Shown in pieces: positions 1 through 64,000 of a DNA stretch of 64,000 bases. Source of the DNA: Phaeosaccion multiseriatum (Eukaryota > Protista > Ochrophyta, other classes); assembly GCA_965112735.1 (NCBI GenBank), contig OZ218965.1:682001-746000 (forward strand). The letters are read 5' to 3'. Each line of letters starts with the position of its first letter. The first letter of the stretch is position 1. A model generated the notes under the pieces. It was not told the origin of the DNA. It did not search any database and was given only the letters and a program-made list of their open reading frames with translations. The position numbers and the translations under genes are program-made.

Positions 1-3000
1 GTGGATTCGTTTGGAGCAGCACTGGGCAGTGTAACGGGGCCGGAGCATCTTGAGCTTTATCCGACTCGCCGATCATTTCCTTGGTACAAGCCTCCGCTGG
101 CGTTTATGCCCAGTGGTGAGATGGTCCGGGAGGGAGACGGAATGCGGCTCATCAGCCCCTTCTCGCCTCACCTCAAGGACCTTCTCAAGGACCATGCCAT
201 CAACAATGTGGTGATCATTCCGGGGGTGACGTACATTGAAGTGGGCGTCGTGGCTGCTCTAGGAGGAAGACAGCTCGGGGTGGAGGAGCAGGTGGTCCTG
301 CAAGAAGCCAGCTTTGTGGTTCCACTGGAGATTGAGGGTTTCCAACAGGCCGGCACGGACCAGGCGCAAAGCCGCCATACAGTGATGTGTGCCGGGATGA
401 GTGCCCTCCACGCGGCAGATGGAAGCATGCAGTTCTTTGGAGGTGCCACGGGCGACAAGGGCACCACGGCAAGAATGAAGCACGTGTCTGTCTTGGAGCG
501 AAGTACGGCGCGTGCTTCGCTGCACGTGGAATCCATTCGAGCTAGAGTTGGCGAGCAGGACGTATCGAGTGAGGTCTACAAGACTTTCGCTTACGCCGGC
601 TTCCAGTGCGGCCCCCGCTTTCAGCGGACCCGCCACATGTACAGAGGGGACGGAGAGGTTCTGTCAGTCGTATGTGCCATGGACGAGGAGCTGTGCGAGC
701 CGTGGGAGATGAGGGGTTTTGCTCTGCACCCCGCGGTGCTGGACAATGCTACCCATGCCATCCTGCAAGCGCTGCCAAAGAAGCTGCTCAAGGAGGGGGG
801 GAGCTCTCCATTCCTACCCGCTGGCTTTGACGAGGTGATCGTTTCCGCCTCCATGACGGGAAAGAATGTGTGGGTGCACACGAAGCTGCGTGAGGTCCAG
901 TCAGTGGCGGACAGCGCAAAGTTCAACGTGGTGATTGCAGACTTCGACAGCAAGGAGGTGCTCGTGGAGATGCGGGGCTTCCGCGTGCAGCGGGCGAGGG
1001 TCTTTGTGCGCGTCAGCCCCGTTCGTCGTGCAATGTACGCATTGGAGTGGCAGGCTGCTGAACCTTCTACACAGGAGGAGGCCCCTGGTAGTGATACTGA
1101 CCCTGCTGAGGCGGCGGCGCCACAGAAGTGGCTGGTGGTTATTCCACAGGACGAGAGGGAGGGAGAGACTGCAATCATTGCTGCAGTGCAGCGCTGTGTT
1201 CGGGAGAACGTGCAGGTACACACTCGATATGGGGGGGTGGACGCCTCTTGGGATGATAGTGCTCTTCTTCTTGGAGAGGACGAGTGGGCTCGAGTCTTGT
1301 ATGTGCTGATACCCGGAGCTGGCGAGGAAGAAGCAGAAGGGTTCCAGCAAGCACGAGCGGCCTACGCTCTGTTATCGCTACTCAGGAACCTGTCCACTGC
1401 GTCGAGTGTCCCGCTGACAGTCTTGACGAGAGGCGTCCAAAGCGGCGAGGACTGGCGTGACAGTTGGGTGACTGGGCTGGTGCGGACTGCGAGGATGGAG
1501 TGCCCTTCCATGCAGATTGGTGTGCTGGACCTGAGTGACAAGGAGCCCCTAGACAGCGAGCTTGCCTTAGGCTTGGCCTTCCCTGCCACTGCAGAAGATG
1601 TGTGGGTACGCGATGGGCAGTGCTGGACGCCTCAGCTTGCGCACCCAGCTTTGGCTCTGCCGTTTTCCCTGGAGCTTAAGGCAAGAGGTAGTATAGCCAA
1701 TGCCTTTCTCCTTCGCGATGATGTTGATGTTGGCAAACATCGTCCTCTCGACCCGACCGGTAGCTATGTGGAGGTGGCGGTGAGGGCTGTTGGGCTGAAC
1801 TTCCGGGACGTGCTGAATGTGGTGAACATGTATCCTGGCGACCCTGGCGATCCCTGCACCGAGTTTGCCGGCGAAGTGGTCGGTGCGGAAGGAAAGTCTT
1901 GCTTCAGTGTCGGGGACGCAGTGTTTGGCTTTGCGGACGGAGGATGTTTGCGCAGTCATGTGACGACGAGTGATGTGTGTCTGGCCGTGATGCCGGCCGT
2001 GCTGAGCTTCGAGCAGGCCGCTGCTCTTCCTACCGTCTTCCTCACCGTGATGAAGGCCCTTGACGGCCTCAAGGCTCGAGAGAAGGTACTGATTCACGCC
2101 GCGTCTGGCGGTGTGGGCCTTGCTGCCGTACAGTATGCTCAGCGGGTCGGCGCGGAGGTGTACGCCACTGCCGGTGCTGCTGTCAAGCATGACTTCCTCC
2201 GGAGCTTGGGAGTGGAGCACATTGCGTCATCTCGAGACGCAGAGGCGTTCAAGCAGTCCATGGGTGAGGTGAAGGTCGATGTGGTGCTCAACTCTCTGAG
2301 CGAGGATTACATTCCCTTGTCCCTCGATATGCTAAGCGAGGGTGGTACATTCGTCGAGCTTTGCAAGCGAGGCGTGTGGAGTCCCGAGCAGATGCGCTCC
2401 GCCCGGCCCGATGTGAGGTACGAGCTACTGGCTCTGGACAGCATGGTTGAGTCTGACTTCGTGGCTCGGGAGCCAGGATGGATTAGTGGCGGGCTGCAGC
2501 ATCTGGCTGAAGACTGCATGTCTGGCAATGTGAAGCCCTTACCGACCATACCCTTTGACATGAGGGAGGGTACTGAGAAGGCCATGGCACTCATGAGCCA
2601 AGCGAAGCACATCGGCAAGGTGGTGCTGACCAACCCCTCGTATGGTGTGCCAGTCGTGTCGGATGGCACGTACGTCATCAGCGGCGGTCTGGGGGCTCTC
2701 GGCCTCGTGACGGCCCAGCACCTTGCGTCAAGGGGTGCTCGTCACCTTGTGCTGCTGTCCAGGAGTGGGAAGGTTGCCGAGAATTTGACTGAGCAGTGGC
2801 AGCGACTTCAAAAGACGTCGCCTTTGACCATCCACACTCCTAATTGTGACGTTGCTGATGCTGAGGCACTTCAGACTTGCCTTGCGGGCGTGCTGCCTCA
2901 ACTTCCCCCTGTGCGCGGTGTGGTACATGCTGCGGGGGTGCTGGATGATAAGCTACTGGGAGAGCAAACGGTGGAGAGCGTGACGAACGTCTTCCGACCC

Positions 3001-6000
3001 AAGGTGCAGGGGGCGATAAACTTGCACGAGCTTTCTTTGGCTTGGGCGAAGGAGGACGGGCGCACTCCTGGCCTTGACTTTTTCTTTTGCTTCACATCAA
3101 TGGCCGGAGTACTGGGCAACGCTGGACAGGCCAACTACGCTGCGGCGAACGCGGCTGTGGACGGGCTGATGCGGCACAGGCGACGCCTCGGGCTGGCAGG
3201 GACGTCATTGCAGTGGGGGCCGTGGGCTGACGTGGGTATGGCAGCCCAGCTTGACGTGGTTCAAAAGCAGTTGGAGCTTGCGGGTGTGGGCACGGTGTCA
3301 GCTGAGCTGGGCATGTCAGCTCTCGATGCTACTGCAATGCCGTCAGCGTCTTTGGGTGATGTGGCTGTCCTACCTGGCATGGACTGGGCCAAGTTTGCGG
3401 GCAGCTTGGGGGCATCCCGCAGATCGCCCCTGCTGTCAGGGCTAGTCTCAACAGCAGCAGGCCCGTCCAGTCACACCGAACTCAACAATGAAGTACACGA
3501 GGCGCTCTTGAGACTGCCTCCTGTTGAGCGACAGCAATCAGTGCGACTGGCGGTGCTTGATATGGCCAAAGACCTACTTGGAGAGGATGCCGAAGAGCTG
3601 GACGAGAATACTCCTTTGATGGAAGCAGGTCTTGACTCTTTGTCAACAGTGGAGCTGCGCGGCCGGCTACAGGCTCGCTTCGGGGTTGTAGTGACCACTG
3701 ACGTGCTCTTCGCTTATCCCACGGTAGCGGCGTTGGCAGTGTGGATCGAAGCGGAGGTGCTTGGAGAGATAGAGGAACCCTCTAGCAGTCGCTCTGCGGC
3801 GACCACTGCTGAAGCGCACCGCACTGACTCAAGGGCGCCGCTGGCCGTCGTCGGTATCGCCTGTCGCTTCCCTGGAGGGGTTAAGAGCCCCGAGGACTTC
3901 TGGGCCATGCTCTGTGCAGGGACAGACTGTATTGGAGCCAGCCCTGTTGGTCGCTGGGCCGAGGAGGGTCAACAGCGGTGGCAAGGGGGCTTCATTGATG
4001 GAGTGGAGGCTTTTGACAACACCTTCTTCGGCATCTCTGCGGCCGAGGCGGGTGCCATGGACCCTCATCAGCGCGTCATGCTGGAGGTGGGGTACGAGGC
4101 TCTGCACAGGGCGGGATACCGCAAGGATACACTACATGGCAGCAACACCGGTGTGTTCGTGGGTGTGTCCGGCAGCGAGTGGGGCTCAGTGGTAGACGAT
4201 GCGAACAAGGGCGCGTACTCCGTCATGGGCACGTCCAATGCAAGTCCAGCAAATCGGTTGTCTTACGTGCTGGGCCTTGGAGGGCCGAGCATGAGTGTCG
4301 ACACGGCGTGCTCGTCGTCATTGGTGGCACTGGAAGGGGCCTGCAGCAGCTTGCGGCTGGGTAAGTGTGACATCGCCCTGGTCGGAGGCGTCAACTTGCT
4401 GCTGGGTACACCGTCGTTCGAGGCCCTCGCCGAAGGAGGTTTCCTGAGCCTTGACTGGTAAGTGCGTGTCTCTTTTGTGTGCGTAGGAGCTTCTTCTTGG
4501 GGCCGCTATGAGAGCCAGATCAAACTGTCTCAAAGGCCCCTGTTGCTGATGTCTTCACTTTTGCAAACCCACAATTTCTCATGGTCAGGCGCTGTAAGAC
4601 GTTCGACGCTGCGGCCAACGGTTATGTTCGAGGTGAGGGCTGCGGCGCCGTGGTGCTGAAGCGACTGGACGATGCAGAGGCCAATGGGGACCACATCCTC
4701 GCTGTCGTCAATGGCTGCGCTGCGAACCACAACGGTAGAAGTTTGCGCTACACCGCCCCGAGCCCTACTGCTCAGCAGCGTCTGATGGAGCAGGCACTGG
4801 CGGAGGCCGGCTTGAGTGGTCATGAGGTTGATTACGTGGAGGCACACGGCACCGGGACTTCTCTCGGCGACCCCATCGAGATGAGTGCTTTGAGGGCCGT
4901 GTATGGCCGTGGCCGCGAGGAAGCTCGGCCCCTCGTGGTTGGGGCGGTGAAGACCAATATCGGGCATCTAGAGGGTGCGTCCGGAATCGCTGGCCTCATC
5001 AAAGCTCTGCTGGTCCTTCAGCACGGATCTGCTCCCCCAAATCTCCACATGAAGAAGCTCAATCCCGACCTTCGCTTGGATGGCTTTTCAGTGACTTTGC
5101 CGTCTGCCATGGTGCCACTGAGTGCCAAGGATGGGGAGAGGCGCACTGCTGCTGTAAGCTCCTTCGGTGCTGGTGGTGCCAACGTCCATGCGGTGCTGAG
5201 CAGCTTCGGACCGACGATGGCAGCGGAGGGCGAGAGGGAAGCCTTGCTGCGGCTGGATGGGCAGCAAAGCCACAAAATCGCTCCAGTGGCATTCTTGTTC
5301 ACAGGACAGGGCTCGCAGTACGTGGGTATGGGCAGAGAGCTGTACGAGAAGGAGGGCGTGTTCCGCGAGTGCGTGCAGCGGTGCAGTACGCTGCTCATGG
5401 AGCGGGCTTGGCTGGACAAGTCTGTGGTGGAGCTCATGTACCCTGCCGCCGCTGAGGACGGGGACGAGGAGGAGGAGGAGGAGACTGCACAAGCGCTGCT
5501 GAAGGAGACACGCTACTGCCAGCCGTGCCTATTTGTGCTGGAGTACGCCCTGTGTGAGCTGTGGAAGTCGGAGGGCGTGGAGCCGTCCATGGTGATGGGC
5601 CACAGCCTGGGCGAGGTGGTGGCGGCGTGCGTGGCTGGCGTCATGTCGCTGGAGGACGGGCTGATGCTGTCCGCCAAGAGAGGAGCCGCCATGCAAGCTT
5701 GCCCCGAGGGCAAGGGAGTGATGTTCGCAGTGAGGGCAGGCAAGGAGGCGACTTTGGCAAGCATCGACGCTGCGAGGCTGGCAGGTGAGGTGGTGCTGGC
5801 GTCGTCGAATGGACCGAGCGCGAGCGTGGTCTCTGGAGGTCGCAGCGCCGTGGACAAGGTCGTGGAGAAGCTCACGGCAGATGGGGTGGGCTGCAAGGCC
5901 CTGGAGGTGTCGCACGCCTTCCACTCCCCTCTGATGGAGCCCGCTGTACGTGCGCTGGAGGAGGTTCTGAGGCAGGTGTCATTCAGCGCCCCACGCATTC

Positions 6001-9000
6001 CCCTGGTGTCCAACGTGTCGGGTGAGGTGGTCAAGGCGGAGGAGGTGACGCAGGCGACGTATTGGATGCGACACATGCTGTCACCAGTGCTATTCGCAGA
6101 AGGCATCCACACGCTGGTGGAGCACTGGATGGGAGACGGGAGAGGCGCTGACCTGAGCATCATTGAGGTGGGCCCCAACCCTGTGCTGAGCAGTATGGGA
6201 GCCAAGTGCGAGCGTCGCGAGGGGGTGGCTTGGATCTCTTCACTCACGCGCGGGAAGAGCTCCGAGGATTCGTTTCGATTGGGTCTGAGCACAGTGCAGC
6301 AGCAGGAAAGTACGGGTAAGGAGCACAACCTGTTCCCAACGCGCAAAGCCTTTCCTTGGTACACAGCGCGAGCCACAGAGGCACCTCAGACGCGGAGTGA
6401 AGCTGAGCAGGGCCCGCTCTATGTCGTTGAGTGGGAGGCGATGGAGGTGCCCACGACGTCGCAGCAGGCTTTGCTGACCGGCAGCCTTCCGTGGCTCATC
6501 GTTTTGCCCCAGACAGCCGAAGGGCAGCACGCATCGAGCAACCACAGAGCCTTGGAAGCTGTCCAAAGAGCGGCGACAGCAAGTGGTGTAGAGGTGCACG
6601 TATTGGAGGCGATCGGTTCAGACGCGCAGCCCCGTGGGTCCCATCTCTTCTACTTGACGTCAGCAACGGGCTCTGCTACGGATGGGGCAATCCACTTTGT
6701 GCAAACTGTGCAGAGCTTAGACGGGGACGCGGCAGTGATGCCGATCACCGTGGTGACAACGGGTGTGTACAGCGGTGCTGGTTGGGAGGACAGCTGGGCC
6801 GTGGGACTGGTGAGAAGCGTCCGCCTGGAGCGGGGCGACCTCGATGTGAACCACATCGACCTTGAATATGCCATGTCTCCACAGTCTGAGAATGCTCGAC
6901 CTAGCGTAGAGGAGATGGAAGCCCAAACTGTCTCCCAGGCTGTGACGCTGGCTGCAGGAGCCCGAGACGGAGGGCGAGGTGTGGACCTGCGGGTTCGAGG
7001 GTGTGAGATCCTTGCTCCGAGGCTGGTGCCCAGTACACTCCATCTGACATCGGCAGGAGTCGATCGCTTCACGTGCAGGGAGGATGGGACCTACCTGATC
7101 AGCGGTGGTCTCGGGGGGCTGGGGCTGGCGACGGCGAATCACTTGGTCTGCCAGGGCGCTCGACACCTGCTCCTCCTATCTCGAAGCGGCCGGGCGGCGG
7201 AGGAAGTTTCAGAGCTGTGGCAGGCCCTGCAGAGCATGGAGAATATCACCGCTGTGGCCGTGGCCTGCGATGTGTCCGACATGCATCAGCTTCGAGACGC
7301 TGTGGCAACCGCTTTGGTGGGCTTGCCTGCCGTGCGGGGTGTGATTCACGCAGCAGGGGTGACTGGCGCAAAAGGGGTGTTGTCTGGCGAGACGGAAGAG
7401 AACGTGCGAAATGTCTTTGCCGCCAAGGTCCAGGGAGGCTGGAATCTCCACGCGCTCTCCCTTGAGTGGGCAGTGAGCGGCAGGGAGGAGATCGACTTCT
7501 TCATCTCGTACTCTTCGACATCAGCTTTGCTTGGCTTGTCCAATCAGGGCGCCTATGCCGGGGCCAACGCTGCTTTAGACGGGCTGATGCGGTACCGCCG
7601 ACACCAGCTTGGGCTGCCCGCTTCCAACCTGCAGTGGGGCGCATGGGGCGACGTGGGTATGGCTGCGCGGTCTGGAGTGACGTCACAAGCTACGGAGATG
7701 GCCGGAGTGGGCCTGATCTCATCGGCGCTGGGTATGAAGGCGTTGGATGCCGTTGTAAGCCAGACGCATGCCAACGTGCACGAGGTGGCGGTGATGCCGG
7801 ACATGATGTGGGAGAGGTTCAGAGCGAGCTTGGCCCCTGTGCACAGCTATCTCCTCGGGAAATTGACGGACTGCAGGGAAAGTGGTGATGCCTCAAAAGC
7901 CTACCGCGTCAATGCCGAGGTGCGGGAGGAGCTCCTGCTCTTGCCGGAGTCAGCACGGCGGGAGAGGATCGAGCAGATCCTGACGGACATGGCGGTCGAG
8001 TGCGTTGGCGAGAACTTCACCTTGGCACCAACGATGCCCTTGATGGAGGCCGGACTCGATTCGATGGCGTCCGTGGAGTTTCGCAATCGAATCGAAGCCT
8101 GGTGTGGTGTCACCGTTTCGAATGGCGCCTTCTTCTCGTATCCATCGGTGTCTGCAATGGCCGCGTGGCTCGAGGCCCAGATTCTTGAGGTCCCGCGTGA
8201 TGCAAAGCGTGAAGAGGTGCTGACACGACGGCGCTTGTCCTCGGACTCTCGAGCCCCCATCGCTGTCGTGAGTATGGCGTGTCGCTTTCCCGGCGGAGCC
8301 AACAGCCCGGAGCAGCTCTGGTCGCTGCTGTGCGAGGGCAGAGACTGCATCACGGCAGCACCATACGACAGGTGGGAGAGCAAGGCGGGCGAGCAGGAGC
8401 TGCAGGGAGGGTTCATCGAGGGCGTGGAGATGTTTGACAATGCCTTCTTTGGTATCAGTGCTGCCGAGGCAGAGGCAATGGACCCCAACCAGCGCCTCAT
8501 GCTGGAGGTGGCCTTCGAGGCCTTCCATCGCGCCGGCCACAGCAAGAGCAGCCTGCGGGGCAGCAACACCGGCGTATTCGTGGGCCTGTCAGACACGGAC
8601 TGGGGCTTCGTGGCGGGAGATGCTGCTCAGGGCACCTACGGTGGTATGGGCGTGACGGCTTCGAACATTGCCAATCGCGTATCCTACACTCTGGGTCTCT
8701 GCGGCCCCAGTGCGTTGATGCAGACAGCATGCTCGTCGTCCCTGGTGGCTCTGGACGCTGCTTGCAGCAACCTCCGCCTGGGCAAGTGCGACTCGGCGGT
8801 GGTCGGTGGCGTGAACCTGCTGCTCGGAAAGAGCACCTTTCAGTCCTTGATTGCGGGGACCTTCCTTTCCTCCGACTGGTAAGTCGCATCTCGTTGTGCT
8901 GTGGACGCGAAGAAGAAGTCTCTCGCTTGGACAGCTCGTTCTCGAGCTCATCTGTACTTATGCAATGAGAACTTCCCCACCCCACCCCACCCCCCCCTCT

Positions 9001-12000
9001 CCAATCTTCCACCTTCCTCCGCCTCGTCGCAGGCGCTGCAAGACGTTTGACGCGTCGGCCAATGGTTATGTCAGAGGCGAAGGATGTGGTGCCATTGTGC
9101 TGAAGCGTTTTGATGATGCTGTGTCCAGCGGGGACACTGTATTGGCGGTGATTGAGGGCTGTGCTGTCAACCACAATGGGGCCAGCGCTCGTCTGACCGC
9201 ACCCAGTCCTCTTGCTCAGCAGCAGCTCCTGTCTGCCGCTCTGACAGAGGCGGGAAGGGACCCCGCAGAGGTGAGCTTCGTGGAGGCGCACGGCACGGGA
9301 ACGGCGCTGGGAGACCCTATAGAGATGAGCGCCCTCAAGGCCGTGTACTGCGGACCGGAGCGCGGCGAGGAAAACGCGTTGGTGGTGGGTGCGGTGAAGA
9401 CCAACCTCGGACACCTGGAGGGCGCTGCAGGCATTGCAGGTCTCATCAAGACCGTACTGGTGCTGCAGCACCGCGTCGCCCCTCCGAACCTGCATTTGAA
9501 GGACATCAACCCGGGGCTGGAGCTCGCGGACGTCCCTGTGACGTTGCCTGCGAACATGGTGCCAGTGGGTAGAGGCGGGCACACAGGAGCGCTCGTTGCT
9601 GCCGTGAGCTCGTTTGGCTCCGGTGGAAGCAATGCTCACGCCGTGCTATCCGGTCCCAGAGCTGGGAGTACTGCCATGAATGTTTACGGAGAGGGCGTCA
9701 GCGTCAGGCATGATCTTGACAAGGACAAGGAGTCAGAGCGTGATGCATTGTACCCCACACGCCGGGCTTTTCGCTGGTTCAGGCCTCCACGGGCGTTCTT
9801 GCCGAGTGGCGAGCTGTCCCAAGAGGGAGAAGGAATGCGCCTCTCCAGCCCCTTCTCGCCTCACCTCAAGGACCTTCTCAAGGACCATGCCGTCAACAAT
9901 GTGGTGATCATTCCGGGGGTGACGTACATTGAAGTGGGCGTCGTGGCTGCTCTAGGAGGAAGACAGCTCGGGGTGGATCAGCATGTAGTCCTGCAAGGAG
10001 CCAACTTTGTGGCTCCGTTGGAGATTGAGGGTTTCCAGCACACGGGCACGGACCAAGCACAGAGCCGCAGTACTATTGTCTGTGACGGCTTGAGTGCTCT
10101 GTACGCGGCAGATGGAAGCATGCAGTTTTTCGGAGGTGCCAAGGGTGACAAGGGAACAACCGCGAGGATGGACTTCGTGTCCGTCACAGATGGAGCTGAG
10201 CCGCGTCACAAGCTCGATGTAGAGGGAGTCAAAGAACGCGTAGGGACGGTGGACTTGGCCCGCAGCCTGTACGAGGCAATGGCGGATGCCAACTTCAACT
10301 ATGGCCCTCGCTTTGAGCGGAATTTACAAATGTTCGCCAATGACGGAGAGGTACTATCGGTCGTGCGTGCTCTGGACTCGGAGCTTTGCGAGCCTTGGGA
10401 GGCGACGGGCTTTGCTCTGCACCCTGCGGTGCTCGACAATGCAACTCACTCCATGCTACACGCAATCCCACGCCAGCTGTTGGAAGAAAGAGGCGGAGCT
10501 CCATTCTTGCCCGTTGGTTTCGACGAGGCTGTCGTCCTCAGTGTCATCACAGGAGCAAAGGTGTGGGTGCACACGACGCTCACTGAAGTGGAAGCGAAGG
10601 GCAACAGCATCAAGTTTGACATCAAGATTGCCGATTTCGAGAGCAGCCAGGTTCTGGTGGAGATGCGTGGATTCCGCGCTCAGCGAGCGAGAGGCTTCGC
10701 TCGCTCCAATCCGCTTCGTCGGGCGATGTACACGCTGGAGTGGCAGGCCACTGAGTCAGCCGTACCTGCACAGCGACCTCATCATGATAGTGAGGCGGTG
10801 CGGCAGAAGTGGCTCGTGTTTAGTGCACAGGACCAGACGGAGAGTGAGACTGAGATCATTGCGGCAGTGCGGCGCTCTGTTCCAGAGGGCGTGGACGTAC
10901 ACCCTCGATACGTAGGGGTGGGCGGCTCTTGGGACGACGGTGCTCTTCTTCTTGGAGAGGACGAGTGGACTCGAGTCTTGTACGTGCTGATCCCCAGGGA
11001 TGGCGAAGAAGAAGCAGAAGGGTTCCAGCAAGCACGAGCGGCCTACGCTCTGTTATCGCTACTCAGGGGCCTGTCCACTGCGTCGAGTGTGTCGCTGACG
11101 GTTTTGACGAGAGGCGTCCAAAGCGGTGAGGACTGGCGTGACAGCTGGGTGATAGGTTTGGTGCGGACTGCGAGGATGGAGCACCCCTCCATGCAGATTG
11201 GTGTGCTGGACCTGAGCGACAAGAAGGTCCAAGACAGCGAGCTTGCCTTAGGCTTGGCCTTCCCCGCTACCACAGATGATGTGTGGGTACGCGATGGGCA
11301 GTGCTTGACGCCTCAGCTTACACGCCAGGCCCTGCAGCTTCCCTTCTCACTTGACTTGAAGGCAAGAGGCAGCATCGCCAACGCTTTCGCCCTTCGTGAT
11401 GATGTGAACGCTGGCAAGCATCGGCCCCTCGACCCAGCTGGCAGCTCGGTAGAGGTTGCAGTGAGGGCCGTTGGGCTGAACTTCCGAGACGTGCTGAACG
11501 TTCTGGATATGTACCCTGGTGACCCTGGAGATCCCTGCTCCGAGTTTGCCGGGGAAGTGATCAGTGTGGGAGGAAACTCGCGCTTCAGCGTCGGCGACGC
11601 TGTGTTTGGCTTTGCGGATACGGGATGTTTGCGCACGTATGTGGCGACAAGTGACGCGTGCCTGGCCGTGATGCCATCCGTGCTGAGCTTCGAGCAGGCA
11701 GCAGCACTTCCCACGGTGATCTTGACGGTAATGAGGGCCTTCCATGACCTCAAGGCTGGAGAGAAGGTGTTGATTCACGCCGCATCTGGCGGTGTGGGCC
11801 TAGCCGCTGTGCAGTACGCCCAGCGGGTCGGCGCAGAGGTGTACGCCACTGCCGGTGCTGCTGTCAAGCATGACTTCCTCCGGAGCTTGGGAGTGGAGCG
11901 CATTGCGTCTTCAAGAGACGCAGAGGCATTCAAGCAGTCCATGGGTGAGGTGAAGGTCGATGTGGTGCTCAACTCTCTGAGCGAGGATTACATTCCCTTC

Positions 12001-15000
12001 TCTTTGGACATGCTGAGCGAGGGAGGCAGATTCGTCGAGATTGGGAAGCGAGGCGTGTGGAGTCACGAGCAGATGCGCACCGCCCGGCCCGATGTGGCAT
12101 ACAATCTCGTCGCTGTGGACACCATCATCAGCTCTGACCTCTCGGCAGGTGAGCCAGGCTGGATCAGTGATGGGCTGCAGCGCATTGCGGAAGCGTGTAT
12201 GTCTGGGGCTACGCAGCCATTGCCCGTCACGCCCTTCGACATACGAGGCGAGACCCCCAAGGCCATGGTGTTTATGATGGAAGCGCGGCACATCGGCAAG
12301 ATAGTGCTCACCAATCCCCCGTACGGTGTGCCAGTCGTGTCGGATGGCACGTACGTCATCAGCGGCGGTCTGGGGGCTCTCGGCCTCGTGACGGCTCAGC
12401 ACCTCGCGTCGAGGGGCGCTCGTCACCTGGTGCTGCTGTCGAGGAGTGGGAAGGTCGCCGAGAGCATGACCGAGCAGTGGGAGCAGCTTCAGAAGACGTC
12501 GCTGTTGACCATACATGCTCCAACTTGTGATGTCGCTGACGCCAAGGCCCTTCGGACTTGCCTAGGAGGTGTGCTGCCTCTGCTGCCCCCCGTACGCGGT
12601 GTGGTGCATGCCGCCGGGGTGCTGGATGATAAGCTGCTGGGAGAGCAAACGGTGGAGAGCGTGACGAACGTGTTCCGACCCAAGGTGCAGGGGGCGATAA
12701 ACTTGCACGAGCTTTCTTTGGCTTGGGCGAAGGAGGACGGGCGCACTCCTGGCCTTGACTTTTTCTTTTGCTTCACATCAATGGCCGGAGTACTGGGCAA
12801 CGCTGGACAGGCCAACTACGCTGCGGCGAATGCGGCTGTGGATGGGCTGATGCGGCACAGGCGACGCCTCGGGCTCGCAGGGATGTCATTGCAGTGGGGG
12901 CCGTGGGCTGATGTGGGTATGGCAGCCCAGCTTGACGTGGTTCAAAAGCAGTTGGAGTTAGCGGGTGTGGGCACGGTGTCAGCTGAGCTGGGCATGGCTG
13001 CCTTAGATGCCGCTGCGATGTCGTCAACGTCTTTGGGCGATGTGACTGTTCTGCCTGGCATGGACTGGGTCAAGTTTGCAGACAGCCTGGGGTTGTCCCA
13101 CAGTCCGCCGCTACTATCAGGGCTAGTCTCAGCAGCCGCAGCAGGCTCGTCGAGCAACACCGAAGTCAACAAAGAAGTGCGTGAGGAGCTGTTGGGACTG
13201 TCCCCAGGAGACCGAACACACGTGGTGAGCCTTGCGGTGATGGATATCGCCAAGGACCTGATCGGGGAGAACGGCGAAGGGCTGAAAGACACCACTCCTC
13301 TGATGGAGGCAGGCCTCGATTCCTTGGCAACGGTGGAGATGCGCGGTCGACTGCAGGCTCGCTTTGGGGTGAATGTGACTAGCGATGTACTCTTCTCGTA
13401 TCCAACGGTAGCGGCGCTCGCGGCGTGGATCGAAGAGGAAGTGCTTAGTGAGGCGATAGCGCCTCACGAAGTTACAGGACGGAATGGCGGGAAAGAAGAT
13501 GAAGCACAGCCGCTAGTCTATGCTGAGCTCGAGGACGATCAGTCTCTCCACCAGGCACAAGGAGAGCAGCGCCGCCGTCGTGGGCTGGCAGTGGTGGGCA
13601 TGGCTTGTCGCTTCCCGGGGGGAGTGACCGACCCTGGCGAGTTCTGGGGGAATGTTGTTGATGGAGTGGACTGTGCCACTCGGCTCTCCTTCGAGGGGTG
13701 GGGCGAGGAAACCGCAGGGCTGCACGCGGGCTTACTGGATGACGTCGAAAGCTTTGACAATGTACTCTTTGGCATTTCGTCCCGCGAGGCCAGCACCATG
13801 GACCCGAATCAGCGGTTGATGCTCCAAGTAGCGTACGAAGCACTTGTAGAGGCGGGCTTTGCAGGCTTTGCGCAAGGTGACGCCGAAGCAGAAGAGCATG
13901 GCGGCAAAGGACAGAGCAAGTATGCCATGAAGGGCTCAGACACGGGCGTCTTCATCGGTCTATCCGGCAGTGACTGGGCGACAATGCAGACAGACAGCGG
14001 AGAGAGGCCCGATGCGTACACCCTTGGAGGAACGAGTGCTTCTCTGGTGGCCGGACGCATCAGCAATCGGCTTGGACTCATGGGGCCAAGCTTTACGCTG
14101 GACACTGCGTGCTCGAGCTCACTTGTTGCGCTGGAGGCTGCGTGCGACAAGCTCAGACTGGGCAAATGCAAGACAGCCGTAGTCGGAGGAGTCAATTTGC
14201 TGCTCCATCCCCGATCCTTTGGCACCCTCCGAAAGGCCGGTCTGCTCTCTAAGAAAGGGTAAGAGTAGGGGACGGCTGCATCTTATGTGTTGCAAAAGAT
14301 TGCTTTATTGCTTGGGTCGCTCCTCTAACTCATTGTCATCGCTTCCTTCCTCCTGTCTTGCTCCTATCCATCTCAGTCGCACGGCCTCCTTTGCCGCCGG
14401 AGCCGATGGTTATGTCCGAGCGGAAGGCTGCGGAGCTGTGGTGCTGAAGCGCCTCTCGGACGCGGAAGCGGACCATGACAACATTCTGGCGGTCATTGAA
14501 GGATGCGCAGTCAACCACAACGGGCAAAGCGCGCAGATGACTGCCCCCAAGGGCGTGGCGCAGCGAGAGGTCATGCGCAGGGCGTTGAGAGACGCAAATC
14601 GCCGCGCCTGTGAAGTGGGATACGTGGAGGCACACGGGACGGGCACGGTGTTGGGCGACAGCATTGAGATGAGCGCTTTGCATGGGGTCTACCAGGAGGA
14701 GGAGCAATGGGGCGCTGACAAAAAGGGGGGTGACGAAAGGGGGGTGTATCCGCTTCGCGTGGGTGCGGTGAAGACCAGCCTGGGACATATGGAGGGTGCA
14801 TCGGGACTGGGGCAGCTCATTAAGGCTATCTTGGTCCTTCAGCACCAGCAGACACCGCCCAACCTGCATGGAGAGCACTTGTCCCCAGAGCTCGGCTACA
14901 TTGAGGAGTCGCGCCTCGCCCTCTGCTCGGAGCTCAGCGCTTGGAAGGCTCCTGTGGACCTGAAGGGGGATAGTAGCAGCAGTAGCGAGGAGGGGGGGGG

Positions 15001-15314
15001 GGCGCGAGCTGGTGCAGGCACGCTCATCGCAGCGGTGCACTCCTATGGCGTGGGCGGAACCAATGCTCACGTAATCTTGAGTAATTGGGGCGCAGCGGCG
15101 TTGCCGAGGGGGATAGGGCGTGAAGGCAGAGCTGAAGAGAAGGAGACTGCAGGGCCTCCATTGGTTTTGAAGTTCTCCGCTCGCTACCAGCCAAAGAACC
15201 CCACGCAAAGCGTCCGAAGGGTGATCGGGATCGAAGAAGACGTGCACGAGAAGGCAGTTCAAGCTTGCCTGGAGATCGCAGCTCTTTTCCAGCGGGAGAG
15301 GCAACAGGAGCAGG

Positions 15315-15346
<32 letters not shown>

Positions 15347-18283
15347 CGGATGAGAGAGAGGAGGGCTGTCTGTCTTCAGGAGGAGGCGGACCTCGAGGCC
15401 CAGCTCCAAGCTGTTGGCGCTGAGACGAACATCAGCAGCACTACCTCCTTCATGGAGCTGGGCATGGACTCCCTGGCCGTTGTGCAGCTGGTTAATACGC
15501 TGCAGGAGCAGTTTGAGCTGCAGGAGGAGCTGCCCCTTGCAGAGGTGCTTCAGAACCCTACACCAGAGGGCATCGCCGCACTAGTTGTGGAGCAGAGACA
15601 ACAAGGTCTTACTGGTGGGGGGGAAGGAGAGCACAACTACTGCAGCAGCGTGCCTGCTCACGAGAAGACGGAGGAGGAGGAGCCGCTGATGTGCACGAAG
15701 ATGATGTCTTCTGTGGTATTCAAGGTGACGCAAGTGGTGCTCATTGCGGTGCTCTTGGCGCATGTCTTCGCTTGCATGATCCTGCCCTACCGCTACCTCC
15801 GCTGGCTCAAGACTGACTCCGGCATCGAGACTTCGGTGTGGGTGGGGAAGGACTTGAGTCAATTCGCCGATCCGGAGTCCTCTTACGCCTCTCCAGGTGG
15901 AGTTGTGGGTTGGGGGCCTCTGGTCTCTTTCAGTATTGTCCTGTGGTTTCTGACGTACTCCGCTTCCATCGTGTGCGTCAAGTGGCTTGTCGTGGGGACG
16001 TACTTTGAGGCGACCATTCCAATTCATGCATCGTACTATCATCGCTGGTGGTACGTGAATGCGTGTATCAAAGTGTGGCAAGTGGGTGGCGGCTTTCTTA
16101 CCCTCGGCACACCCGGCATCACTTTGTTCTACAAGCTGCTGGGTGCCGACGTCTCCTGGCGCTGCTCCATTTCCACCTTTCTGCGAGAGTTTGACCTCAT
16201 CACGATTGGAGCCGGCGCTTCGGTGACTGGCGCGCTGTACCCTCGGTGCTTCACACCGTCAAGCATGGTTTTTCGCCGTATTGTTGTGGGGGCTGGCGCA
16301 GAGGTGGAGTCAGGGGCTGTGGTGTACGGCGGGGTGACGGTGGGTGAGGGCACCCGCATCGCTCGCGTATCCGTCGTCGCCCCGATGACTCGCATTCCTG
16401 CTGGCGATGGCGTGTGGGAGGGAAACCCAGCTCGTCGGAGGGCACAGCAGAGCTGCAGGAGCGAGGAGCGCGACGGAGGAGCTGCTGTTGTGGTCGACGC
16501 TGACAGAGAACTAGAAGGAAGCACCGAACGAGTCAGCTACAGAGGCGGATCAGCAGAAGATGCTGTCGCGCTTCTGCAAGGCTTGGCACGTATGGGGCTG
16601 ATTCTTGCCTCGGTCATGCTCACGGCCTTTTTTAGCTGGATGCCCGCCGTTGCGTACACCTTCCTTGGTGTGTCAAGAGACTTTCGATACGCAGGAGTCA
16701 TGAGCACTGTGTTGAGGGTGTACGGGGCCCTCCTGACCCTTGCCCTGTACCTGGTCCTGCTCAAGTGGGTCATTGCGCCGAGCTGCTTCCTTCGACCCGG
16801 CGTGTACACTGACAACTTCTGGACGGCTCTCCGTCGATGGTACCTCGGCAAGCTTCACAGCCAAGTGGCGGGCTATGTTCTTGTCTTCGCCCGCTGGCGC
16901 CTGTTCGACTGGTGGGGCAAGGCTCTGGGTGTGCGCATGGGAAGGGGGGCTATCAACTCGGGTGATGGCCTGTACAATCCCGAAACGGCCCACCTCATTA
17001 CGTTTGGTAAGACAGGAGGACAGAGCCCGGTTGGGGAGTGTGTGTAGGCGGTTAGGGGGGTGGGCTTGTTGGTACTACCCTACCCTCTATTTGTGGTGAT
17101 GACTCGGAGCGAGGCTGGACCGAATGCTGGTACGATGCTGCGTCGTCTTCGTTCTCTTGTCCCTTCTAAACGCCCTGACTTGTCTTGTACCACCGCCTAC
17201 TCCACAGGGAATGGTGCCTTTTCGTCGTATGCTGAACTTGCCACGGATGAGCCGCTGAGGGCCACTGCCAACATCCCTGTGGGGGCAAGACGGGTGCGAG
17301 GGACCTGCACCGTTGGGGACGGAGCGTTCCTCGGGTTTAGGTCCATCATGGAGCCTGGTGCTGCCATTCCTGCTCAGTCACATGTTGAAATGTTCACGGC
17401 TGTAGCACCTGAGGACACGGTCGTGTCAATATCCTGGGGGCGGGGAGCAGTGGGTGCAGGGGGAGAGGATGCGGCCATACTCACCGCAGGAGACGTTCAG
17501 CGCTCGGCCGCCTTTGTTGCCAGAGAGATTTGGGGCACGGTGCTGTGGCTGGCAGCCCATTTTGGGAGTCTGTTGGTGGTGGTGGAGATTGGGAGGCTTT
17601 TAAACCAAAGCGTGGCAGAGGAGCGGGGCATGAGCTTCGAGGCCATGCTGCCCCTGTACGGGGCCGTGTGCGGGTGTGCAGGAGCCCTTACCCTCACCCT
17701 TCTCATGGTGGCTTCGAAATGGCTGCTTGTCGGCGACTTCAGCCGAGGCGCGGACCCAAACACCGGGGCGTGTATGTCCTCCCAGGATATCTATCGGAGC
17801 GCACGAACGCAATACTTCCGTCTTTTGACCAGGCTGCGCCATTTCTTCCTGCGGTACATTCTGTCGCCTTTGTTCTGCGGTACATGGCTGTACAATATGT
17901 ACATTCGAGCGTCGAGCTCGCGGCCGAAGGACATCTCACTAGAGGCACTGGTGTTGGCCGCCGATGTGTTTGACTTTGACTTTCTCACCTTGGAGGCGGG
18001 TGCCATACTTGACATGGGTAGTGAAGTCATGTGTCACGTGCTTCGCCCAAGAGCGGGTAGTGCTGCTGGGGAAGACAGCACTACCGGGCTGCTGGTCATG
18101 TCCCCCTTTAGAGTGGAGGCAGGGGCAGTACTTCACCCCCACGCCTTTGTCACCCACGGCACGGTCGGCAGTAGGGCCGAGCTCTTCGCCTACAGTCCGC
18201 CTCTCATGGGGCAGAGGCTCCGGGACGGAGGCAGGTATGGCGGCCGCGGAGTGCCTGGCTTGATTAAAAGCAACTGGTTGTGA
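1..18283 (+). CDS. Giant modular type I polyketide synthase (5'-truncated), exons <1-4457, 4589-8878, 9033-14258, 14377-17006, 17208-18283; DH-ER-KR-ACP/KS-AT-KR-ACP/KS-DH-ER-KR-ACP/KS-ACP/Pls-like membrane terminal domain
   Basis: Exons sum to 17679 nt = 5893 codons, and all four GT..AG junctions preserve frame. KS motifs: DTACSSS/QTACSSS, EAHGTGT, KTNIGH/KTNLGH/KTSLGH. AT motifs: FTGQGSQ, GHSLGE, HAFHS. DH motifs: HAINNVVIIP/HAVNNVVIIP and HPAVLD. ER: LIHAASGGVG. KR: ISGGLGALG, YAAAN. ACP: GLDSL/GLDSM/GMDSL. Confidence 0.95.
4458..4588 (+). other. Spliceosomal intron 1 of PKS (phase 2, inside KS)
   Basis: TG|GTAAGT ... GGTCAG|G CGC TGT AAG restores LSLDW-RCKTFD. Confidence 0.9.
8879..9032 (+). 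other. Spliceosomal intron 2 of PKS (phase 2, same KS position)
   Basis: TG|GTAAGT ... TCGCAG|G CGC TGC AAG restores LSSDW-RCKTFD. Confidence 0.9.
14259..14376 (+). other. Spliceosomal intron 3 of PKS (phase 2, same KS position)
   Basis: GG|GTAAGA ... TCTCAG|T CGC ACG restores LSKKG-RTASF. Confidence 0.9.
15700..18283 (+). other. Pls/PosA-type NRPS terminal domain (three TM-pair + left-handed beta-helix-like repeats) at PKS C-terminus
   Basis: Three repeats, each with hydrophobic helices followed by KWLVVG..YYHRWW / KWVIAP..RPGVY..LRRWY / KWLLVG. Then FYKLLGADV / WGKALGVRMG / YNMYIRA, DLITIGAGA / LITFGNGAF / DFLTLEAGA, and WEGNPA. This matches the remembered pattern of the Pls C1-C3 region. 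Confidence 0.8.
17007..17207 (+). other. Spliceosomal intron 4 of PKS (phase 1, in terminal domain)
   Basis: TTT G|GTAAGA ... CCACAG|GG AAT GGT restores LITFG-NGAF, a hexapeptide (LbH)-like rung. Confidence 0.85.
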
Positions 18284-18589
18284 GGCTGTGAGGCTGCTGG
18301 AGAAGCTTGACGAGTCTCTCATTTATAGAGTAAAGACTTGGAGAGACGCAGTACGAGGTCTCAGACTTTCTCGTGTAGTTTCGTCTCCTCACTTGCGCAG
18401 AGCCATGTCCATACGACAGTAAAAAGTAGTGTGAAGACAGCACCAGTGACGGAAAGGACAGCCGTACTATGTCCACGATTCGCCCCTGCACGTGACATGG
18501 GCGCCTCCCACCTCAAACCATTTCACTGGACAGTAGTACTTACCTAAGAGAAGGAGAGGAAGAAATAATGATTACTTTGTTCCTACATT

Positions 18590-19000
18590 CCTTGCTTGCT
18601 TGCTTGCTTGCTTCCTTCCTTCCTTCCTTCCTTCCTTCCTTCCTTCCTTCCTTCCTTCCTTCCTTCCTTCCTTCCTTCTTTCCTTACTTACTTCCTTCCT
18701 TCCTTCCTTCCTTTTTCCTTTCTCCCTTTCTTCCTTGCTTGCTTCCTTCCTTGCTTCCTTCCTTCCATCCTTCCTTCCATCCTCCTTTTCGTGCTTGCTT
18801 CCTTCCATCCTTCTTCAAATCCTTCCTTTCCTTGCTTCCTTCCTTCCTTCCTTCCTTCCTTCCTTCCTTCCTTCCATCCTTCCTTCCTTCTTTCCTCCCT
18901 TACTTCCTTCCATCCACTAAGCCTCCTTTCCTTACTTGCTTCATAGCCGCAAAGCTTGATTCCTTCCATCCTTCTGCAATTTTTTTTTCCTTGCTTGCTT
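18590..19000. repeat. Degenerate (CCTT)n/(CTTG)n microsatellite
   Basis: Direct reading of the sequence. Confidence 0.95.
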
Positions 19001-19009
19001 CATAGCTGC

Positions 19010-19770
19010 AACACTGCCATCGTCTGCCATCGCGAGCGCTATATTCGGCACCACCACCTCCTCCTCCTCCTCCTCCTCCTCCTCCTCCTCCTCCTCCTCC
19101 TCCTCCTGTGGGCCCACTTGTTGGGCAATGTTCTTGTTGGTAATCCTTGCCATTACCTCTCTCAAGTTACGCTAGTCCAAGAAAGGGGGAAAAAAAAGCA
19201 CCACGTGTGTGTGCCTCCGGCGCTGGTCTGGCCTCGGCCCAGGCAATACACCCGGCCGTCTGCTGAGCAGCTTTGTGGGGGCAGTGCTTCGAGGGAGTCC
19301 CTCCTTCCATGCGCAAAGCTCGCTTGGGTGTCTCTGGGCCTTCCCCTCCTCCAGCGAGGTCACAAGTCTGGCTCTCTGCCGTGCACTGCTGCACTGATCA
19401 GACTCTCCGTCACCCTCTCCTCTCCGCCCTCTCGTCCCTGTATGCCGCTCTGCGCATGACACGCTTCAACGCCTCGAGGGAGAGCTTGTCGCGTGGCTGC
19501 CTCGCCATGCATGGCTGGTATCTCTTGAGCATCTCCAGCTCCATCTCCTGGACTGTTTCGTACTGCGTGCCTGCGGGCACGTGTACCGCGAGCGTGCGCA
19601 GGAGAGTGCTCCATCTCTGGTACGTGTTTGGCCAATGGAGCCAGCCGGCCGGCCGGTTGTCCCGCAGCCAGCCAGCAAGCGCTGCGCGCAAGCCAGCTCC
19701 GGAAAGTTCTCCTCCGCATCCTCCAGTCTCTGCCGCGCGCCTCGTCTGGGCTCTAGAAGCCAACAAGTGA
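19010..19770 (-). pseudogene. Degenerate coding fragment, possibly a hAT-like transposase C-terminal remnant
   Basis: Broken ORFs with coding-like composition. WSTLLRTLAVHVPAGT..E..PRDKLSLEALKRVM loosely resembles the hAT dimerisation-domain pattern; in-frame stop at 19410-19412. Confidence 0.25.
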
Positions 19771-19960
19771 TACCTGCTACTCGATGCCCACCGCTGCGCC
19801 AGCCGACCTGCTACCTTCGGCCCCTCACATGGTTCTGAGGCGACCCTGGTTCCTGGTTCTGGTCGGCGCCAGCCTTTCGGCCAGGCAGGTTCCAGGTTCT
19901 GGGGGAAAGCCATGCCAAGGTTGGTTCGCTCTGGGCTGGCCTGTCCATGTCAGGGGCCGA

Positions 19961-20070
19961 CTACCTACTACCGCCGGCGTCAGCCAACGTGCTACCTGCT
20001 ACCGGCGGTACCAGCCGGCTTGCTACCTGCTACCGCCGACGTCAGTTGGCCTTTACCTGCTACCGGCCGA
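19961..20070 (+). repeat. ~31-bp degenerate minisatellite with conserved core (C/T)TACCT(G/A)CTACCG
   Basis: Units start at 19961, 19992, 20023 and 20053; partial cores at ~19771 and ~19806. Confidence 0.85.
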
Positions 20071-20325
20071 CCGGCCGGCCGGCCAACCATCAGCTGCCAC
20101 CGCCCCCCCCCAGTAGTTGACGATATCGATCCTATTAAGTCAATAATTATCCCCTGAGAACTGGAACTGGAACTGAAACTGGCACGCCCCTCCTCGCCAT
20201 TGCTCCTCGCCTTTGGCAAACAGCGCACAGCACAGAGCGCCGTGTAAGGTCTATTGAATGGAGTTGAGGGGAGTACAGTAGAAGGGAGAGAGAGAGCTAT
20301 CGACTAAGTGGAGCAGCTGCAGATC

Positions 20326-22295
20326 ATGACTTCCCATGTTGCACCGCGTTCGCTGGTATTTTGGAACACCAAGGAGATCTGCACTTGGCTCTCCAATTGC
20401 CCCATGCCCCCAGGCGTTGTGGAAGAAGCACGCCGGCAGAAGGTCAATGGAGGGATGCTCATTGGCCTCGTCAACTCAGGCAGCCTTTCAGATATTGGGC
20501 TTACCAGCTCAATGAAGATAAGCCAGATAATATGGAATTTAGAGGTAAGTTGTACATGCAAACATCTTCGACGTACAGCGGGGAGGAGAATCGGGGGCCT
20601 TTCAATGGTCTCAGGGATGATTCCTGTCCTCCTACCTCTTGGGGGTGAAGCTTCAAGGGTTAGGGGCTCTTCTCCCCTCTTCTTTGGCTTTCGTTCGACG
20701 TCGGTTCCCTGCAGAAGTGGCCCATTCTTGCTCTCTGGGCAAACTTGGTATCAATCTCCTTCCTTTCTCGTGTGTGAACCGCCTCATTAGCGTCGTATCA
20801 AGGAGCACGGGGACGAAGGATGCAAAATCGCCATCGACCCAAACGTGTTTGAGGGCGTCCCAGGTAGGTCAATCGTGAGGGAGCGAACAAGGGCGAGAGA
20901 GAGACCGAGAGATCGAGCGACACACACACATACACAGTGTGCGCATGTGTGTGCATGTGTGTGTGTGAGAGAGAGAGAGAGAGAGCGAGCGAGAGGGAGA
21001 GAGAGACAGAGACAGAGGGAGAGACAAGAGTATCGACGAAAAGATGGAAGGAGGGGGAGGAATTCTAAGGTCCATACGGGGCTCGTCGGAAGTCCACCTC
21101 CCAGACTCTTGATGTGGGCCTACCACCCCACTGTCTAAGAACAAGCAGTCCCGCAGAGACACAGCAGAGCACGCCTGACAAGTGCTCCATGGCATAACCC
21201 GCTCCTCTCCTCTCTATCCCTCCCTCCTTCCTTCCTTCCTGGCTGCTGACAGGGCGGCTGCAGGGCCAGGGCAGTATGTCCAACATGTCTCAGCAGTTCG
21301 GCACTCTGTCCACAAAGGAAGAAGGGGAGGACGAGCCTAAACCGCCCCCTCCGCCAGTGGTGGTGGACTTGCTGAGTATGAGCCCGGTGTCTTCACCCAA
21401 AAGCGGAGGAGGAGGAGGAGGAGGAGAAGGAGAGGCAGGGGAGGGGGAGGAGACGAAGAAGAAGAAAAAGAAGAAGATGGGCAAGAACGGCAAGGCTCAG
21501 TTTAGCCTTATCGATTTCGGCGACGAGGACGGGGAGGTTGGAGGAGAAGACGAGGAGGGGGAAGAGGAGGAGGACGATGGGCTCCCGGAGGCAACTCCCG
21601 TGGCCTTGGAGTTTGACGTGGTGTTTGAGAAAGACAAGACGCCCAACGTGCTGCTGGAGGAGTTCCAACCGGGCAACAGGCTCATCGTCAAGGGCTTCCC
21701 TCGGAAACCCAACGGAGAGAAGGGCAACGCAGAGCTCACGGGCAAGATTATGAAGGGGTGAGTGCGTGAGTGCGTGAGCGCGTGAGTGCGTGAGTGCCAG
21801 GGAGGGAGGGGAAGGAGGGTGATGGCAGCGCGCCTGCCCGCAGAGGGTCGAGAGGGGCGCCATTGGGCAGCAAGTGCCGGAGCGAAGGGACACAGAGAGG
21901 CAGGGTGGGCGTGTGTGCGTGCGTTCGTGTGCGTGTGTGCGTGCGTTCGTGTGCGTGTGGCCGAGCAGCGAGCGTGGCGAGGGGCTAATTTGCTAGGGAC
22001 GGGCCATTGCACTTGCCCTTACCCCACGGGGACAGAACAGAGCAAGGCATTTCCTCACTCACCCCCGTACCTCTCTCTTTGTCTTGTCTGCCCCGTCCAT
22101 CCACTGCCATCCCCCCCCCCCCCCTGCTCTGTATTGCCCTGCAGAGACTTCCTCCTCGCCGCGAACGGCCTGCTCCTGTCGGGCTTCCAGTTCCCCGAGG
22201 CGATTCAGCTGCTAACTGACCAGCCGTACCCCCTCCGCCTGCGCTTCCAGAGGATGCCTGCCCATCTCAGGGCCATCTCCTTCGAGTCATGGTGT

Positions 22296-22341
<46 letters not shown>

Positions 22342-22383
22342 GTGTGTGTATGTGTGTGTGTGTGTGTGTGTAAGTGTGTGTGT

Positions 22384-22465
<82 letters not shown>

Positions 22466-22781
22466 GTGTGTGTAGGGGGGGGATTGAGAGTGCAGTGCAG
22501 TGAATCAAACCAGGCCAATCCTCGAACCTCGAAGAATGGCGAAGGCCCTGTGTCTGTGTCCTATGTCTGTCCCCCCTTATCCCCCTTGCCATCCCCACCT
22601 CCCCACCAGGTCAGTGAACGCCCTCCGTTCGGTGTTGCTGGAGGAGGGCCTCCCCTTGACCGGGCTGGAGCGCCACGCCGAACTCGTGTCGATGGCGAAG
22701 AGGGCGTTTTGGAAGAAGCCGCCACCCCTCCCTCCGGCACCGCCAAAGGTGGAGCCCGGGGCCACAGCCATGCTCAATGGT

Positions 22782-22815
<34 letters not shown>

Positions 22816-24215
22816 CTGTGTGTGCGTGTATGTTAGGCTCTCCTGGTACATGGACCAACACGATACCATCTGTGATGTCTGACCCGATGATGCACCAACA
22901 CGTACAGGCGACACCAGCATCGCGGGCTGGCTGCTGCTCAAAACGCCGTACGACGCGGAGCACCAACGCATGTTCTGTGACCTCCACGGGAGCGAATTGC
23001 TTTATCACAAGCCCAGGGGGGAGGGCGGGGCGGAGTACGAGAGTGAGGCAAAGGGTTCCATTGACATGTCGAAGATTAAGCTTGTGGCCACGACGCGCAG
23101 CAGTGAGGAAGGACAGAAGGACCTGCGGATGGTGGACAATGACGGCCAGGTGAGAGAGGGGAAGGGGGTGAGGGGTGCGGGAGGAGGGAGGGGAAGGGAG
23201 GGGAGGCGTTGGATGGATGAGACATAAAACACACATACAGAGGGGCGGGCACCACGGGAACAGGATGACCTACAGAGACAGGCACAGGGAGAGGAAGAGG
23301 GGAGGGGGGCGTTGAGACGCCCCTCCTGCCCTTCCCTTCCCTTCCCTTCCCTTCCCTTCCCTTCCCTTCCCTTCCCTTCCCGTGGAGTGGAGACGGGCCC
23401 TCTCTACGTGTCTGCTGGGCGCCTCCGGACAAACCGGAACTGAAACTAAGGCTTGAACACCCCCGCCCCTCACCGCCCTTCACATCCACCCACACATACA
23501 CATGCACATGCACATGCACATGCACATGCATACACACGCACGCACTCACACACACACGCACCCTCGCCACACATACGCACACACGCACACCTACACGCAC
23601 CCGCCACCCACCCACCCACACACGCACGCACACATACCCACACACTCACCCACACACACACACACACGCACGCACGCACATATACCCACACACTCACCCA
23701 CCCACCCCCCCCCCCCCACACACACACACACGCACACCACCCACCCACCCCCCCATAACCAATCCACATGCGGACACTCACCCACACACACACGCACACC
23801 CACCCACCCACTCACCCCCCCCCCCCCCCACACACACACACACACACGCACACGCACCCCCTCCCCTGTCAGGTGTACCTCATCTCCGCTGCCACCGAGG
23901 CCGCCCTCTTCCGGTGGATGAAGAAGCTGTCCACCGCCCAAATCATCGGCCCCGAGAGCCGCACCTCGGGCAGCGCCGAACCCTCGGCCCCTTACCTCGT
24001 GTCTAAGTCAGCAAACTCGCTCACCATCATGTGGCTGCCTCCACGTCTGCCCTACCTCAACAGCGTCTTCTCCTTCCAAGTGGAGATGCGCGTGGGAGCG
24101 CCGCTGGTGAACCGCTGGCGGATCGTGGCGGATGAGGTGCATTCGACTAAGCTTGTGGTAAAGGGGCTGCAGTTTGGTGACAAGCACTACTTTCGGGTGA
24201 GTCAGGCGCGCGCGC

Positions 24216-24268
<53 letters not shown>

Positions 24269-25827
24269 TGTCCCTCTCCCTCTCTCCCTTGTGTCCCTCT
24301 CCCTCTCTCCCTCGGTCGCTTTCTCTCTCCATCTGTGTCTCCTTTCCTCTCCCTCCTTCTACGTGTGCGTGCATCTCTTTGTCAACCTCTCTCTATCGAC
24401 TCTCTCTCTGTCATACACACTCACCAGACGCCTTTCCCCCCACTCTCACCCTTCCCTCTCACCGTCTCGTCACCACCGCACCTCTCGTACACCCCCCCCC
24501 ACGCCCTCTCTCTCTACATCACAGGTTCGGGGCTACCACGAGCTGGACCGTGGCAACATGACCTGGGGAGAGTTCGGAGACACCAGCGAAGCCTTCGTAA
24601 CGGAGAGGGAGCTCAACAAGTCCAGCAAGCCCCCGGTGCACTTGTGGGTGCTTGTGCATGGGCTCAGAGGAGATCCGGATGATTTGGACTTTATGGCGGA
24701 GGCACTCAATACAAGGTGAGATAGAGATGGGACGGGTGAGGGTGAGGGGTGAGGGGTGAGGGGAGGATGAGTCAAATTTGCGCCGATCGATTGCCTCTTC
24801 CCCTCCCCTTACTCCCCTGGTGAGCTCTACTAACTCTCCTCCTACGCCCCCTGCCAACCCCCCCCCCCCTTCCCCAGGTTCAGCTACGACTCTGTGGTGA
24901 TGGTGTCCAAGCTGAACGGGGGCATGCTGCAAACACTGGACGGTATCGACGCGTGTGGTCAGCGCCTGCAGAGCGAGGTGGGTGCGTGTGGGCGTGCGTG
25001 GGTGAATGAATGAGTAGATGAGTGAGTGAAGGAGTGCGTATGTGCGTGCGTGCGTGCGTGCGTGCGTGCGTGTGGCGGGGAAGGGCATGCGTGCTCTCTG
25101 CGGGCCTTCAATCCACACTCAAATCTTCCACCCTGCATCCAACCACCTTCTGTCGCGGTTTGGCATAGTCTTTACTTACATGGCAATAGCGTTTACACCT
25201 TTGCAAGAAGAATACAAGACAAGACAAGACAAGAGAGGGAAGAAGACGCATCTGTCACCCTGACGCGACGTCCTGATGCTCTCTGTGTGTGCCCCGTTTG
25301 CGGTCGGTCCCTTTCGTATCCTTGGACTTGTCTTGTCTTGTGTGGCACAGGTGATGTTGGAGCTGGCGCGGCGCCCGAGCATCAAGTACCTGAGCTTTGT
25401 GGGGCACGGAGTGGGCGGGTTGTATATTCGATACGCCCTAAGGGGTATGGACGAGAGAGGAGGTAAATCGCAAGAGGGCGGGGGGGGGCGTCAGTTCCGA
25501 GGGGGGGGGGCGTCAATCCCGAGGGGGAAGGCGTCAATCCCGAGGGGAGGCGTCAATCCCGAGGGGGGAGGCGTCAATCCCAAGGGGAGGGGGGGGGGGT
25601 AAGAGTCAGTGCGTCAGTCCCGAGGGGCGGCGAGGCTTAGCGGGGGAGAAGGCGCAGGGTAGGGGGTGCAATTTGATTGGATTGAAGCCCCCTCAGGACG
25701 AAGGCTCGCATCACTGATCGCATCACTGATCGCATCACTGATCGCATCACTGATCGCATCACTGAGTGTCACGTACGTGTGTTATCCCCCTCTGTGCCTC
25801 CTTTCGTGTGTGTGTATCTCTCTGTCG

Positions 25828-25862
<35 letters not shown>

Positions 25863-26347
25863 GCCTGTCGACTCCCTTCAGCGTTTGTGGGAGGCCACTT
25901 GACGCCGCTCAACTTCATCAGCCTCGGCTGTCCTCACATGGGCACCAACCTCAGCAAGGGAGGGGTCATTGGCTTTGCTCTGGACAGGCCCACAACATCG
26001 CAGGTAAAAAGCATACAGGCATGAACAAGACAAGGGCTGTCACCACCTACCGCCCTACACCACCCTACCCCCCTCCCTCTATGACCACATCTCACCACAC
26101 CGTCGGTCCTGCCCCGTCCTGCTCTGTGCTGCCCTGTCGTGCTCCTTCAGCTCAAGCTCAAGGACGGAGACGCGCGACACCCTGACCCCGACAGGCACCC
26201 GCTGATCCTGCAGATGTGTCAGGAGTCGTACCTTCGGCCGCTGGAGCTCTTCCACCGGAGGGCGCTGTACTCCAATGTGCGCTTCGACTCGACGTAAGTC
26301 AGAGGGAGACAGAGAGGGAGAGGGAGAGAGAGTCAGAGAGATTGATA

Positions 26348-26380
<33 letters not shown>

Positions 26381-27480
26381 GTCAGAGAGATAGATAAGAG
26401 AGAGAGGGAGAGAGAGTCGTAGAGATAGATAAGAGAGAGAGAGAGGGAGAAAGACATGGAGATAGATAGATAGAGAGAGAGTCCCTGTCACCATCCGTCG
26501 AAAGGCCTTCCACACGCCCGTGCCTGTCTCTCAGCCTCGAGAGGCGCTCCCTCCCGACCCCAGCAATAGTCAAAGCGTCTCCTTCCTCCCTCCTCCTTTG
26601 GGCCTGGTACTCACGCACTCACTCACGCACTCATACTCGCTCACGTACGCAATCACCTACTCTTCACTCACCCACCGAACCAAGTTCGCTCTATCGTACA
26701 TCCACCCACCCACCCACTCCCTCCCTCTTGCTTGTAATGTGTTGTGCTGTGTGAAAGACTCACTCACCCACTCACCCACTCACCCACCCACCCACTCCCT
26801 CCCTCTTGCTTGTATTGTATTGTGCTGTGTGACAGTGTGGAGTACGCGAGCAGTGCCATCCGTGCTGAGAACCCTTACGAGGGTGTGTCCGACAGACACA
26901 TGCAGCAGCTCATCAGCCCTCACTACCAGCACATCCTTCTGGCCTCAGCCGCCAACAAGGGTAAGGAATATAAAGCCCCTCCTGCCGGAAGCAACCTTTG
27001 ACAAGTCCTGTGCCCCCCTCACCCCTCTCCCCTCTCCCTCTACTCCCCTCGCTTCTTCCCCACCACCCATCCTCCCCTCTCCCCTCTCCCCTCTGCCCAG
27101 GCTTCTCCGTAGTAGGGGCTGGAGGCATGGGGGGAGGAGGTGCCTACGCCAAAGACCTTGCCAACCTCTGCGGTCTCTCCTCTGTGTGGGAGATGGGAAG
27201 GGCCAGCCTGGACAGTGTGGGGTGGGAGCGTGTTGATGTGTTCAATCCGGACGGCCTTATGCCCTACGATGATTTGGTTGTGGCCTCTGACTGGAGGAAT
27301 GTAGAGGGCTTCGACACGGTGCGGCATCTTGTGGATCGATCCCTTGGCAAGCCCTCAGACGCGGAGAAGATTGCTCAGATGGATGCGGCGAGGGAGGAGG
27401 CGACCAGCTTTAATAGCAGCAGCTCCTCGGCTTCAGCAGCGGGGCTTCAAACCCAGCATATGGAGCAGAGCAGCCGATGA
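20326..27480 (+). CDS. SAM-PDZ-PH-FN3-DUF676 (alpha/beta-hydrolase, pseudo-lipase) multidomain protein, 14 exons
   Basis: Exons 20326-20544, 20791-20863, 21253-21757, 22145-22291, 22610-22779, 22908-23149, 23873-24196, 24525-24715, 24878-24977, 25351-25462, 25882-26003, 26151-26293, 26836-26960, 27101-27480, all GT-AG and phase-compatible. SAM: WNTKEICTWL..VNGGML..LSDIGL. PDZ: GKIMKGDFLLAANG..FPEAIQLL..LRLRF. PH: AGWLLLK..GSIDM..YLISAATEAALFRWMKKL. FN3: PSAP..SLTIMWLPP..VKGLQFGDKHYFRVRG. DUF676: HLWVLVHGLRG, TLDGIDACGQRL, LSFVGHGVGGL, NFISLGCPHMG, LYSNVRFDSTV. Confidence 0.85.
25488..25626 (+). repeat. Intronic ~20-bp tandem repeat GCGTCAATCCCGAGGGG(G)n
   Basis: About six copies read directly. 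Confidence 0.85.
25708..25764 (+). repeat. Intronic 12-bp tandem repeat GCATCACTGATC (~5 copies)
   Basis: Direct reading. Confidence 0.9.
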
Positions 27481-27773
27481 CGATGGCAGCCGATGGATGA
27501 CGACTGGCGGATGGCAGTCGATGGATGACTCCCGGACCGGACCGGGGCTGACTTTTACCCTCTGTAGCGGCATGGATAGGTGGATGGAAGGATGGCAGCT
27601 GACGGGCGGCCGGGACGCTATGTCCGAATTCAATCTCTACATTGCTTCTCTCTCATCTTTTTATTTTGTTTTTTTAATAGATTGTTTCTTCCCTTATCTT
27701 TTCTTCTCTTCTCTGATGGAATTAATGGAACTGAAAAGGTTTAGCACATGTTGTTTTTTGTTCCAATTAAAAA

Positions 27774-27939
27774 TTAAGGGTTGTCGTGCCACTCGGCGAG
27801 GGCGGCGAAGAGGCAATTGAACCTCTGCACCAGCTCGTCTCTGACCTTCCCCGAGGGGGCCTCTAGATCAAGGGACGCCCTGCCCCTGCCGATGGACGCT
27901 CCGTAATCGCTCGTGCTGTCCAGAAAGTCTCTGTGAGTG

Positions 27940-27975
<36 letters not shown>

Positions 27976-28088
27976 GAGGGAGGGAGGGGGAAGAGGAGGG
28001 TAAGGCTGGGCAAGGCGGACAAACTGCGGCGTACGAGCGAGTACAGGCTTTATAGGGCGCTCCACAGTCAACCCTCTCGCGCGCACAC

Positions 28089-28155
<67 letters not shown>

Positions 28156-31100
28156 ACACACTCACGCACGCACACACACGTACGCACTCACGTGGCAGCG
28201 ACCAGCGCGAAGCAAACGTTGGCATTTGGGGCCCTCTGGAGGGAGGAGGAGCACTTGCCGGGCACCGCTCGCAGCCCCTGCCGAGGGGAGAGAGAGGGTT
28301 AGAGAGTCAGAGAGTCAGAGAGTTAGAGAGTCAGATCAAGCGCTACAACTTCGCCTCTCTTTCGCATGGACAGCTGGGGGATTGTGTGCGCGCGTGTGTG
28401 TGTGCGTGTGTGTGCGAGTGTGTGCGTGTGTGCGCGAGTGGGCAAGGAGCAAAAGGAGTCATTGCACTCAATTGTGCAACTGCAAACGAAGCCCTCCTCT
28501 CCTCTCCCCTCCAATATTATATCGCCACCACAACCATCAGGAACTTGCTGACAAGACTGAGCTGAGACGATGACGATGAACCTATCATTCTTCCATAAGA
28601 ACATACTTCGTACGTACCTCCGTGGGCATGGCGGTGCTCTCCTTGTCGTTGAAGGCCCTTCCCGGAGCCGTGTAGAAGATCATCCTCCCATCCGGAGAGA
28701 GCCTCACCACGCGATGATGAGGCTTGCCCTTACGGCCCCACTTAAGCAACGACACCCCTCCCGACAGCTGAGCGGCAAACTCTCTGGCCTCCGCATTGCC
28801 CAGCAGGTCAGAGCTCAGCCTCCGTGGGCGCGTGTGTGCCGCCGCTTGCGCCACTATATTAGGATTGGGACTGTCCTCTCCACCGACGGTCCTGACACCA
28901 GTGCCGACGGTCCTGACACCAGTGCTGCCGCTGCTGCTCAAGGCGCGCTTCCCCTTTCCCTTCCTGCGCAGCAAAGAGCCGCTCAGCCCGAAGGACCTCT
29001 TGCCGGGCCACGTGCTTGACATGTTGGTGGTCGCGGGGGGCGTGTCTAGTTGCCAGCTGTCACCCCCTCCCTCGCCCTCCCCTTCCTCCCCCCCCTTCCC
29101 CCCCTCCGCGACTTGCCGTGCCAACGACGCGGCGGCTCCCTCTGCGTCCCCCTCCTCCCCCCCGCGTCCCACCGTCTCCTCGTCCTCCTCTCCGGTGGTC
29201 CTCTCCTCCTTCTCAGCTGCCGTAAGGTGCTTGCCCTGCCCCGCTCTCTCTGCCACATCACCTCCTTTGGTCTCCAACCCATCCTCATTATCATTGCCGT
29301 TACTAATGTCATTGCTTGAGTCTGGGGAGATCCTCCCGGCTGCCCCTCCACCGTGATGATGTCCGTCACCGCCGCTCACCCGCCGAGTCCTCCCGAGCAG
29401 CTTGACCTTGGCGAGGCGGTGTGAAAGCCTTTGCAGGGAGGGGCTACCCTGCCCATTGCCTGCATCTCCTCCTCCCCTCCCTCCCCCCCCCCCCCCTCCT
29501 CCTCCTCCTCCTCCTCCTCCTCCTCCTCCTCCTCCTCCTTCTCCGCATGCTGTCGGAGGGACCCCCCCGCCTTGTTGGGTGGTGGGAATCGACGCCTTGT
29601 TCAGGAGCGCCACGTTCAACTTGTCCTCCTCTTGCTCCTCTACCTCCCCTTCCTCTTCGCCGTTCTGCTGTTCCTTCTCCCGCTCCTCCTTCGCCTCCTG
29701 CTCCTCCTTCTCCTCCTCCTCCTCCTCCTCGTCCTCCTCCTCCTCCTCCTCCTCCTCCTCCTCCTGCTCCTCCTCCTCCTCCTCCTCCTGCTCCTCCTCC
29801 TCCTCCTCCTCCTGCTCCTGCTCCTGCTCTATGATGCCCGCACCACTACTGCTCCTGCCACCATGTCCTTCCCCCGTCCTTTGCTCTCCCCCCTGCTGGT
29901 GAGGCCCTTTGAGTACGTCTTCCTCCACTTGTGTTACGCTCACTCCTTGCGCCTCCTCCTGCTCCTCTTCCTGCTCCTCTTCCTGCTCCTCTTCCTCCTG
30001 CTCCTCTTCCTGCTCCTCCTCCGCCTCCTGCTCCTCCTCTTCCTGCTCCTCTTCCTGCTCCTCTTCCTGCTCCTCCTCCTCCTGCTGCTCCTCCTCCTCC
30101 TCCTCCTCCTCCTCCTCCTCCTCCTCCTCCCCCCCACCCCCCCGTGCTCTACCTATCCAACTCGCGTCATCGCGGGTCTTCGCCAGCATTGATCTGTCTG
30201 CGGCACTATGGCACAACGCCGAGTAGGACCCCCCCTCTGCTGCTGCTTGTCTCGCACAACCCCGCCCTGCTGGCAGAGGAGAGGGATGCGCCATAACCGC
30301 CGCTTCTGATGCTATTGCAGGGGCCCGGTCCGCCGCCTTCACCGAGCCCCTTCGGACAGGGGAAGACTCAGCTGCAGTCCTCTCTGCCCCCCCTCCCCCC
30401 CCCCCCCAACCACCACCACCACCACCACCTCCTCCTCCTCCTCCTCCTCCTCCTCCTCCTCCTCCTCCTCCTCCTCCTCCTCCTCCTCCTCCTCCTCCTC
30501 CTCCTCCTCCTCCTCCTCCTCCTCCTCCTCCTCCTCCTCCTCCTCCTCCTCCTCCTCCTCCTCCTCCTCCTCCTCCTCCTCCTCCTCCTCCTCCTCCTCC
30601 TCCTCCTCCTCCTCCTCCTAAGCGTCCCTCCTCCCCATCCCCTTCCCCGTGCTCTATCCCCTTGCCGCCCGACCGCAGGCTGTCCAACGCCACCGCCAAT
30701 GCCTCGATGGTTGCCTCCTTGGCCTCGGCCTCCCTCCTCCACTCGAGTGCGTCCTTCTCTGCCTGGGCCAGCATGCTGTACGCGCCCGCAGCACTCACCA
30801 GAGAAGCCTTTGCTTTCCCGAGCTCCTCCTCGAGCGCCGCTGCGCGTTGGATCCACGCCTGACTGCACGCAAGTGTGCTTCGCTGCTCGCTCAGCAGCTC
30901 CTCAGTGCGAGCCCTACGGAGTGTTTTAGAGGAGCAGAGAGCAGAGAGCAATGGGGGCCAAGAGCAAAGAGCAAAAGAGCAAAGAGTAGGGTCGCATCGT
31001 GGGGGCAGAGGAGAAGGCCAGAAGGGGGACCGCAGGGCGTGAGCGCTGGTGGGGAGAGCAGGCGTAGCGACTCATCTCCCCTATTAGCAATGATGCAGTA

Positions 31101-32153
31101 AGAAGGGAGAAGACATGGTGACTTACCGGTGCGCCTTCCTCTCCCTCTCTCTGGAGGCCTCCCTTTTGAGCAGGGCCCTCTCCATACCCAACACCTGTGA
31201 CAGAGAGGCGCTGTGAATGCTCTTTTCTCCTCCAGGTGAGACGTGTGTGACGTACGTGGCCTTTGTTGGGTGCCACGCCACCCCAAAGTCCCCAGCACAG
31301 CGCGTATAGTACAGAGGGCTGACTCCCCCTCCCTTCCCCTCCACCCCCACTCACTCACTCACTCACTCACTCACTCACTCACTCACTCACTCACCTGCTT
31401 GGCCAAGGTGGCGGACCGCTCCCCACTGCTCTTGAGATCCTTCTCCAGCTGCAGCTGGTGCTGCACCCCCTCCCTAACCTTGACGAGCACATCCTTGAAG
31501 AGAGCCTTGACGCGCTCTTGACTCCCTCGGGCGCTGCCCAGCTCGCCCTCCAAATCTATTATACATACAGGAAGACAGGCAGTCAGCAGAGGAGAGACAC
31601 CGGGATAGGTAGTCTCGTCAAAGGGGCCGCGGTGTTGCACGTCCCCCTTCTCACCTTTAATGATCTTGCTTGCCTTCGCGAGGCGGCGTTGATAGTACGC
31701 CGTACACAGTTGCACCATTTCATCTTGTTCGTCCCCTGCCCCCCCTCTCGATCTCTCCCTTTCTCCCTCGGCTCCGACGATGCCGTACCACTCACGCGTT
31801 GTGTCCAGCGCATCATCCATGCCAGCACCGACGCCTCTATGACCAGCAGCGCCCTCGCACTCTTCCGCCTCCCCACCATCACCAAACCTTGCTGCGCAGG
31901 GCAGTGGTGGAGCCGCTCTGCCGCCGCTCGTGGCGAGTCCCTTATCAAAGTACCCCTCCCATTCTCTGTCATATGGCGATTGCTGCATCTTCCCACTTCT
32001 CCTCGGAGATTTTCGCTTGGAGGACATGACGTGCTGCTGCTCCTCTTGCTTGTCTATGGCCTCTTGCAGCTGCCGGAGAGCCTTCTGTCGCTGATATCGG
32101 GCTTGTATCATAGCCTGCGTCGGTGGAGGCGCACGCAAAGAAGCGCGCCCCAT
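27774..32153 (-). CDS. Coiled-coil, low-complexity (poly-Gly/poly-Glu) protein with C-terminal PH domain (PRAF/PLC-like PH); start uncertain
   Basis: Phase-compatible exons include 32153-~31655, ~31555-31395, ~31194-31127, ~30913-28618, 28277-28192 and 27930-27774. PH motifs: GVSLLKWGRKGKPHHRVVRLSPDG..IFY, CFALV, SLDLEAPSGKVRDELVQRFNCL. Confidence 0.7.
30409..30618 (-). repeat. Coding (GGA)n/(GGT)n run = 70 consecutive Gly
   Basis: 210 nt in frame within ORF 28585-30951. Confidence 0.85.
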
Positions 32154-32952
32154 GGTTGTATTTTTTTACACTGCACCCGATCGGGGAAACAGTTACAAAT
32201 TCGGTCGTTGGTTGTCAGTAGGGTTGGCGACTGCCCTGACCTAAAGCTTCCCGGCTCTTGAGGCACTGCGGCAGGTGTGTGTGCACTGTGGCTCTGCTTG
32301 CGGTGTAGGAGTGACTTCTCAATGAGTTCGGGCCTCTTTTTGTTTGGGCCCCCTGCAGAACAAACAAAGGCCTCAGCTTTTGCCAGAGGCCTCCAGAGGC
32401 CTCCGCGGTGATCCACCACCCGGTGGAGAGGCTTTCTACCCACTCGCTGCCGACCTCGAGAGTGAGATTCAAAGAAGAGGACTCAGGAATTTCGCCAGTG
32501 GTACAATAGCGTCGGGCAGAAGCCGCTTCGAAACGCAACAAGCGAGGAGAAATGCCCACGATATTCGATGGGAAGGAGACGGTCTCAGTTTGACAGAATG
32601 GTGCGAAGCGGCACTGGGAGCGGGCGTGTAAGAGTGGAGGGGGAAGAAGCAGTCACCAAATTTACAAAGAGCAAGCGAGGAAATTCACATACCGGCTTGC
32701 TTCCGGCTGTACATGGCGCCCCTGAGCCTTCCATTTCGTGAAAACAAAAACAAAAAGCAAGAAAACCCCACGAAGTCACTCTGAAAATTATGCTTCATAG
32801 TACGTGCTCCACAACCACACTCCCATCGCTCCGTATGTCCGCCTACCCAGCTGCCTCTCTCAACAGCGGGCAGCGAGAGAGAGAGAGAGAGGGCTCTCCC
32901 TGCCTCTCCAAACCAGCCGACCGACCGCCTCACTGCCAGCCGACCGACCGCC

Positions 32953-34772
32953 TCACTGCCCCCCGTTGGCTGCCGAAGGGGCTGCTGCTGCTGCTCCTGC
33001 TGCGGTACCCGCGCCTTGCGCTGCACGGGTGAGAAAGTGCACATTGGCGGTCAGCGCCTCGATGGCGGCCGTCTGCCGGTCCATATACGCGCCCACCCGC
33101 GCCTCTCTACCGCTGCTGCCCCCCACCCCCCCAGCCTCTGCTAGTGCCAACCCGGAGCCAGACTCAGAGCCGTATCCAGCAAACCCCCCGCCTCCTCCCC
33201 CTCCTCCCCCTGCCGCCTCCGCCAGACTCACAAGGACGTGACTGAGCGGAATGCCCGCCATGTCCATCAAATGAGTGCTCGTCATGAGCTTCTGTACCGC
33301 CGCCATCTTACCCCCCACGGCACTGGCGCCACTCCCTACCCCCCCCCCTCCTAACTCCTCCCTCAATAGCTCCTCCTTAGCCGCCACAACCGCCGACTGC
33401 GCGTGTTTCAGCACATCTGTGGTCGCCTCCACCCCCGACTGGCGCTCGTCCAGGACTGCGGTGGCGGCATCGATCTGCAGTTGAACCTCTCTGCGCTGCA
33501 CCCCATGCTCGCCTGACGGTTACCAATGCACACACACGCACGCACACACGTCAGTCAGTCATAGAGAAAGCAATGATTGGCTCGTGTATACCACACACGT
33601 CAGTTAGTCATAGAGAAAGCAATGATTGGCTCGTGTATACCACACACGTCAGTCAGTCATAGAGAAAGCAATGATTGGCTCGTGTATACCCTGGAAAGGG
33701 AAGGAGAATCAAGCACAAGAAGCGACTGCAGTGTATGCCATAGGCGGTCTGAGCTCGGCTCGGCTCTGGGCTGGGCGGGCGGTATCGCATGCCCCTCCCT
33801 CATAAGCAAGAGAGGGCAAGGAAGAGCAAGTCACATCCCTCGAACCGCCATGCCATACCGCCATGCCATACCGAACGAAGTAGAGCCCCCCCCTCGTCCC
33901 TCTCCTCTTCCCTCGCTCTCTCACTCTCCCACTCACTCACTCACTCTCTCACTCCCTCCCTCACTCTCTCACTCTCTCAGTCACTCACTGACTCACTGAC
34001 TCACTGACTCAGTCACTCACTAACTCAATGACTCACTCACTCACTGACTCACTCACTCACTCACTCACTCACTCACTCACTGACTCACCTGATTCCTTAG
34101 CCTCCCCCATAAGGGCGGTCTCTCTCCACTTGCTCAGCTGTAAAGCGTCCTTACGGGCCTTCTTCTCTCTCCCAACACGCTCTCTGCAGGGCCACACACA
34201 GACAGCCACGGCAAGGTACCAAGGGGCAAGCAGGCACAGGAAGAGGAGGTGAACGGCGCGGGTGAGTAGTGAGAGGCACTCTAAGGTTCTAAGGTAGATA
34301 AATCACCAATCAAGGGGAGGAGGAGGAAGGAGGGGCCAGCACGCACAGCAGCAGAAGAGGCGGGCAAAGAAGAAAGACAAAAGAGAGGAGAGAGAGCCTG
34401 CCTGCTAGCCTCGCCCGACCCCCACGGAATGGACGTCCTCACATTCCCTCCCTCCCCTCCCTCCCGAGTCCTCTGCTGGTGCTGGTGGTGCTCGTGGTGC
34501 TCGTGGAGCTACTTAAGACAGACCCACCTCTCTGTGTACACTTGCTTGACTGCTTGATGGGCAGCAAGAACAGAGCCCTCCGCGAGCTGCTCCAAGGCAA
34601 GGGCCATGTCCATCTCGACATCGACATCGACATCGACATCGACATCGACATCGACATCGCGGCCTTCGAGATTGTCGGCACCTTCGACATTGGGACCTCC
34701 CTCCCGGGAAAGGCCCTCGCCCCTCTTGCGAACATAGAGCTCCAGGCCCTCCTCAGCCTCCTGTGACGTGCG

Positions 34773-34821
<49 letters not shown>

Positions 34822-37800
34822 GCACCGGCATATAGGCAGGGTCGCAGCAGCAGCAGCAGCAAGCAGCAGCAGCAGGTCAAGACAAGCTGGTCAGGGGTGG
34901 TGAATGCAAGCATTTATTGATTCCCTCCCTCCAATCGAAGAGGGGGGGGAGGGGGTGAGGCCCTGCTCGAGGTCCTGCTGCCGTAAGTCAGCAATCACCC
35001 TCTCGCCAAGAGCAACGACCAACACCTCTCCGACGACGAAAATCGGCAGGCACATCGAAAAGAGGCAACCCACCGACTACCTACATGCAGGCAACAGGGT
35101 GAATAAACCACGGAAAGAACACTCAGCTCCAACCCCCCCCCCCCTCCCAAACATGCCCAAGTTTCTTACCGCCAATCGCCTCTCCAGCGCCTCCGAGCGC
35201 CTCCTCGCGTCGCTGTCCAAGTCATCGTTCTCTCTGGACAACAGTAGCAGCTCCGCCGCCGCCTCGAGCTGCAGCCTCGCGCGGCTCACTCTCTCCTCAG
35301 AGGCCCGCTGCGTCTGAGTGACGCGCATCAGCGATTGCTGCTTCACGCGCAGCTGACTAGACACGGCCGACAGCAGCGCCGATGCCCTCTGATGCGTGGG
35401 GGTGGGGTTTGGGGATGCGTTATATATATATATATAATATATACATATATATAATATATATATAATATATATATATGGTGGGTGGGGTGAGGGCACGGAG
35501 GTGAGTATATGTACATATCAATAAGAGGGGTTTTGGGAGGTATCAAGTACCACGCTCAAAGAAAGAAGAGCTCCCAAGTGCGTTCTTGGCGAAGGAACGC
35601 AAATGAGGCAAGGCACACAAAAGATCAGCACCGCGCGGTGTCGGTCTGAAAGGACAAGAACGACGGACGGACGGACCTGCACTCTGGCCTTGACGTCGTC
35701 GTCTGGCGCGGCGGCTGCCGTATCACCAACGGCTGTGTCGCCAACGGCTGTCCTCGGCCGCTGGTTGCTGAGCTGTACGCCGTTGACGAGACTCTCCACC
35801 TGCTGCAGTGTCTCTTCCGTCTATGGAGAGGGAGGATGAGAGGGAGGGAGAGAGGGAGCGAGGATTGAGAGGGAGGGAGAGAGGGAGCGAGGATGAGAGG
35901 GAGGGAGAGAGGGAGGGAGGGACTGCTGTGAGAAGGGATGGACGGGGAGGGGAGGCTAAGTGAGAAGGGAAGGGATGGACGGGGAAGGGAGGCTAAGTGA
36001 GAAGGGAAGGGATGGACGGGGAGGGGAGGGGAAGGGAGGCTAAGTGAGGTTGCTTGCTTGCGCATGTCGCATGATTGATGAGGAGGTGGTGATTCAGACA
36101 AGGGGGGCGCGAGCAGCAGCAGCAGCAGCAGCAGTTGGTGATACAGAAGCAGTTGGTGATACTGCAGCAGCAGCAGTTGGTGATACAGAAGCAGTTGGTG
36201 ATACTGCAGCAGCTTTGTTGTATGCAGAGCTCCCTCGCACTGCTCTGACAGGCAGCGAAAGGCAGGGGATGGCAGCGAATGGCAGACCATGGCAGCGGAT
36301 AGTGGGGCTCCTCCTCAAGGAATGACTGACTGACTGACTGATTGACTGACTGACCTGCGCAGAGCCGATGCCGTGCACCTCCGCCAAGGTGCGTAGAGAA
36401 GAGGCGCGCTCGGCGAGTTGGGCCACCGAGGCTGCCACCGCACATACGCACGCACACGCACACACACACGCACACACATACGCACACACACGCGCACACA
36501 CACACACACACCGGGCAGCAACAGGATCATTGACAAGGAGGATTGTTCGTTCGTTCGTTCGTGAGACAGAGACACAGACAAGCAAGCGGGACGAGACCGA
36601 CACTGACGAGGGAAAGGAGATAAGGTGAGGAGGAGAGGAGGGAAGGAGGCACAAGGGCAAGGCAGTGGAGGGAAGGAAGCTCTGCAGCTTGCAGGTCAAG
36701 ACAGTGCGAAATTGAACCGCCACCCCACCCCAATCGGATCCACAGGCAAGGCCCCATCCGCTGCCATCCATATCATCTCCATCCCACCCCACAGCACTTG
36801 ATTGACAGACTGACCTGAGAAAGCTCGCTCCTGCTGCTCGGCCCTCTGCCTCTCTCGCAGCACCTCCTGTGCCCTCTGCCGCAGAAGCTGCACCCCCTCC
36901 ACGGCCGCCTGCACCACCGCCGCGAGCTTGGCCCTTCCCTCCTCCGTGACCCATTCCAGCAGGGATGAGTTGGCGGCTGCATGACCTGCTTCCATGGCCT
37001 CCTCCGCCTGTCGCAGCATCGCTTCAATGCCTCCATTGATGCTTTCATCGGTGCCTCCCCCTCCTACTCCCTCCGCGGCCGGCCAGACTTTTTCCTTGGC
37101 CTCCTTGTCCTCCTCCTCCTTGCCCTTTGCCGCGTCTCCTCCTTCCTTAGCACCTCCTTTCTCCTTGCCCCACCCCACCTTTGCCGCCACCGGAACAGCA
37201 GCAACATTCGCACCCGCGACCCCACCTGCTGCTTGTTCTTGTACGCCTTCCTTCTTGTGCCCACCGGACGACAACGACAAGGACGATCCCGCCACGAGCA
37301 TGTCCCTCAGCCTCTCGAGTACGACCGCAGCCCGAACCATGGTCAGCTGCTCGCGGCTCTGAGCAGCGAGGGCAGCTCTGGCAGTGGATGCACTCGACAC
37401 CACGGCCGCCTCTAGGGCCTGCACGTGTGCGAAGGCCTGGCGGGCTGCGGCCTCGAAGCTCTCGAGAGTGTCCAGCTCGGGCGACAGGGCGGCGAGTTCG
37501 GCCACAGAGCTCGACGCGGCAGCCTCCTGTATCGAGAGGGGAAAGGAGGAGGTGTATGGGGAGGGAGGGGAGAATAGAGGCATATGGGGAGGGAGGGGAG
37601 AATAGAGGCAAATGGGGAGGGAGGGGAGTGTGTGGGTGCAGCTGACTGACGGAATGACTGACTGACTTACCCACTGACTGAATCGACTAAGCGACCAACC
37701 ACCTGACTCATTCACTCTCACTTACTCACAAACTTCTGCTGTCTGCCTGCCTGCCTGCCTCACTCACTCCCTCACTGACTCTCTTGAAACCAGGTCGATA

Positions 37801-38481
37801 TGACTGGCTGACTGACTGACTGACTGACTGACTGACTGACTGACTGACTGACTGACTGACTGACTGACTGACTCTCTCACTCCCTCACTGACTCTCTTAA
37901 AACCAGGTCGGCATGACTGACAAACCGACCGACTGACTGACTGACTGACTGACTGACTTACACCCTCACTCACTCACTCACTCACACACTCACTCACTGA
38001 CTGACTGATGACTGACCTCTGCTGACACCAGGTGCTCGAGCATGACCGGGTCCGTGCTCTCCGCCGTGGACACGGCCGCTGCGATGCGGGCCTTGAGACC
38101 AATGACCTGACTCACACTCCTGTGCTTGCGCATTCGCTCCTCCTCCACCCGTTGCTTGGCATGCGAGACCTCCTGCTCTTCTCTGGACACGGCGGCTTCA
38201 AGGGCGGTTACGGCTGCCTTGGCTCCTGTAAGGGCCGCAGTCTGTCCTCCTGCTCCGCTGACCTGAGCGGCGGCTTTAGATGCGAGGTCTGCGCAGCTCT
38301 CCACCTGGGGAGGGGAGGGGAGGAGGGGGGGTGAGGAAGGAAGGGTAGAGCGAGAAGGAAGATCAGCCGTCGGGTTAGGTTCCTTTCCTTCCCACCCACT
38401 GGAGAGTGGAGAGAGGGGAGGGGCAGACAGACAGACAGACAGACAGGCTGACTGACTGATTGACTGACTGACAGAGGGATC

Positions 38482-38517
<36 letters not shown>

Positions 38518-41500
38518 GCAATGCCGCTCCCGTCCACGTCACTTCTCGAGCTCGAGCAAGAGGAAGGACACGTCTCAGGAGCGCGATAGAGTGAGTAAGA
38601 AGATATCAGTTCGTGTCAGAGAGTGTGTGCCCGAGTGACGGACTGACCTGCTCAAAGGCGTCTCTCACGGCAAGGCCGTTGCCAATGACGCTGAGGGGGC
38701 TTCCATCCCCCTCCCTCGCTGCCCTCATGCATGCGTAGTGCCTCTTGAGCAGGAAGCCCACCTGCCCGGCAAGCTTCTCCGACTGTCTACGCACCTCCTG
38801 CCTCTGCCCGAGCACCTGAGAGAGAGAGAGAGATGGAGAGGGGTGGGAGAGAGTGAGGGAGGGAAAGAGAGAGAGATGGAGAGGGGTTGGAGAGAGTGAG
38901 GGAGGGAGAGGGAGAGAGGGGGAAAGGGTGGGAGAGAGTGAGGGAGGGTGAGGGAGAGAGGGGGACAGGGGTGGGATAGTGAGGGAGGGAGGGAGAGAGG
39001 GGCGGAGGGAGCGAGAGCAAGGGATGTGGTGCAGGGGCATGCGTAGGGCTAAGCTCCGTCCTCCCTCCCTCCCTCCCTCCCTCCCACCCACCTCATCCAC
39101 CGCCTTGGCCGCCTGCTTGATGCTGCTGCTCGCCTCGGAAACCAAGGCCTTCACCTCCTCCCCACGCCCGCCCGGAGTCCCAACACCCCTGCTTCCTCCT
39201 GCTGTTGGTCCAGACGAGGAGAGGGGCGCGAAGGCCCCTTGGCCGAGGGTGGAGGCGAGCAGGTTGGAGGGGGTGAGGAAGGCGTTGGGGCCAGCCGACA
39301 CGCAAGAGGCACGGGCCACACGAAGGGCCTCGGTGGCGGTTTCGGCAGAGAACTTGACAGAGCGATCCTGCTCCAACAGGCTCTCCTACAGGAGGGGAGG
39401 AAGGGAAGGAAGGAGGGAGGGAGAGAGGAAGGGAGGAGGGGAGGGAGGGAGGGAGGGAGGGAGGGAGGAGGGGAGGGAGGGAGGGAGGGAGGGAGGAGGG
39501 GAGGGAGGGAGGGAGGGAGGAAGGGAGGGAGGGAGGGAGGAGGGGAGGGAGGAAGGGAGGGAGGAAGGGAGGGAGGAAGGGAGGCTGAGGGGGTGGACAA
39601 AACAAAACCAAACACAGCATCTCCTCCAGAGGTCCACAGCACACCCACCCGCCTCCCCTCCCCGTGTACCAGCCACTCAATCACTCAATCACTCACTCAC
39701 TCTTGCTGACTTCGACACATACACACTCCCACCCTCCCTCCCTCGCCGCCCCCCTCCCTCCGTCCCTCAGTCACTCACCTGCCCCGCCGTCTGGCACACT
39801 GCCTCAAGCTCCTCCCCCATTCCATCCAACACCCTCAGACACTTGCGATAACCGTCCAAAGCAGCGTCGTACTCCCGCTTGGCCAGGTTGGTGGTGGACT
39901 GCAACTGTCCCACGGTCTCTGCAGCGGCGGCGATGGCTTGCTCGACTTTGAGTTCGCTAGCCCATGTGTTGGCGACGGCTGCAGCCCGCCGGTTCTCTTG
40001 CTCCTCCTCCCCCGCCACACCACCTCCTCCTCCGGAGGTGGCAACGGCGTCGAGCATTCCCAATCCTTCCTCGTCCCCCTCCTGCTCCTCCTCTTCTTCC
40101 TCCTCTTCCTCCTCCTGATCCTGATCCTTCTCCCCGTGCTTGTCCTCCTCCTCCTTCTCCTTCTCCTCCTCCTTCTCCTCCTGCTCCGCCCCAAAGTCCG
40201 TAAAGAGCTTATGTGCCACCGTCACCACCTCACATGCCCGCTTCACATCCGCCTCACACAGCTGCACCAACCCCGGCCCCGATGCGCTAATCATCGCCAC
40301 CAAGCCCTGCAAGTGCAACAACGCCCCTGCCAGGGCCTCCCTCTGCATCGCCCTCTTACGCACTGCCAAGGTCCCTGCCTCCTCCCACAAGGCCGTTGCG
40401 GTCTCTGCCTTTGCCGCTGCCCGACGGAAGCACTCGAGCTCCTCCATCGTCCTTGCCATTGTATCCACGACACCCCCTCCACCCCCACTCCACCCTGCCT
40501 GTCCTTCGGTGGCGGAGGTTAAAGAGAGGGTCGACCTCAGCCTTCGCTCGCCCCTCTGCTCCTCCTCCACAGCGGCCGAGGAGGCCAGCGTGGCGCTGCG
40601 CTGCTCGTAAGCGTGTTGGGCACCTTGATAAGCCTCTCTCGCCTTAGCAAGGGCCTCCTCCACAGTCTTGGCATCATTCGCCGCCGCCTTCCCTTTCACC
40701 CGACCCCCTCCGAAGCTGCCCATAAGCAGCTCCACTCTGGACTCGAGGCTCTGCAGTCGCAGTAACGCCTCCTCCAACAGCTGAGTGAGGGAGGCGTCTT
40801 CCCTCCTCTCCGTATCCGCTCTTCGTGCAGCCTCCGCCAGGCCCGTCTCGGCCTTTTGCACCGCCGCTTCGGCCGCATTGACATGCTTGGACAGTTTGGT
40901 GTGGAGCATCGCCGTTGACTCCCGGACCGCCCGCTCCCCCGCCCCCGCCGCACCTCCTCCTCCCCTCGCCCCTCTTCCTCCTTCCTCCTCCTCTCCTCCC
41001 CCCACTCCCACCACCTGGGGCTCACTCTCGAGCTCCGAGTTGAGGCGATCAAGCGCGGCATTGGCCTCGGCAAGGGCAAGCTCCGAGTTGGCATGGAAGC
41101 CCGACTGGCGCTGACCGAAGATCGTCTGCCTCTGACCGGAGCGGAGAGGGGCGGACCTGTCCCCGACCAATCCGCCCCCCACTCCCTTGTGCTGTACCTG
41201 CCTTGCCACAGAGAGCCTCTTGGACAAGGCCATGGATCTCCTCCTCGACGAGCTCCGAAGCTTCTCCGCCCCCTCCGCCGCGCCCGTCGCCAGGACCAGA
41301 GCCTCTTCCGCCGCTCGCACCTCCCTCTCTGCCCCCGCCACCGCCTCCCGCAGCGCGCTGGCGGTCATGTTGGTGATACTACTCTGACCGTCGTCGTCGC
41401 CGTCGCCATTGCTGATGCTACTCTTGTTGGTGGTGCTACTGCTGCTGCCAGCCTGTGCCACAGCAGCAGCTGCCCTTGAGACGGCCGAGGAGGCGGAGAG

Positions 41501-44500
41501 GAGCGGAGCTGCCATCATGAGCGACACCATCTTGGCTCCCGTGTCAGCGCTGTGGTCCAGGTCCTCCACACGCCGCTGCAACCCCGCAATGGCCACGTGA
41601 GCCGTCCGCATCTCTTGCTCGATAGCCTCGCGTCGGGCCTTGCCTGGGCGGGGTAGAGAACGGGGGTGCGTGTGTGCATGAGTGTGTCAGTACGTGAAGC
41701 AAACATACACACTGAGACAAGACTATACCCATCCATCCACTGGCATCCATCCACTGCCATCCATCCATCCATCCACTGCCATCCATCCATCCATCCATCT
41801 ATCCATCCACTGCCATCCATCCATCTATCCATCCATCGGCCTCCCCACCTCACCCCACCCTATCGCATCATCATCCGTATGCCCTCCTTCCAGTCGCTCG
41901 CTTCTTCCCACCGCCCCACCTGCTCGGAGCTCCCCCTCGCATCTCTCAACAGCGGCGATGGCTTCCTTGGTGCGAAGCTTGCGAGAAGAGGCCGTTTGCG
42001 CGCGGGCGGAGCCACTCTCCTCGCCCGCCAGCACCCGCCCAGTGATAGCCTGGGGAGAGGGAGGGAGGGAGGGAGGGGGGGAAGGGCGGGAGGGAGGGAA
42101 AGCGCGCCAGAACGCGCCAAGTCGCGTCGTAGTGAAGGTATGTGGTGTGAGTATAGACCACAGAGTATGGGGTACAAGGTATTGGGAATAGGGTATAAGG
42201 CATTTGGACACAGTGCGGTAGGTGAGTGCAAACCCCACCTCTCCCTCCCTCCCTCCCTCCCCTCCCTCCCTCCTTCCCTCCCTCCCCTCCCTCCCCTCCC
42301 TCCCCTCCCTCCCCTCCCTCCCCTCCCTCCCTCCCTCCCCTCCCTCCCTCCCTCCCTCCCTCCCTCCCTCCCTCCCTCCCTCCCTCCCTCCCCTCCCTCC
42401 CTCCCTCCCTCCCTCCCTCCCTCCCTCCCTCCCTCCCTCCCTCCCTCCATCTCACCTCCCTCGCAGCCTTCACCGCAGCATCGGCGTTGCTCACCGCCCG
42501 AGCAATGCCCTCCTCCTCACTCAGCCCGGCCAGCGCCGCCTTGCTCTTGATGGCCAACAGCTTGCTCGCAGCAGGCTCCAACAGATCGAGCTCCTGCTTC
42601 CTCTCTCGATCCTCCACTGCCCTCTGGGCCTTCACCATTTCAAAAACTTCTCTCAGGCGATGTCGGAGGGACAGTGCCACCTCCACCCTCCCTTCAAACT
42701 CGTCGAGAGAGCAAGGAGGAGGAGGAGGGGAGGAGGAGTCGAATTCGAGGGAGGAAGGGTCACAGGTGGCGCCTTTGAGAGCATCTCCGACGGCGGCTTG
42801 GACTTGATGAAGGGCTTGAACGAGGGAAGGCACGTCGTCCAGCTGCTGCTCGATGGCCTGTTGGCATTTCGTGGTGGTGGTGGTGTTGGTGTTGTGGGGG
42901 TGGGTACATACGAACATCAGAGAGAATATATAGAGAGAGGGGGGCAGAGAGAGAGGCGGGGGGGGGAGAGAGGGTGAGAGAGGGAGGGGGAGGGAGAGAG
43001 ACGATGACAAGCGGGCAGAGTGAGAGGAACACATGAAGTCCCCCTTCTAAGACTAAGGAGGATAGAACCCCTGTGGTTTGCGTCAAACACCCCTCCTCAG
43101 CTGCCTGCCATCCACCCTCCCTCACCCACCCCTCTGCTGCCATCCACCCCTCCCTCACCCACCCACCTGCTGCCTGACAGCCACCACCTCCCTCTCCACG
43201 CTGTGCAGGGCCTGCAAGCGCTCCTCCCTAAGCGTCTCCTCCTCGATCCTCCTCTCCTCCGCCTCGCACGCCTCGCGAGCCTCCTCCGCTAGCCGTACCG
43301 CCTCCGCTACCGCCCCTGCATACGACTCCACCGCATGCCCTGCTAGAACCTGTTTGGTGATACAGAGGGAGAGAGGGAGAGAGGGAGGGAGGGGGGGTGA
43401 ATCTCGTTCATTCATGTGTGCATTCGTTCGTTCGTTCCTTCCTTCCTTCCATCCTTCCTTCCTTCCTCCCTTCCTTCGTTCTCCCTTTCTCCTCGTTCGT
43501 GAGTGGCATTCACCTCCACACCCATATGCCCTGCCCTGCCGTGCCCTGCCCCAGCACGAAAACCCTCTGAGCCCCTGAGCCGCTACCTGGGTGGCCGTAG
43601 CGACAGCCGCACGGGCTCTTTTGTTGACATCCGCCACCGCCGGAGTACACAGCACTGTAACAAGGTTGCCGCTGCTGTCCTGCAGAGAAGGAGCCGCTGC
43701 CAGGCTGTCCAACACACTGGCAGCGTAGCTCAGTTTGCCCTTGAGGCCTGCCCTCGCCTCCTCCACTTGGTTCCTCTCTCGGGTGAGGGCGGCGCAAATG
43801 TCGTCGGCCTCATTCACCACTTGCAGCACCTCCATCACCTGGGGGATGGATGGCAGCGGATGGGGATGGCAGTGAATGGGAGGGTAGCAGGGGAAGGCGA
43901 CAGGGAAAGGGAGATGGGAGTCGGTGCGGTGGAACGGGGCGGGATGGGTGGGAGGTTGGGTGACAGGGACCCAAGGAGGGGCATTGGACTGAAAATACTG
44001 ACAATACGAGAGTTAGAACAATAGAGACATCGAAATCGACTGCTCCGTCCTTCACTAGCCCTTCACCAACCCTTCACCAACCCTTCCCTTCGCTTTCCTT
44101 TCCTTCCCTTGCCTTCCCTTTCCTTCCCTTCCCTTCCCTTCCTTTCTCACCTTTTGCCTGCGAGCTTCGAGGTCCAGACCCTCAAAGTCCACCATGTACT
44201 CATACTCGTCGTCCTGGCGAAGCGGAGCAGTTGGTGATACACATGGAGAGAGGAAGAGGGATAGGGAGCTGAGCGTGGGCGTGGGGGGCGAGAGACGATT
44301 ATGATCTTTGCACCAGAGAGAGGGAGAGAACACACAGACACTGTGCCCACACAGGCGCCGCCTCCCTCCCTCCCTCCCTCCCTCCCTCCCCCCCTCCCTT
44401 CCTTCCTTCCTTCCTTCCTCTCTCACCTGGTCTCCCCCCGCGGTGCTCATTGCCCTCTCCTCCCCTCCTCCCGCCATCGACAAGGCGTGTTGAGCCGTTG

Positions 44501-44816
44501 CAGCTGCCGCAGCCGCCGCCATATCATCCTCTGGAGCAGGCCCTACAGAGCCTCGATGGGCGGATTGGGAGCCTCGACGGTTGGCAGCAGAGTAACCGCC
44601 ACCGCTGCGACTCTCTTCATAGGCCTGCTGAGAGGCCCGGCGATTGGCCAGTCCATAGCCGCTGCTGCGCATGTTGTTATCCTCGTGGGGTGCCTGTGAG
44701 CCTCGGCGGTTGACGGCCCGGTTCAGGGCCCTTCGCATGGCGGTTGATCTCACCTGCCGAGAGATGGGGGGAGGGAGGGGGAGAGAGAGGGGGAGAGGGT
44801 GGGTTGGAGGAGGAAG

Positions 44817-44850
<34 letters not shown>

Positions 44851-47800
44851 GGGAGGGAGGGAGAGAGGGAGGGAGAGAGAGAGGGTGGGAGAGAGAGAGG
44901 GTGGGAGAGAGAGAGGGTGGGTTGGAGGAGGGAGGGAGGAAGAAAGAGAGGGAGAGAGAGAGAGGGTGGGTTGGAGGAGGGAGGGAGGGAGAAAGAAAGA
45001 GAGGGAGGGAGAGAGGGAGGGGGTGGGTTGTAGGAGGGAGAGGGAGAAGGAGAGAGGGGACACTGACCCACACTACCGACCCCACGCCCTAAACCACATG
45101 ACTGACTCCAGGCCCTGCCCCAAGACCCATATGAACGACTGACTCAAAACGCTGCCCCCCAAGACCCATATGAATGACTGGCCCATATGAATGACTGGCC
45201 CATATGACTAACTCAAAACTCTGCCCCAAGACCCATATGACTGACCTGCCCGTCCGTGTTGCGTGTGGACACGAGCTCCATCTGCTGGAAACGCAGCAGC
45301 TCCGATCGGCAGCTGTCCAGGCCCCTGTCCGCCAGCCGCACCGTGCCGGCGAGGGAGGACGTGTCCCATTCCGTGAGTAGCGCCATGTGACCCTGACGAG
45401 GGCATGCACGCACGCACGCACACACAAAGACATACACAGAGAGAGAGGGAGATGCACCACGACAGGCAGGTCCGAGGAGTTGTGAGCGAGCGCGAGAATG
45501 AAAGAAGGAAAAGCAGAGCCTACCTAACCCTCTGCCCCCCTGTATGCCCCCAAGCAAGCATTCCGCCCTACCTCTCTCCCTCCTTCCCCCTCCCTCCCTC
45601 CCGCCCTCCCTCACGCCCTACCCCTCTCCCTCCTTCCCCCTCCCTCCCTCCCCTCCCTCCCTCCACCCTCTCTCTCCCTCCTCGCCTCCTCCCCTCCCCT
45701 CCATCCCTCCCTCCCCTCCCTCCCCTCCCTCCCCTCCCTCCCCTCCCTCCCCTCCCTCCCCTCCCTCCTTCCCAACCCTCACCTGCACTCCCTTGAGGCG
45801 TGCCTGCCCGTTGTCCAACAGCTCCAACAGCTCAGCCCTCTCCCTCGCCTCCTGCTGCTTGAGCTCCAGGGCCGCATCCACTGCCATCCTGTAGCTCCTG
45901 AGCTTCTTGCTGAGGGCGTCAAGTGCCGGTTTGAGCTGGGCCGTTGCCGTGGCGGCGTCTGCATTAGGGTTGGTGTTGTAGGACTCCACCCCCTGTGCAT
46001 TGCGAAGGGCGTTGGCGCAGTCGTCAGCCGCCATCTTGACCTGTTGGTGATACAGGGAGGGAGGAAGGGAGGGAAGGAGGGGGTGCGTGAGTGAGTGAAT
46101 GAGTGAGTGGGTGAGTGAGCGAGTGAGTGAGTGGGTGAGTGAGCATGTGCGTGAGTGAGCCAGCCTTCCTTCGTCCCTCCTTTCCTTAGAGGGTGAGTGA
46201 GTGAGTGAGTGAGTGAGTGAGTGAGCGAGTGAGTGAGTGGGTGAGTGAGCATGTGCGTGAGTGAGCCAGCCTTCCTTCGTCCCTCCTTTCCTTAGAGGGT
46301 GAGTGAGTGAGTGAGTGAGTGAGAGCCCCCCTCCCTCCCTCCCTTCCTTCCTGAGCCGCCACACTGACCTTGGGCTGTGAGTGCACCCGATGCATGCTGG
46401 CGCGTGCGCGAATGTCGTTGAGCTCCCTCTGACAAGAGTTGAGCCTGTGGGCAATGTAGTTGGCCTGGATGCCCATCCACCAGCGTTGGATACGGCGAAC
46501 CTGAGACGGGGAAGGGGCAAGTGGAATGAGATGGGGGGGGGGGAGGAGAGTAAGTCAGTGAGGGAGGGACAAAGTGAGTGAGAGTGAGTGAGTGAGTGAG
46601 TGAGTGAGTGAGGGAGGGAGTGAGTGAGGGAGTGGGTGAATGAGTGAGGGAGGGAGTGAGTGAGTGAGAGAGGAACGGAGTACCGACAACTTCCAAGTCC
46701 TGACACCCTTTTACCGATACTAACCATAGGCCCTATCATCCTGTTCTGAATGCCCTCGAGCAGCATGAGCACGTCGGCCTGCATGAAGAGCTTGGTGCTA
46801 CCCAACTGGTACTGCTCCGCCCGGACCTTCGCCACCACCGCGGGGTGCATCATGTAACGGGCGGCAATGTCTCGCGCAGAGGTCCCTTGTTGTTGCTGTT
46901 GGGTACCCCCTTGTTGTTGCTGTTGGGTACCCCCCTGTTGTTGGGGTGCCCCCCCCCCTCCCTCTCCCGCCTTGGAGAAGTAGGAGCCGATGTGCTTGGT
47001 GCCAAGCACGCGGAATTGCTTGACAAAGTCGTCGTATCTGTGAGTAGTGAGGAGATCGCGAGACGGGAATGGGGTGGGGTGGGGTGGGTCATGTAAGTAC
47101 CACATAGCATCAGCCTCAGCAGTTGGTCATACAGCGACAGCAGTTGGTCACACAGCATCAGACACAGCCGTTGGTCATACAGCAGTTGGTCATACAGCAT
47201 CAGACACAGCAGTTGGTCATACAGCGACAGCAGTTGGTCACACACCCTTAGCCGCTGCCCTAGCCCCAGGCCAAGTATTCACTCAGCCCCTCAGTCACTC
47301 AGTTATTCACTCGCTCACTCACTCACTCACCCGCTCACTCACTCACTCACTCACCCGCTCACTCACTCACTCACTCACTCACTCACTCACTCACCCACTC
47401 ACTCCCTCCCTCACTCACTCACTCACTCACCCACTCACTCACCCACTCACGCACTCACTCACCCACCCACCCACTCACCGGCTCACTCACTCACTCCCTC
47501 ACTCACTCACCCACTCACCCACTCACCCACTCCCCCACCCACTCACCAGCTGACTCACTCACCCACCCACTCACTCGCTCGCCCACTACTCACTCACTTA
47601 CCCACTCACTCACGCACTCACTCAATCACTCACTCACTCACCAGTTCACTCACTCACCCACCCACCCACTCATTCGCTCACTCACTCACTCACTTAGACC
47701 TCACTCACTCACTCACTCACTCACTCACTCACTCACTCTCTCACTCACTCACTCACTCACTCACTCACCCGATTCGCGTGGGGTAGCCTGCACGGCGCAC

Positions 47801-48488
47801 ATCGAGTGCAGCGGTGACTCCCGAGCACACGAGCTGATTGAGCACTCGCGGCTTGTCAATGAGGGAAGGGCGCAGCAGGTCGTTGCTTTTGATGCAGCGC
47901 ACAAAGCGAATGTGTGTCTGCTGTAAGTCGTCAGTCAACTCTCGCAGCTGGGTGAGGAAGCGGCTCGCCACTGTCTGCCCTGCGAAGCGCTGTCCTCCTC
48001 CTCCTCCTCCTCCGGAAGGAGAGGAAGGAGAGGCGAAAGAACTCGTCCTGTGGTGGTGCTTCTTGGTGGAAGGGGCCTGGGCGGTGCCGCTGGGGGCGAA
48101 CATTGCCCGAATGAGGGGGGACGACGACTGCTGCATCACCTGAAGGGGGGGGGGGAGGAGGAGGAGGAGGAGGTGGTGGTGGAGGAGGAGGGGGGGGAGG
48201 GGGGAGGATGGCAGTGGATGAGTGGGGCAAGGCAAGAGGAGCACGGGTATGGGCGAATAAACTCAACAGCATGGGTACAATGACGTGACCATGGTCAGAT
48301 AAACTGAAACTGTATGGTCTGATAAGCTGAAACTGAAACTGGATGTGATTACCTCCTGCACATTGTTGAGGAGCTGGTCTCTGTTCTTCTCCAGGAAGCC
48401 ATCTGTGCTGTAGACGATAGGGCCGGCGTAGTGGATGATGATAAAGTCCTTGTCCTGGGGGGGGGGGGAGGGCGGAGGAGAGACATTT

Positions 48489-48523
<35 letters not shown>

Positions 48524-49918
48524 GGGGGGGGGGGAGGAGGAGGAGAGATAAAAGAAGAGAGATACACAGAGAGAGGGAGAGAGAGAGAAGAGACCAAGAG
48601 GAAGAGGCAGAGGCAGAGGCAGAGGCAGAGAAAAAGAGAAACACTGGCGTCACAGATGGCGTACCGAGGTGAAGGATCCGTCCTTGTGCTTCCACCTTGT
48701 GTCGATGCCTGCGGGTTCGTAGTTGGGGTGTGCCCTGTGAGTCTTGTGGAACTTGGCCACAAGAGACACGTTGGAGCCCGCACCGCCACGCATGGCCTCG
48801 CTGAGGGAGGGCGGAGGAAGAGGGGAAGAGGGGAAGGGGGGAAGGGGGGGAAGGGGAGGGAGAGAGAATAGAGAGAGAGACAGTAGTGGAGTGGGTGGAG
48901 GGCGTCTCAGTCAGTTGTCCTCCGTTGGAAACACAAAAGAGTCCAAACACAGCGCTCCACTCAAGCCCCTGCTGCCCTGCCTCCTACTCTTCCCTAAGCA
49001 CCCTTTCCCTCAACCCTTACACACACATATACGTAATTCTTCGGTTGATTCCGGCAAGTCAAATGAATTATACCCTCACAAATATACCTGTCCATGAAGG
49101 GCAACAAGCCGAGGGGGCGCTTGCTGAGAAGGTCGATGCAAGGTTGATTGTCAGGGAAGAGGTGTTTGTCCCACTCGATGTTCTCTTTCAGGTACTCTTC
49201 CTCCTCCTGCAGGTGCAGAGAGTACAGAGAGGGAGAGGGGGAGCGAAGAGAGAGAGAGAGAGGGGGGGGGGGGGAAGGGAGGGGAGGGAAGAGGAGAGCG
49301 AGAAGAGAGAGAGGTGGGGAAGGGGGGCGAGAGAGAGTGGGAGAGTTCGAGAGTGAGTTTTGTCCTTGAGGTCTCTCTGCTCTTCCCAAGGCAGGAGGCC
49401 AATGGCACAGACAGACAGAGCAAGCAGGCTCAAGCGTTGGGCATACAGCCGTGTGGAGGAGGAGGAGCGCGGAGACCGAAGACGAGGCGCAGGAGGGCAA
49501 GCGAAGGACAGCACAGCATCAGCACAGCACAGCACAGCACAGCAGTTGGTGATACAAGGCCAGTCACACCACGGCAGTTGGTGCTACAGCCCCAGCCCCA
49601 GCCCCAGCCCCCAGCAGTTGGTGATACACGCACCTGCTTGAAGATGACGTCATTGAAGAGGTACTGCAGCTGCTCGTTGGTGAAGTTGATGAAGAGCTGC
49701 TCGAAACCGTTGGGCTCAAGGTCCTCGAAACCGAAAATGTCAAGGATGCCGATGTAACGCTTCTCGCTGAGGAGGAGGAGGAGGAGCAGGAAGAGGAGGA
49801 GGAGGAGGAGGAGGAGGAGGGTTCAAGGGATGAGCGGGGGGAGGAAGGAGCAGGACTGGGGACCTGTGCACAGAAGAGAGGAGCAGAGGAGAACACACAC
49901 AGACACACACACACACAT

Positions 49919-49966
<48 letters not shown>

Positions 49967-51621
49967 CCACCCACACACAGCCACACACCCACAGACATCC
50001 ACCCACACACATACATATCCATCTGACAAACTCACGTGAGCATGCTGTCTGCTTTGGCCTGTCCGCCCGCCTCGAAAAACGCCGAGTTGACGAGCCCCAC
50101 AAGGTGATCAAAGAGGCGCGAGAAGGCAGCCTTGGCAAGAGCGTCTCGGGTGTCGCAGCATTGGGAGGCGGTGTAGAAGGACTCCACGGTGCTGTTGGCG
50201 ACTTGTCGCACTTGGGTTGTTAGGGCGGCCTATTTGGGGGGTGGGGGGGGGGGAGGGGAGGAGAGAGGAAAGGGGTGATGGAGGGGGGGCACGAGGGGGG
50301 TGAGGGTGGGACAGGGCGAGAGGGGCAGGGGGCGACGGATCGAGCAGTAGCTACGGCAGTTGGTGATACAGCAGGGGAAGAACGTCGTCGCCAGTCTCAC
50401 AAGCGACCCCTTTACCTCAAGGGCCACGGTGTCTACGCCAAAGAGACGCCCCACGCTGTCCAGGGGGGTTTCTTCGTCCGGCAGGGAGTTGTCGTCACTC
50501 TCGCCTGTCATGGCAAGGGGATGGCAGTGGATGGAGCGGGGGCAGAGGGGGACAAGAGGAGCGTGAACAACACAGCACAAACACAGCGAACTAAAGCTGT
50601 GCAGAGGAAGGATGAAGGACTCCTCTGTACATACGGGGGCTCCAGGAGGATGGTAGTGGATGGTAGGGGAAGAAGCTGATGAGGAGGATGGCAGTGGACG
50701 ATGACTTGTGCCCCCCCCCCCCCCTCCACCCACACGGGCCCCAAAGACTCTTTTGTCTTCTCACCTCCCCCCTCTCCACCTCCTTCGATACCCCCTCCTC
50801 CCTCCCCCCTCCCCCCTCCCCCCCCCCTCGCTCTCCTACTCACTCGAGGGCCAGCCGTCGCGTCCCAGTGGCACAGGAGCCATGATCCAGCAGCGGCCGT
50901 CCCCCCCGCTCCCCGCCCCCCCCTCCTGCCACTCAAACCGCACATTGCCCAAGTGGAGGACACCTGGTGTCAGGACAGAGGAGGGGAGGGGGGCAAGGAG
51001 TAGAGGGAGGGGGGGGGGGTCAGGACTGGAGGGTACGGGGGGGTCAGGACAAAGGAGGGGAGGACAGAGGGGGGTGTCATGACGGAGGAGGGGAGGGGGC
51101 AACCAGTGATGGGTGTCAGGACACGAGACACTAACACGCAAGGAAGCAAGTCACACGTAAGTACGATGATTCAGTTACGTAAGTTACGTAAAGAGAAAAG
51201 CACACGTAACGTACCCGCGATGGTAGTCATAATGGCTCGATGACTCTCCGTGGGCATGCCCACCGCAGCCATGGCCTCTCTGGTCGACACGTACTCGGTG
51301 TGGTCGTCCATCCCCTCCACCACCACGCACCCACTCTGATTGAGGTAGTGGAAGAACTCCGGGCCCCGCAGCCCCAATCCCGCCATCATGTCCGCCTCTT
51401 CCGCCTCCTCGGACTCCGCTCCTCCCTCCTCCCCACCCCCCCCTCCCCCCCCTCCCCCCCCTGCGGCCGCCGCTGCCCCTGCGCACAGCTGGTAGAAGAT
51501 GTGGAAGTTTCTCTCGTTTTGAGGCTGCTTGACCACTCTGGACTTCTCCAGAAGCATGTTGGTGATACGCCCGCCGATGATGGCCCCTGTTTGATGGTTA
51601 GAGGGTTGAATTAGACGCGGT

Positions 51622-51660
<39 letters not shown>

Positions 51661-54090
51661 GAGAGAGAGAGTGAGAGAGAGTGTGTGTGTGCATGTGTGC
51701 ACGTGTGTGTGGCGGTGGGTCGGTCGGCGTGTACTCATCATCAACAATTCCCTCCCTCCCTCCCTCCCCTCTGTCCCTCTCCCCCCCCTACCTACCTTGC
51801 TCTCCAAAGTGGTAGGCAGTGAACTTTCCGAAGCGCGACGAGTTATTATTGCGCATCGTCTTCGAGTTGCCAAACGCCTCCATAAGGGGATTGGACTCCA
51901 CCATGCGGTCGCCAATTGAGACTCCCGTATCACCAACGCGCCCACCACCACCACCACCACCTCCGACCGAGTCGGATTCGAACTCGGTCCCACTGCTGCC
52001 ACCCACATCCCTTGACACGACGCTGAGGTACTGTAGCATGAGCTTTGTGGTCTCTGTCTTGCCCGCGCCGCTCTCGCCACAGATGACGACGGTCTTGGAG
52101 CCGCGGTGGGTGTACGGTGCAGCGGGGGAAGGAAGGTGCGGCGGGGGTGCGGCGCGAGGGAGAGCGAGCAAGGGACAAAGCGGTCAGCGGGAAAGAGAGG
52201 GAGGGGGAGGGAGAGAGAGACGGACAGAGAGCGAGAGAGGGAGAAGCGAGAGACAGGCGGACAGCGAGCGAGAGAGGGAGAAGAGAGAGAGGGAGACGTG
52301 AGGCGTGGGAAGGGAAGGGAAAGCAAGAGAAGGGAAGGGGGGGGAAGGGAAGGGAAGGGAAGGGAGGGGAAGGGAAGGGAAGGGAAGGGAAGGGAAAAGG
52401 AAGGGAAAAGGAAGGGAAAAGGAAGGGGGGCAGTGATGGTCATGAGTGGTTTTGAGTGCGTGCGTGAGTGCGTGCGCTCGCCCCAAGGGCCGAGAGGTCA
52501 GGCGTCAGGCCTCTTGCCCCTCCACGCAAGACTCACATCACACCACATCACATCACATCACATCACAACAGGCCAGCATCAGGCCATCGCTCCTCCACCC
52601 CCCGGACCACCAGCGCAAGTTTCTCCCCACATCCATCCTTCCATCCATCCACTGCCATCCATCCTTCCATCCATCCACCTACCTGCGGCCTGCCGAGCTC
52701 TGCCTCCTCCCCGCCCCCGAGGCCCCCTCTGTCACACATGAGCATTCGGTACGCGTTCTCCGCCTCGGCGAAGCAGTGGGGAGGCAGCCCGTCGTAGCGC
52801 TTAGCGTGGTACTGTGCGAGGTGGAAGGTAGGGGGGGGGAGGGGCGGGGGTGGGCGGGGGAGGAAGGGCAGGGGGGTGCGAGGCGAGAGAGGCGGGGTGG
52901 GGTGGGGTGTGAGCAGTTGATGAGGCCAACTACCACCAATGTGCGTACACACACGCACGCACACACACACACGCACACACCCACGTATCTGTCCAACCTG
53001 CCCACCCAAACACACACACGTACACACACAAAAGCACCACCTCTCTCTCTGTGTGTTTCTCTCTCCCTCTCTCTCTGTACGTGTCTCTCTCTCTCCCTCT
53101 ATCTCCATACGCAAAAGCACCACCTCTCTCCCTCTCCTTGCCTGCTGCATGGCATCCTGTCCGTAGATGGGCAGGAACTTAAAGGGGTTCATGGCGATGA
53201 GGATGGGCCCCACTCGCGTGTAGATCTTGTCCATACGGAACCGAGTTGATATGTTAGCCAACACCTGCGGGAGGGGAGGAGGACGATGAGGAGGAGGAGG
53301 AGGGGCACAGCCGCAGGAGGAGGAGGAGGTGGATGAAATTACGATTTCGAGCTGGGTCTCCCCACGCCCGGGCCAACGGTGTAGCAGGGAAGGGGTCAAC
53401 CGGCCCTCTGGGACGGAAAAAGCTTAAGGCGTTAGCTTCGGATAATAGTTAACACACGAGTCTGTAAGGAGTAGACCGACACCGCTCCCGTTTGTGTATA
53501 GTTTTGCTACAAATAGTCGAGCGGAGCAGAACAGAGGCTACTGCCTCTGTTCTGCCTCTCGCCTTGGGGAGGTGCGCCGGGACGGAAGAGAGGTTGCTGT
53601 TGCGTCTCGCCCGCCCTCTCACCCTGTCTCCTCAGACTTACCTCGGCTTCGTTGAGGTTCACCAGCGAGTCCATGTTCTCCACACCGTTGTCAGGCCCGC
53701 CTTGGTACCTGAGGGCATGGGGTGAGGGCGGGGGGGTGGAGGGGGGGCGGAAGGGATCAGAGAGCGTACGTGGGTGGGATGAGAACCATATGGAGCGGAG
53801 TACCGCACGGCCCGCACTCTGCACTTCTCCTCCTCTCTCGCCGATGTGTTCCACCGCGCGCCTCACCTTGTGAGAAGACGCTTCTGTGGGGCGCGCTTCT
53901 GCCGGCCGCCCCTTCCTGTAGAGGATGTGGCGCTATCTCCTCCAACGGTGACCGTCCTCCCTCCCCGGATTTCCATTTTGATAGCATTTCCAGCGATGGA
54001 GGATACCACCCCTTCAACAAAACCCTCCGTCTCATCAGACACCCACACGCACAGCTTCTCGTGCACATTCTCTGCTGTGAGGGACACCAT
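32953..54090 (-). CDS. Unconventional myosin heavy chain with IQ-like neck and very long Ala/Glu-rich helical tail (>30 exons)
   Basis: SH3-like N-terminus ([10 protein letters not shown]). Motor motifs: [25 protein letters not shown]-loop [113 protein letters not shown]-like RRIQRWWMG. Tail exons continue to a stop at 32953; tail continuity and start codon are less certain than the motor. Confidence 0.85.
33543..33689. repeat. 49-bp tandem repeat x3 in the last myosin intron
   Basis: Units at 33543, 33592 and 33641: CACACACGTCAGTCAGTCATAGAGAAAGCAATGATTGGCTCGTGTATAC. Confidence 0.9.
36131..36206. repeat. Cluster of GCAGTTGGTGATAC motifs (4 copies)
   Basis: Copies at 36131, 36149, 36173 and 36191. 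Confidence 0.9.
45115..45245. repeat. Degenerate intronic minisatellite (CCAAGACCCATATGA(A)TGACT)
   Basis: Several overlapping copies read directly. Confidence 0.75.
47119..47245. repeat. Cluster of GCAGTTGGTCA(T/C)AC motifs (~6 copies)
   Basis: Direct reading; variant of the motif at 36131. Confidence 0.85.
47295..47767. repeat. (TCAC)n = (GTGA)n on the myosin sense strand, starting at the intron donor
   Basis: Minus strand reads ..ATCGG|GTGAGTGAGTGAGT.. Confidence 0.9.
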
Positions 54091-54480
54091 CCTTTCCTGC
54101 CTCCCGCCGCCTCGGCCGCAAGGTGGGCAGCCAGAGAAGGAAGAACCCTCACACTCTCCTCCTCCTCCTCCTCCTCCTCTCGACACACCTTCAATTACGG
54201 TTTTCAAGGGAAGCAGCAACACCTGGAGGGAAAGCAGCACCAGCCCCTAGCATAGCAAAGAGCTCCAACTCCCCCAGAATCACCAGATACGCCTCTGCCC
54301 CTTCGTGCCTCGCGGGAACCGATGTGCGAGATCAAAACAGATGGAGGGGCAGTTGGAGTTGCAAAAATCCAAATTCAAATTGGCCATCCACTGCCATCTG
54401 TCACTCACGTGCCGAGTCATTGAATCGCTTGCTTTTTCCTCTCTCCCTTTGAGTAAAATTAAGCCCCTCTTCCCCCAGCG
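54091..54480. promoter_or_regulatory. Short head-to-head (putative bidirectional) promoter between myosin and DECR2
   Basis: Divergent starts ~390 bp apart; the myosin start is inferred. Confidence 0.45.
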
Positions 54481-55836
54481 ATGGCGCAGCCATCATCTCC
54501 CTTCCGTTCCGACTGTCTACGAGGAAAAGTTGCTCTCGTCACAGGCGGGGGTTCTGGGATCGGCTTTGAGATAGCCAGGCAAATAGGTAAGAGAGAAGAG
54601 AAGGATTTTGTGGCGCGTTGCGTATGACTCTTAACATCCTCCTTCCCTCTCTGCCTATCTCTCCAGGGCTTCATGGCGGTAAGGTGGTGTTGATGGGGCG
54701 GAGGGAGAAGTTCCTGAGGAACGCTGTGGCATCGCTGGAGAAGGACGGGGTGAACGCCAGCCTGGTGGTGGGGGACGTGCGCAGCAGAGAGAGTGCGGAG
54801 GGGGCCGTTGCCCATGTGGTTCGTACGTACGGGAAGCTGGACACGCTTGTCAACGGAGCGGCGGGCAACTTCTTGGCCAACGCGCACGAGCTCAAGCTCA
54901 AGGGCTTCAAAGTACGTGGGAAGGAGGAGGGGTGTGTGTGTGGGGGTTGTTGGCATTGTGTGGGCATTGTGTGGGCTTGGGAGTTTGCGCTTTGGCACAG
55001 ACACACACTTACACACACACGAGGAAGGAGGGACAGTGTGTGGGAGAGTGGGAGAGAAGGGGGGGGGGATATCGGAGTGAATGAGTGAGACTGACGCCCT
55101 GCTCTGCCGCACCCCACGCCTCGAGCGCAGACAGTGATGGAGATCGACACCATGGGCGTGTTCAACATGAGCACGGCAGCCTTCGGTGCACTGCAGGCAA
55201 ACGGCGGCGGCGCCTGCGTGATCAACATCTCCATGACGCTCCACTACGGTGCCACGTGGTATCAGTCCCACGCGTCTGCCGCGAAGGCCGCCATCGACTC
55301 CCTCACTCGGTGGGTACTCACCTCTCATGCTCCGCCCTTCGCCACCGCCTCGATTGTCTTCTTGCCCCTTGCCCCATCCCACATGCATGCATCCATTCAT
55401 CCTGTGTGATGTGTGCTCCTTCCTTCTGAGCAGGTCTCTCGCGCTGGAGTGGGGCAGTCACGGCATCCGAGTGAATGGCATTGCGCCAGGACCCATCGCC
55501 AACACGCCGGGCACCATGAAGCTTGGGGTGGGGCTCGGCGGGGGGTCAGGAGGGAAGGGGAAGGGGGGGGGCAGCATGCAAGATGCCGTGCAAGAAAAGG
55601 TGAGAAAGGGTTGTTGTGGCCATGGGAGTGGAGTGAGTCTTGCGCGACGTTATGAAAGGTGGAAAACGAGAAGGAGGAGGAGCTTCCCTTGTCGAGCGGT
55701 GGGAATGGGATCGCAGTTGTGTATCCGTCTCCTCCTGTCTTTTCTCCTGTCTGACCGTGTGATTGCCGCCGTTTCCCTCCCCTCTCGCAGTCAGTCAGTC
55801 CTCGCCTCAATCAAACGCAGTCTTGACCTCCTTCCT

Positions 55837-55885
<49 letters not shown>

Positions 55886-56113
55886 CCATCTCGTTAGGTG
55901 CCCCTGGGAAGGCTCGGAACTACGTGGGACATTGGGATGGGGGTGGTGTTCCTGCTGAGTGGAGCAGCGAGTTATGTGTCTGGGGACACCCTGGTCATTG
56001 ACGGGGCTGAATGGCTATACAAGAAGCCCCTCATTGGGCCAGAGATGGTCAGTCAAATGAGCAGAGCTATCGAGGGAGAGAGTCGTGCCATGGGCATCAA
56101 GAGCAAGCTATGA
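54481..56113 (+). CDS. DECR2: Peroxisomal 2,4-dienoyl-CoA reductase (SDR family), 5 exons
   Basis: [79 protein letters not shown]; C-terminal PTS1 -SKL*. Confidence 0.92.
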
Positions 56114-56323
56114 GGGAGGGAGTGGGAGGGAGGGAGTTGGAGGGGAGGGAGGTGGGGCCTTGTGGCCTTTGAGAGTTTTGAGCCTCTGAAACTCTGACCC
56201 TGGTCTTGGCCCACCGCCCCCTCGCTCCTATGGTACTGAAACACGATAGAGATGGAGAGGACGGTCATGGGAGAGGAGAGTGCATCACGTGTATGTATAG
56301 ACAGATAGAGAAGCACGCAGGAC

Positions 56324-56415
56324 TTTGTGCTTATTCTTACAAGACAAAGAGAGCCTCTGCGAAGTAGAGTTTGTGCTTACTCTTACAAGACAAAGAGAGC
56401 CTCTGCGAAGTAGAG
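56324..56415. repeat. 46-bp tandem duplication
   Basis: 56324-56369 and 56370-56415 differ at one position. Confidence 0.9.
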
Positions 56416-57010
56416 AGAGACTCGAAGGGAGGCGGCCGGCCCCAGGTAGGGATGCTCAAGTCAGAAACCGGAAGAGCGAGCGATCTATGGCAGCGGCCGA
56501 GTGTAAAGGGGCGAGGCCGAGGAACAGCATCTTGAATGGGGGGGGAGGGTGAAGGCAACACCAATTGAGGGCCTCGAGATGGGGGTTGGTCAATGTCAAG
56601 CACCCTCGAGAAGGGGGGCACCCTTGCAAGAAGAAGGCTTGTCAATATCAAGCACACACTACGCGGAGGAGGAGAGCATGAGAACAAGGAAGAGGAAGGC
56701 ACACCGTGTGGGGGACGAGGTCCTGCTGCCGAAGCGGTTCCGAAGGTATCGCTGAGTGAGTAGTGGCGCGCCGATGGGTTCAGAGGGGCTGGGGCGATGT
56801 GACGTTTCACTTAGGGTGTGGGTGTATATAACGGCGATGCCTAGTAGCGCCGGGCTTAATTGTAGCTAGGAGGGAATGAATGGGGGGAGGAGGGGCTTCG
56901 CTGGAGGGGGGCCTCGGTGGAAGGCACACACACCACCGGGCGGAGAATGAAGAGGGTAAGGAGAGATAAGAGGAAGTGCCGCTGCCGCTGTCCCCGTGAC
57001 GGTCTCGATA

Positions 57011-57124
57011 GGCAGACACGGATAACGGAGGCGAGCTATTTAATCGCGAATACTTTAATTGCCGATTTGTTTTTTAAGCATTCTTGACTTAATAATAGCT
57101 CGCCCTTCGTTAGCCGTGTCTGCC
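57011..57124. repeat. ~114-nt imperfect inverted repeat (hairpin)
   Basis: GGCAGACACGGATAACGGA-GGCGAGCTATT versus reverse complement of 57094-57124, GGCAGACACGGCTAACGAAGGGCGAGCTATT. Confidence 0.85.
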
Positions 57125-57151
57125 GCTTGCCTCCCACCCTAAGCCAAACTC

Positions 57152-57302
57152 GCTGGCATTTTACGCCACCGATCGCTCGGCCGGCCCTCCTCTACTAGCA
57201 TCACGGTGTTATCAAAGGCAATTTGCTTAATGAAGTAGAAATAGTGGATTTAGTTAGCTGTGCTGGCCTTTTACGCTACCTATCGCTCCGCCGGCCCTCC
57301 TC
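57152..57302. repeat. Two ~41-bp imperfect direct repeats, 110 bp period
   Basis: GCTGGCATTTTACGCCACCGATCGCTCGGCCGGCCCTCCTC (57152) and GCTGGCCTTTTACGCTACCTATCGCTCCGCCGGCCCTCCTC (57262). Confidence 0.85.
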
Positions 57303-57583
57303 AACTCGCTTCGCCTCTGACACCTGCAGCGCTTTAGGTAGTTGCCCGCTCATACTCTCCGATTCAGCCATTGCCGAATAAAGCTTCACCGCGGACGGAA
57401 GGTCATCATCGGGTCGCTATATAGCTAAAGTCCTTACGTATGAGTAGCAGCAGAAGGCCCTGGCGCGTTCTCCACATACACGGACACTCGCAGCGCCTTC
57501 CGTCCGCGCCTCTTCTTCTCACTCACCGCCCTCAAGCTCTCTCCTCCAGTACCGGTCCCCCACTCATCCTTCCAGGTTCTTCT

Positions 57584-57595
57584 CATCATCATAAT

Positions 57596-57682
<87 letters not shown>
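57584..57682. repeat. (CAT)n microsatellite
   Basis: Direct reading. Confidence 0.95.
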
Positions 57683-57683
<1 letters not shown>

Positions 57684-57874
57684 CCAGGCAGCCACAAAGC
57701 CTCGGATCGCCCTCTCCACGGCCGCTGCGCCGCTTTACTTACTGTGCGTACGGCGAAGACTAGCGCAGTAGCAGCAAGACATCACTCCGGCCCACAGCCA
57801 CCGCTAGCACACCACACACCACTCGGTCGATGGTCACCCATCTCTTGACGGCCCAAGCAAAGGATGTAGCCGCG

Positions 57875-58495
57875 TCAGTTGAAGAGGGCACGGCAACGCA
57901 TTCCAAGAAGCGCAAGGGCGGCCTTCGTGTCCTCCTCCGTTTCTTCGCTCCCTCCGTTCTGATCCTTTCCGTCCTCTTCCACAGCTGAGGAGGGGAGTTT
58001 CGCCCTCTTCCTTCCTCTCTCGCTGAAAGTGTCTGTCGGAGCTGCTCGCGTGGTGGGCACCGGCGTACACGGGGCAAGCCCCTCCTCCTGCTCCGCTCGC
58101 TCCCGTCGCATTAGCAGTGCGTGCCTCCTGCACATCCCATCGCATCTCGCTTGGGTCATTTTCGTACACCCTTCAACAAGGCACTCCTTCTTGGCCGCAG
58201 CTTGTTGTTGTCCCTGATTTGGCCGCGTTTCACACCTCTCAATAGTAGGATTTTTCTGGCCCATAGCTCCATGGCCAACGCAAAGGCCTCCTCGGACCCT
58301 CTGCTTTGTACAGCCCTCAACTGTACAGTCCTTTACCACAGCGCCATGGGCAATGCAAAGTCCCCCTTGGACACGATTCTTTGTACATCCGTCAACATCA
58401 CACCTCTTTAGCACGGCTCCGTGGCGAACGCAGTGCCCTCCTTTGACCTGCCCTTTCATGCACCCCTCCGTAGTGCATGGTTTACGCTTTGGCAT
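57875..58495 (-). CDS. Intronless WRKY19-like zinc-finger repeat protein (CxxxGCxKxxxxGGxCxxHG x3, plus one divergent)
   Basis: CTTEGCMKGQVKGGHCVRHG, CDVDGCTKNRVQGGLCIAHG, CTVEGCTKQRVRGGLCVGHG, CLVEGCTK..CRRH; basic NLS-like PKRK/RKRAK; C-terminal AALALLGM. Confidence 0.85.
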   Translation of the reverse strand: MPKRKPCTTEGCMKGQVKGGHCVRHGAVLKRCDVDGCTKNRVQGGLCIAHGAVVKDCTVEGCTKQRVRGGLCVGHGAMGQKNPTIERCETRPNQGQQQAAAKKECLVEGCTKMTQARCDGMCRRHALLMRRERAEQEEGLAPCTPVPTTRAAPTDTFSERGRKRAKLPSSAVEEDGKDQNGGSEETEEDTKAALALLGMRCRALFN

Positions 58496-59238
58496 GCCGA
58501 CCGCCCTTCAAATACCCTCGAAGTTGAGATAGCCTGAGGTCCAAAATCCCCCCCAGCAGTTTGTGGAGGTAAAAAGCGGCAGCCAGAGGTTAGTCGCCTT
58601 TATTCTCGCCCCTACCCCTGCTGCTGCTGTTGCTACTGCTACTGCTACTACTGCTAGTGGTCATGGACCTATGCTTAGAATTCTCTGCGCTCAGTCTGCT
58701 AGTCGAGCTTTGGCAACAGCCGGGTAGAGGTTGCCGGAAGGTTTTTTGGAGAATGATTTTTGGTGGTGGGAAAGCCTCCCGTCCGGACCAGGAACAGCCA
58801 CAATTCACCAGAGTGTCTTCTCCTTCGCTTCTTCTAACGAATCCCGGCTGATGGATATGGTCTTCTCCACAGAGCGGAGAGATGGAGAGAGAAAACTGGA
58901 GAAAGGGGAGGTAGAAAAATATGAGGGGGGGCGATGAGTGAGTTAAACTCGTGCTCGCTTTTCCCCCTTTTATACTCGATGGTACCGAAGCTACTGCTTC
59001 TAGTGATGGAAGCTCTCTGTTTCTCCACTTAGTATTCTCTGCACTCTGCGGTGGACCCAGGATTGTTTGGTTTTGGCAGTTGGTGATGTGATCGTGGAAT
59101 TGGGGGTCGAATACCACTAATCACAGATGGTGATACATTTAGAGGCGTAGAGGGAACGAGAGAGAAGGCCGCGCACTTGCCCCCCTCTTTCTGCTACAGG
59201 GCCGCCGCAGTGCCTGTGTTGTATCCAACTAGACGAAC

Positions 59239-60272
59239 ATGTGGGGGAGGGGGCTGGGGGTGGCTTCGTCCCTCACGAGAAGCTTACGGAGGGGCAGGAC
59301 AGAAGGGAGCTCAATCATCTCCTCAGGTACGCTCTTCGCTTTCCTGATGACACGGAGAGGGGGGTGGGGTATGTGTCGAGGGGAGGCGCACTGCTTTGTT
59401 CATGTAACCGAACATTGCCTCACATACGCATCAATTTTCCTCCCTTACAACAGCAGGAGTAGCGGCGCCGTCAACGAGTGCCGGGCAAGCCCCTGGCCCG
59501 GTGCCCAGCCCTTGGACGGTGTGCGTGCGGTGGGCCACCAAGAAGGCGGGCTCAAAGACCAAGAACAGTGCAGACTCAGCAGGCAGGCGGCTTGGGGTGA
59601 AAAAATTCGGAGGAGCGGTGAGTCCCTGTGTAGGGAGGGAGGCCTGCATCGTTATGTGTGTGCCTCGGCGGGGCTGTGTGACCTCACCAAACCCCGCGTC
59701 AGTTGCCAGACACACCGGGTCACCCCATCACGAGCAGCCGCGTGCTAAACTCTCAAGTTTTTTCTGTCTTCCACCATCCTCTCCTCTCTTTCAACTCTTT
59801 TCTTCTTCTCTCCTCCTTGCGTGGGCTGGCACGGCAGATTGTGAGGATAGGACATATCATGATTCGGCAGAGGGGCAGGAAGTACCACCCCGGGGACGGG
59901 GTCGGCATCGGCAAGGACCACACAATCTTCGCCATGAAGGACGGGTACTCCCACTTCCGGTGAGTGAGTGAGTGAGTGAGTGAGTGAGGTGGTGAAGGAG
60001 AGGGGAGGGGCTGAATAACTGATTGATGTGATTCGGATTTGATTTCGCTTATTAAAGGTCTTTGTCTTGTCTTCCCCTAGCCCAGCCCCCCATACCACAC
60101 TCACTCACGCACCCCCTCCTGCAGGTATGACCCGCTTAAGAGGAGGCAGTACGTGAACGTCCTCAGCGCTGCTGATCACCTTGCCCTGCAGGCCCGGCTC
60201 CGAGAAGCGTCCGCCACAAACAAGAAGAGGCGGGAGGTCGAGCTGGCCGCCAGGATGAGCGTCAGAGCATGA
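59239..60272 (+). CDS. MRPL27: Mitochondrial ribosomal protein L27 (bL27m), exons 59239-59326, 59457-59617, 59838-59959, 60125-60272
   Basis: Arg/Ser-rich presequence; [67 protein letters not shown]. Confidence 0.9.
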
Positions 60273-60448
60273 GGAGACAGACCTTAGTGAGGCATTGAGT
60301 GACAGCGAGCTTGCCTTGCCGCAGGAAGGGGGGGGGGGGGGGGCTCGAGGCAGCCGGTCTCCGCCCCGAAGTAGTGGTACAGTCTTGAGGGTGCGTCAAA
60401 TTTTATGGAAGAATCAAAGAATCAAAAATTTGTACTCATTCAGTTGTG

Positions 60449-63400
60449 TCATCTTTTGGTCCTCTTGGCTGTGGCGGCGGAGCTGCTGCTGCTACTGCTG
60501 CTGGTACTGGCACTGCTGCCAGCCCTTCGCTTCGGCTTGGCCTTTGCAGGCTTCTTGTCGCGCGTGCCACGCTCGGCCTCTCGCGCCTTCTCGATGAGGG
60601 CGAACACCTTGACAGAGACAGACAGAGAGAAAAGAGAGCAGCAAATCACAAAACACCATAGACAGAGAGAGAAAGAGGGCAGCCACCATACCAAAGATAG
60701 GGCAGCAGAGATTGCACACTCACTCACTTAGCACCCTCCACCACTTTACTCCCTCCCTCCCTCCCTCCCCCCCTCCCTCCCTCCCTCCCTCCCTCCCTCC
60801 CTCCCTCCCTCACTCACTCACTCCCTCCATCCCTCCCTCTCTCCCTCACCTTCTTCATCCCGGTGGTGACCCCGACCGCGCGTAGCTCCGTCTCATCCAT
60901 CCAGCGCATATCTCTCCCGGACACACTCCTCCACACCTCCTCCACCTCCTCCCTCTGCCCCCCCTCCCCCTGCCCCTCTGGGTCACTCGTAGGAGTCGAC
61001 ATGAGGCGTATCCACTCCACGTGCATGGTATGTCGGAGGTGGCTGAACACATGGACGAGTACCCCCACGTCTTGTCGCTTGTCCACATCGCTTGGGTCAA
61101 GGCTCAGGCCCACCTCCTCCTGCAAGAAGGCGTGCCTTTTCCTCCGCCGTTCTTCCTCCTCCTCCTCCCCTCCCTCCTCATCCTCCTCCTCCTCCTCCTC
61201 CCCCCCCTCCTGGCCCGACCCTGCGTCCTTCTGCTGCTGCGCCTTAAGCTTCTTTGTACCCTTTCCTCCTCCGGCCCCCTTCTTGATAGGTTTGCCCTGC
61301 ACCAGACGTCGTTTCGCGATACAGTAGAAATACATAGGGAGAGCACGCTGAGCTAAGTTGGATGGGTGCAAGGGGTCAGAGCTTAGCTGGATGGATACAC
61401 GAGGGGTCGCTGATAAAAGTATAAGGAAGGAAGCCAAGGGAGAGGAGGGAGTGCTCTGATCGAGAAGCTCTCAACAGCATCTGTCACAGAAGCGCTTCTC
61501 TCCCGACCCGAACACACAACACACATACATACACAAAAGGAATCGCCTCCACGGCCGCAGCTTCACGACGTTGCTGTTGTTTGCTTGTTGCTTTACCTTT
61601 GTAGCCTTGACCTTCACCTTGGCCTTGCTGCTGACGGTGCTGCTGCTTCCCGTGCTGCCGGTGCCATCGTCCAATACGAGCGCTGGGCACTCCCATTGCC
61701 CCTCCAGCAACCCTCCTTGCGGCCGCTTCATGACCAGAAACTTGGGGGCACTTGAACCCCCTCTACTCCTCTCCACCACGCTAACCTGTCCAGCGGTGGG
61801 CAAGGGGTGGCGAGAGGAACCGAGGGGGGGATGGGGGTCAGCAGGGCCCGTCGGAGGGAGCAACATGCAAACACCACAAGAGCACACTTCAGAATGCACC
61901 CCTCCACCCACCCCGCCCACTTGAACTTGAACTGAGCTCCTCCTCAGGCCGGCGCTGATTTCCACACAAGTGCAACTTCAACGCACCGTCAGCAGTTGAG
62001 GTGTGGGGGGCTTGCGCGCCGCCTTCCGGGGAAAGTCTGTAACCGCTTCGGGGAGTAACGCATTACCGCACTCCTCTACATCACACACCGTACATGTGCT
62101 TCTACTGCTGCTGCTATCGTCATCGCTGTCCTCCTCCTCCTCCTTGTCGCCGTCCTCCTCGGCGTTTCCGTTAGAGGAGACCCCCCCTCCCTGCTCCTTC
62201 TTGCTATTGTTCTTCTCTGTGCTGCTGCCGCCGTCGCTCACCAGCCGCAGCGCGAGGCAGTGCTCCTTGATGGGACAGGCCGAGCAGTTGGGACTCTTGA
62301 CGGTGCACAGCGTGGCCCCAAGTTCCATGAGAGCCTGATTGAAGTCCCCTGTAAGCGGCAAGCGGAGCCGGAGCCGGGTGAACGGTCGTCAGTTGGTCAG
62401 TCAGTCAGTCAGTCAGTCAGTCAGTCAATCAGTCTGTCTGTCTGTCAGTCAGTCAGTCAGTCAGTCAGTCAGTCAGTCAGTCAGTCAGTCAGTCAGTCTG
62501 TCTGTCAGTGAGTCAGGCGGAGAGCGGCCGTCGCCAGACCACCAACACCACTTTGCTGCCGTGGCCGGATATACCGATACACTTATGATCGACGCTGCTC
62601 ATCTCGATGTGTAGATAAACACCGAGGTCAATAAACTGAAACTGAAACCCGACCCAACCCACCCTGCCCCCACCTGGTCTCTGCTTGTCCACGAGGCTCC
62701 TGGCCATCTCCCAACAGAGAGCATTGAGGTCTGACTGTTTGGGGTCCGAGCCCACGGCCCGGAGCCTGCTGAGTACTCGAATCACGTTACCGTCCACCAG
62801 GGCCTCCACTTGTCCGAAGGCGATGGAGCTCACCGCGCCTTCACATACATCGCATAGAAGAGGGTACGGAGTGTTGATTGGGGAGTGGGGTGCGGTGATA
62901 AGAATCAGAAACAGACGCTTCACTCACGAGCATTATTATGACAAGGTACATTGTGCCGAAGAAAAGTGAAGATGAAGTAAGTATTCCCTACCAGCGGTGT
63001 ACGCTCCAATGCCGGGTATTCTTTTGAGTTCGATCACGGTGGAAGGAAGCTTCCCCCCGAAGTCTGAAACGACCGTCTTGGCCCCGTTGTGCAGCATTTT
63101 GGCACGGCGGTAGTAGCCCAGACCGGCCCACATGGCATTCACGTCGTCTGCAGAGATGGAGAGAGAGAGAGACAGAGAGAGAGAGGGCGAGAGATAGGGA
63201 GAGAGGGAGGGAGAGAGGGAGAGAGCGAGAGAGAGAGTCAGAGGAGAGCGAGAGAGAAAGCGGCAGAATACGCTGAGAAAGGAGAGAAGTGAGGGAGAGA
63301 GGGAGAAAGCATGCACGCACGCACATACGCACCAAGCTCGGCCTCCGCCAGCGCCTGCACGGTGGGGAAACGCCTCATCCAGCGCTGAAAGTAGTCGATG

Positions 63401-63987
63401 ACCGTCTCCACACGGGTCTGCTGAAGCATAATCTCAGACACCCACGTCCCGTAAGGACTCCGGGGAATGGCAGCAGCAGTGTCGGCAGTGCTGCTGGTGC
63501 TGGTCATGGACAAGCCGGTTGCACCGACCTCTCCACTCTCCTCGTCGTCTATTTCTATAGCCATAGACTCCGTTTTTCCTGCAGCTGGCGGGCCGGGCTT
63601 GAAGAACGAGCTGATTCGGCCCTGCTGGGTATCCTTTGCCGCAGCTGCAATCACTGCAGCCGCCTTCCCCTTCTTCTTGCCCCCCCCTCCTGTTGCTGGT
63701 GCTGCTGCGGCTGCATCTTTGGCGGCTGCATCTTTGCTCCGCGTCCAGGGTGGGTCATCCCCTCGCCATGGAAGCTTCCGCCGCTCCTTGTCGTACCACT
63801 GGGTCAACTTGTGCCCAATCAAAGCCACCTCCTCTTCCGAAAAGGTGTGCAGCTCGGGCGAGTGTTTTAGGTACTCGCCCACTAAGCCGCTGTTCCGCCT
63901 CCCCACGGCCGGGCCCATAGTGAGAGAGAATGCTGAAGAGAATCTACCCCGCACACCTAAGGACAGCAGGACAATTGTAGCCCTCAT
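60449..63987 (-). CDS. MUTYH: A/G-specific adenine DNA glycosylase (MutY/MUTYH), 7 exons
   Basis: [35 protein letters not shown], Hh[45 protein letters not shown] (4Fe-4S), [20 protein letters not shown]. Confidence 0.95.
62397..62516. repeat. (CAGT)n = (CTGA)n on the MutY sense strand, upstream of an acceptor
   Basis: Direct reading. Confidence 0.9.
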
Positions 63988-64000
63988 TCATTTTTTGAAA

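Follow-up and report, generated by a model that had tools for sequence, protein, structure and literature searches.

A giant polyketide synthase of an ochrophyte alga ends in a Pls/PosA-related membrane domain, a candidate for chain release by acyl transfer

Our analysis of a 64,000-nucleotide stretch of the Phaeosaccion multiseriatum genome (contig OZ218965.1, positions 682,001 to 746,000 of the forward strand; hereafter the window) shows that a very large type I polyketide synthase (PKS) gene, whose 3′ end lies inside the window and whose start lies beyond its left edge, encodes a 799-residue membrane region after its last acyl carrier protein (ACP) domain. This terminal domain is homologous to the C-terminal domains of Pls and PosA and falls into a separate branch of that superfamily, together with proteins in which it follows an acyl-loaded ACP. 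We propose that it probably stands in for a thioesterase (TE) or terminal reductase and releases the finished chain at the membrane by transferring the acyl group to a separate acceptor.

The last module of the synthase consists of a ketosynthase (KS) and an ACP (Table 1). In the KS, the PF00109 match covers residues 1579-1802 of ORF 8851-14262, and the spliced junction across the intron at 14259..14376 reads GLLSKKG|RTASFAAGADGYVR. Introns at 4458-4588 and 8879-9032 interrupt two upstream KS domains at the same codon. The one read joint reported, at 14263>14362, does not fit the GT..AG rule and was taken as cross-mapping of paralogous KS exons. The Cys-His-His triad of the last KS is intact in the KS alignment, with the His residues of EAHGTGT and LGHMEG both kept, and the ACP has its phosphopantetheine Ser (GMDSL, 15470-15472). 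Pfam gave no match between the last KS and the ACP, and AT, KR, DH and ER domains are absent from this module. Pfam gave no match in nine further large ORFs of the window.

The C-terminal half of the KS, the ACP and the first repeats of the terminal region share a single frame in ORF 14219-17047, as the earlier note on this sequence had claimed; this uninterrupted ORF joins the ACP to the first 1.5 terminal units with no intervening stop or start signal. That note had also seen no TE, reductase or condensation domain after the last KS-ACP. We found the same with Pfam in both terminal ORFs and 2 kb downstream, where thioesterase, NAD_binding_4 and condensation models had no match in ORFs 14219-17044 and 17060-18280 or in the downstream ORFs to 20154.

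The terminal region is built of three units, each with two transmembrane (TM) helices and one left-handed β-helix (LbH). By hydropathy and internal repeat alignment, the six TM segments are paired, and each of the three pairs ends in KW(L/V) and is followed by a β-helix region. Because the TM helices are paired, the ACP and all three β-helices would lie on one side of the membrane. The invariant Asp of C1, within FDLITIG, is encoded at 16193-16195, and in an AF2 model of the second piece of the domain (piece 2) the third hairpin forms two long helices (residues 100-174). The C-terminus of the protein coincides with that of its homologues, and neither alignment nor Pfam places a domain beyond it. 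All motifs quoted in the earlier note (KWLVVG, RWW, YKLLGADV, DLITIGAG, WEGNPA and VMCHV) are present in the translation, and its expectation of about six TM helices agrees with the hydropathy profile; its description of about 790 residues with three repeats holds for the repeats and not for the length, which is 799 residues encoded on both sides of an intron that splits the domain.

Table 1. Features of the last module and the terminal membrane domain, in window coordinates.
Feature	Position	Strand	Basis
Last KS, N-terminal exon part, with DTACSSS active-site Cys	13585..14258	+	PF00109; KS-domain alignment
Intron inside last KS, GT..AG, 118 nt, phase 2	14259..14376	+	Sequence
Last KS, C-terminal half, and KS C-terminal extension	14377..15101	+	PF02801 (E 9.8e-34); PF16197; alignment
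Linker with poly-Gln tract	15102..15424	+	Translation; Pfam
Last ACP	15425..15586	+	PF00550 (E 6.8e-11)
Hairpin 1: TM1, loop, TM2, ending at invariant K-W	15710..15982	+	Hydropathy; family alignment
C1 left-handed β-helix unit: RWW, YKLLGADV, WEGNPA	15983..16453	+	Hexapep PF00132; PDB LbH matches; conservation
Hairpin 2: TM3 and TM4, ending at K-W (KWVIAP)	16571..16765	+	Hydropathy; alignment
C2 β-helix unit, first exon part, to HLITF-G	16766..17006	+	Alignment with homologues
Predicted intron inside C2, GTAAGA..CCACAG, 201 nt	17007..17207	+	Sequence; open spliced frame
C2 β-helix unit, second exon part	17208..17470	+	Alignment; β-strands in AF2 piece 2 model
Hairpin 3: TM5 and TM6, ending at KWLLVG	17528..17719	+	Hydropathy; AF2 piece 2 model
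C3 β-helix unit with VMCHV	17720..18280	+	Conservation; profile against PDB LbH transferases
Stop codon TGA	18281..18283	+	Sequence

Removal of the predicted C2 intron (splice 17006|17208) restores the reading AHLITF|GNGAF, which matches AHLVTIGNGCF of Amorphochlora and AHLIQIGCRSH of Ectocarpus in the alignment. Four sequencing runs from one sample map over 12700-18560 with allelic SNPs, and their depth over the intron is that of the exons, so that they behave as DNA and are uninformative on splicing. As these are the sole runs containing the sequence, we found no cDNA or RNA support for a transcript joining the PKS to the terminal domain. Databases also contain stand-alone or fragmentary terminal-domain proteins, and on both grounds the fusion could be viewed as an artefact of the gene model, in which a separate terminal-domain gene adjoins the PKS, or as a misassembly. 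We consider this extremely unlikely given the single uninterrupted ORF that runs from the ACP through the first 1.5 units, the DNA contigs of the four runs of this sample, which cover the junctions without breaks, and the presence of PKS-terminal-domain fusions in a Stygiella transcript and an intron-less eukaryotic contig, described below.

The homology to the Pls/PosA membrane domain proposed in the earlier note proved correct. TIGR02353, which represents the terminal domain of Pls and PosA, matches both ORF pieces (E 1.8e-17 and 1.8e-5), with 63 and 23.3 bits, where the curated cut-off stands at 423.1. True bacterial members reach 590-622 bits, and fatty acyl-AMP ligase (FAAL)-type relatives from eukaryotes 115-142 bits; at 63 against 423, the window domain is related to the curated family but does not belong to it. 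In a phmmer search of 1.84 billion proteins, 972 relatives had E<=1e-3, with Ectocarpus as the top match (E 1.5e-59, 33% identity), and this similarity is therefore far beyond chance; a word-based protein search gave six distant bacterial-type matches and no close relative. Like the window protein, the ε-poly-L-lysine synthetase Pls of Streptomyces albulus and the δ-poly-L-ornithine synthetase PosA of Acinetobacter baumannii have a carrier domain followed by six paired TM helices and units C1-C3, with no TE, reductase or condensation domain, and they share the family-wide invariant residues, including the His of C3. They differ in what stands upstream, which is an amino-acid adenylation (A) domain with a PCP in Pls and PosA and a PKS KS-ACP, with no A domain in the window, in our gene. 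They are also bacterial, whereas the window gene is eukaryotic and carries introns.

Structure prediction points to the same fold. An AF2 model of the terminal domain of a relative from a metagenome contig (P0011), 27% identical to that of the window, has a pLDDT of 90.6 and aligns with the C-terminal domain of PosA at TM 0.75 (E 2.7e-36), a whole-domain comparison made between this relative and an AlphaFold model of PosA. The window itself is represented by piece 2, whose model (pLDDT 77.8) has PosA as its best match (TM 0.58, E 4.5e-8), one repeat out of register. At the sequence level, a PF00132 match (E 0.0014) lies below the Pfam cut-off, and phmmer matched an LbH protein in the PDB at E 2.2e-4. 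A single-sequence PDB search with C3 gave no match; LbH enzymes were reached only by the C3 family profile, which matches PDB LbH transferases at E values down to 1.2e-14. The PDB sequence search returned no solved structure from the terminal-domain family.

In Foldseek and C3 profile searches, the matches of individual units include LbH O- and N-acyltransferases such as MAT, GAT, CysE, AntD, QdtC and LpxD. In LbH acyltransferases, three helices pack with three-fold symmetry and the active sites lie where neighbouring helices meet; LpxA and LpxD take their acyl groups from acyl-ACP donors. The window domain resembles these trimeric enzymes (maltose and galactoside O-acetyltransferases, CysE, AntD, QdtC and LpxA/LpxD) in having the LbH fold with hexapeptide rungs in each unit. 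In contrast to them, its three helices are covalently linked, non-identical and interleaved with TM hairpins, and it has the conserved His only on C3.

To place the domain within its family, we built a tree of 73 terminal domains (a quick IQ-TREE run under LG+G4, with a midpoint root only), in which a FAAL/PKS clade of 24 rows that includes the window separates from 49 amino-acid-A-domain rows with SH-aLRT 96/96. The first clade contains every FAAL-ACP and PKS fusion, and the second contains all the bacterial amino-acid-activating Pls/PosA proteins, its A-domain rows being of the amino-acid type in 34 of 34 cases. The window lies in a subclade of 21 rows (SH-aLRT 98) as sister to Ectocarpus (SH-aLRT 93); both branches are long, that of the window measuring 1.04. 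All eight traceable sources in the FAAL/PKS clade are eukaryotic (Ectocarpus, Amorphochlora, Bigelowiella, Picozoa, Salpingoeca, Chrysophaeum, Stygiella and a contig with TPX2 and RGS genes), and members with a recognised N-terminal part are mostly plain FAAL-ACP-terminal-domain proteins by NCBIfam FAAL models. The window matches seven of the eight signature columns of the clade (W141, G166, G225, R256, G271, A524, P840 and others). Judged from these sequence comparisons, the window domain belongs to a distinct, uncharacterised branch whose traceable members are all eukaryotic and in which the domain follows a FAAL- or PKS-loaded ACP.

The simpler members of this branch are FAAL-ACP proteins of Ectocarpus siliculosus (CBJ30872), Chrysophaeum (KAJ8604521), Bigelowiella, Amorphochlora and Salpingoeca, with terminal domains in the window's clade. 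CBJ30872 is annotated as a long-chain acyl-CoA synthetase. As in the window, an acyl-loaded ACP stands directly upstream of the terminal domain; these proteins have no PKS modules, whereas the window gene has many KS/AT/DH/ER/KR modules between its loading part and the last ACP. Fusion to a PKS is not unique to the window. A single transcript of Stygiella incarcerata (P0115, EP01028_P005930, 4380 aa) encodes KS-AT-KR-ACP-KS-DH-ER-KR-ACP-terminal domain, and P0011, a 2920-aa protein from an intron-less eukaryotic contig in a JGI metagenome, reads FAAL-ACP-KS-ACP-terminal domain. Both resemble the window gene in that a PKS ACP is followed by a membrane domain of its clade, and both have far fewer modules. 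The last module of P0011 is also KS-ACP only; in its KS, FAAGS stands in place of HGTGT, so that the first catalytic His is missing, whereas the last KS of the window is intact. We considered a KS-ACP-terminal unit shared with P0011 and rejected it: the two KS domains are 37% identical, against 49% between the window's last KS and the gene's own other KSs, and since they are not mutual closest relatives, joint inheritance of KS, ACP and terminal domain is not suggested.

Our literature search found no paper describing a fusion of a PKS to a Pls-type terminal domain; TIGR02353 had no matches there, and NRPS_term_dom had one, to an unannotated Cladocopium gene. The words hexapeptide, terminal domain and transmembrane are absent from the text of a 2015 survey of algal PKSs. 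The PKZILLA genes, which are trans-AT and have a TE, were ruled out as the same thing.

The near-invariant C3 His (His806) is that of VMCHV in the window (codon 18035-18037), the His singled out in the earlier note. It is one of 12 family-wide invariant residues, out of 13, that the window keeps. The family-invariant Gly of C3 is replaced by Ser (17915-17917), and the LGA motif of C3 is also replaced in the alignment; such changes may reduce or alter activity. Together with the long branch, they could be taken to mean that the domain is an anchor or is decaying, with the megasynthase tethered to the membrane, little or no catalytic activity in this copy, and a trans-acting enzyme responsible for release. 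We find this improbable for a domain whose frame stays open across 799 residues with one clean intron, which keeps nearly all of its invariant residues including the His, and which ends exactly where its homologues end.

Pls and PosA are the sole characterised relatives of the terminal domain, and both are polymerases (PMC10522769). The leading reading of the earlier note was an assembly-line polymerase. On this view the terminal domain would add PKS-made hydroxy- or keto-acyl units one after another to a free growing chain, in the way Pls handles lysine, and a polyester-like wall or extracellular polymer would be extruded through the six-helix bundle. The whole-length homology to these enzymes and the retained C3 His are in keeping with this, and a KS-AT-KR module upstream should leave at least one hydroxyl on the chain as a possible nucleophile; self-esterification is therefore chemically possible, a point that counts against transfer to a separate acceptor. 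However, the clade of the window differs from that of all amino-acid polymerases, and its TIGR02353 score is far below the cut-off. Acidic columns 793, 809 and 865, conserved in polyamine-type polymerases, are lost in the window and its clade; the Pls/PosA motif Q-T-H-L-F-E-D-R reads MCHVLRPR in the window, with the His kept and the flanking Gln/Thr and Glu/Asp replaced. Most relatives in the clade are FAAL-ACP only, and since fatty acyl donors normally carry no nucleophile, the ancestral role is more simply explained as transfer. Polymerisation is for these reasons not supported as the leading reading. We regard it as rather unlikely, and a true polymerase making a polyester-type, membrane-extruded product, such as algaenan-like wall material, as distinctly unlikely. 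The second option of the earlier note, acylation of an acceptor by a membrane-anchored synthase, fits the data better.

For release by transfer to a separate acceptor, we envision that the three β-helices would form a pseudo-trimer that sits over the six-helix bundle on the cytosolic side, an arrangement seen both in the relative's AlphaFold model and in the published PosA model. The ACP would deliver the thioester, probably of a 3-oxoacyl chain because the last module is without a KR. The C3 His would then assist attack on the thioester by a nucleophile of the acceptor, which would be a lipid head group or small molecule bearing an amine or hydroxyl. The polyketide would leave in amide or ester linkage, either at the membrane or through it.

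The 3-oxoacyl thioester predicted by an intact KS-ACP module without a KR would be labile, and no other release domain is present. Attack by water might give a 3-oxo acid, from which decarboxylation could yield a methyl ketone, and attack by an internal hydroxyl of the chain might give a lactone; the membrane part would then be there only for localisation or export. We judge hydrolysis or self-release of this kind to be quite doubtful, since LbH enzymes and Pls/PosA are transferases, not hydrolases (PMC10522769), and since the elaborate three-unit architecture on the acceptor side is conserved, which speaks for an acceptor bound by the domain.

Many giant PKSs of algae and other protists have no recognisable TE, and for the group as a whole product release, and possible export, is largely unexplained. 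If transfer to an acceptor is correct, the fusion of a Pls-related membrane acyltransferase to the terminal ACP would amount to a way of releasing the chain undescribed for any PKS in the literature searched, and the assembly line would end at a membrane. Were the polymerase reading true instead, the gene would encode the first assembly-line "PKS-Pls" biopolymer synthase and would give a genetic handle on resistant algal wall polymers. The polymerase clade and the acyl-transfer clade form a natural contrast set for the control of polymerisation in Pls and PosA. The family is open to testing, with members that range from multi-module PKSs down to the simple FAAL-ACP fusions of brown algae, pelagophytes, chlorarachniophytes and choanoflagellates, and its products may be wall components or lipids with a membrane or signalling role.

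The PKS reading frame is long, runs on the + strand, is already open at base 1 of the window and is interrupted only by short introns. By Pfam, its domain order is ...DH-ER-KR-ACP / KS-AT-KR-ACP / KS-DH-ER-KR-ACP / KS-ACP, with no AT, KR, DH or ER found in the last module. Each of the three KS domains contains one intron at an identical codon and phase (between codon bases 2 and 3, in the codon preceding R-C-K-T-F-D, or R-T-A-S-F-A in the last KS), a shared position that would fit module duplication after intron gain. The last KS is the most divergent of the three, with 49% identity to the others against 66% between those two; it retains the catalytic cysteine (DTACSSS) and both histidines (EAHGTGT, LGHMEG). 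After it come a poly-Gln linker and an ACP. Pfam detected no thioesterase, reductase or condensation domain in the ORF after this ACP or in the 2 kb downstream, bearing out an earlier note that had described the region after the last KS-ACP as lacking all three.

Past the ACP, the same ORF continues without a break into hydrophobic and hexapeptide-like sequence; translation confirmed both this in-frame fusion and every motif that the earlier note had quoted from it. Splicing of a predicted intron joins this ORF in frame to the next one, giving the junction AHLITF-GNGAFSS, which aligns residue by residue with AHLVTIGNGCF of Amorphochlora and AHLIQIGCRSH of Ectocarpus. The predicted spliced terminal region is 799 residues long, close to the ~790 proposed earlier but with one intron, and the protein ends where its homologues do, just past the family's G-x-P motif. 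Hydropathy analysis identified the six transmembrane segments that the earlier note had expected, arranged as three pairs that each close with K-W and lead into a beta-helix unit (C1, C2 and C3); the three units can be aligned with one another. Because the helices are paired, one side of the membrane is predicted to hold both the ACP and the three soluble units.

Features of the PKS gene end and of the remaining window
Feature	Position	Strand	Description
KS intron	4458-4588	+	GT..AG
KS intron	8879-9032	+	GT..AG
KS intron	14259-14376	+	GT..AG; last KS
ORF with ACP and piece 1 of the terminal domain	14219-17047	+	
Serine of ACP motif GMDSL	15470-15472	+	
Intron joining the two ORFs	17007-17207	+	201 nt, GTAAGA...CCACAG
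ORF with piece 2 of the terminal domain	17060-18283	+	
Stop codon	18281-18283	+	TGA
Microsatellite region	18568-19110		(CCTT)n-type, ~18580-18900; (CCT)n, 19056-19105
Large ORFs without Pfam match	28585-30951, 39767-41611, 45618-47105, six others	- and +	

The four sequencing runs containing this sequence trace to a single sample, and they behave like genomic DNA. Their contigs over 12700-18560 show many alternative bases at about half depth (e.g. 14094, 14139, 16171 and 17983), and depth over 12700-13090 rises 30- to 50-fold. These patterns suggest heterozygosity and/or paralogous PKS copies with near-identical KR/ACP segments. Immediately 3' of the gene, a long (CCTT)n-type microsatellite and a (CCT)n run give rise to + strand ORFs that are spurious and consist of PSFL repeats or poly-Leu. 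Elsewhere in the window, Pfam recognized nothing at E≤1e-3 in nine large ORFs of up to 788 aa, which may be pieces of unspliced genes, genes specific to the lineage, or open frames that arose by chance in GC-rich sequence.

The terminal domain matched TIGR02353, the NCBIfam model for the terminal domain of the Pls and PosA polymer synthetases, as the earlier note had anticipated (E=1.8e-17 for piece 1 and 1.8e-5 for piece 2), but the 63 bits of piece 1 fall below the curated cut-off of 423. Searched exhaustively with phmmer, 1.84 billion representatives yielded 972 relatives at E≤1e-3, led by an Ectocarpus protein (33% identity, E=1.5e-59). The best 150 of these fall into two classes. Proteins with an amino-acid adenylation domain (~1,300-1,900 residues, 590-622 bits against TIGR02353) are genuine Pls/PosA enzymes of bacteria such as Sulfuriferula and Beijerinckiaceae, whereas those that combine a fatty acyl-AMP ligase (FAAL) with an ACP score just 115-142 bits. 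All FAAL- and PKS-type proteins whose source we looked up are eukaryotic: Ectocarpus (CBJ30872, annotated as a long-chain acyl-CoA synthetase), Chrysophaeum, Amorphochlora, Bigelowiella, Picozoa, Salpingoeca, Stygiella, and a metagenome contig that also bears TPX2 and RGS genes. PKS fusions resembling that of the window occur twice among the best 150: a 4,380-residue Stygiella transcript (KS-AT-KR-ACP-KS-DH-ER-KR-ACP-terminal domain) and the metagenome eukaryotic-contig protein P0011 (FAAL-ACP-KS-ACP-terminal domain). In P0011, the KS before the terminal ACP (residues ~1205-1660) has FAAGS in place of HGTGT and has lost the first catalytic histidine, so far as its motifs indicate resembling a non-elongating, transfer-only KS; the last KS of the window is intact. 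In the ESM Atlas, the cluster nearest to 15650-17005 is mostly diatom. Its structural neighbors include a Streptophyta cluster labelled catalase plus hexapeptide-repeat domain (TM 0.66), which may be an unrelated plant LbH fusion.

Sequence searches of the PDB returned no solved structure of the family. The P0011 terminal domain, which is 27% identical to piece 1, was modelled confidently with AlphaFold2 from a 74-row alignment (pLDDT 90.6, pTM 0.91). In a comparison with Swiss-Prot AlphaFold models, this model aligned with the PosA C-terminal domain over the full length (residues 614-1331, TM 0.75, E=2.7e-36), and its PDB matches were limited to single LbH acyltransferases (MAT, GAT, CysE and AntD). 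The window protein itself was modelled only as piece 2 (the rest of C2, TM5-6 and C3; pLDDT 77.8), with PosA as best match (TM 0.58, E=4.5e-8), one repeat out of register. A C3 profile built from 71 units matched LbH transferases in the PDB with E down to 1.2e-14, and in the HMMER alignment the family's conserved histidine falls on a QdtC histidine. PosA is predicted to have a like architecture, with six bent helices under three beta-helices in approximate three-fold symmetry, the beta-helices packing as in sugar-nucleotide acyltransferases; no experimental structure exists for it (Patel and Gulick, PMC10522769).

We inferred a maximum-likelihood tree from 73 full-length terminal domains by a quick run of IQ-TREE (LG+G4, midpoint-rooted without outgroup); it separates two clades, each with SH-aLRT 96. 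One (49 rows) includes all 34 amino-acid-type enzymes; the other (24 rows) includes all 15 FAAL-type proteins, both PKS-type proteins and the window, which lies in a 21-row subclade with support 98. The window pairs with Ectocarpus at 93, a placement that is unsure because both branches are long; it gives a weak hint of a stramenopile. Among 13 columns near-invariant in both clades, the window keeps 12, including K188/W189, R209/W211, D259 and the C3 histidine of VMCHV, His806, which is present in 100% of amino-acid-type rows bearing an adenylation domain and 88% of FAAL- and PKS-type rows. The one lost is a C3 glycine, now serine, and the adjacent LGA motif is replaced too. The window also matches seven of eight signature columns of the FAAL/PKS clade. 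Conservation of acidic columns 793, 809 and 865 (including the E of H-L-F-E-D-R) is seen in the polymerase clade and is absent from both the FAAL/PKS clade and the window; these residues are plausible ligands for cationic diamino-acid substrates, and their loss would therefore argue for a different acceptor.

In the window gene, the PKS ACP is covalently followed by a Pls-type membrane domain that keeps the conserved core of its family, histidine included. We propose that this domain would carry out chain release for the assembly line. Pls/PosA terminal domains would form an amide between a carrier-bound aminoacyl thioester and a free amine, and would basically be acyl-S-carrier:nucleophile acyltransferases. 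The LbH superfamily members LpxA and LpxD use acyl-ACP as donor. In the FAAL/PKS clade, 15 of 17 rows with a recognized N-terminal part have FAAL-ACP only, presumably supplying ordinary fatty acyl donors incapable of self-polymerization. Taken together, these three points would make the simplest common function one in which the acyl chain passes to a separate acceptor, an amine or a hydroxyl, on the cytosolic face, possibly coupled to membrane insertion or passage. With KS-ACP alone as its last module, the assembly line would offer a 3-oxoacyl chain as donor. This chain would bear a hydroxyl seven carbons from the thioester, introduced by the KS-AT-KR module two modules earlier, a position that presumes colinear processing. 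That hydroxyl makes it chemically possible for the terminal domain to polymerize the PKS-made chain into a polyester, as the earlier note had favored. The Pls/PosA homology and the PKS-ACP fusion described in that note hold, but we consider polymerization unlikely and a single transfer of the chain to an acceptor probable.

Full-text literature searches found no paper describing a Pls/PosA-type domain at the end of a PKS or of a eukaryotic FAAL-ACP protein. A 2026 paper mentions a bacterial stand-alone Pls/PosA-type NRPS within a hybrid lipid gene cluster, but not fused. In the window gene, a Pls/PosA terminal domain would serve as the chain-release and membrane module of a PKS.
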